A stretch of DNA of 64,000 nt from contig CM082591.2 in NCBI GenBank assembly GCA_040954595.2, positions 3,643,957 through 3,707,956 on the forward strand. The letters are read 5' to 3'. Source of the stretch: Balanoglossus misakiensis (taxonomy: Eukaryota; Animalia; Hemichordata). Position 1 is the stretch's first letter; every line of letters begins with the position of its first letter. The translations under genes and the position numbers were made by a program. A model generated the notes under the pieces. It was not told the origin of the DNA and did not search any database. It was given only the letters and a program-made list of their open reading frames with translations. Positions 1 through 64,000 of this stretch are shown one piece after another.

Positions 1-251
1 AGTTAGGATATTAAACTCATTAAACTTTTTTCACATTTTATAATTTTTTCTGTTAAAAAGTTTCAGAATGACCCATCATCACTGAAGCTTATGAACTCCC
101 ATTTCTTAAACATGGCAAAAATCGGCCATCTTGAAATTGTGTCGGCCATCTTGAAATTGTGTCGACCATATGAGATTTTCATCACTCACTTAGGTAGTCA
201 TTGCAGCAAGCACAGTCAGCTTTCCTCTAAAATATCATTGGATGACATTAC

Positions 252-1140
252 CTGACATTTCATGCTTCTTCAGCTGTTGTTTAACAAATTCTCTGAAATG
301 CGGCACTCCTAGATTGTGCAATGCTCTCTGCCTTTGCTTTCTCTCCTCTCGAGTCAGTTTAGCCTGGCCAAGCTTTCTCAGGTTTTCAGCTGTGATTTTG
401 AAGTCCTCGTTTTCTTCCATGTACTTCAGTGTTTCGGGAATTAGAGAGCCCTGTATACGACGAAAGGATCAATCAATCAATCAATCAACTGGTGATTTAG
501 CAGTAAAGGCAAACCCTACCAACCAAAACAGGTTGCACAACTCATAGTTTAAACCTCAAACGTCAATGTGTGATGTTTGAGGTTTAAACTATGAGTTATG
601 CAACCTGTTTTGGTTGGTGAGTAAAGGACCAACGAAAACCAACAATGCACAATCGCATATTTTGGACCTTCTATAACAAAGTGAAATTCGTCCTCAAGTA
701 AAGACACGTATGTCAGTTTCACTTTTTTATCACTGGAGCGCCTATAACTCTACATCCGATTTTAAACAGATTGTAATTTGTACGGCGTTTCATATCCCAA
801 AACTTTCGTTTATATTGGGGGATTCGGGTGAGGGGTCGCAATTAATCCAGTATTAATCCGTTTAGCCTACCTGAGCTCTTTTCTCGAGGTTCTTCAGTCC
901 AATCCATGTTGGTTCTCTACGCGGCGGGGGTTTCTCGGGTCGCTTGAGTTGGTGTTGGTGCGTGTTGACGTCGGTGTTGTAGTCTGGTAGCTGTGTACTC
1001 TTCACGGCTGCTTCGCGCATTTCGCTGGACGTGCTCAAGCGAGACGAAGCTATCGGCTGGATGAGCGACAATATGCGAGGAGTCCGACAACATATTGTCA
1101 TACTTCGCGAAACGTGTCTTTGCGTGAGAAATAACGCCAT
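252..1140 (-). CDS. First two coding exons (871-1140, 252-450) of a gene running off the left edge; transit-peptide-like N-terminus; tentatively an ArsS-like (radical SAM/Cys-rich, DUF3641-type) protein
   Basis: ATG at 1140. Arg/Ser-rich, acid-poor N-terminus (MALFLTQRHVSRSMTICCRTPRILSLIQPIASSRLS). A GT-AG intron at 451-870 joins in phase 0 to GSLIPETLKYMEENEDFKITAENLRKLGQAKLTREERKQRQRALHNLGVPHF, followed by a GT donor at 251. The family call rests on my recollection of this N-terminal segment in eukaryotic ArsS-like proteins. The CxxxCxxC motif is not in the window. Confidence 0.5.
518..618. repeat. ~100 bp near-perfect palindrome (fold-back MITE-like) in an intron
   Basis: ACCAACCAAAACAGGTTGCACAACTCATAGTTTAAACCTCAAAC pairs with GTTTGAGGTTTAAACTATGAGTTATGCAACCTGTTTTGGTTGGT with one mismatch. 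Confidence 0.85.
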
Positions 1141-1535
1141 GTTCAGTCAACGCACTGGCATGAACTTTGAAGTTACGTGACACGCATCCTTATCACGGAC
1201 TGTGCATATACAATGTGCGCCAAGCTTGGCCCAAAGGAGGAAAATATCAGTAACCTTTGGCCAATATCGGATACTATACGGTTCTTTCGTTTTTGTATTA
1301 AACGTAAACTGTCGACTGCAGTATCAAACTTTACAAGTAATTTTGAAACAAGAAATGTGGCCAATTGCAAATTTTACCTAGAAATTATTATCGGTAGGTA
1401 GTTTATTACACGTATTAATTTAGATGCAACGATCAACCAATCCAGGACTTATGCTCTGCCAATGTCTTAGTACGGAATGTAGAAGGGAAAAGGGAACGTG
1501 CGAAAGCATGGCTCTTGAGCATGCTTGTATTGTCA

Positions 1536-1551
1536 CAGCGCCCCCTAGAGG
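1536..1551 (-). promoter_or_regulatory. CTCF-consensus-like site between the Caprin 3' end and the next promoter
   Basis: Reverse strand reads CCTCTAGGGGGCGCTG, close to the CTCF core CCASYAGRKGGCRSY. Confidence 0.5.
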
Positions 1552-4500
1552 TAAACAGTAAAGAAATACCACATCTATTTGCATATGATGAATCACAACA
1601 TCTGTTTTAATATGAAGACACAGTAACCTTTTTTCTAGTGTTTGACTACAACTGTTGGCTCATTACGGCAACTGGATTAATTTTACTCGAGTTTTTGATT
1701 CATATTAAAAGGATATCTGATGTTTCCTCAACAAATAAAGTGACCATTACTTCATATTTCAAAAGGAAGAAAAAAACAAACAAGGGGTAAATGAAACAGA
1801 CCCCATTTCTTTAACAGCGGGCAGAACACACACAATTCAAATATAAATACATTTTGATGTCAAGAAAAAAAGGTACAAAATTAAGAAAATAACTGTTCTC
1901 CAAAGAAATACACTTTGAAATTGCAAAAAATGTATGTCTATCGAGGAAAAATCACTGTGGTCGATTACATCACAATGGAGAGGAAGACAGAACTGTTTTT
2001 AAGAGAAAAATAATACGCAAAGCCCAAATTCCCTTACAACCCTGTGCACTGTCATCCAGCTATCAGATCACTGGGTACACAAGTTGCCAATGTCTACTAC
2101 ACATTTTGTCCTCGAGATTTATAAATCCTCTTTTGTCAATGATCTGTCAGTAAAGTTCTCACGACAAATCAACCCCTACTTTAGATGAGCTGAACGTTTT
2201 CTTGACAAAACACAAGTATGACCTGCCCCTCTCTCTTTTTTTACTTTTTTATTGTTAATTTCTGAGAAAGAATTAAGCAGGCTTTAATACAATACACACA
2301 TCTATAGAAAGGTGCCAAAACATTGGAAATGTACAAGAAGATAGGCGACCTGTTTCACCCTGCACATGTAAGTGGAATCGCCCAGCTCCTTTGAAACTGG
2401 TTCAGACCATTTCGACAAACAGGGTAAGATAAAGGAATGATGTACAATGTCAAGTCTGCAAATCACTGAGCCATGACATTGAAATGCTCATGGCCAAGTC
2501 TTTTATTTTTCTTCTTTGAACAACATGTTTTTGCTAATACCAAGCAACAATCTCTGATTATGACACATCACTTCTATTTTATACTTATGTAGGTTCATTA
2601 CAGAGACTTGCTACTTCCCTAAATACATACATTTTATAACATGTTATGTAGCTACCCCCCTCCCCTCCCACTGCTTCCCTCCCTATCTCTTCCCCCTTAC
2701 AACTCCAAAGAGGGGACTCGCTCAACCCTCTTTCATTACCAGTTCTGCTTCGTCGAAAGACACTCTCAACTTTACTTTTTTAAGCTTTTTTCCTCTTACA
2801 CAAATCTGGAACACAGATTTGGGTTCATAAGTTTACAAGTTGTTAGTTCTTTTTTTCAACTTTTTTTTTCTAGTTTTATAGTTTACAGTTGCACTAAGAA
2901 TCAGTGCAGATTTTTGTTCAGAGCACACTGCACTTGCATTAATGAATATACAAGCTCACATCAAACGCTAGTCAGCCATGGAAAAAAATCCCACTGTAAA
3001 CTTTCATAATGCCTTTGCTTTTTTTTTTCGTTTACATTATAAACTAATTATTAATTTCAAATTACAATGCCTCAAGTTCGTATCCCAGGTAAGATGGATT
3101 AGGCATTGGGTTAGACTGAATATGTTGCAGAATTAATACTATACAAGGTTGTCATGAGTTTACTTTTGCCAAAAATTGATAAAACAAGAGCTTCGGGTTC
3201 TATAGCTTTGCGTGTGAGACTGATTGTGCCAACAATTGAAATTTCAATCAGTAATTAGTCTGTGAATTGTTACTTTTCAAAAAAGGATTTGCGGAGCTAT
3301 TTTTCACTGACGCCACAATTGCGCATGTAACTGGCGAGTATATGTACAAGAACTTTAAGTTTGCTCTGGTTGCATTACTATGATCTGGACCAAGTTGGCT
3401 TTACTATTAGACATATGCACTTTTGTGTCCAAACTAAGGGGCCCTTTCTCAACACAGGTGCAACAGTCTGTCCTGTAGTTTGCTACAAAGTACCTCAGAA
3501 GTTTAACATATGAAAACAAAGTGCAACAGTCATGTGTAATTTGTTACAACGTACCTCAAAGGTTTCACTAAATGATACAAAGTTGCAACTTCCTAGTCCC
3601 CTTTTTTTAAACAATGGAAACATAGTTGCAACTTGTTACAGAGAATCTCAAATCTTGCCTTTGCCTCAGACAATGTAGCTAAGTTACAATTTGCATTCAA
3701 ATGTAACTTGTTAGACATTAACATCTGGTGCTTGTGTGAGTCAACCATCTCAGAGAATTATATAGTGATAATATACAAAGAAGTATTGCTCTGGTGTTCT
3801 GCAGGATAATGGTATTAAACATTACCACAAAACCCTCCCCCGCTTCCCCACACAGGAAATCTAAAGTCATCTCAACCACAAGTGAAATAGTCCGCTGAGT
3901 ACAGACATCTTGAAATGTGTGAAAATCAACTTCATCATCTTGACCAGTTGTTATATTACAGGTTGAAATACACAAAGCAAATATACAAAACAATTCATGA
4001 AAGTAGTAAAAATAAGAGTCAATTTGAGAGAAGTGTTAGCTTGCAAACAGTGATCAATTCTATACTGAAAGCTCACAACATAAGTTTCACTTGACTTAAG
4101 CTTAGCACCGCATCCATTGTTTTTGTTCCCGACATTAAAATAACGAATTATGAGTTGTTTAGAAATGATTTATACTGTTGGCAATTTTCATTTTATGAAC
4201 ATTATCCGCAAGTGCATGTGATTATATAAGAAAACGTTGAGAATGATCTTTCTTTCCATATGACAAAATTTGCTATATGTAAACAAACTTACACTTTGGT
4301 CCGGTGTCTGAAATTGTTTGCACCCCTAATTCCCTGACATGGAATAACCCACTAGGAGATAAATTTTAAGATCATTCCAACACAGGTAAAGCCTATGGGT
4401 AGGGCTAACTTGGGAGTAAGTGCAAGTGTCAATGTACAATGCAGCGAGAAACTTGAAAAGCTGACATACACTACAAACAGATCTTGTGGATAATCCCCTT

Positions 4501-5382
4501 TGGCTCCACATGCAACAAAACATGAAATTGCACACCCCTAATTTCTCAGTGGACAAGTCCAATGCTACTACTGTAAGCAATGGGAGTGGGACAAAACCAT
4601 GTTGGTTGCAGGGTTGAAATCTCAACTTGTGGTGCTCGGGTCTGTTTGTGTTCTGTGCACATAAGGTGGCTAATTTCATATTAACTTTTGAATGGTTCTT
4701 AGCACAATGGCAGAAAACAAATCTTTAACACAGTCTGGTTGAATAGGACAGGCACAATGGCTTGCAATGTACAAAGTGCTCTATTCCAATAAGTGGCGAC
4801 TTAACTTGGTGAATGGTTTTATTACAAACCCAAGTGCAAGTATTCCATGGTAGCTAGCACCTTTTGGGGGAATTTGCCACATATATAGGGATAGTGTACA
4901 CTTTTTCATTGGATAATCTTTTTGCTACATGTCACATTCCTGAAACCATGCAGTGTGCAATGTTGAAAAATTCGGATGCGAGACCAGGGGCAAAATAATG
5001 GGAAAAAAAATAATTAACAAACAGGAAACCTAGTATCTCTTCCTGGTAAAAAATTATCTTCAAAATGACATCAACACTGGTAAGTGCAAATAATGTTACT
5101 TTGTCTATTCAATACATGTCTACAGTCACTGTCGTGTGATCAGGAATTGGAGTCCATCTCTCTGCCTCACCCCCTTCTCTCCATCCTAATGGAATATCCC
5201 GACTGTTCAAAATGGATCAATCCATTACAATAAGGGGGGCACACACAAGTCCTGCATCACTGATTGACAGACACAAGTCCATTGATTGCACTTGCTAACG
5301 TTTCCATATTCATTTTCCGTGGTCAAGGCCGTTGCATAAGTTGTCTTCCGAAAGTATCCGTTCGGTTTTGTGGTCCTTTTTA

Positions 5383-8300
5383 TTAGGCAGTCACTGGAGT
5401 TTGGTTCGGTTTGGGGAAACCTCCTCGCCCTCTGTTGTTTCCTCCGCGAGGAGCAGTACCACGGCCTGCAGACACAAAGAATTCAAAACTTAACTGGTAT
5501 AACCAATACGGCAAGTGCACTTACAGGTATACAGTCATCTACATGCAAATATATGCAAATGTATGTAAATCCATGCAAATGTATGCAAATCCAACCATCA
5601 CGGCAAAAAACACTGACTGACACGCTGCAATCCACAGGCATAGTTTATCACACAATAAACTAACAAGTGAAATTGAAAAGTGTTGTGTGCTGTGAATTCT
5701 TGCAGTAATAAAGGTCACCCACCTCCTCTGGGGGCTCCCCCACGCGGGGGGACCCCACCACTCCCGCCCCTCTTGTAGCTGCTTTGCGAGAATCCTGGTC
5801 CGTACTGACGACTGTCCTGTGGCATATAGCTTGACTGGTAGTCCCTGGGCTGGTACGATTGTGAGTAGCCTCCTGTAATAAATGAAGGGGGACGCAAAAC
5901 GTAAGAAATCTGGCACCCGTTTCGAGTCTGAGAAGTGACTGTTAAAAATCTGCCAGGAGAATAAGGCAAAGCTATTACTAAACAAGCCAAGTATGGCAGG
6001 CGCAGGAATGGGCCATATATTTTGTTTTTATTACACAAGTGTCTTCATTCAACCTAGAGAGTGTCGGCCCAATGCTATTCCATTGCTCTGGAAAGAACTC
6101 TGGAATGACCCATGCATGGACAACTGTTATTAATAGATAATTCAGAGATGGTGACTGAATTGTAAAAGTCAAAAGGAAGACAGAACCATCATATATGGGT
6201 AAATGTAAGCCAGCTAACAGCAACTACACTTTCCACATTTTCCCTTCAGCCTACCCGCAATGTCCTTCACTCTCACAGAGATTCCCACCCCAAAACTGTG
6301 GACCTATCTATTCTACAGCGGTATGTAAAGACCACGCCCCAAAATGGTTGCCCTCCCTACTTCAGAACGTCATGTACCAGAAATAGAGGGCAGCACTTTG
6401 CTTATGTCAATATCTACCACACGGCACGATATACGATACAATCTCACCCCTATATGACGGTGATGGAAACCGACCATTACGTGTATTGAAGGGTGGCCGA
6501 CCGCCGCCACCACGGTAACTGCTTCCCCCGGCTCCACGGGTACCGCCACGCCCTCGTCCGTTGCCGCGACCGGCCGAGGTCGGTCTCTGGTAGCTGCCTG
6601 GTTGTCCCATGCCTGGATGCTGGTGCGGGTAACTGCCGGGCGCTGAATGTAAAAAAAAACAAGGTGATACACGCAAGTTTTTGATGTGGACGGACATACA
6701 GACATACATCCATACATACATCCATACATACAGACGCAACCGATCCCATAGGCTCCCATGGTACATACCAATTGGACCCAATCAACAATTTAACAACAAT
6801 GATTGATTTTCTGCTTATAGCAGATTCCTTTTACCCTCTCTCGTTCCCCCTCCATTTCTCTCTCTAGAACTGCAACCTTTACTAAACAATATTAACAACA
6901 ATGATTGATTTTCTGTCTGTAGCAGATTCCTTTTACCCCTCTCGTTCCCCCTCCATTTCTCTCTTTAGAAGTGCAACCTTTACCAAACAATGTATTTGGC
7001 CAGAACCATGATGGTGAACGGGTTGAAACGTCGCCATGGGAACTCACCATGAGCCTCCGTCGACTGCACGGTCATCTGCGCGTCGTGCGCCGACTGCGTC
7101 TCCTGCAGCGTGGGCGGCTGCGAGTAATACTGTGTCTCCGCCTGCTGCAGGCCCTGATCGGCAAACTCCAGCTGCTGCGACGTCACGATCTGCGCCTGCG
7201 ACGTGGGCTGCATGTAGCTGGCCTGTTGCCGCATGTAGTTCATGGACTGGAACGGCGGCGCGTTCACGTTGATCTGGCTGGACTTGGGCGGGGCCGGCTG
7301 CGGCTGCTCTTGCGGCGTCTGCGACTGTTCGTGTGACAGTGTCATGGTCTGGCTGGGGTCAGAGGTCGTGGGGGCCATACTCGACGGGTTCTGGACTGAC
7401 GAGAGCTGCGTTGACAACGTTTCGCTAAGTTGACTCGATTCGCTGAGCTGGCTGGGACCTGCAGAAATGAAACAAGACAAGTTACACAGATGAGAACACA
7501 ATTATAACTCGCAACTTGACATTATATTATAGGTAATGCAAAACAAGATGGCATCTCTGCCGGGAAAATTAAATGTGATTGCCAGTCACGTGAATTCCAT
7601 AAACAACAGTATTTGGTTGTCTGCACCAAGTAAGTGCCATGCCAGAGCTCTTGTTTTTACTCACCTATTAAACACAAACATTAATTCGTGTATTGTAAGT
7701 CTGTTATAAACTAAGGAACTCACCTGTCATCGACTGTGGGGGCAGTGTTTGCGACATGTGAGACGCGGCCGACATCTGGCTGTCTGTGCTACTGAGCGGG
7801 ACCGTCTGCGACGAGACGAGTGACTGTTGTCCGAGCATGGGCGGCGTGCCCAGCCCCGTGGCCGCGCCCAAATTCGAATGCTGCTGCTGCGACGACGCAC
7901 CCTGCTCCGACGGCGCGCCGGCGTACTGCTCCTGCGCCAGCGACTGCGGCGGTAAATTCGAGGACCTCATGACCGACTCTAAGGCGCTGGTCGTCTGCTG
8001 CGTTAACTGTTCGATCGACGGTTGATGTGAGAGCTGTTCAAGGGTTGTGTGTGCTGTTGGGTCTGCAATACCAATAACACATTATGATTTTATTATTATA
8101 TAAGTTATCCCATTCACAAACAACCGAAAACAGAAGCGGGGTCTGTATCATAGTATGAACCAAATCGCACAATAAATTTTGAAGTTCTTCAGGCACTCTG
8201 CATAGTGGCGTATAATGGAGAACGCCTACAATAATAGATATATTTTTGTCGACAGTTATACAGAACTTCCTTCATACATCCATACATACATCCATCCATA

Positions 8301-11300
8301 CATACAGACGCAACCCATCCCATAAGGTCCCATGGTATATATACCTATACAAATGGGACCTAAAAATTTATGTTTTTCTTTGACCTTTGAACTCACCTTG
8401 TGATGACTGTGGTATTGCTGATGCTGTGCTCTGTTGTGGAGGTGGTAGAAGTGGCTGTGAAACCGCGACAACTGCAGGGTCCATGTGTGGTGCTGTGAGG
8501 GGAAATAACGCGCATATCGATGTCAGATGGGGTCATAGGTCGTGGGAGGTCAAGGTTCAAAAAGAGTCATTAAAGGGAAAGTTCACCACAGTTGGAAACT
8601 TACACTGGAAATCGATCATGGACTCCTGCATGAAGTTGAAATCTCCCTGGACTGCGGCTAGTACTTCGCTGACATCTCTCTGTGGTTTGTGTGTGGGTAG
8701 CATAGATTCGGACATGAGTGGGCCGTTGGACGACGACAACATGGCTGGCTCTTCCGTCGATGTTGGGGGCAGCTCTGGAGGCAGAGACGACGCAACCTGC
8801 AAATGCAACACATCTAGTTTAGTTTCTTTCAATCAAAGCATGTTGTAACATTATAGCTGAAAAATGCAGACAACAGAAATTACTGCAGGTCGTCATTTGG
8901 ACATGAAGGACATTTAAAAATTTTGTAATTTATCAGTGAGAGAAGCCATGGGTGGGCTCAAACATGTACAATTGAACAGTAAGGGAATTTCTTTGTTTTT
9001 CACCTGTGACTATGTGAGTACATGTACGCCACATATTGGTCACAAAGACTCAACTGACCTATCAACTGGGAGATAGCATAGAACCAGCTTAGCAAAACAA
9101 CAGCGAAAAAGGCCAATCTGAATCTCTGTATGCAGAAAATACAGTAAACAGTGTACACACCTCAGGGGCGTCGGCTGGTGGAACCTCATCAGACTCCACA
9201 ACCACATATTCTTCAGTTTCCTTCGTTGTTTCCTCTGCTTCTGCTGAAGAAGAAAAAAAAAAGATTTCTCGATCAGATTCCTGGTCAAAATACACCCTCG
9301 GTTTATTTCCATGATCTCATCCAGTGTTTTTGTTAAAGGTGGTACCTAGGTAAAATCTACCCAGTCATTTTACCGGGGTTCCCCTGGGTGTATCAATGTA
9401 GTTATATTAGGGGGTTGTAGAAATGTTACCGGGGTTCCCAAATCCATTACCAATGTTCCCCAACCTTAGCAAAAACACTGTCATCTATCTGCATATGAAC
9501 AGAACAGGAGTTGTACATGTATGAAAAGGACACTGTCTGCTACTGACTTGGCACTGTCAGGGTTAACTGATCAATAATATCAGGACACTACCTTCTTCGG
9601 GTTCGGCTTCTGTATCTCCGTTCTCCGAATGCGACGGGATGTTTTCAAGGTAACCACATTCTATCACCCGGTCGACTACATCCTTCAGTCCCTTGTCTGA
9701 TATCATTCTGTCAAGGAATCCCACACACCTAAAGAGTACTATTACTACGTCTGCTGAAGTTTGAAAATGTTTACAACCTCATAGATAATGCAGCATTTCT
9801 GTACGGCAAATTGTCCTGCTAAAATATGGCTCACACTAATAACATATTCAATATGCCAACTTTTGTTCATATTTCTTTTCTTTTTTCTTCAAGGATACAA
9901 GTTGTTCCGCACACTTCCTTTGGCTTGGCGTCCAGGAAGCTCAGAAGGTGTTCACTAGCAGCAGTCTGCTTCTCAGAGAAACTGAAAAGAAAACAATAAG
10001 ATTTAGAAAAACTGCAAATTTTGCACGAAAGGGAGACTGAGTAGACCTCGACCATTATTGGACCAAACCACGGTGGTGAAAAGGGTAAACATGAACATTT
10101 GCGGACAAACTTTACCTCTGCGTTTCTTCCCCTTCCTCCGTCTCTCTCGTCGGAGACACCAGCTTGTAGAAATCGTCCAGTTGCTTCAGCTCTTCCTCGG
10201 ACAGCTCCACCGCTCCGTGGCCGCCCTCGGCGAAGTCTTTCCGGATGCTCTCCGATCCCAGCTGCTCCAAGACGTCCTGCAGCTCTAACACCGACTTGAT
10301 TCTCTTCTGTTCGTGTTCAAGTCGATGCAACTGCTCCCGCTTGGCAACTTTCTTCTGTTGCTTCATGCCCTGGTGAAACCACAAACAAAAAATCATCATT
10401 TCGGGGGAAATGTGTAAAATTGTGGCATGAAATACAAACATTACTCATGCGCTGAACATTAATCCTGCTCATGTTACAAAACGGCATTCGGAAGCCACAC
10501 TCTCACGATGTTGAACATGGAGACTATTTCAATTTTTTTCGAAATTCGCAAAAAACTACACGTACATCCTGGATAATGCCCTGGAACTGTTTCACCAAGT
10601 CTTTTGCAAACTCCAAATTGCTGACGACTTCATCAAACTTGGCGATGGCGTCGCGTTGGTCTTTGTTCAACTCTTGACCCGCATCGACCATAACCTTGTA
10701 CGCATCTAACTTCCCCTGTGTATTGAAATTAAAAAAAAATGTTGATTAATAATCCTCGCACTTATCCACTTACAGTATCTAGTTGTTTCTCATACTGCAG
10801 TCCCTGACCACGGTAACTGTAACCTGACATTGAAATACATCAGTGCATCACTAGTCACAACACGTACAATAATTACGACTTTTCAGCCATGGCAGTTTGT
10901 CACCAAAACAACAATGCCAGCAGCATGTGTTCTATCCAGGAATTTCTGGCACAATATTGGCCACATGCAAGTTGCATAATAATGCAATTGTTATGATAAT
11001 TGGGGTTTCTATTGTTTTCCTTAAATTAACAGCTGGTCCTCTGTGATTGATTGCTCTGTGGAGAATACAGCAGTGATTATTTGAGGACAATCACACAAAT
11101 GCATTAGTTAAATTTTCTACCAAGTGTCAAGTTTAAGACTTCCTGTGCTGTCTATACAGATACTGGCAGCAAATTCCCTAAGCCTCATGATATGTACACT
11201 GCAGTTGTATTTGAACATATTCTGTTAAGAACTATTCGAACCAGTCTACAAACATGTAGGGAGAGACCGCTGTCCTAGCCAAGGACGTGTGTAGGCTTTG

Positions 11301-12425
11301 GAATTTTTTAGAAATGCTTGCCAAAATATTTCAAATAAATATGGGTGTGCAATACTAGGTAGGTGGCCGCGTTACTAATACAAATGTAGCCTTGAGATTG
11401 CGACATAACACAAACGTTTTTTTATTACACCACTACCATAACCTAAACATACTTCAAGGTCATTTAATGGGATTAAACTACTTCTCTCTGGCCCCAGATG
11501 ACTTTAAATTATTTCTGATGCTTGTAAATTTGGCATGACTGGACATGTTTGGTGGGTTGTGTATGGAAATTGACATGCAATCAATTTCACCCTTACAACA
11601 AAGACTAGGCCAACTAAACTCAATGAATTACACACGAAATCACCAGCACACAAGTCGGTATTGGATCATATGAAAGTTCTGAAGGCTGAGAAAGACGACG
11701 TGTATCCTATTTCATGACGGGAGCGGGTGTCTCTCTCAAATAACTTGACAAGTTTCGGATCTGCCCATTAAAAATTGTACAGAGCGACGCAATCAAATGA
11801 GCACAGAAGACATTCAATATCAGCTCGAAAACGGCAACTGAGCAAGCGCAGATCGCTTAAACCGCAAACCTAACGGGTGTTAAAATAACCCTTCTTTAAA
11901 TGAACTCTCTAGATTACATAGGTTTGCAGTAGTTTGTCGATTATCCAACAGAACATGAGCATTGGATTTGGCGTATCAGCAGAACATGCTACCTTTGGTC
12001 GCCATCTTGGATTCCCTATTTTCCTTCGACCTTGTGGACGGTCATGACGTTTTTCATTGACATTTGGTGTTTTGGAGGACAAAGAAGCGACCTATCGATG
12101 TTTCGACGTTCAGTCGACACGGTACAAACTAGTGATTTTGGAAATATTAGTCAAGAGAGCTCCAAAGGCCCAGTGACAACCGAAACTCACGCACATGGCG
12201 TGACGGTGACGCAAACTTCCTTGTATGGCAATGGACACACACAACCCGGCATATTTTCCCCCTAAACTCTCACCCTTTTTACACCCGCTAATACGAGGTA
12301 TACATCACCTTTCTCTTCTCCAGGTTACGGATCTTCTTCTCAATAACGGCAAGAGACTGACGCATGGCGTCAGTCCCCTCCGCGCTGGAGGTTTGAGAGG
12401 CTTGTTTCGACGAAGCAGAAGGCAT
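5383..12425 (-). CDS. CAPRIN1: Caprin-1-like RNA granule protein (multi-exon)
   Basis: Exon 12309-12425 (MPSASSKQ...VIEKKIRNLEKRK), 10566-10715 (GKLDAYK...ELNKDQRDAIAKFDEVVSNLEFAKDL), 10116-10369, 9899-9981, 9592-9696, then further Q/P/S-rich exons. G3BP-binding-like motif QGDFNFMQES near 8620-8650. RGG-rich final exons. Stop TAA at 5383-5385. GT-AG junctions checked in phase for the first five exons. Confidence 0.93.
6672..6781 (-). mobile_element. Non-autonomous Helentron/DINE-like repeat, copy 1 of 3
   Basis: Terminal stem-loop followed by a (GTAT/GGAT/GTCC)n microsatellite; shared with 8272-8366 and 19651-19821. Confidence 0.55.
6784..6992. repeat. ~103 bp tandem duplication in a Caprin intron
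   Basis: Two copies of AACAACAATGATTGATTTTCTG...GCAGATTCCTTTTACCC...TAGAA(C/G)TGCAACCTTTAC. Confidence 0.85.
8272..8366 (-). mobile_element. Helentron/DINE-like repeat, copy 2
   Basis: AGGTCCCAT...ATGGGACCT 9-bp stem next to a CATAC/CATCC microsatellite and CAGACGCAACC. Confidence 0.55.
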
Positions 12426-14161
12426 GATTTGGGTAAAATAGGAAAACCGAACAACTGAAAAAATGATTCACGTGGTGTCCTTTAATGCTACCTCATACCC
12501 AACTTAGTGAAAACTACCCACAATGCTTTGCGCAAAGCATCATATATCATTCGACAAAACATCCCGTTTATGTTGTTTCTCCGGGTTTATTTTCTTTGAA
12601 ATACTTCAACCGATCTTATCGGTGCCAACAGAGCTTCTTAAATATGTTTTTATTCACGTCACTACGACTTTCTTAACTTTGTGCTTGGTGATGGGAGGTA
12701 AGAGACAGTCGGGCAGCAATGACGTCATTTCCTAGTCAAGGTTGTCACTTGCGTAGCGCCAATCCCAACGACTGATGACCGGAGCTGAGACCGCCTGTCA
12801 CGTCAAACTGAGTTCACAATAACGGGTCAGTTGACCCAGTCTTTATAATAAATCTTTGTTGCGCTTGCTTTTCTGTTGAATTTTGTCCAGGACAAATGAA
12901 CGACTCTGTTCAGGCTGCAGTTGATGCGCGTCTAGAACTTGTGCCCCATGCGCGAAAAACTTTTTGATGGTTATACAAACTCCAAGTTTAACTTGAGGGA
13001 CACGCAAAAGTCACAGTGGTTTTAAACAATATCATATTATAATTCAATAGCTGTTGTATACTGTCGTGCTGCCTTTTTCTTTTGAATTTTACCGGCCGCA
13101 AAATCACAATTTACTGCCGATCCGCATTTTTGTAAAACGTCTTTTCCAGATCCATGAAAGTTATCCGCTGAAAGTACACACACACACATCTGCGCAGTGT
13201 CATTCGAAAGCAAATTTATTTACTTTATATTTTAAGCTATTGGAACAATCGATGTGGGCCTATATTCACAAACGTTTTTTTCTATTAAACCTACACGTTT
13301 TTTTCTTGAAGAAAAATACCCCATTGGTTTGTCGCACACTACTTTGGAATTCTAACACACCTAGGCAGCATTTCAAACCGACTCGGACTCCTTAGCCAGG
13401 TTAGAATTACGCATGATGGGGGGGGGGGAGAGTTTGCGTACAAGCTTCGGACAAAAGAAAAACAAGCAACAAAGTGGTTTATTAATGACAGCAGTGATGC
13501 TGGCAGTGAACTAGCCCAATCTTTATTTCTTCAATATCATTTTCAATTGAACAGTCAATCAATCAGCTCTACTCGAGAGGGCAGCACCAAGAAACAGACA
13601 CACGAACATTTTTTACACCAAATTTACATTTCGGAAAAAGTTCTGTGTTGCACAGAAATACATAACTCATAAAACAACAATCGATTAAAAATTGTTAAAT
13701 GTATAACTTAAAAAAAACTTGGATGTTGTTGACATGGTCCGTTCGATATTTGTCAATTCACACCAGTGCAGTGGTGTACGTCAACCCTTTGTCCAAAAAT
13801 GGACACTGTTGTTTATCAGAGAAAGAAGTAAAACGGGTGGGGGAGGGGGGGAATAAAACGGTGGGATCGACTATGAGTTGTCTAGGGCTACTGAGGCCCA
13901 GCCAGCTGCTGATGGCAATATTAACCACAGCAATGCAAAGTCAGCAATGGCAGACGACGTCGGTGCTTGAAAATAAATCGTACGACCAGAAATGCATGAT
14001 CAGAGTCAAGATATGAATTAAGGTTTCAACAGACTGGAGGAATGATCTTGTGAACACAACAAATGCTATTTAACTATTCTGCAACACAATTAGCAATGCT
14101 AAATTGCCTAAACTGAGATATTACAGATTGCCTGGGCAAAAGCGTCACATGATTGATTCAA

Positions 14162-14247
14162 CCCTTCCACCACAATGGTTCAGTCCAAATCCATTGTTTT
14201 CTATGGTAAGGCTGGACCTCTAAATAGTGAACTGGGGGGTGAAAGGG
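14162..14247. mobile_element. ~86 bp piggyBac-type MITE (CCCT...AGGG ends)
   Basis: Same sequence as 22520-22604 and, reversed, 29269-29353; flanked by TTAA-like tetramers. Confidence 0.75.
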
Positions 14248-14441
14248 TTGAATTTTCCTGTAAATCCGAGTGATTCCCTGCCATCGAAAAAGAGACAAAG
14301 TTCTCTTGATTCATCATCAACAGTAAAATTGCAACATTTTCAAAACTACAATACACAAGTATTTCAGTTAATGCTTTGAAGTTGTAAAATCGACAATTTC
14401 TTTCACAAGAAAAAAACTCTTTAAAAATTTACATCTTTTAG

Positions 14442-14579
14442 AGGGACATTAGCTGTAACTTTCCACTTTATTTTCAGTATTTTTGTTCTGTGATTCAGAA
14501 TATTAAGCAATAAATTGCATGAAATACACAAAACAAAAATAATAAAAACACAGCGAAATGTTACAGCTAATGGAGAGCT
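14442..14579. mobile_element. TTAA-targeting (Kolobok-like) MITE in the probable Suv4-20 3' UTR
   Basis: TIRs AGGGACATTAGCTGTAAC / GTTACAGCTAATGGAGAGCT; related to 49124-49287. Confidence 0.65.
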
Positions 14580-15898
14580 TTAATCTCTGCCTACCGTTAT
14601 GGAGACCTATCTTAATCTTCATTACTACTGAACTACATGACAGGACCACTAATTTCTACATGGATTTTTTAAAACCAGAAAACAATTCAGACTGATTAAC
14701 ATTTGCAATGTCTACAGAATCTATCATGAGTTTTCGTTCTCATTGAGTACAAAAAACATATCTACATCAAAGTATGGCAGATACTTAAAGTCACGGTTTA
14801 TCTATAAGTTTCTTGTTTTAGTTGTTGTTTTCTTGGGGTGGGCCTTTTGTTTAATAATGCACAGGCACACAGATGGGAAGTCCGTGATACAAGCAACCTT
14901 CACACTGGAGTATGTATAACAGCTGCAGTGAGCGAAACTCATCCTAAAAAAATCAAGCAGGGCTGAGCTGAGCATTAAGTGGGCTGAGGAGAGAATAGTC
15001 AACACACTGCCATACAGTTAAGGGGGCCTCCAATATACCTAACACATTGGCTGTAATGGTAAACTTATTTGCATATTATGATACCCCCTAGGCAACTTGC
15101 GAAATTGGTCATTCTCTCAGCAAGCCCACCATCCATCAGGTATGCATCAAGCAGTATTCTTGTCTTGAAATATGTACACACAATACTCTGAAACTGAACT
15201 AGAATATCAGAATCATTCTACATTCAAATGCGCAAAGTTGTCAGATGCAAAAATGTACTCAGTCTCTTGAATGAAATTAAGCTCTTGAAGTCAAATACAG
15301 ATGCGATCTCTTGCCATGAAATAACACACCCCACCTACCTCTATTGTAACTGTACTTATGTCTACATGAAACAATGTACTCCACATTTTAGGGATTGACA
15401 TCAATAACAGATTACAGCAAAACTTTGCACAACGCAAAGTATGAAAATAATTGGATTGGTTTTGCTTCATTAAAATGTGTCCAAGTTCTGCAAGCTTGGC
15501 CAAGCTGGAACGTTCATGCAATAACAGCATCATATCTGATTCAGAAAAAAGCATGGTCCCATGGGGACTTTGACCCAAGGCCTGCTCCCTTCACAATCAA
15601 GCATGGTCGGAGGGGCAGGTAGACATCACATACAACGACATGTTGGTATCCCCAAAGCCACTGGTAATTGATGCTTCAAGACTTTTCTCAGAATTACAAA
15701 GAATGGCAGTAGTTGAACAAAATTGGAGATAAATAGGCAATGATCGAGACTACCGAACAGTTCCAAGTGTAGGATTTTGTCTGGTGTTAATAATTCAGTG
15801 TCTCCGTATTACAGCACAGCTTTTGATTTGTTGGGGAGAGTGAATAAGACCACAAAGATCACACTTCTGATTCTGTAACATACTAATCACAAAGTCAT

Positions 15899-18800
15899 TC
15901 AGCTTTCCAAGCAAGAGTCATCATCCTCCGTGTTACATGTATCATCACTAGCTGTTTCCGCGCTGGCTTCCGGAATGGACCGCTCGAACCTGTCGTCACC
16001 AAACTTCATTTTGAGTTTTTTGGGCAGACAGAACCTGTACTGACCGTCAGTCTTTTTCTGAGACTGCGGTGAACGCTCTCTGGCCGGGCTGCGAGTTTCG
16101 TCCTGCCTGGGTTTGTGATCCTCGGGTGAGGAAGGGCAGTCACTGGACTCGGTTTGCGAACTAGTCGTCGGTGACGGAGATGTCGGGGGAGACTGTTGCG
16201 ACAGGACGTCCATCAGCCTCTGACGGGTGTGGTTGATCTGATCGGTGTTCTGGTACGACGGGTTCTGCGGGTTCTCGTACATGTCCCTCAGCTGGGACAA
16301 CCTGGGCGCCATGCAGTACGTCGCCGTGGTCTTCTTCTTCTTCTTCTTGGGCGTCGCTTTCCGTTTCCCTCTCCGGGGCGACGTGCGCGACTGCTGCTGC
16401 TCCGGGAGGTCTCTGCTTTTCCAGTTGGTGACTCCGGGGGTCGGGATGATCCGTTTCCGGGTCACCCGGTCAGTTTTTTGCCCGGCTGACTTATTCGCAC
16501 GTCTCTGCTTTTTCCTCCACAATTGTGACGGGTTGTGGTGGTTCTTTTCTTGTGCCTGTTCATCTGTTCTGCACTCACGGATAATCTGCTCATCATCATC
16601 ATTGTCGTCGTCATCACTGACTTCCGTCCACACTTCAGAACACAAACTGACAATGGCTTCGTAGTCTGAACTGGTGCAACTCTGCTTCTGCGATGGCCAC
16701 CGTCCCCCGCGACTACCGGGAACGGGACTGTCTGACTGCGCATCTTCTTGTCCAAGCTGTAACTTCGCGCTGTCCACAACGGGTGACCTCTTTCCGTCTT
16801 TTCTCCTGTCAACGATATTGAAACACGACCGCTTGGGAACCGGCGCGACCTTCCCATCGATGGTGGTGACGATGTCGATGTCATCAGGGCTTAAATCCCA
16901 GTCTCTGGCGCCCGTTGCTTTCACTTGCCGGCACATCTCGGAGTAAGACAGCTTCGTTTCCCCGCGCTGATAACAAAGGGGAGAATACTGCACATTCTCC
17001 TCTCCACACAATGCACTCGACGCGCTGCTCATACTAGAATTGTCTGACGTAGCACTGACCGGACCCGGCCTGGTCGTGAGATCTGGACACTTGTTGCAGT
17101 CCTTGAGAATGGAGCCGACCTGACAGGCATACTCCATCAACTTCGCCTTGTCCACAACCGGCGCATACCGCCTATCTCTTCCCCCATTGCGATTTTCTGG
17201 AACATAGAAATACGACAATTTGGGGATGGGTACGATCCTCCCGCCTATAGTCGTGATGTTGATATCATCGGTACTAATGTTAAGTCTCTTTGCGGTGATT
17301 TCTTTCAATTGCCTGCGTGCGTTCGAGTAAGACTGCCAGTTCCCCCTATGTGGACTGTTGCACGTGATGTCCGGGTAAAGTAGCGAGTCCCTTTCTTGGT
17401 GGCTCCATGATTTCTCATAGCTCAGTAGATGCCGTGTCATATCCGCGAAAAAAGTGTCCTCACTTTGACACACATCAGACTTCTGGGCATAACTGCTGAG
17501 AACCTTGGCTTTATCGGCCACGGGTCCTTGCTTGCTACCGCCGCGCTCCGCGGGTTGGTCGTCGGGGATACCGAAAAATGTCGGCTTCGGAAGAGGCATT
17601 TCCCGTTCCGAGATCCCGAGGCTGGCGAAATCGTTCGTCGCTTCGTACTCGCTCTCGTCGGAGGTTTCTCGCGCGGAATTTCCCGCGCAGAAGTCGGAGT
17701 CCTTCAACGGACCCAAATCCGGCAGCTCCTGTAGGCTGGAGGAGTTGACGGACTCGTCAACCGTGTCGCTGATCTCATTCTGAATGTCCGACAAGGTGAT
17801 GAACCCACCTCCCCTGGGTTTGGTCTTCTTCCTGTAGTCGCACACATCCAGGAGATCAGCTTGCGGTGACTTTTCAGAATTCATCGGTGACTGAATTTCT
17901 TCTTCGCTAGTCACTTTACTGAAATCCGATTCCTCAGACGCTAAGAAGTCGGAGAGTTTAGGCAGCTTCGGACCGATGGGGCATTCAGAGTTAATAAGCT
18001 TATTGGCATCCACAATCCTGTTCTCTTCTTCACTGCTGCTGATGGGAGATTTCCCCTCGCTGTTGTTTTTCTTGAGTCTTATCGTTATCTTTGGTATTTT
18101 GTCTTCCCGCGCTATGAGCTCTGCGTCGTACCGTCGCTTCTTGGCGTTCTTCGACATGCTAACTTTGGAGAATTTCACTTTGTACGTACTTTCCTTGGGC
18201 AGCTTGATCTTCAACCGGCAGCACTTCACCGAGCTCCTCTTCCGGCCGTTCCGCCACTCGCTCGCGCAGTCGCGACCGCACACGCCCGGGTCCTTGTCCC
18301 GACACTTGCACGCCCTCGGCTTGTGCGACTTGATCTTGATCTTGATCCGCGTGTTCCTGTGCGGTTCCGTCTGGTAGGCCACCACGGGTGCCGTCATCGC
18401 TTCCGAAGAGTTGCCGGTGCGATCGAAACGGAACGAATCCCTCGAGATCGGCGCGCGCACCCCCATGCTGGGAAACTCCTCCCTGGCGACAAACGCACTC
18501 GTCGAATTCACCGCTGCCAAATAATCGCTATACACGTCGCTATACGAGTTACTCCTTCCATATTCAGTGTTGCCATAGTTACAGAAGTCTACCTCAGTCG
18601 GTATCTTGGCTATGCTTTCCTTCTTGACACAACACTCTGCTATACAATCCACACACTGACTCTCAGGAACGTCAGGCTCTTGCTTGATGTGCAGAGCTGA
18701 TCCCAGTTCGCTTTCGATGCTTGCAATTTTCTCCTCATAGTCACTGTCGGGGCTTTCTTTCTTGATGATCTCCGTCCCACTGCCCGGTTCTTGTTTGATA

Positions 18801-21800
18801 GCCTTCTCCGCATCGCTGACCAAGATGATGGTTTCGTTGTCCGATTCCACGGCCCGGCCGTCCTCGCTACCCAGCGGCTGCGCCTCATCCATGTTCAACT
18901 TCTTGCGGAAGACGTCGATGACCTCCCCCTCGGGACCGAGCTTCACCGTCTGCGAGGGGCTCAGCTTCTGCGGGGTGAGCACGATGTGGGGCTCCGAGAG
19001 GGAGTAGCCCTGCGCCTTGATCAGCTCGGCGTCGTACTTGGTCAGCTTGGGGTTTCTCTTCTTGCCGTAGCTCGACGCGTAGGACATCCCCCTGTTCCTG
19101 GCGCTGCTTTGGGTGTTGGTGCCTCGGCGGTGGCGGGTCCTGGTGCCAGAACCACTCTCAGAATGTCCTGAAATGAACGCAGACCACCAGAATTAGACAT
19201 GACAGAACACTGGTATTACACAAGTGAACAAATACGACAATGTGGGCACTAAATCAGCTTAGAATTCCCCAGAACAAGGCTGTATAATCATGACAAAATT
19301 GATCCTGGTATTAGACAAGCCAACAAATATGACAAAGAACAATGTGGGCACTAAATCAGCTTAGAATTCCCCTGAACAAGCTGTATAATCACGACAAAAT
19401 TGCACCTCTTTTGGCTGAAAGTTGACACTGTAATGATTGCTTACTTCTTCTAGTGCGACATCTTCCATTGCGCACCGAACCGTTGCTTTTCTTCTTTTCG
19501 CTTTCTCTCTTCATCCGAGACAGCCTGTTATCCGTTTCCCGTAACCTGTATGTCGTTTCGGTCAGTGCATCTTTTTCTGACGTTTCCTTCGGTGTGAAGG
19601 CTCCTGTCTGTCTTCTGCAAAGCGGGAAAGAAGGAAAATTTCTGTAGCTTGCAAGTTTTTGTGTGAGCTAGCAATTTTACCCTGGTGTTGTACGTGCACT
19701 GCGTTGACGTGTAATTCTTCATTTTTGTTTGGCTCCTAAGCAAAACATACAGACATACATCCATACATACAGACGCAACCGATCCCATAAGGTCCCATGG
19801 TACACACCAATGGGACCTAACAACACTTCTTACATAATTAGCTTCTGAAAACCAGGAGACAGATATTTCCTAATTGGTTTAATGCCGGACTCCTCTATGA
19901 CACTAACCAATCAGAAGAACCCACACACACACCTGTAGCTGACTGTGATAATTATCCTATACTACAAAGACATACATTGCCTACATACCTTTCACATGTC
20001 TCACATTCACAATAACAGTTGTCTTCTCCAAAGAATCCATCGCCATAGAAACAAGTGATTTCTTCTCCGGGTTGAATGTCTCGTAAAACCTGCACACATG
20101 CAGTGTCTCTGCCAGTTGACACAAACTGAAGGGAGAGAAACGTATGGTACCATAAACTGTGATATGTGATATGTCATCAGTAAAATATATCTGTGGGTAA
20201 GGCCAGTAGCCATTTCTCATTAACCCTAACGCTGTCGAGTCCGTAGCAGACCGCCCGATTTCCGGTGTGGGTAGAAGTCGGACGTTGGCGAGTGATGAAT
20301 GACCGAATCGGTATGGATCGATATGATTTACCGACCCGCTGGAGTCTCTAGGCGTTTGCGTGCGCTTCGCTATAACGTGTTGACTTTGAACTACCGTTTT
20401 GAGGGCAAAATCTGTTAGGACAGGAAAGTCTCGACAGGGTTATTTGCCTTGAACTACAAAGAGCACACTATCCTAAGAGGCACATTCCGCCGGTCATTCC
20501 CGACCCTGGGGAGACCGTTTTTTTGCGTCCGACAAAAACGTACTTGGCATCGATGCATTGTTTACTACAACAGACGGTTCCACAACGACATAGGGTATCG
20601 ACCTTTTCGATGGCCAGCGGTGTCGCACGCACTCGTGGATAGCACTGTTTGGGAAAGTGCGTTTTGGGATCGACTCGGGAAACATGACGAAATGGTGAAA
20701 TGGGGCCCGCAGAGCTTGCGGGATACCTATGACTGTGTCGGTACAACCCTGTGCCGTAAAAAATTTATAGCGTATTAACACCGTACTGAACGTCAGTTTG
20801 CCGAGCTAAGTAACCAACGTGTCGTTATCACAACGTCCGTGTGTGTCTCGTCTGAAGAAATGAGTCGTTATCACAACGTCCGTGTGTGTCTGGTCTGAAG
20901 AAATGAGTCGTTGTCGGGCGGCTGTAGAGTGGGACACTGTGCGCCAGTGTCTAGTCGTTCGCATTACGTGGCGAACTAACTCGTACCCTACGGGAAAGTG
21001 GCAGGGGAAGGGGTGCCCGAACACCCCTGGCGGTACACCCTGGGTCCCCTACTGACAACTAATGGTGTCGTCGTTGTGACGTGATATGGCGTGTGCTAAC
21101 GCACTAACTTTATTTTCGTAAAAGTAAGCCTCGAAACGACGTTGACAGACGCTCCCCTCCCAGGGGAACGAACCCGATGACCCACAACTTTTACCCGGTT
21201 AATTGTTGTTTGAGGTCCCGTCGACACGGGACTGTGCCAAACTTGAAGTCTAGCACGTTCAAAAGCAGCTAAAATGACCCTCCAAAAACCCGATTTTCAG
21301 GCAAAAACCCTGGTAATCCAGCGGGTGTAGAATGCCGGATTCTACATACACCGAAAAGGAGGCGGTCTCGTAACGACTCGGCAGCCCAACGGGTTTTGAC
21401 CCCCGGTAGCAAGAGGGTTAACAGTTCTGTGCACAGGCGTCTATTGGCAATTTCGTGGCAAACTGTGGCATGTATAACTAATCTAAATGTAACTTTGATC
21501 AGAAAGTATTGTGAGAATGCTCACCTTGCAATTTGGCCGGCAATCTGTAAGAGAAAGGATGGACCGTGTTATTGGTTAAGAATTTAGACTCGTAAAATGA
21601 AGTATTGAGCCTTTTTTCCACTTTAATTTTATCATCTTTGCATGGCTCAAATATAGATTCTGGTGTATTTGGGTTCAGTATGGCAGTTTGAGCCACGACA
21701 CAACTGCACCAAATCTTACCGTGATTGATATAGGAGGCCGGTCCCAGCCACAGCTGTGCACAGTTCTTCCTGGTGGAGTACATGACGCTGAAATCATTCT

Positions 21801-23018
21801 CTCCGTGACGTAGCAGCTGGTTTTCCTCCATTGGAGTCAGCTCCGCGATGCATCCCACAAGAAGCGAGATCTTCTCGTTTCTTGTCCTGGAAGAAGAAAT
21901 TCCAAACACACAGTGAGTCATCACATGTGATATTTTATCCAACTGAACGATAGCATTGGTTAAACTTAAAATTAACAAATTGGTTACTATTGCCAAAAAA
22001 CACTTACCATTCCTTTGTGCTGACAATTTTAGCCCCTTCACCTTCCAGAGAATACCGATGACAAGATTTGATTTCTACGCCCGCTTCATCCGAGAACATC
22101 AATAGATACCTAAATACCTGTTGAAATAAATCAAGTAATATAGATACGTCATGTTTATATGTCTAACATGCTACTTTTTAATATCAAACAAATTTTAAGT
22201 TGATTTATTGTAATCAGCTTTGAAGGAGATGTATCGGTCCTCACAGCCACAAACCCACATTTAGATTACTTAACAAATATCGCAGTATGTGTTATTACTC
22301 ACATGTTCTCTGAATGTGTTCTGTTGGCTCCTTGATTTGTTCATAAAGTACAACCGGTACCAATCTCCCGAAGTCAGCGACTTGAAGGTGGTCTCCAGGG
22401 AAGTTCTCCTCTTGACGTACTTGTCAATGGCTTCCTTCAGTTGTTCTGTTTTAGCAGTAGCCGGACGGAATCTGAAGCGATCAAACAGGCTAAAATGTTA
22501 AAACCCCTTATCCTGTCAACCCTTTCACCACCATGGTTCAGTCCAAATCCATTGTTCTCTATGGTAAGGTTGGACCTCCAAAGAGGGAACTGGGGGTGAA
22601 AGGGTTAAACTGGTTTCATTTCCAAGGGGGCCTAAGCCTGAAATTATGGCACCAAGATCTGTTAACCTGCTAAGTGTTTGTTCCTTAAGTCGGGCTTATA
22701 GAAGAACACACAGCCAAACCAGTGAGATTTAGTGCATATTGGGGGGTTCAAACCGCCAAACATCAAAGACCTCACTATCAAATGCAATGATCACCGATTG
22801 TAATTTGGTATGGTCAATTTTCAAGACCGTTATACAGGGAAATAGGTGCGAAAGGGTTAAAAAGACTCCTACCTGGTATTCATTTTATGAGATGTGAATC
22901 CAAGATACGGATCAACCACCAGACTTGTAGCCAAGTCGTCATTTTCACACAGCTCCTTGGATGTCATTCCTGTACTTGGCGCAAAGCGTGTTGATCCCTG
23001 AAAAGTTTCAATCACCAT
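15899..23018 (-). CDS. KMT5B: Histone H4K20 methyltransferase Suv4-20 (KMT5B/C) with a ~1090 aa terminal exon
   Basis: MVIETF...[31 protein letters not shown] (exon ending 22873). SET-domain exons encode [39 protein letters not shown]|DCRPNCK|[46 protein letters not shown]. The [10 protein letters not shown] exon (~19445-19617) splices in phase to last exon 15899-19167, which contains YDAELI...IPKITIR. Non-coding first exon has its donor at 23923. Confidence 0.95.
19211..19402. repeat. ~95-100 bp tandem duplication in a Suv4-20 intron
   Basis: Two copies of CTGGTATTA.ACAAG...ACAATGTGGGCACTAAATCAGCTTAGAATTCCCC.GAACAAG.CTGTATAATCA.GACAAAATTG. Confidence 0.85.
19651..19821 (-). mobile_element. 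Helentron/DINE-like repeat, copy 3
   Basis: AGGTCCCATGGTACACACCAATGGGACCT hairpin, CATAC microsatellite and GCAAGTTTTTG block shared with copy 1. Confidence 0.55.
20224..21417. mobile_element. 1.19 kb non-autonomous piggyBac-like element in a Suv4-20 intron
   Basis: TTAA at 20220-23 and 21418-21; CCCT...AGGG termini; asymmetric subterminal inverted repeat (GCTGTCGAGTCCGTAGCAGACCGCC vs reverse-complement GCTGCCGAGTCGTTACGAGACCGCC); markedly CpG-rich relative to its flanks; internal 43-bp tandem pair at 20821-20906. Confidence 0.8.
22520..22604. mobile_element. ~85 bp piggyBac-type MITE, copy 2
   Basis: TCAA-CCCTTTCACC...GGTGAAAGGG-TTAA. Confidence 0.8.
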
Positions 23019-23923
23019 GTTGATAACACAACCTGGAACAGAATAAACAAAGATTACTTTATTCAAAATATTGATGTGTGAAGGATATTTTGAGACTACA
23101 TCATCAGTAGAGAAAATCTCTACCATTGCACCTTGTTAGTTATCTATACACATCACAAGAAGGTAATCACAGTATTCACTACACTGTACAGTGCAGTGAA
23201 ACTTACAACACAGTGTGGTGTAGATTTCATAATGGACAACTGTCACATTTGCATACCGAGCGATAAGATCACAAGAAAAGCGACATATCAAACATTAGCA
23301 GACAATCGCGTATCGTTGACGCACACACGTCTGTCCTTTGTAAGGTTTCTCATGAATATTTAACAGCTTCGATTTGAAAAGAATCCCTGGCAAAGTCCCC
23401 GTGCAAAGTGACGTCTGCACCTGTCTATATTGTGTATAATTTGTAACGGTAATCACCTTGAGAAAATTACCGATCCGTTCCACAGGGAACGATCGAAAGA
23501 CACAGCGTTTACGTCCGGGTTTTGAAACATTCGCTACGTTGCTTTTTTTACACTGGGTTTATTTCCAAGATAACCTTTGAACCACACACGTAAATACGGA
23601 AATTGATGAAAACGGACGCGCGCGCCCTCGTCAGAGACTCCCTAGCATCACAGAAATTTCCTTACGGAAAACAGGAAAACTTTAAATATTGAAGAAAAAA
23701 ATGCAGCCCACGAATAGTGAGACCACTTGCAATTATTTCTTTCACTTGGCCAGGTCCATTGATGCATTTTAAACAAACATGCTTACTTTTTCCACAAAAA
23801 TATAACGTACGGCTGGAGTCGAGTGATTTCAAAATTATAATATTCGCGATAGCACACGAACGCAGTCAGACAACGTTCGGAAAAATCTGAATCGAAGGGG
23901 CAAGGGCCCTCAGATAAACTTAC

Positions 23924-24300
23924 CTGTTCGTGTACTTGATGGAGTTGATCAAGGGAAATAAATCCTGTCCAATATTGGCAGGTACACGCTATTCCAACTC
24001 CAAAATATCACTTTTTATATGAGTCAGCCAGTCAGACGTCTCAGCCATTATTCGACATACTAAGGCCGAAATCCAATATGGCTGGCCGGCTAACCGTTGC
24101 ACATCTGCGGAAGAAAAGTAGTTCCAATAAAGACGCGAATATTGTTTATTTACACTAAATATTTACAGTGGCGTTCTTTCATATCTCACATATCATTAAA
24201 AGAAATCTTCTTATCCAAGTGTAGATATTTACAGTTTTAGTTGGAGAAGGCCTGTGTATGTATCTTGCAGCGGATGTATACCTAGGTGAAATTCAGCCGC
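23924..24300. promoter_or_regulatory. Probable bidirectional promoter and 5' leader region of Suv4-20 (-) and the CYTH gene (+)
   Basis: Head-to-head genes; Suv4-20 leader exon with GTAAGT donor at 23923; YY1-like ATGGC motifs on both strands (24044-24052, 24075-24083). Confidence 0.5.
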
Positions 24301-24760
24301 ATAACACACTGGAACTTAATTTCCCGTCATGCACTGTTTGGAGGTATATTTAATATTTCGAGAAAACCTATATTGATCAGTTTGCAACCAAGAAGATAAG
24401 TGAATTGATGTGAAACTTATAGTCCGAGGTAATGCAATTTCTATCTACGCCATGAACTCATTTAAAAGCCCCTAAAGATGATTGAATTTTTTGCTGCATA
24501 TAATAGCTATTTATTTTTAAAAAATGAACTAATTTAATAATTATATTTTTATACTTTTTTTGCAAAATATATATTATTACATGAATCACTTATTTTTCAG
24601 ATGATCAGTTATTTTTTTCATTTAAAGTTTTGCCTAATAACATATGTATTGAGGAAGACCGGATGTATATGGTTTGAAGGTGTATGATACACATTCTACA
24701 ACTTACAAGCTAAACTAATAGTTTTTTTTTCTACAAGCTAAACTTATTGTTGTTTTTAGG

Positions 24761-26135
24761 ATGTCACTTGTTGAAATAAAGGCCAGAGCGAGGAACGTGA
24801 CTTATCTTCATCAGGTAGCATCACAACTGAGTGACAGTGATGGGGAAATTCTCAAGCAAGAAGACACTTTCTTCAAATGTGAAAACGGGAGATTAAAATT
24901 GCGGGTGTTCAAAGTAAGCAACAAATTGTAAATCTGGAGATTACAATTTGTTTACAATTTCTAGTTTTGCATTTCATTTTCAACTCACTGACTTTGACCA
25001 ATTTCAAAGGGTTGAATTTCCTGTGACAATATTTAACCAAATAATCATTTGTTAAACATGAACATAGAGCAAGTGAAAGTGACATCAGTCAATTAAACAA
25101 TGTGATTAGTACAGTCAATTAAACAATATGATTAGTACAGTCAATTAAACAATGTGATTAGTACATAACTGTTTTTAATATTTTGTCTTGTATTTTGTTT
25201 TTGTTTTGTTCACCAGAATATAGATGATACTGCACAGTTAATTTCTTATCAGAGAGCCGATTTACTAGGGCCTAAATGTTCTAAATATCAAGTTGCATAT
25301 ATAACAAATCCAGACGAACTCAAGGTAAATGGTCGTGATCAATTTTTTTATTTATGATCTATCTTTAAGGTGCTCCAATTTTGGCATTATTTGAATTGAT
25401 AAAACGTTTTTATCTTCTCTCAATCCTTATGTCATAATTTTGAATTTGTGGAGATTTTACTACACATGTGTGCATACCATGATAGTTGTGTACTCCTGCA
25501 ATGACAAGCTAAATTAAAGGGTTGGGCACCCATTTATTATCTATACCTTGTTCATATTTAAATGTACAGCCATAAACAGAGTTTGATAATACGTATATGA
25601 GTACCCATCAGTATGTTCATTTAAAGGAACCGTTATAAATATTAAAGTAAAGTCATGAAAATAATGCAAAAATTGACAGCTATTGGTGCTTTAACACTCA
25701 CATGTGAGTTCTTTGACCTTTGCAGATTGTTCTAGGGAAGTCAATGGGCATTATTGGTGTTGTTAGGAAGACCAGGAGACTATACATCGTTGGACAGACC
25801 AGGGTACACGTAGATGAAGTGGAAGGTCTTGGAGACTTCATGGAACTAGAGGTGGCTATATTTAACATTAAAGCTCCAGACTGAAATTTTCTGTGACTTT
25901 TATATGTGGACAGTTTTAAAATGCAGCAAAAGCCTAGTCGTTTTTCGTTACCACGAATATCAACTTTGCTGTCTTTTTTTTTCATTTGCAGGTTGTTATG
26001 AGACCAGGTCAAAGTAGTGAAGAAGGTCAGAAAATTGCCAATGATTTGATGGACAAGTTTGGTGTGCAACAAGACGATTTGATACGTGGTGCTTATATGG
26101 ATATGATACTGCAAACAGACGGAAAAACAAACTGA
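24761..26135 (+). CDS. CYTH-domain protein, class IV adenylyl cyclase (CyaB)-like, 176 aa, 4 coding exons; not evident from the ORF track
   Basis: Exons 24761-24913, 25217-25324, 25726-25851, 25992-26135, all phase 0 GT-AG. Protein: MSLVEIKAR...QEDTFF...GRLKLR...LISYQR...GPKCSKY...GVVRKTRRLYIVGQTRVHVDEVEGLGDFMELEVV...GAYMDMI. Confidence 0.9.
25087..25165. repeat. 3 x 26 bp minisatellite
   Basis: AGTCAATTAAACAAT(G/A)TGATTAGTAC repeated three times. Confidence 0.9.
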
Positions 26136-27005
26136 ATATTTATCAGATTGTTTGTAACTTTCTTGGCAGTCGTAATAAAACTCTAACCAGACAGTGGTTT
26201 CTGGGTGCATGCAAGTTATGAGTGATTGTGAATTTCTCAATGTGGCATACCGGTATACCCCCCCCCCCCCCTTTTCCCATTGTTGCAAGCCATGGACCTA
26301 TAATAAAAGCAACCAATGCGAAAATTCAACTGAGCCAATCAGAAAAGGCCTCTCATGATGACAATAATAGTAAACATATGCTGTACAGAAAATGTATTTT
26401 GAAACAAACAGAAACATCTCTCCACTAAAATGACACAGATAGAAACTATTGTCACAATCTAAAAGCACATGGTAATTCATTATAATATGAAAAGGCATCA
26501 GAATTTCACATCGGGAAATTTCCATACTAGTAGTCCTACATTCTTTGTCCTGTACGGTACACTTTCTAAGATTTACCATATGCCTACATGCGTTGATATT
26601 TATAGTCGGCAGATTGTTGCCATTCTATACAAGCCAGTAATAGATTCAAATCGATTGGATTCCTGGTGGTTCCTAATTCAGAATCGCATAGCTCTGCAGG
26701 ATAGAAATATGTAAATTGCAAATTATTACCAAAAAATTTTGCATGAAATCCATGTTCATATCAGTATTCACAACTTCACATAGGCATAAAAAACTTTCTT
26801 TTTCCTGATTTTATTTTAAAGGCACTACATATCAAAAGGAAACTGACCATTAAATGACTGAAGAGAAACTAAATCATTCCAGATTTGGTTCAGTCATAGT
26901 GTTACTGGGTCCACAATGCTCAAAATCACATACATGATACACTCACAGTCCGGGACAGTGATACATGTAACAATTATTGTTGCAGAGATTGATAGTTTTG
27001 TGTGA

Positions 27006-34336
<7,331 letters not shown>

Positions 34337-34366
34337 CTTGTAGTTCAAAAAAAAAATAATGATTAA

Positions 34367-34549
34367 AGGTACACTGCACCTATGCAAATTTAACCTCTGT
34401 TACCATGGAAAATTCAAATATAGCCAATCACTGATTTTCAGTGGGTGGCACTTACAAAAAAGTGCACCACCACATGGCCGGATTCTAACACTTTGACACG
34501 CCCTTTTGACCATTTATAGCATATGTAAATTAGAGGTGAACGTATACCT
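34367..34549. mobile_element. ~183 bp TTAA-flanked (Kolobok-like) MITE just upstream of the first recognisable MCM9 exon
   Basis: TTAA-AGGTACACTGCACCT ... AGGTGAACGTATACCT-TTGA; reverse-complement homology to 51243-51428. Confidence 0.75.
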
Positions 34550-35835
34550 TTGAGTTCAGACGAAGTGAATTTCTAATTTTCAGCTCTCAGATGCATTGGT
34601 ATTTACGACATGTAAGCGGCATTAAAATTATTTGTTCAAATGCCAGGAGCGCGGACAGAACAGCAAAGTCTACAAAACAGCGCGGCGGGCAGGGCGTCGT
34701 CTTGGCGACCAGAGAATACAGAGAGTCATGATGGATGCCGAATTCTTTACGAGGCTGGCTTTGTCGAGTGGCGTCTCCACATCTGCTCGGAAACCTTTAT
34801 CCTTTCGCTCAAAAAGATTGTCGTTAACTACGCTTGGTTAAGTGCAATTTCCCGTGCAGCGACAGGAACCGTTGAGCAGAGAATCTCGCCGGGTAATGCA
34901 GGCGGCTATAAAGCCATTGCCGTCTTCATGGTTTTTAATCATTTCTCTCCTCTGCTGTACGACGCATTGTGGGCGTTCGCACATTCATACTATTCATTTG
35001 CATGCGGCCGCCAAATTTGATCATTAGTAGCCGGAAATTAACCAAAATTAAGTCTGGGCGCCTCTTCTTTAGTCATATTTTCACCTGGGGACTTCTAAAA
35101 AAATAAAATATCTGCTGGCAGCCATTACTGACATCACTATTCCTTCTCACAAAACTGGACTTGTGAGAGAAGACAAAGGTTGGATCATTTAAACAATAAC
35201 TAGTGTGAACTACATGCACCACAAAACACCCACCCAACATCAACCAACAATTTTACCATCTTTTCAGTTTCCTGCTTTAATACTCATCTCAAAGACCCAC
35301 CCCCCCCCATAAAGGAAATGGTTTGACCGAACAAGCCCGACCAGAAAAAGTGTAGCGCATAACTTGGTTGACGGCGATGTTTGTCGGTGCTACTTGATTT
35401 GTGAACCGCAAAGTGAAAATTAATTTGAGATCCAAATGAGTTGATTCAAGTTCAACCTATGAGTCACATGGCAATGAAAGAATTTAGTTCAATTCGTGCA
35501 TAGTTTGTTCCAGAACCCCTTCGACGCCATAGTCAACTCGTCGCCAATGTTCACAAAATTAACCACATAACTTTTTGCCATATTTTTTTTAAAGTTTTGA
35601 TTGGAACCCACAGACAATGGATAATTATGTCCACTTGGTCTTGGGACGCGTACAGACTTGACATATTTGTAGTTCAGCACATACTGCGCATTTCATTTGA
35701 AACGGATTAGTTTGTACTTATCAGTGTATCTGATATCATGTACACGATGTAAACTGTAAGCTTATAATTGGTTAGATATGAAAATAGAATGGAGGTTTGT
35801 GTGTGTGGATCTGTCTTTCCTAATTTTACCGATAT

Positions 35836-36054
35836 ATCTGTCTGTCTGCATGTCTGTCTATCTCATTGTCTGTGTGTCTGTCTGTCTGCCTTTTCTGTCT
35901 GTTGACTGCATGTCTATCTGTATGTCTGACTGTTTTGTCTGTGTGTCTGCCTGCTTTGTCTGTCTGTGTATCTGTCTGCCTGTCTGTCTGTCTGTCTGTC
36001 CATTTGCCTGCCTGCCTGTCTACTTGCCTGCCTGTCTACCTGCCTATGTTTGTC
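35836..36054. repeat. Degenerate (TCTG/CCTG)n microsatellite
   Basis: Direct reading. Confidence 0.9.
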
Positions 36055-38035
36055 TAAGAGTAAGAATACCAGCATACCCTCTACAATGCTATATGCAAGT
36101 ACAATACTGCTCTGCCTAGCAACTCCACAGACTGGATGAATCATGCACTGATATGATAAACAAGAGGTATGTCCCCATAATTAAGAATCCTTGCCCTTAA
36201 GTGAAGGTCATTAGAGACAACACAAATCATTAGTTTTCTCCTAATTGTTGTATAACATTATATTCAGCTACTTTTCCCTCTCAGTACATACAATGTCACA
36301 ATTCCCTCTCTCATCCTTCCATCGACAAAATTGCATTCCACAATCAACACTGATAACCAGTTGGGGTAGAGGTCAATGCCGTCTGATTCTAAACTGACCT
36401 GGTGTAGATTTTAATTAAAAGCTGGACCACATAACAATTGGACAAAGAAAATGATGGCATTACCGAAAAGTCCATTTTAATGAGGTATGCAAATACACGC
36501 AAGCATATCAAAGTTTACCGAAGATTACACTTTAGTTCATGCTTAGCAACACAGACTTTGTTTTGACGGGTACAGCTTTTGTCCGAAAGTAGCATTTCAA
36601 TGGATACGCTTTTAAAAAGATGCACAAATCCCCAAAATTTGATGCGTATGTATTCCAAACGTCCGTGAGCTCTGTTATGGTTGAGAATGATGTTTGTTCT
36701 TGAGGCAAAAATGTTTTTTTGCCATAACATTACGTATGTTTACTGTCTGAAACACTATGGTTGCCTGACACAGATATAGGCTGGGGTCATTCGTCTACAA
36801 ACCTTCATTTATCATTTCCATATTTCAATATGTTGCTTTGAGCATACTATTACCTTCACAGCATGTTAAAGCAAGACCATGAAGTAGAACATATTTTATA
36901 ATGACAAACAATAAAATTTTACGAACCATAGAATTCCTTCGATATCTGGGAAAAGGTCAATTCGATTAAAAGAATGAGGGGCTTCAGAGTTAGATTGAAA
37001 ACATTATATCATATCTTAGCGTTCTCAATCGCCTGGGAAGTAAAACAAGGTTGTGCACTTGTTGAACTCTCTTCAATTTTCAAATAGTACAGTTTCCCCA
37101 TAAAAAATGTTATCGTCTTGACAACACAGAACTTAATGCTGATGAGGCACTCTTGACATTTGCTCCCATAGCAACCGCAGCATGTCTTGTTTTTAAAATT
37201 AGACAATGATCAAAAACAAATAAACTGTATTTTCCCAATTCGGCGACATCGTCTGGAGCAAACATTTCTGTTTTGTACGGAGTGATCAATCTATTTCTCA
37301 CATTTCCAAATACATAATTCATCACTGGAGTTGAGAAGGAACAGTTTGAATAAAAAAAATCCCTAATATCTGAAGAAAATTTTGTGAACAAGAATTTGTG
37401 ACACAAAAAATGTAACCTGTTACAACAGATGAACATATGCAGCCACGCTAAGTCAATTGGCACACTCTAATACACATACGACATAAAACGATTTTATGAC
37501 ATACTCATAGTTTTATGTTCTTTTTAATAAGTTGATACTACCTTTACAGACTTGTAACAACCGCTAGGTTTGAAGTTGTCATTTGTAGTGTGGTGGCACA
37601 CAGAAATATTTGTCCGTGTTACTTTAAAGGCACACTATCTGTAACTTTTGATAACCATGTTCCACTGAAGGGTGTCTGTCAAATACACTCACATGTAGTC
37701 TAAAAATTCAAACACACTTTTCTTCAGGCAAAAATGTTTGCTAAAATGGGCTATTTTTGCTACATTTCACAATAAATTTGCAACATTTTCATACTTTACA
37801 TAAATTTGCATAGCAGACAAAACAAATACCTTTAAAACATCCACAAATGACGTAAGTAAATTTTAAAAAGATATGGCTGATGTAAAGCAAAGCAGTCAAT
37901 ATAATTCATCAAAGTGATGAAGTTTCTGAAGTTCATGTTCGTTAGAGCGTACAGTGACGTACTACAAGCTGATTTCATCAGCTATGTCTGTTGTGAGTTT
38001 ACAGTTCCGTGAAAATGTGCATATAAAATTTACGT

Positions 38036-40879
38036 CTATCGTGCCTCGTCAAGGCTTGTGAAACTGACAGGTTTGTTGATCTGCACGGCAGCGTCTTTCA
38101 AGATGATGAACCCGCGCCACTTCCGCTTGGTGAAGCTTCTCCAATCGCGGCCGACGACGCAGCACAGCCGGTGGTCCAGGTGCGTCCAGCCGCAGCGGAA
38201 CCCGTTCCAGCGCCGGTGGAAAACCTGCAGGCTCTGCGACACCACCTGCGATCGGGTGATCGTGGACGAGGACTCCCGGGGGAAGTCGACGAGGGAGTCG
38301 TCGCGGCTCAGCAACGACGGCGGCGGCGGCCGATTATTCAGCGAGATGCCGTTCAGAAACTGGTGGAAGTTCTCCATGTCCTCCACGTACGTCTTCCAGT
38401 GCCTGGCCCGCTTTTTCCAGCTCTCCCCGAACTTTGCCGCCAGAGCGCGCTCCAGGTGCTTCCATCGACCGGGGAACTCTTCCCACTTCTTGGAAAACTC
38501 CCGTATCACAGCCGAGACAGCTTCGCCCGGATTGGACTTATCCGCCAGCAAAATCCTGCTCAGGAAAATATCGTAGAGAATGTGTTGACGGATGTATTCC
38601 TGCCACTCTTGGCCGGCATAACTTCTCCAGTTTATGCCGATTTTACGGATCAGGTAGCCATCCAACTGATTCCAGCCATCCGGTATATCTTCCCACCGCC
38701 AGGCGAAATTCAGCAAGGCTGTCCTGACAGCTTTCCGTCGCGCCAGCTGATCATTCGGGAAAGAGTAGTTCCGGAGTTCTTTCATGTGCAACTGGACGTG
38801 GGGGATGGTGTCTAAAAACCCCTGGAATGTTGACTGGGACATCTTCAAAGAACGCGCTGTCACTGAATTCTTTATGATCACTGACACACAGTGATATGCT
38901 CAAGGACGAAAAACCTTGGTACGATAACGCAATATCATGGTATCATGTCAACAGCAGATACATCCAGAATGATATTGTTTTGTAGATAAGAATGCTTTTC
39001 TAGCCAGTACAGTATCTGCCAGACTTGTGCAAATAACAATATTACCTAGATTAGTGCTATCACAAAGCCGATTCTGCTTCGATACTGGTGGTACGCGCAT
39101 TAACACCGTCAACCCATTCGCAGTCCACAACGAAACTATCCAGGACGGACGTCAACAAAGTGTATATATGAACCAATCTGACATTATTAATTCCCCACTA
39201 AGTGCTTGTCGAGTGCTTTGACATGACTCGAGGACGGAAGCTGATAAAAAGTCACAAATCAAACTTTTGAAACCGTCACTACACCGGCAAGGTGCATGTG
39301 TACCTTTTTTTCTCCCTTGAAGGACTCCCACTGAACTCCCTGATTAGGTGTATCAGACTAGTCGTGTAGTGATACAATGCAGTTGACAAGCAAAGCACAG
39401 CTACCAGCCTGTATCCAGGCAACTTATATTAATGAGCAATAAATCTCAACGGCATTCTAAGACTGAGGCGGGGTTTTATGCAACAAAGAGGGGAGTTTAT
39501 GCCTGGGTTCGGACATTCGAGAAATGTAATAAATACTATCAAAGCCCATAGACACTGTAGACCTGTATTTTGAAAGCACTGACAATAAATGAATGGATCT
39601 GACTCAGTGATTCTGAGTGCTTGCATCTAAGCCAGGTGCATTTTTCTTTTTAAGGGGGCATGGCAGCTGGGGGGGGGGGGAGGTAGTCAACTTCATGAAA
39701 GACCTTCCTGAATTAGACTATTGGCATCAGCATTTGTAGTAGGCACTGTGACTAATGCAAAATGCATGTATTTATAATTATATTATACCAGTATATTGAT
39801 GGTGTAAATCACGCTATTTGATTGGTCGAGACACGACACGTGACCGTGATATATTAGCCATATACCACAGTCATAATGCACGCAAAACTCATAGTCAAAG
39901 AAAATGCCTTTTTAAAATGTTTTATGCAAAGTTTCAATATACTGGTATAATATAATAGCAATAAAACACCCCCAGCCATGGTATACCACTCGATTTTGAC
40001 CAGTTGAACTCCATATACGCACTCGCTATCGCTCGTGCGTATATGTCGTGAACTGGTCAAAATCTCGTGGTATACCATGGCTGGGGGTGTTTTATTGCTT
40101 AAATAGCAGTAAAGTTGTTTCAATCAAAATTTTGTATGCTGACTTGGGATTTTTTTCTCAGTTGTCTAAGGGACAGGATTACACTCCATCGCCAGTTGAG
40201 CTTCTAGTTGTATTGTGTTTTTGTGTTCAGGTCAGTTATTATGATCTGTGCTCAACTTCAATCTTTCTTTTGTTTTTAATTGACAGAAGAGAAGTTTAAT
40301 TCCACCTCATGGGGGCGCTATCCTCAACCATAATAACCAATATGATGATACTGAGAGAGACATCAGTTTGTCTTCAATTGCTTAGTCCATGCAGGTTTCC
40401 CCACGGATACTGATAGGGAAACCTGCATACAAATAGTCGTGTCCCCACAACTACGTTTTCACCACCCCCCGGCCCCCTCCCCAAATGTACCCTCGTCCAC
40501 AGTTTCTCCACACACCATGCCTTGACCAATGACACGTCGATCGATGACCGATGTCTTAATAACACAGTTTTTACCACGTTTTCACTCATAGTCTGGTACC
40601 ATTGATCATTATCACGGTCCCATACTTGTAAAATGTATGACCTCGATTTCAGGGGGGGGGGTAGCTCTGCGTACAGGTCTGTACGCAGGGTTGGGGGCAT
40701 GTTTCGGAACGTACCCGTACCTAAGGCAACAGGGCCAGGAGTGTATACAGTTACCATGGTGACGTGATAGGTAGACACAAAATTGACGTAATTAGCGTTT
40801 TCATCACCATAGGGTACTCACCCGTGTACTCTTCTATTTCGCCCGCACTCAACTCGTCCACGGCGTTGCTCGTCGCCAT
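38036..40879 (-). CDS. Unrecognised Trp-rich protein with three ~65-90 aa repeats; main exon 38036-38880, putative first exon 40822-40879
   Basis: GC-rich 280-codon open frame in AT-rich surroundings, with a clear internal repeat. The upstream exon ATG GCG ACG...TAC ACG G|GTGAGT (phase 1) is compatible with the acceptor TGTCAG|TG at 38880. Alternative start at ATG 38843. Confidence 0.7.
39781..40099. mobile_element. Double inverted-repeat element, possibly a non-autonomous Crypton-type or fold-back element
   Basis: 19-bp IR at 39781-39799/39934-39952, followed by a 143-bp palindrome at 39957-40099 centred on CACTCGCTATCGCTCGTG. Confidence 0.6.
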
Positions 40880-41190
40880 TTCAAATTTCCCGCAAAGCAA
40901 GCCTGGCGTCTAATACATGTATGCGTACTCAACTTCGTTATATATTTCTCACTTCAATGATACCTTGGCAAACTCAGCCTGGCTTACGTAAACTTTACGC
41001 TTGGTTCCAGCCGCAGAATTCTTGAAATGTCCAAAGCCACCTCGTAGGCCACCTAGTAGGCATACACGATATATAGTAAAGGATCTTGAAAACTACCTAC
41101 GGCGGCGGCCATTCTTGTTGATGCAAACATGAACTTTGACCCTTAGCGATGATTTCAATCTATCACATATATGTATATGCAATCTTATTC

Positions 41191-41272
41191 AAATCAGATG
41201 TAGGGAACGGCGACGTGGTAGTGTGAGGCGACAGCAGAAAAAAACCACGTCGCCGTTCCCTACATCTGATTT
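41191..41272. repeat. Perfect 29-bp stem / 24-nt loop hairpin
   Basis: AAATCAGATGTAGGGAACGGCGACGTGGT and ACCACGTCGCCGTTCCCTACATCTGATTT. Confidence 0.9.
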
Positions 41273-41316
41273 TAATCAGATTGATGTATATGTATCAGGG
41301 CTATTGTAAACTTTAA

Positions 41317-41892
41317 AGGTCTCATGCCATGCCCTATACAACCACGCGTAAAATCACTATTTGGGTCTTGAAGTTAACGTATGTTACTATCTTGCAATGC
41401 GTTTTGCCCCTTGTGCTTAGATAACAAGCAAGTAAAAGTGGCGGGTGGGCGTGTACCCCTAACCCAACTCAGTCGAGTTTTTTCGGCTTTTCGAAGTTCA
41501 GTCGAAGACTTATCTTGATGTGGACAAATAGTCTTTCACACCTTCGTAAATCCTCTGCCTGTAATGTGAGGCAAGGGCTTCCTTTGCTTTGAACACTGTT
41601 TATATAGCTTGTCTTTGTCTGTGGACTTAATTACTCATGGACTGCTAATTACACTTTACTGTTAGCAGAATGGTACACTAGGACGTAGTGTACTTGTTTG
41701 TCCATATGCAAATACCTTCGCCTGGCTCGAGTGCGAAGTGGCTCCCTGATCACAGGCATGAAAAAAGGTGGCAAATTCCGGCATTCGTGCACATTTTTCA
41801 GAACCGACACAATAGGCAATGCATAGACAGGTACCCTAGGTGAGCTTTTGACGTGGAAAAATGAAAACTTTCCAAAGCATGACATGAGACCT
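41317..41892. mobile_element. 576 bp non-autonomous Kolobok-like DNA transposon
   Basis: TTAA-AGGTCTCATGCCATGC ... GCATGACATGAGACCT-TTAA. Confidence 0.8.
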
Positions 41893-43650
41893 TTAAGCAA
41901 CATGTCTGCAACGAGAACAGAAATAGCATTTACCCTAAACTGAGCATCCGTTTCGTTTGTGTAATATGGAGGATGTATTACTGTGACATACTAGTAGTAC
42001 AGTATACTTGAATCGAAATAACAGGTGCGTCTTTGGAACAATACAGGTGTTATAATGGTGGATACGCCGAGCCCCACCCCCTCACCCCAAACCCCACCCC
42101 GAGAAAAACTGGAATTATTGCATAACACGCTTTCATTTGCGTATAAATTTTATTCCGATACCAAGAAATATTGTGTAACGGAACTCCAAATATAACGGCA
42201 GCGGATGTTTCATAATTAAATTTACCTCTTTAATTGGCTTCTTGGTCGGAAAACAACATGTTTAAATTATTTATACGGCAACATATTACTGGTACATTAG
42301 AATTTTTAAAAACGTGTATCTGAAAATTTATACGGATATTAGAAATAACGGCAAAGGCTTATTTGTTGAAAAGAAGAATTTATGGATTCAGGCAGGCTCC
42401 GGGAGATTTTTGTTCTATGTATGAAGATTGAAGTACGGTTTCTTGTTCAGCGACAGCTGGATTAATTTACTTCCCCTTCATGCTATTTCTAGACTAGATG
42501 TCAAAATGAAATTGCTGTGACGTCAGCTTATTTTGATTGAACAATCACACCTGTTGGGAATATGGCGGGAGAGTACTCGACCGGATTTCTGTGCTCGATT
42601 GCTGTTAATGTACAAGCCAAGGTAGATCCACCCTTACATGGATTCTGGACGACAATTCACCTTCCAGAACACAGAAACTTGGACCACGTGGTGGTGGAGT
42701 GTGTGTGAGAGGGAGGATGTGTGGGGTGTGGGGGGGGGTGGATCAATCGCATTTCTCAACTGACAACCTGCATTTTCATTTGTCAAAATTTATGAATCAT
42801 TCAAGAGGTTCCTAAGCAATTATTCATGACAAAGCACGGTTGCGTAAATTGAAAATTGTATAAAACGGGCCCTTATTTGCTTAATGTTTGCATGCGATTT
42901 GTATACATATTTGAATCCGTGGAAAGTTCCCACAAGATGTATAGATTATACTTTGCTTCATCGGTTATTGATAAAAAAACAATGAAATCTAAGCCTTTTT
43001 CATCATGTATTGAGCAAGTCGATAAAAAATTACTGCAACGTAGAAGTACATAGAATGAAGTGTGACAATTTTTATTACAACTCTTAGTTTAATAACCAAT
43101 TCATCAAGTTTTCATTAATATAGGCCTACATCAACACTAGGATCTATTACCACAGGCAATTTACAATCTGTTAATTAATACAGCCTTGATATTCATTAAA
43201 AAGTAAATTCTGTTGTTTGAAATATTTAATATGCACAAAATGAAGAAGGGCACCTGCATCTTTTTGGCTGCTGCATCAAATTAGAATTTTTGGCAGGCAA
43301 CATATTTCTGCTCGGCGCGGCTTAATTCAGTGTTGTTTACAAGTTATCGACGGGCTGAGAAGATATTATTTTGAAAGTAAACATACAATCTGTGATTATT
43401 TTTTCCAGAATGGTACGTGTATGCTGAAATCCACAGATATATCGACCATACAGCTTTCCCTGGTTCTTGCAATTACTATACGAAAAGCCTGCTGTTAATT
43501 TTAATTTGACTTATGTAATATGCATATCAATGACGTCAGCTTCTAGTTAGATACTAGTACCAAGGCCTAAAAACCTCGAAAAGACAGGGTACCACATCTT
43601 AATAGGAGGGAAATTTATGCGTGAATTTTGAACACAATAATTACCGCTGG

Positions 43651-43760
43651 TCTATAAAACCCCTACTTTGAAACAAACATAGTTGGTGTAACTTGGTACA
43701 TCGACAAAGTCGTTTGTTCGACTTTCACAATCTGCTTGATAGACGACGGCGAAAACGAAG
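43651..43760 (+). promoter_or_regulatory. TATA box and non-coding first exon of subtilisin copy 1
   Basis: CTATAAAA at 43651; donor AAG|GTATGT at 43760; both conserved in the paralog at 57888-58003. Confidence 0.7.
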
Positions 43761-44335
43761 GTATGTTTCTTGAAGCTTACACTATTCGGTAGAGCTAGTC
43801 TCACACGAGTGTTGAACTACATTCAACTTGAGTGTGGAACTACATTCAACTTGAACTACACTCACTGTAACAATCAAATAATGGAGCGAAGACTTTTTGT
43901 ACAATTTTAATAATGCTACACTTTTGAAAAAAAATTAGGTACAATTTTGTACGTCGACACAAAGTCTCTCTTTTTCAACCCCCACCACCTGCTTGATACA
44001 AGCATTCGGTAAGGTTATTTGCATACCAAACAAAAGTGACAATGTATACGTAACTGCTTTCAAACTTGGGACATAAAGAGTTGTAAGAAGCAAAATCTGC
44101 GGCAAGACTAAAATGTATTTTACAGGGGACATGCTGTGGATGTGTACAGAAGTACCTTGTCGATAAGACCTGTCGAAATTTGATTACAGAAATAACATTT
44201 TTCCGAATATTTTTGTTCTCTCTTTGAATGCTATTAAATTTCAGAAAGTATATTAATTCATTAATTGCAGTATGTCTGTCTTCAAAACTGCGTTTTTATA
44301 AGACTTTATATGACATTATGGCATTTCAGGCGATC

Positions 44336-45268
44336 ATGATCACATCGCGATCCACGGCGATTTGGTTTTGCATGTTTGCATTACTTGTGGTGCAGATCAC
44401 AGCTGCCAGCACAAACAAGAGAAAGATTGAGGAAGAGCGAAGGATCCGTGCACTGCGTCCAAGCTTCGTCAAACGTGAACATCAAGCTCCACTGATTCCC
44501 GGTGGAGACGAGAAGATAGAAGAAGAATACATTGTAAAACTAAGGGTGGGTAGAAGTTCTGGTGAACACACATGTCTCCCACTTTGCTGTGTTAAAAAGG
44601 CCATATGTTTACAGCTGACTCTATGTTTCCAGATAAGCAATGCCGTCCACAGACAATCAAAACATTCTCTATATATTTCTATAGAATTATCCACTTCTAC
44701 AGGTATGGATGGGCCTTAGTTCTCCCACAGCCTGTATACGGTTCGCTACAAGGCTCTTGACATGTTACACACTGATGAGCCCCCCCATCGCTAGGAGATG
44801 CACCATATGGTGTTGTGCAGACTCGCAGGCCAGGTTTCACTCGGCCATTAAGATCAGTCGTTCAATCCGACAATATGTCTGCGCAGGCAACGAGACGGTC
44901 TGTGAGTCAAGGACTGACCTATAAATCCAAGTCGAATGAACAACTAGTGACTTACAACACTTATCACTTGATTTGCAACACTTCGCACAATCAATACATA
45001 TTATCTCATTTCACTCAGGACGACCTTACCGATGAAGAATTAGGCGAATTCGAAGACAAATTTCAAGCACTTTCTGAAGAGCATGGCTGGCACATTGATT
45101 TTCAAATAAATGTGACACAATTGATGAAAGGGTTTGTCGCCAGAATACCCAGTGGAGCAGTTGATATAGTATGTGTGAATTTTGTTGTCATTAATTCCTA
45201 CGGCCATATATGTATGTATGTATGTACATGTATTAATGTATTAATGTATGTGTGTGTGTGTGTGTGTA

Positions 45269-45299
<31 letters not shown>

Positions 45300-48200
45300 A
45301 TGTATGTATGTATGTATGTATGTATGTATGTATGTATGTATGTATGTATGTATGTATGTATGTATGTATGTATGTATGTATGTATGTATGTATGTATGTA
45401 TGTATGTATGTATGTATGTATGTATGTATGTATGTATGTATGTATGTATGTATGTATGTATGTATGTATGTATGTATGTATGTATGTATGTATGACTGCA
45501 TGCATGCATTTTCGTGCTTGTAGTAATTAATAAAATCCTTTTTTTTCTTTTAGCTCCGTTGGCTGGATGAGGTAGAGTTTGTTGAAGAAGACGAAGTTGT
45601 CCATGGAAATGTAGAGTGGGGTTTGGACAGGATTGATCAGGCAAACCTGCCCTTGAATGACATTTATTCATCATCACCACTAGGTAAGTCAGGGACCTTC
45701 TTTGCAGTTAACCTTACACGCAGGTTGTACGTATTAATTAAGTGTTCGGCGTTGGAAATTTGTTTATTCATATATGACGATCTTCTAAACAATCAATTTT
45801 CGGTAATCATATGTACTACATTTTATTCTTTTAGAAATACCGCTTTTTGCCTTGGTTTCTACTTTTATTCGCCAGCTTGTTCGTTAAATAAATTATTAAC
45901 CAAAGGATTAGACTTAAGTATTCATGTAATCATTTTTTCATTATTCTTATTTTCTGTTCTTCAAAGGGGACGGTAGTGGCGTGAATGTCTTTGTTTTGGA
46001 TACTGGCATACGTTATTCTCACGACGAGTTTGGTGATAGAGCACATTCATTTTTCGATGCATTTTCAGATGGACAAAATGTAAGTTGCTCTATATGTAAT
46101 ACCATTGTCTGTGAAATATATGGTCAAATGAAAACGTCTCCAGCGTTTTATGTTGGACTAAATGTACATATTGTGAGTACATTAGTTTTTTTAAGAAAGA
46201 GGCCTATATTTCCGAGACACAGGTTCAACTTAAACTGTTGCGTCCACTGTATATTAGTTTTGTATTTCTTACAAAATAATATTTGGGCTGCAAAGAACTA
46301 CTTAATTTGCAAAAATGTCTTACCAGTTTCAAACAATTCAGTTAAACACAATATTAAAATTTACAAAATATCAATTGTGTTACTTCATGAAAAGAGACTA
46401 GTAAGGTTTTTCTGTGTTCAAAACACTGTCGTCGTTGGCCCCTATTTGAGAAGATATATGCACTGATAACATTCGTGTGTGTGATATTTATCGTGGACAC
46501 GTGTTTTATACAGGGAAACGACTGTCAAGGACATGGTACTCACTGTGCAGGTACTGTTGGTGGAAGCACTGTTGGTGTTGCACCTGGTGTTACTTTGTAT
46601 TCCGGTCGTGTTTTGGACTGTGGGGGAAGTGGGGCTTACAGCGGCGTTATTGCAGGTGAGTTTACAATTTTACATCGAAATACTTGACAAAATAGAAACA
46701 TTTGAATTTCCGTTTTAATACAAGGTGAACGGCAAACTTAACAGACATCCATAATAGCCGGGTCTTCAACACTTATCCATACAGGTATGGATGCAGTCGC
46801 CGCTTCCAATAAGAAACCAGCAGTTGTCTCCATGTCGCTGGGCGGTGGACGCTCCACATCTACGAATTTGGCAGTCAAACGGTTAACCGAGGCTGGGTAC
46901 ATCGTAGTCGTTGCTGCTGGAAACGAGAATACAGACGCCTGTACCACGTCACCTGCATCGGCTCCTGAGGTATTACATTTGAAGTATGATAAAACAATAA
47001 GTGTAATACTAGTATCTTATGATGTATTACATGCATTCCACGCAGAAAGCCATCGGGCTTACACCGGGATAAATCTTCACTACCCTTCAGCTGTGTCTGT
47101 GTGCATATTACTTACCGAAAACACCAACAATATATGGAGATTTTTGACTTCCGCCATATTGTGACTGACTGCGCTTTACCGACCGCAACACATTCCTTGC
47201 ACATTGAACAGATTCAACTGTATTTATTTGTGAGAAGTTTCTATATTTTCCGACTTCAATTGTACACGTCTAATGCCTCATCAATGTCTGCAGTGCATGA
47301 CTACGCTAAATCAACAATTGTCTGTTACAGGCAATTACAGTGGGAGCTACCGAATCTGATGATGATTTAGCTTCGTATTCTAATTACGGCCCCTGCGTTA
47401 ATATTCTGGCACCCGGAAGTGACGTCAGGAGTGCTTCCTACAGATCAGACTCCAGCTACACCACTCACAGCGGGACCTCGATGGCATGTCCTCATGTTGC
47501 TGGTAAGGGATTGTTCAGTTATGACGACCGGGGTGGCAATTCAAGGGGGTCCTTAATTTGCAGTCTGCGAAAGGAGTGGTCACCAAGTTTTGAATATGGG
47601 CTTGGGAGTCTCCTATTTTTTTCACCAGACAACACACTGAAAAAAAAACATGTATCACAAAACCAGTAACCTTCTTGTGTGAAACTTATGGTTTTATACT
47701 TTAAACAACAATATAAAAACAAAATGAAAGACACATTGAGCCATTTGCAGACAAGAACTATTGCAGTGAGACTGAAGCTGTGGCGAAGATGATATCATCA
47801 AGGAAATAGGGAGCAGTGATGAAATAAGCATTGGTGACATGGAAGATGAAGAAACGGACCAAGCATGCACTGTATACACTAGAAGTGTTTGTTAGTCTGT
47901 CTGTTCCTGTAATATAATTATTTTCTCAACTTTCCCAAGGTGTTGCCGCCCTTCTACTTCAAGCTGATCCATCTCTCACACAAACGACAATGTTAACCAA
48001 GTTGGTGGAAACTGCCCAAACAGGAAAAATCGACCTGTCCAGGTTGGCTCAGAGTTTGAGATCTTCAACACCGAATAAACTTCTAAGTATTGCCCCACTC
48101 GGTGAGTTGAATCATGGTTTGTTTCAATTGGAGCCCTTTACGTCATTGTAATGGACGTGCTCAATTCGGACTCCATCAAGTCAAGTACATTCGCTTAATT

Positions 48201-49484
48201 ACCATAGGAGGTAGCAAGCATCCGCATGCATATCCGATGATTGTTGAACGAACGAGCGCCGGCATAGCACTGATAGTTATGACAATTGTATGTCTTACCA
48301 GTCTCTTGACTCTTTGCGCATTTTCTGACTATGTATATACCAGACAATGTCTGGCGAGACGATTTCAGATGCGGACCAAACTACCCACTTGCCGACGGCA
48401 GTCCAACACAGTGTAATCCTGGTGGCATCAATCCTTGTTGTTCACCTGGCGGCTGGTGTGGTAACACAGATGCTCAATGCACGTGCTATGACTGCATTGA
48501 CTTCAGAAGTGAGTTATATAAACATTGCAGCCTCACATCTTATTGTTACAACAAGAATGCAGCATTTTTAAATAACTGTGCAGGAATAATATGGTTGGGT
48601 ACAATTCTCAAAAGCTCATACATATTCTCTGAACTACCCATACATACATACATACATACATACATACATACATACATTCATACATAGCCATTTCAGTATA
48701 TTGTATTTGTAAACATTACTTGTTCATTTGCCTACAATTTGAATATGAATAAGATGAATGGCGAAACGATGGCAGATGTGGACCTAACTACCCCCTCCCT
48801 GACGGCAGTCCAGCAAAATGTAACCCTGGAGGTACCTATCCTTGTTGTTCACCTTATGACTGGTGCGGCAACACTGCAGACCACTGTTCATGCTCTCAAT
48901 GCACAGATTATAGCCGTAAGTAGGGTTTATTTTACTGTGAAAATATTTTATTATTCTAGGGAAAATATTCAACATGAGTAGTCAGTAGAAGTGTTTACTG
49001 TGTATTACATCTGGGCAGATGGAGTTAATTCTTAGTAAGACATGCACATGTACTACGCACTTGACATACATACATACATACATACATACATACATGCATA
49101 GACAGACTGTATATAATGTTTAAAGATCCATTAGCTGTATCTTTTGGTCATTTTCTTATTTTGTTTGTTCTATGACAATCAGAATAATGGACACTTGAGC
49201 ATTATGTGTGGGCAAGCATAGGAAACTGGTGTTAGTACACTGAACACAAGTAATAAAAAATAGTCAAAAGTTACCGCTAATGTCCCTTTAATTGAATGTA
49301 ATAAAGAACGATTCGGGGGCAATGCAACATAATATTAAAATTGATCTTTCGTTTAGAATTGTGTTCGGATACGTGCCGTTACCCTAGAGATGGCGAATGT
49401 GATGATGGTGGACCCAATTCAAATTACAACATGTGCGACTACGGAACCGACTGTGCTGACTGTGGACCCCGCACTCCACAGTGA
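44336..49484 (+). CDS. Secreted S8A subtilisin (proteinase K/aqualysin-like) with I9-type prodomain, 2 hevein/chitin-binding-type-1-like modules and 1 CDDGGP Cys-rich module (copy 1)
   Basis: Exons 44336-44545, 45019-45168, 45554-45683, 45967-46079, 46514-46655, 46785-46969, 47331-47502, 47940-48101, 48344-48508, 48754-48915, 49357-49484. Signal peptide; WGLDRIDQ; catalytic motifs [27 protein letters not shown]. Confidence 0.93.
45209..45494. repeat. (TG)n/(TATG)n microsatellite
   Basis: Direct reading; about 50 TATG units. Confidence 0.97.
49124..49287. mobile_element. 164 bp Kolobok-like MITE with a demonstrable TTAA target-site duplication
   Basis: TTAA-AGATCCATTAGCTGTA...TACCGCTAATGTCCCT-TTAA. 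The paralogous intron has the empty site ATAATGT-TTAA-TTGAATG at 62480-62483. Confidence 0.9.
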
Positions 49485-50343
49485 ATCAGCTTTCACTGAA
49501 ACTCAACAGGGAAGACAGTCGTCCCTCGCGGTTAAACTGCGATGCATGCATGAAAAAAAATGGCTATTGATTACAATTTTTCGACTTTCGATCCTTCTCG
49601 TAGTAAATAGTATTTCAAACATCACGTTTGCATGGGCCAGTCTCTTGCAGTTATGGTTGGTGTTGTTATTATCTTTTGGGAATAAACATATTGGTTATGG
49701 CACTGGTATATGTTGTCATTGCATTCATTCACAGGGCAAGTAGTTCTTCACTAAGTTTCACTGTGCATAAAATTATTTAATTACGTTAATCTCAAAATTA
49801 ACAATAGTCACAATGTGATATTACTGGACCACTGATTTAATGTTGTTCGAATGACCTGCGTGAGAGATTTTATGAAAATTGCGGAAGTGAGTTTTGTAAA
49901 AAATCTCTGAGTAATCATATCAAAAGAGACAAAGTTAGTGTTCTTATAGTCCATGTACATCCTTAACTGGCAAACTTGACATGAAATGTGAATACTTAAG
50001 TGTTCATGCAAGTCTCATACCCAATTGCAAATCTGCATATTAAAGTAAAAACATCTGCTACTGATGATGGGGCGAACTTGGAAAATGATCTGCTGGTGCT
50101 GTATAAAAGATGGTACTACATGCCGACAGGTCTCAAAATAGACCTCTGGCAGTATGGGTGAATAAAAACAAAAATAATTAAAACCCTTAAAGGTTCTATC
50201 ATGATCAAGGAAATAAAGCAAAATACTTCCTAGTAGTCTGAAGGCAGGGAAAGCTGCCTTCTAGTGTCTACAACCACAAAGATTTTCCTTATTTTATACA
50301 AAAGAGAATGTTTCGCAATTTTTTAAAGAATGTTCAGTGGTGT

Positions 50344-52241
50344 TTACTTCAGTAACTCTTTGATTTCATTATTGTCTGCACTGTCGATGTAGGACGATCC
50401 ATCAGGGGCTTTGCCATCTTTCTTCGCTCCCTGAAAGTGCAACAGAAACTTGTATTACCACTCAAATACAAAGCTGTGTGGTACATTCTACATGTGGTTA
50501 TATAGTGAATCAACGTTCCACCATACACAACGTCAATCCTGTTTGTAGGATACGAGAGTAAATATATCGCCAAAATTAATAAACGGTAGTGACTGATTAT
50601 TCATTTTGGCGAGCTTTTCACCATAGTAAGAATCCGAGATAGGGAAAAGACATTGAAAAAAAGGGACAAAACTAAAGATCGGACATAATGTTTGTACACA
50701 CATGTGCATAAGATGATAGTTGCCCTTTAACACTTACCTTACTAAGCAGAAAGCCAACACATTTTGTATGTCCTTCAAATATTGCTGATAACAGAGGCGT
50801 GATGCCATGTTTATCTTCTAACTGAGAAACAAAAACAATAAACAAGTTAGTGAGTGCATCAACGTGGGATAATTATGGCGTACACACAGGGACCACTGAA
50901 TCATTTCTGAAATGGCTCAGCTCAAACAATTACATGTGAACAGTTTAAGTTGTCCTGGAATATTTCGGATTTGAGACGGTTTTGCTGGCCAGACTTGAGC
51001 GGGTGTAAAGGATTAACACCTCTCCTCAACACGTTGTCTATGAGACCATGCACCAGGGTTTTACACAATCACTTATCGAATTTGTCGAGGGACTGAGGAC
51101 TGTGGATTACTTGACCCCTGACCCTTAAAGTGCAATAAACAGTGATGTAGAAAATAGCCAGTCACTCGTCAAATCACTTGCCTGAACTCAGCATATGACT
51201 GGCCAAAAACTTTCTAAAACCAATAGAACACAAACATATTAAAGGTATACAGTCACCTCAAATTTACATACGCCCATATATGGCTGAAATGGCGTATTTG
51301 AGTGTTCTAAAGAACATATGGTGGCGCTCTTTTTTTGTGTGTGTGCCACCCACTGAAAATCTGTGATTGGCTAGATCTCAATTTGCCATGGTAACTATAG
51401 CTAATTTTCCATAGGTGACCATAAACCTTTATTAATAATTCTATGTGACCGGCTGTTGTTTTTTTCCTCTCAACTTACCCCATGTTACAAAACATATCTA
51501 CACCACACAAGACAAGACTGAAACTTACGTTTACATCAGCCCCTTTTGAAACTAGATATTCCATGACTTCCAACTGGCCAAAATCTGCCGCAATATGAAG
51601 ACCATTACGACCTTGATGAATTTCTTGGTTTACATCAACACCCTGTTTTTAAAGAAAATGGTGATGTAAGTTGTGATTGTATCTGATCACTAATGATCAT
51701 TTGCAATAAACCTAATATTAACCAAAGTATGTCAAATGACAGAGATCGATTTTTTCTGGTAAAAGCACAAGAAGCCCCGCTTCTTGAATCAATTTTCCTG
51801 ACAAGTTTATCTGCGCTGCGCCAAGCCCTTCATAAAAAAAATCTGTGTTATGAAATTGACAGAAGTATTTGATATTTTCCCCACCCGGGCATATTAACGA
51901 TTTCATGGCAATATTGTAGTCTTGCTTGTCCTGCTCCTGACATTGGAAATCACACATCACCTTCTGGTTATAATAATATTGGCTATGACCTTCTATCATT
52001 CAATTGATTTTCAAGGATCGGAATGGGAGCTGGTTTACATGATGTCAAATCTGTGTTCCCTGTTCGCCACCGCCCCCACAAGCACAACACTGGCAACAGT
52101 ACTTGCACTTCGACGTGTTTTCGACTGCGGGTCACTCGAAAACGCCCGCTTTATCTTGGATAAATAGCTTACCGGCTTTTCCATATATTCCTTAACAGGT
52201 TCGATATCCCCATTCTGCAACGCCCACTTCAGTTCGCTCAT
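50344..52241 (-). CDS. MTPN: Myotrophin (V-1), ankyrin-repeat capping-protein regulator, 117 aa
   Basis: Exons 52173-52241, 51529-51642, 50738-50821, 50344-50430: [19 protein letters not shown]...[66 protein letters not shown]...IKELLK*. Confidence 0.95.
51243..51428. mobile_element. ~186 bp TTAA/AGGT MITE in a myotrophin intron
   Basis: TTAA-AGGTATACAGTCACCT ... AGGTGACCATAAACCT; family shared with the copies at 34367 and 30847. Confidence 0.75.
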
Positions 52242-52590
52242 TTTTTCCAGTGAAAATTGCTACCTTCGCAATGTCCTGGCGAAATAAGGAAGTGGCTGAA
52301 TTACATGACCCAGTCATGACCTCTGTGTAGGGCATGCCGGGAAAACGGAAGTACTTATTTGATTGTACTTCTGTAGAGCTACGACATTCTAGTTCTTTGC
52401 TGTCGCTTTTTCTATCATGTGTCATGCGAGAATATGGTATCGTGCCAGTGTATCGGCTGGACCGTGCACTCCAGAATCCAGCCACCTATATAAACGTACC
52501 CTCGGTAAAAAATCTAGTACATGACACATGGATAAAGGTCGGGCTATTTGCATAAAATTAGCCATTAACTACGTTTGTACTGATATGGGT

Positions 52591-52662
52591 GGGGATGTAG
52601 CTCAGTGGTAGAGCGCGCGCTTTGCATGCGCGAGGCCCCGGGTTCGAAACCCGGCATCTCCA
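52591..52662 (+). tRNA. tRNA-Ala (TGC)
   Basis: GGGGATGTAGCTCAGTGGTAGAGCGCGCGCTTTGCATGCGCGAGGCCCCGGGTTCGAAACCCGGCATCTCCA; cloverleaf, G3:U70 pair, A and B boxes. Confidence 0.97.
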
Positions 52663-52673
52663 GACTCGTGATA

Positions 52674-52680
52674 TTTTTTT
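52674..52680 (+). terminator. Pol III oligo-T terminator of tRNA-Ala
   Basis: T7 run 12 nt after the discriminator base. Confidence 0.8.
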
Positions 52681-53243
52681 ACCAACCCGTACAATTTATC
52701 TACTATAACGACTGACCACTTATAATCCTTGTACGACATTTCTCAATTCTTGCCATGTTTTTGCAGCGTGCTAAAGCGATGTCATTGTCTAAGAGATAAA
52801 TCGAGCCCTATTGGCACTCGAAAGACGTTTCATCTTTCCTATTGTGCGAGTTTGGTTTTACTTTCAGAATGATTTGTGTAATGGTCTTCTGAAGTGGAGC
52901 CATTTCCAAGAAAACTTCAGAGAAGACAACAACACTAAATGCTTTGTTTGGTATTTGATTTATTTGATCACTAATGAAAATACCAATAAATGTATGCACT
53001 AATGTCAAATGAAAAAACAATGAATGTATGCACTAACAATAAAATAAAATGCATGAAAATTTACAAATGTTTGTTACAAAGATATGGAAGGGACTGAATG
53101 TTGGGCCATGAAGATAGTCTTACAGCCTGGTGATAAACGAGTTGTGTACATAGTGAATTTTCAAATTCTACCACTCTCTTTTTCGAAGGAGAATTAGTAT
53201 CCGATCAACATGTTAAGTCCTGGCCACAACTGTTGCTGTTGGT

Positions 53244-55460
53244 CTACTGTGCAAATACTTTCAGACAGTTATTTCCGTGATCGCTGACCCAAATTTTACT
53301 GTGATGGTCATCACCAGTTACACAGATACCGTAGGGCCCATTGAGTCCATCCTCGTCACGGTCAATGCGACAGACAAACTTCCCTCCGGATTCGTATTTG
53401 ACGATCCTGTTATTTCCTTTGTCTGAGACGTACACATAGCCGTGTTTATCCACAGCCACTCCTCGGGGACGAAAGAACTGACCATCTCCACGTCCTTCAG
53501 AGCCGAATGTATACAGAAAGTGACCATCGCTATCGAACACTTGAATGCGATGGTTACAAGTATCTGATACGTAGACATTGCCTTTGCCGTCAATGCAGAT
53601 AAACCATGGAAGCTGGAACTCGCCGGCTTTCATTCCCTGATTCCCGAATGACTTGACGCGGTTTCCAACTTGGTCGTAGATGTGAATGCAGTGGGCGCCG
53701 TTGTCAACGACGTAAACTGCCCCATTGACGGGACTCACAGCGATACCGACCGGCGTTGCGATTTGCCCCTGACCAAACCGTCTGATTGTTTTGTCATTTA
53801 CATCATAAACAACCACGAGCTTATTTGCTTCATCTGTCATGTAAACGTTACCATCCTGAGATAAGGCAACGTCGTTTGGGAGAGTATTCTGAAAAGATAC
53901 GCATTGAACTACACGCTGCTGGTAGTTTTCGCCCACAGAAAATATTTGCAGCCTGCTGTTGGCGTGATCACAAACAAGAGCATCCTCGTTTCTGGTCATT
54001 TTTATGCCGTATGGACTTCTCAAACGACCAACCTGAGAACCCAGCCCGCCGAAACTAAGCACCAAGCCTTTCTGGGGAACCACTTTAATTCTAGCTGGCG
54101 ATCCCTGTGCCTCTTTCTTGTTCACTGATACTGAAAGTTGGTGCTCCCCTGCGACCTTGGCAGCAGTCGTTAACGTCAGTCCGTTTCCACGGTCGGTCCC
54201 GCCCCTTGCCGGCTGTATGCTGCCGTCGGGTGCCTCCAAGACAGCGTGGACATCTTGTCTTCCAGCGTCCCCAGGCAAAGTCTCTCCGCTGGGAACTAGC
54301 GTGCAAACGATATCCTCGCCCACCCTTGCATGCGCGGGCACATCACTCAGCTTGTACGCATTCGTCAGGACTGCTCCAATGGTCTCCACATTACAGAAGT
54401 CGTCATTCGGCTTGAACTCAATATAGTCATCCTCTACCGGGTCACACTTCGTTTCCACCTTCATCAATTCTTCTATTTTTGCAGCAATTCGGACTTTGGA
54501 CGACATCAACTGCGCCTGGGTCCCGTAATTCGCCACCGTCTCAACATACTCCCTGGCATACGAAAGATCATTTTCTGAGATATCGAGATTTTTCACCTGG
54601 GCGTTCAAGTTCTCTGTTCTCAGGTCATATTCAACCTTCATTTCTTTCAGAAGTTCGTCTCCCCGTTCTCGTATCCGGTTGGTGGTTTCTCTGACAGCGT
54701 TATCGACGTATTCTTTGATTTTTGACTGCTCTCTTTGAAAGCGTGTATCCAAGGATTCCAGTACGACGGCTATCGCCGTCTTACTCTCGTTGGCTTCGGA
54801 TTCTTTCGTTTTTACTCTGTCCATCATGGCGGTCAAATCTCTGGTAAATTCTTCGGCAGCCTCTCTGACACATCTGCATTTATGCTCTGTCACTGGGTGG
54901 TTCCAAGCTGTACACTTCTGGCAGACGGCCTCCTCGCATGTGTCACAGTAGACCTCGATCTCGTAGCTCGGGTGCTTACTGCAGAAAATCGGAGGGTGCA
55001 CTGAAGCCGGGTTGGCGAACTTTGCGGCACGGTATTCGTCCGGGGACAGCGTGCGGTGCGATTTCGTCACGGGGATTTGTCGGTGTGTGGCCACGCAGCT
55101 GCCGCAGAATGCCATCGAGCATTCGATGCAGTGTTTGGCCAGGTCGCCTTGTCCGCAGCCTTCGCATTTCCCGGTGCCTGCCTGCGCTCCTCGGCTCTTG
55201 AACATTTCAAGCAAATCACCGAGGAACACATTGTCCTCGAAGTCCGCCACGCTGCCACCGGGTAGTTCATGTGACCGCCGGCATATCGGACAGGTCACAC
55301 TTACAGCTCCGTTCTTCTCCGCCAGCTTCCCCAGACACGGCTCGCAGAAGCTGTGCAGACAGGGTAGAACCTTTGCAGTCTTGTAACGCTCGGCACAGAT
55401 TCCACACAGGAGAGCATTTTCGCTGAATTCATTGACTTGGGTCGTGTCCTTCGCTGCCAT
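53244..55460 (-). CDS. Intronless TRIM-NHL E3 ligase (RING, 2 B-boxes, coiled coil, filamin, NHL propeller; TRIM2/3/56/71-like), ~738 aa
   Basis: ATG at 55460. RING CGIC...LPCLHSFCEPC...CPICR; B-boxes CEGC..CIEC..C..C..H..H and CSKH..YCDTC..VCQKC..H..H; filamin GEHQLSVSV..GSP; about six NHL repeats (F..P.G..VD..G..YVSD..N.RI..F). Confidence 0.95.
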   Translation of the reverse strand: MAAKDTTQVNEFSENALLCGICAERYKTAKVLPCLHSFCEPCLGKLAEKNGAVSVTCPICRRSHELPGGSVADFEDNVFLGDLLEMFKSRGAQAGTGKCEGCGQGDLAKHCIECSMAFCGSCVATHRQIPVTKSHRTLSPDEYRAAKFANPASVHPPIFCSKHPSYEIEVYCDTCEEAVCQKCTAWNHPVTEHKCRCVREAAEEFTRDLTAMMDRVKTKESEANESKTAIAVVLESLDTRFQREQSKIKEYVDNAVRETTNRIRERGDELLKEMKVEYDLRTENLNAQVKNLDISENDLSYAREYVETVANYGTQAQLMSSKVRIAAKIEELMKVETKCDPVEDDYIEFKPNDDFCNVETIGAVLTNAYKLSDVPAHARVGEDIVCTLVPSGETLPGDAGRQDVHAVLEAPDGSIQPARGGTDRGNGLTLTTAAKVAGEHQLSVSVNKKEAQGSPARIKVVPQKGLVLSFGGLGSQVGRLRSPYGIKMTRNEDALVCDHANSRLQIFSVGENYQQRVVQCVSFQNTLPNDVALSQDGNVYMTDEANKLVVVYDVNDKTIRRFGQGQIATPVGIAVSPVNGAVYVVDNGAHCIHIYDQVGNRVKSFGNQGMKAGEFQLPWFICIDGKGNVYVSDTCNHRIQVFDSDGHFLYTFGSEGRGDGQFFRPRGVAVDKHGYVYVSDKGNNRIVKYESGGKFVCRIDRDEDGLNGPYGICVTGDDHHSKIWVSDHGNNCLKVFAQ

Positions 55461-56263
55461 TGTGCTTGTGGTGAATGCTTTTTGCACTATGACCTTTGAT
55501 GTCACGTGACCAAGCTGGGCCGCTTGTGTGTTTGTTTATCTTCCGGGGAGCCCATCCATAGACAGGAGGGGGAAGTCCCCCTCGGCCCCCCCCCCCCCTC
55601 TTATTGTGGGGAGTGCGCAGTACTTTCACATAAACAGTAGTCGAGAGTAGCATGCCCATCGGAAAATGGACCCTGCCATATCGCTGACGTACGTGCCAAC
55701 TAAAGCCAAAAGGTCCCATAGGCCTAGCCAGATGAAGCCCTAGAGATACAACGCGACTTTCGCCACTAAATTGTCCGTTTTTGTGAAGAAAAAAAAATAT
55801 CGCGCAACTTGAGTTACTCACGACAAGAATAGCTTTTCGGGAATAACCGAGCCCATGCTACCACATATAGCCAAACTGAACTTTCCCTTTATAAATCGTC
55901 AGAAATTACGCGTTCGAAGGAACTGTTTACATATGGTCTTTCCGATAATCCTGCTTCGTGTACAAATAGAAATCTTAGCAAACAAAGCCTTACACGTAGA
56001 TTTGTATGTTTTCTCCGGGACAAAGAAGCAACAACTAGTATGTATTTCATATTTTACACACAAGTAATGAACTTGTCGAATGTTATTTCTTCCGGACGTA
56101 CACTGACTGTTCTGAATTTCTGTGAACTCAAGCACAGACTGCTACAAAACCAACGTACAACTAACCGTACATCTCTCAACACAGAAAGTTGCTCAGTAAC
56201 GATTCTCCTGGCCGCTTGTTTTTTATGCAAACATTTGCTGATCAAATTTGCTTGTCTGTAGTT

Positions 56264-56286
56264 GGGTTCGAAACCCGGCATCTCCA
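56264..56286 (+). repeat. Exact 23-bp direct repeat of the tRNA-Ala 3' end (isolated tRNA fragment)
   Basis: GGGTTCGAAACCCGGCATCTCCA is identical to 52640-52662; no tRNA 5' half upstream. Confidence 0.95.
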
Positions 56287-58195
56287 TTCCATATTTTGCC
56301 AAACAAATATTTTCAATTTTTATTTTCTGGTTTCTGTGTCAAATCAAATGTCTGTATAGGTCCTATTAACATTTCACCTCAGTACACGAAATGCTTTTTC
56401 ACTCAGGTGTGGTTGGGTTCCCAAATTCTCGTTTTTCAACAAATTCGTCATTGCTGTTGTCTCTAATCCGTGTAAACTCTTCACAGTTTGTCAAATGGCT
56501 ATTTTGTTAAACACATTCTATGCACCAGTAACTTGTTGCATTATAAAAATAAAACCTGGCATTTGCCAACAAAGAAAGCAATTACAGAGTAAATTGAATT
56601 CCCCAGGTAGATTGTCAACAATTTGATGGATTATATGAATGTCATTTTTTTTAAAAAGCATCCCAACAGTTTTCCTTATTTCGCCACCTTGGTGAATAAT
56701 AGCTTTTGGGCGTTACACCAGGGGAACGGTGCTCTATTTTTTTAATGCCACGTCAGAGTAAACGCGCACTAAAGTTTAGCTTGTTTTCTTTAAATAATAA
56801 CAGAATTGCGACTTTCTCCTAAACAAAGGAGATTTTACTCGTTTGTACTGATAAACAAGGTAGGGAACTATTTTTAATTACTCGACATCTCCAGATGATC
56901 ATCTATAAAACATATACAGCTGTTTCAAAAAGTTCCCATTTTTCTATAATTTTAAACTTAATGCCTGTTTCTAATATCCATCATACGCTTTGCCCTTGAA
57001 AAGTATTTTGACATGAGTACCAGTAACATTTTGAGAAACATAAATAATTTTGCTGATATTTTCCAACAAAGAAAAACCAATTACAGGCCACGTACCCGGA
57101 AATGTTGGACGCTTTGACCTCTAGTGAGAAACGTGGATGACTGATGAAACCGTGACCATTCAACTACGCTTTAAAATCTGCAATTTTCTTTTAAATCGAG
57201 GAGTATTCAAGATATATTATTATAGGCGGAAAGTTTGAAGTAGGACGTTTGTTTGTTGGTTAGGTGCGTCCTATACAAGTTTACACCCAATTTGAAGTAC
57301 ATGCGAAACACAATTTTTAAAATCTAAAATGTTTGGGTCAAACTGATCATATACCTAGAATTCCAGTCATAAACAACACATGACTAGGGACCATCTCTTG
57401 GCTATGAAAGTAATCTGATAAATGCCTTTATAATGTGTGAAATACTGTATTTGAATAATTCGCACCCCCACTAGGACTTTGCATAAAAGTTATTTCAAGG
57501 GAAAATTACCACAAATGCAAACAGATTATTGCAATTTCCGTACAATTGATGATTATCCTTCCCAGAACAATTCTATGAGTGTTTTTGAGAAAAAGGTGTT
57601 GATCAAACTATATCAATTTTACAAATTAGTAATTTTCTTGTAAGTGAAACAATACTGCATATTAAACTCCTAAGGTACCCCTGAACCACCACAGCGTCGA
57701 GAATAGGGGATGGGTCAATAACATGAAAGTTGATTGGAGGGGGACAAAAATAGTCAAACTTTCGTGTTGCTGGCGGTGTTGTCAGGATGATTGATTGAAA
57801 CCTTATGATGTATTGAAAAGTCAATTCTGTTTTTGTTGTTGAAATACTTAATATGCATGGAATTAAGACTAAAAATATAGGTCAAACACTATAAAACAAC
57901 TGTTATTCGAAACACCTAGTTAGTGCAACTTGGTACTGCAACAAAGTCTCTTGACAGATCGACTTTCGCCATCTGCTTCACATAAACAGCGGCGGTAACA
58001 AAGGTATGTTTCTTGAAGCTTAAACTATTCGATAAATTTAGTTTCATACTTTTTGAACAAAATTGGCAATGATACTGCTTTGACTGCAAATGTTTTATTA
58101 CAGTATCAAACGTGCAAGTTTCACATTATATGAGATCAACTTAAAAACTTTGTTTCCCTAACAGCTTACCATACATTATTGCATTTCAGACAATC

Positions 58196-58833
58196 ATGAT
58201 CACATCGCGATCCACGGCGATTTGGTTCTGCGTGTTTGCATTACTTGTGGTGCAGATCACAGCTGCCAGCAAAAATAAAAGGAAGATTGAGGAAGAGCGA
58301 AGAATCCGTGCACTGCGTCCGAGCTTCGTCAAACGTGAACATCAAGCTCCACTGATTCCTGCTGGAGACGAGAAGATAGACCAGGAATACATTGTAAAAC
58401 TGAGGGTGAGTATAGATGTTTTGGTGAACACACATTTATCGATTACAGAAAGTATGTTACAGCCATATGTTATTCACAACTGACAGTTGGTTTTCCAATA
58501 AGCAATTCCGCACACATATGTTTAGTATTTACAATTTACATCAGTTTTTTTTTTCAAATAAGCTTTAATATGCCAGCCATTGGAACACTCATTGCATGAT
58601 TTGCAACCACTTCTAACAAACAATATATACTGTTATCTCATTTTATTCAGGACGACATTACTGTTGAAGAACTGGCCGCATTCGAAGTCAAATTCCAAGA
58701 ACTTGCTGAAGAGCATGGCATACATGTGGATTTTCAAATAGATTTGACAAATCTGATGACAGGTTTTGTTGCCAGAATTCCTGGAGACGCAGTTGATATA
58801 GTATGTGCGCATTTCGTTGTTTTCAAAGCCATA

Positions 58834-58912
<79 letters not shown>

Positions 58913-61900
58913 ATGTATGTATGTATGTATGTATGTATGTATGTATGTATGTATGTATGTATGTATGTATGTATGTATGTATGTATGTATGTATGTATGT
59001 ATGGATGGATGGATGGATGGATGGATGGATCGATGGATGGATGGATGCATTTTCTTTTCTTTTAGAAATACATTTGGTTCTTATGTTTTTCCATTTAGCT
59101 CCGTTGGCTGGATGAGGTAGATTCTGTTGAAGAAGACGAAACTATCCATGGAAATGTGGAGTGGGGTTTGGACAGGATTGATCAGGCTGACTTGCCTTTG
59201 GATAACGTTTATTCATCAGCACCACTAGGTAAATTTGCACCTTCTTTGGTATTAACTTGGCACTCATTTTTGAAATATTTGATGCCGGAATTGTTTTTTC
59301 TAATATAATGATCGATTTTCCTTAAGTAATAAACCTCAATGTTAAGTGCCCAGTAACCGTTAACAATACGTACAACTCTTTTTTTAAATCACTTATCACT
59401 TGGGAGTTTGACTTCGCCAGCTTTAGTTGAGTGTATGTTTATCAAAATGGTTAATTTGACTACTGTTAAAAAATATGATCACAATAACTTTAGTATTTTG
59501 TATTTCTTTATTTAAAGGGGATGGTAGCGGCGTGAATGTCTTTGTATTGGATACTGGCATACGTTTCACACATAGCGAGTTTGGTGGTAGAGCACAGACC
59601 TTCTTTGACGCCTTTTCAGATGGACAAAATGTAAGTTGCACTATAAGGAAATCATTTCAGAGTCAAATGTTTCTCACGAACACATTTCTATGACAAACTC
59701 ACAACTGAAATTGTTGAATGCCCTGTGTTTTTAATTTTTTGCAATGAACACGACAGTAACCAATTTATTTGAATACGGACTTGTATGTACCCCGTTTAAT
59801 TTGATCACTTTTAGAGTGTAATGTTACATTTGTACTGCAAAACTGCAAGTAACTTGCAAAATTATCACTGCAGTTTCAAAGAAATCATTTTAATAATTCG
59901 ATAATTCTGGATATCTTAAAAATCTCAAAATAGTTGCAATTGTGTGACTGTATGAAAAGGGAATGAAAAAGTTCGCCTGTTTTAAAAACACTATCACTTT
60001 CGATCCCTGTTGCGTTCGGGAGACAATACAATATTTCTGTTTTACGTTCTCATGTGAATAAATGCAATAACAATACTTCTGGATTTATTGCGTGTTTTTT
60101 TTCAGGGGAATGACTGTCAAGGACATGGTACTCACTGTGCTGGTACTATCGGTGGAAGCACTGTTGGTGTTGCACCTGGTGTCAATTTGTATGCGGGTCG
60201 TGTTTTGAATTGCCAAGGAAGTGGGTCAAACAGCGGCGTTATTGCAGGTAAGACTGAGCCATTGTAATTTGACGTCAATGATTACATCGAAATAATTGGC
60301 AAAACGAAACATTGTAATTAGCGTTGTTTTAATACAAGGTGAACGAAATATTTAGCGCGAAATCCGTACAAAATTGTTCCAAACTAAAATAAATCTCCTT
60401 CATAGACGCCCACAGCATCAAGCTTCTCATGATTTATCCCTACAGGTATGGATGCAGTCGCCGCTTCGAATAAGAAACCAGCAGTGGTCTCCATGTCGCT
60501 GGGCGGTGGGCACTCCTCGTCCACGAATTTGGCAGTCAAACGGTTAACCGATGCTGGGTACATCGTGGTTGTTGCTGCTGGAAACGAGGATACAGACGCC
60601 TGTAACACGTCACCTGCTTCGGCTCCTGAGGTATTACATTTGACGTATAGCAAAAACAATTAGAATATGTTGAAGCATGACTCCTAGCGGAAAGGTGACA
60701 TGCGATCACCAAGAATATGCGTGCCATCTGAGAAATGAATAAAATGCAGGTGTTAACGCCCTGTGTGTAGCTTTATCTGTTTGTAGCTAGCTCAGCAAAG
60801 TCATCTCCAAATCTTGTGAGTTCTGATTTTAATTTCACCGTGAAGTATCCGTATAGCGACGGTTAAAGTACCTTTCGCTCCATTGTACAAGTATTCGTTT
60901 CTGAAAATATCCTGCCCACGTCCATTGTCCATACTTAACTTCCACTATGTGTCATACATGCCCAGACTAAACCACAGCTGACTGATAGTTGGCTACTATT
61001 TATGTATGTTACAGGCAATTACGGTGGGAGCCACTCAATCTAACGATGCTTTAGCTGGGTATTCTAATTACGGCAGCTGTGTTAATATCCTGGCACCAGG
61101 AAGTGACGTCAGAAGTGCTTACCACACTGGGGACGGCAGCTACACCACTATGAGTGGAACCTCGATGGCAACTCCCCACGTTGCTGGTAAGTGTGCCTTG
61201 ATGTATTCTGAGGTCTTCATGTATACTAAGGGCATGCTGTAAGCAAATCTTTGTAAACCTAAATCACAATAAAATCTTGCAGTCCTCTGTTCATTCCCAA
61301 TGATGTCGACAGTGCCTGTTCCCGTAATAAATGTCTCTCTATTTCCTCAAGGTGTTGCCGCCCTGTTGCTTCAAGCGGATCCATCTCTCACACAATCGAC
61401 GATGTTAAACAAGTTGTTGGAAACTGCCCAAACAGGAAAAATCGACCTGTCCCGCCTGTCTGACAGTTCATCAACACCGAATAAACTCCTGAATCTTGCC
61501 GCTAATGGTGAGGAGAAACACATTTGTTTCAATACACCCTTTTTATTTAACCACTGTGGCGAGGAAACACCTTTCTTATTTATTTTAATGTCTATAAAAT
61601 AACAATATGAAGGTGATGCAATGTAATAGCAATCAACCCCGCGTAGGTGGGTATACCACTGGATATAGCACAATTCATTCCATATAGGGATAAACTGTGT
61701 TAACGCCATCTTGAAAATTTGCAGTGCATTATGGGTCAATTCCGGTTCCGGTTGGGGGGGGGGGAGTAGCGTCTACAACCTACCCATTTTCCAGCGGTTT
61801 AGTCAGATTTTCTTCATGTAACTACTACTACTAACGTTACTTGAAGAAAATCTGACAAAACCGCTGGAAAATTGGATAGATTGTAGACGCTACTCCCCCC

Positions 61901-62811
61901 CAACCGGAACTCAATTTACCCATAATGCACTGCAAATTTTCAAGATGGCGTTAACACAGTTTATCCCTATATGCACATGAAACGACTGAATATTTCAGAA
62001 TATTGTAATTGTAAACATTTTCCGTTTATTTGCCCACAATATGAAGGTGGAGGAGACAAAAAATGGCGAGACGATCTAAGATGTGGATCTGGCTACCCCC
62101 TCCCTGACGGCAGTCCAGCTGAATGTGACCCTAATGGTATCTATCCTTGTTGTTCACCTTATGCCTGGTGTGGTAACACCGCAGACCACTGTTCATGCTC
62201 CCAATGCATTGACTATAGAGGTGAGTAGGGTTTATTTTCCTGTGAAAACATTTTATCATTATGGGGAAAATATTCAACATGAGTAGAAGTGTTTACTGTG
62301 TATTACATCTGGGCAAATGGAGTTAATTCTTAGTATTAAATGCACATGTACTACGCACTTGCCATACATACATGCCTACCTACCTACCTACCTACATACA
62401 TACATACATACATACATACATACATACATACATACATACATACATACATACATAGACAAACTGTACATGTATATAATGTTTAATTGAATGTAATAAAGAA
62501 CGATTCAGGGGCAACGCAACATAATATTAAATGCATTGATCTTTCGTTTAGATTCCCAATCCGAATTGTGTTCGAATACGTGCCGTTACCCTGGAGATGG
62601 CGAATGTGATGATGGTGGACCCAATTCACAATACAGCCTCTGCGACTACGGAACCGACTGTGATGACTGTGGGCCACGCCCGCTTTTGTGTTCGGATACC
62701 TGCTCTTACCCTCGAGATGGCGAATGTGATGATGGCGGACCCAATTCGCAATACAGCGTCTGCGACTACGGAACCGACTGTGCTGACTGTGGACCCCGCA
62801 CTCCACAGTGA
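58196..62811 (+). CDS. Secreted S8A subtilisin paralog (copy 2) with 1 hevein-like module and 2 CDDGGP modules
   Basis: Exons 58196-58405, 58651-58800, 59099-59228, 59518-59630, 60106-60247, 60446-60630, 61015-61186, 61352-61507, 62047-62220, 62552-62811. Intact DTG / HGTH / [11 protein letters not shown] triad. Confidence 0.93.
58833..59046. repeat. Compound (TCTG)n(TATG)n(TGGA)n microsatellite
   Basis: Direct reading. Confidence 0.97.
61681..61973. mobile_element. ~290 bp fold-back MITE in a subtilisin copy 2 intron
   Basis: CATATAGGGATAAACTGTGTTAACGCCATCTTGAAAATTTGCAGTGCATTATGGGT arm pairs perfectly with the other end; pairing continues to a central CTACTACTACTA loop. Confidence 0.9.
62363..62453. 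repeat. (CCTA)n(CATA)n microsatellite
   Basis: Direct reading; a shorter counterpart lies at ~49064-49100. Confidence 0.9.
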
Positions 62812-63400
62812 ATCCGCTTTCACTGAAACTCAACAGGGAACATAGACGTCCCTCGCGGTTAAACTGCGATGCATGCATGCATGAAAAAATGGCTATTGAT
62901 TACAATTTTTGACTTTCGATCCTTCTCGTAGTAAATAGTATTTCAAACATCACGCCTGCACGGGCCAGTCTCTTGCAGTTATCGTTGGTGTTGTTATTAT
63001 CTTTTGGGAATAAACATATTGGTTATGGCACTAGTATGTTGTCATTGCATTCATTTTTTGTTGTTGCTGAATAGCGGAAAGTCATTAGTTCCTATTTTCC
63101 TCATACAACCTTAATTTCTAGAGATTGACCAGGTTGAATACCTTTCGAAAACGGAGAAGTGACATTATCGGAAATTGCGAATTTATAACTTTTAAACGTT
63201 TTGAGGATGTTGGACATTACGTCAACGGGAAAAAAACTCTACCCTACTCATTTCATTCACCTCTTCAATCAAATAAAATTGATGTAATATTCGTCGTGCA
63301 GCGAAGGTGCCCCACAGCCAAAGATTTTTCGACACCCACCCATTAAATGTTACTCAAGAAAGAGGCACCTTGACTTAGCGAAACAAATTCCATGCATTTC

Positions 63401-63887
63401 TTAGTGATGATGGGCTCTCCAAACAGGGTGTGTGGATCTTCCTGTTTGGATTGAGTCGTACGCAATGTTGTCCACAAATCCAGTACCGCAGCAGGCGTCT
63501 GGGATATTGTCGTGGTTGAGTTCCCTTTTCACGGTTTCGTAACCATGCACTTCGTATATGCAACTGCCATTGTTCTTAAGGGTTGTTCTTGCGCCACCGG
63601 GCGTTTCGCAGGTTACCTTGGTGACGTCAGTATGCTGGCACTGTCCATCACCAGGACACTCCGAGTTGTTCCGCCGGGGAGATTTCTCATGCTGCGCCGT
63701 TCCCGCAGAACGCTCTTGCCGATCGCGCGGGCAAAGCACGGTCAAATTCTTCGAGGGTGTCATCACCATCTCGGATGCGGGCACCCCGTTTGCGACAGTT
63801 CCCTCTTGGGCGCGATTTGCGATGACTTCGCTAGAATCATAGTTGCCTATTCGTCGTATGCTCTGTTTTGGGAGTCGTCGAATAAGA
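63401..63887 (-). CDS. Probable terminal exon of a gene entering from the right; resembles a Tyr-motif-bearing cytoplasmic tail
   Basis: GC-rich open frame of ~160 codons after a possible AAG acceptor at 63888; CIYEV, GYETV and DNIAYDSI motifs; no recognisable domain. Confidence 0.4.
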
Positions 63888-64000
63888 CTTGTTAAACCGA
63901 CATTACGCTTCTCTAAATTCCTTTAAAGAATAAAGGAGAAGGTTAATTAAATGCGGTACTTATAATAAATTAACTAACTTGTTATTTCTTCTTCACAACA

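Follow-up and report, generated by a model that had tools for sequence, protein, structure and literature searches.

The reverse strand of the window (the whole 64-kb stretch of Balanoglossus misakiensis DNA analysed here) encodes a protein in which a tryptophan-rich unit recurs three times. Its internal repeats are significant and it is predicted to be helical, which places it in the broad class of tandem alpha-helical repeat proteins; within this known class, the repeat is an undescribed one. Our tentative reading is that of an intact, likely two-exon gene specifying a predicted soluble helical-bundle protein of three Trp-rich units, the basic surface of which may bind nucleic acid or chromatin.

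Reading frame and predicted gene structure

A stop-free frame of 287 codons extends from 38899 to 38036 on the reverse strand and, read from 38878, specifies 280 aa up to a TAG stop at 38036. In 2000 shuffles of the bases of this region, a frame of at least 280 codons without a stop never arose (mean 115, maximum 278 codons). Coding exon 2 (38036..38880, reverse strand; 280 codons and the TAG stop) carries all three repeats, and a GT-AG intron of 1941 nt (38881..40821, reverse strand) is predicted to separate it from a short coding exon 1 (40822..40879, reverse strand), which comprises an ATG at 40879, 19 codons plus one base, and encodes an acidic N-terminal peptide. Three GT(A/G)AG sites were found in the ~2.8 kb upstream (38881-41700), a perfect GTGAGT occurring only at 40821; this donor is also the only one of the three with an in-frame upstream ATG, and its phase matches that of the acceptor. 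The 40822-to-38880 splice put forward in the original prediction is frame-correct at the level of sequence: exon 1 ends at base 40822, the GTGAGT donor lies at 40821, the acceptor AG ends at 38881 and the junction is in phase 1. A two-exon gene is likely, with a predicted soluble product of 299 aa that begins with the acidic stretch of 19 residues. A candidate polyadenylation signal, ATTAAA (37523..37528, reverse strand), lies about 500 nt beyond the stop, and an alternative internal ATG at 38842 would give a product of 268 aa. Further upstream, a possible extra ATG mini-exon of 16 nt (41112-41097, reverse strand) could enter the transcript through an in-frame splice to the AG at 40903; its donor is weak, and it would lengthen the N-terminus by 13 residues. 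The intron contains nested inverted repeats with arms of 23 nt and 49 nt (39777-40099), and a hairpin with 40-nt arms lies just upstream of the gene (41180-41283); these elements are presumably MITE-like.

Synonymous codon use, scored after training on three neighbouring exons, amounts to +0.39 bit per codon for exon 2, where no stop is present (the other five frames contain 3-14 stops), and to +0.48 bit per codon for the predicted exon 1 (18 codons). The mirror frame on the opposite strand scores nearly as well (+0.36 bit per codon, with 7 stops), so that the score of exon 2 is largely a GC3 effect. The GC content steps up from 0.28-0.37 downstream to 0.46-0.66 within exon 2. Judging from a CpG observed/expected ratio similar to that of the neighbours (1.02 vs 0.82-1.05), and from a GC3 of 0.75 vs 0.49-0.68 in three large neighbouring exons, the composition of exon 2 looks native and not foreign. 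Two competing ORFs were set aside: a plus-strand ORF of 262 aa, which mirrors the GC3-rich frame and has no Pfam match, and an ORF of 147 aa at 40374-40817, which has a codon-use score of -0.12 bit per codon.

Genomic context

The repeat gene is flanked by a gene with an MCM P-loop domain (Pfam) on the same strand and by a subtilase gene on the opposite strand. The former, a multi-exon MCM-family helicase gene at about 27000-34900 (reverse strand) which we take to be MCM9-like, begins downstream, ~3 kb from the repeat gene. The subtilase gene (Pfam S8) occupies 44228-47700 on the forward strand, and a second, related prodomain-like exon lies at 58600-59115 on the same strand; the regions upstream of the two (43652-43823 and 57889-58064) are 74% alike, which suggests tandem paralogues; a tetranucleotide microsatellite follows each of these. 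A single-exon TRIM-NHL gene (53247-55460, reverse strand; 738 aa) belongs to an enteropneust-expanded family: its best match is 51% to Ptychodera flava, and all 31 matches at E <= 1e-100 come from enteropneusts (23 from P. flava, 7 from Glandiceps talaboti and 1 from Saccoglossus kowalevskii). Finally, a low-complexity exon of 1097 codons is found at 15899-19192 (reverse strand), with an upstream exon near 21499-22074 that resembles a SET domain; together they probably represent a KMT5B/SUV4-20-like gene with a very long C-terminal exon.

A diverged three-fold tryptophan repeat

Numbered along the 280-aa product starting at 38878, unit 1 spans residues 18-96 (38591..38827), unit 2 residues 102-165 (38384..38575) and unit 3 residues 171-258 (38105..38368), all on the reverse strand. 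Unit 2 is the most compact and bears a basic KRAR patch (residues 156-159). Unit 3 contains three Cys and has the most basic core (pI 11.5, compared with 9.8 for both unit 1 and unit 2); between its FL motif and its first core helix lies a Pro/Ser-rich linker (residues 179-211; 38246..38344, reverse strand), acidic over residues 179-208 (pI 4.7) and probably disordered, as it is the lowest-pLDDT region of the whole-exon model. The three repeat peptides listed in the original prediction are all present, starting at residues 50, 120 and 212, and the four Trp per unit that it described are conserved, with all 12 positions kept (62, 69, 84 and 92 in unit 1; 132, 139, 154 and 161 in unit 2; 224, 231, 246 and 254 in unit 3). 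One extra Trp is located at residue 60.

When the leading FL motif is included, the alignment contains 12 invariant columns (F L I V F W W L L G W W), and the other two units share 29% and 24% identity with unit 2. Pairwise local scores between units are 85, 81 and 74. Within the protein, the off-diagonal score peaks at 92, a value reached by none of 500 shuffles (30 +/- 5, maximum 54). Likewise, leave-one-out profiles assigned 50.2, 39.0 and 36.6 bits to the unit left out, while the best of 1000 shuffles in each case obtained 11.5, 12.2 and 9.4 bits. Within the core, 11-14 of 38 residues are common between units. The repeat appears to be old, because third-codon identity between units is down to 0.45-0.50, in a GC3-rich frame, and a single repeat survives at the DNA level (35 nt, 74%, between units 2 and 3). 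The proposal of an 'old, selected fold' thereby receives indirect support, from the divergence of the units and from a moderately confident helical model of one of them. No second copy of the repeat is found within the window. The gene would have originated by two old internal duplications, and would be either lineage-restricted or diverged past recognition.

Between the last Trp of a unit and the FL motif that comes after it, the spacing is constant (13 residues in both cases), whereas the linker that follows the FL motif varies (25, 11 and 34 residues), so that the unit boundary may be permuted relative to the one originally drawn. In the low-confidence whole-exon model the last helix of a unit runs on into the next FL motif; the structural unit may accordingly begin at the AV/VV helix and end past the FL motif, so that one FL helix would be left over at the N-terminus. 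Within each unit the halves, 22 residues apart, are weakly alike (36 of 2000 shuffles reach their score). A more elaborate scenario, which we consider rather improbable, is a new nucleic-acid-binding fold of one acorn-worm lineage, derived from an ancient helix-turn motif of ~22 residues with two Trp that was doubled and then tripled (six copies), and in which the last unit would take up the N-terminal FL helix to yield a pseudo-threefold permuted assembly of the three units; the idea of permuted assembly derives from the fixed and variable spacings and from the low-confidence model.

Predicted structure

Folded as a single sequence, the whole exon yields an all-helical but poor model (pLDDT 42). 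Unit 2 with its flanks (residues 96-180), modelled with the other two units as alignment (three sequences in all), reaches a pLDDT of 69.7 and a pTM of 0.54, and comprises five helices (2-17, 22-39, 43-55, 59-62 and 66-83). Of its four Trp, one falls at the end of the second helix and one each at the start of helices three to five; they are probably buried, and would pack the core of the bundle and fix the crossings of the helices.

No match at E <= 0.001 was obtained when the unit model was compared by Foldseek with the PDB and with viral models; one viral HMG-box protein appeared at E 5.4 (TM 0.26). In a wide structural search with the same model, HMG-box, cullin, Myb and death-fold entries are not named among the 50 matches listed, which does not amount to their exclusion. 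Most of the structural neighbours are designed helical repeats or helical stacks that bind protein, and not folds that bind DNA. They lend weight to a different function, in which a short alpha-solenoid-like stack of the three units would bind proteins in a way comparable to HEAT, exocyst or cullin repeats; such a scaffold is possible, and nearly as likely as nucleic-acid binding. For the C-terminal domains of Exo84 (2d2s), HEAT/ARM proteins, DHR14 and DHR54, however, structural scores are at the background for helical models, with identities of 4-17%, and the protein differs from alpha-helical repeat stacks in having no sequence match to them, only three units, uneven linkers and four invariant Trp per unit. 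The cullin repeat is a five-helix fold; cullins, too, carry three helical repeats, and cullin-ligase chains make up 5 of the best 8 rows when the low-confidence whole model is searched with Foldseek. Neither the whole exon nor the units or profiles matched the Pfam Cullin family (presumably PF00888) or the sequences of solved cullins. For a putative structural link between Exo84 and cullin repeats, no support was found among the papers listed.

Search for relatives

That the family is unrecognised, as initially stated, holds through all sequence, profile and structure searches. Neither the whole exon nor 10 fragments of it gave a Pfam match above cut-off, and thus no strong match to a described domain; for the whole exon, DUF7032 was the only row (E 0.66). 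PHROGs (best E 0.16), NCBIfam and PADLOC likewise contained nothing above cut-off. Among 1.84 billion representative proteins, phmmer detected no orthologue, its two matches both being artefacts: acidic repeat proteins of 1,800 aa, one with InlB B-repeat-like domains, the scores of which sum 11-14 short stretches. Word-based searches of 5.8 billion clusters confirmed none of 562 candidates near the length of the product, nor any of 2845 candidates of greater length sought with the unit alignment. The latter collection contains proteins of three acorn-worm species, which serves as a control, and so should the 1.84-billion library, which is described as a subset of those same 15 billion proteins. 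Neither the single-exon product nor the TRIM neighbour has an identical entry in the protein collection, and the annotation of this genome itself is therefore probably absent there. The searches extended to proteins, annotated or predicted, and to DNA of non-animal origin. The ESM Atlas, queried with the whole product and with unit 2, returned no usable match, a result that says nothing on absence or novelty. PDB sequences (177,635) gave chance rows only, the best at E 0.043 (ribosomal eL8). No Rfam family matched 35000-44000, and a narrow check of the literature found no account of this repeat.

Searches of phages and plasmids by tblastn gave no match, and of the pattern matches in contigs of viruses (100), metagenomes (398) and prokaryote genomes (65) none was confirmed. 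These results bear on whether the locus might be a decaying or unexpressed relic, for example a retrocopy or a fragment of transposon or viral origin, from which functional protein is no longer made. The confinement of all repeats to one GC-rich exon, and the fact that neither an orthologue nor a second copy in the window was detected, would fit such an origin, but we give it a slim chance: the 280 codons contain no stop or frameshift, a phase-correct exon lies upstream across a 1.9-kb intron, no terminal repeats bracket the exon, the phage, plasmid, viral, metagenome and prokaryote collections offer no source, and every one of the conserved Trp has been retained.

Comparison with named helical families

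A further explanation is extreme divergence from a known helical family, be it HMG-box/CHDNT, Myb/SANT, the death fold or a sub-domain of DEPDC5, for which current models would fail in under-sampled animals; Pfam models can under-represent non-model animals and miss divergent domains in under-sampled ones (PMC8662601). One lead is CHDNT (PF08073): positions 28-49 of its 54-position profile align with 22 residues of unit 2 at E 0.057-0.1, and basic helices with a core Trp are common to both. As the only Pfam match with a link to nucleic acids, this row points towards nucleic-acid binding, yet lies at chance level. Unit 2 nonetheless attains 12.9-13.7 bits against a cut-off of 27, and units 1 and 3 have no match. 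The HMG box is an L-shaped three-helix fold, in contrast to the five helices of our unit model (pLDDT 70, from 3 sequences), and no HMG_box row was returned by Pfam for the whole exon or the 10 fragments. We take the HMG box-like domain of CHD4 to be CHDNT. That domain, at the CHD4 N-terminus, is reported to bind DNA in vitro (PMC6868358).

Unit 3, over 38063-38269 (reverse strand), aligns weakly with DEPDC5 at 736-749 and 899-957 (~60 residues; E 0.57, a single chain); DEPDC5/Iml1 is seen with unit 3 only, in stretches of 4-6 bits, and is absent for units 1 and 2 and for both profiles. The Trp patterns of Myb and of the death domain resemble that of the repeat, and no Myb/SANT or death-fold row was found in Pfam or among PDB sequences at E <= 10, a threshold to be read with the HMMER filters, which drop most rows above about E 0.1. 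Under the same filters and threshold, the three-unit profiles recovered no HMG-box/CHDNT, Myb/SANT, death-fold or DEPDC5 match from the 177,635 PDB sequences. As each lead is moreover seen in only one of the three units, extreme divergence from any of these families seems unlikely.

Charge and proposed function

The protein is basic (45 K+R vs 29 D+E; pI 10.0). At 2 alignment columns every unit has Lys, Arg or His, and at 9 more two of the three do; several of these recurrent columns adjoin an invariant Trp. The sequence includes a single K-(K/R)-x-(K/R) patch. Exon 2 contains no hydrophobic segment of membrane or signal type, the highest 19-residue hydropathy being 0.72. The suggestion that Trp-spaced basic helices bind 'nucleic acids or lipids' keeps its conjectural character, and its two halves fare differently: the basic charge fits nucleic-acid binding, while the absence of a membrane segment makes lipid binding less likely.

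Binding of anionic lipids or membranes by Trp/Arg-rich amphipathic helices, after the manner of the Plasmodium tryptophan-rich antigens (TRAgs), would agree with the basic charge and with helices that are moderately amphipathic (hydrophobic moment 0.12-0.52). The TRAg domain is reported to have buried conserved Trp in an extended three-helix BAR-like bundle with basic patches, and to bind sulfatide (PMC10502043). The resemblance, in positionally conserved Trp and basic patches, is one of analogy: TRAgs are surface proteins of a multigene family built on one extended bundle, as opposed to the five shorter helices of the unit model, and neither a sequence or fold match nor a Pfam match to the TRAg Trp/Thr-rich domain was obtained. 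With a predicted exon-1 peptide that is acidic, in addition to the hydropathy of exon 2, we regard this lipid-binding role as quite improbable.

In the reading that we tentatively prefer, of nucleic-acid or chromatin binding by a soluble intracellular protein, the Lys and Arg residues beside the Trp would face outward, and three successive units would provide multivalent, probably sequence-tolerant binding of polyanions, with two flexible regulatory parts, the short acidic stretch from exon 1 and the Pro/Ser linker. Several observations count against it. The CHDNT score is half of its cut-off and concerns one unit of three; the structural neighbours are mostly protein-binding stacks; the charge is patchy by helix, several helices being neutral or acidic (D1 -1, A2 -1, D2 -2); and of the two models, that of the whole exon is poor and that of the unit derives from three sequences.

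The repeat is real and unexplained; as a single copy predicted from sequence, it opens no biological question yet. Orphan genes of animals are mostly short or disordered, and well-formed, internally triplicated globular domains without relatives are uncommon among them. If expressed, the protein would add a new repeat family and would lend itself to studying the emergence of a folded domain, or its divergence beyond recognition, in a single deuterostome lineage.
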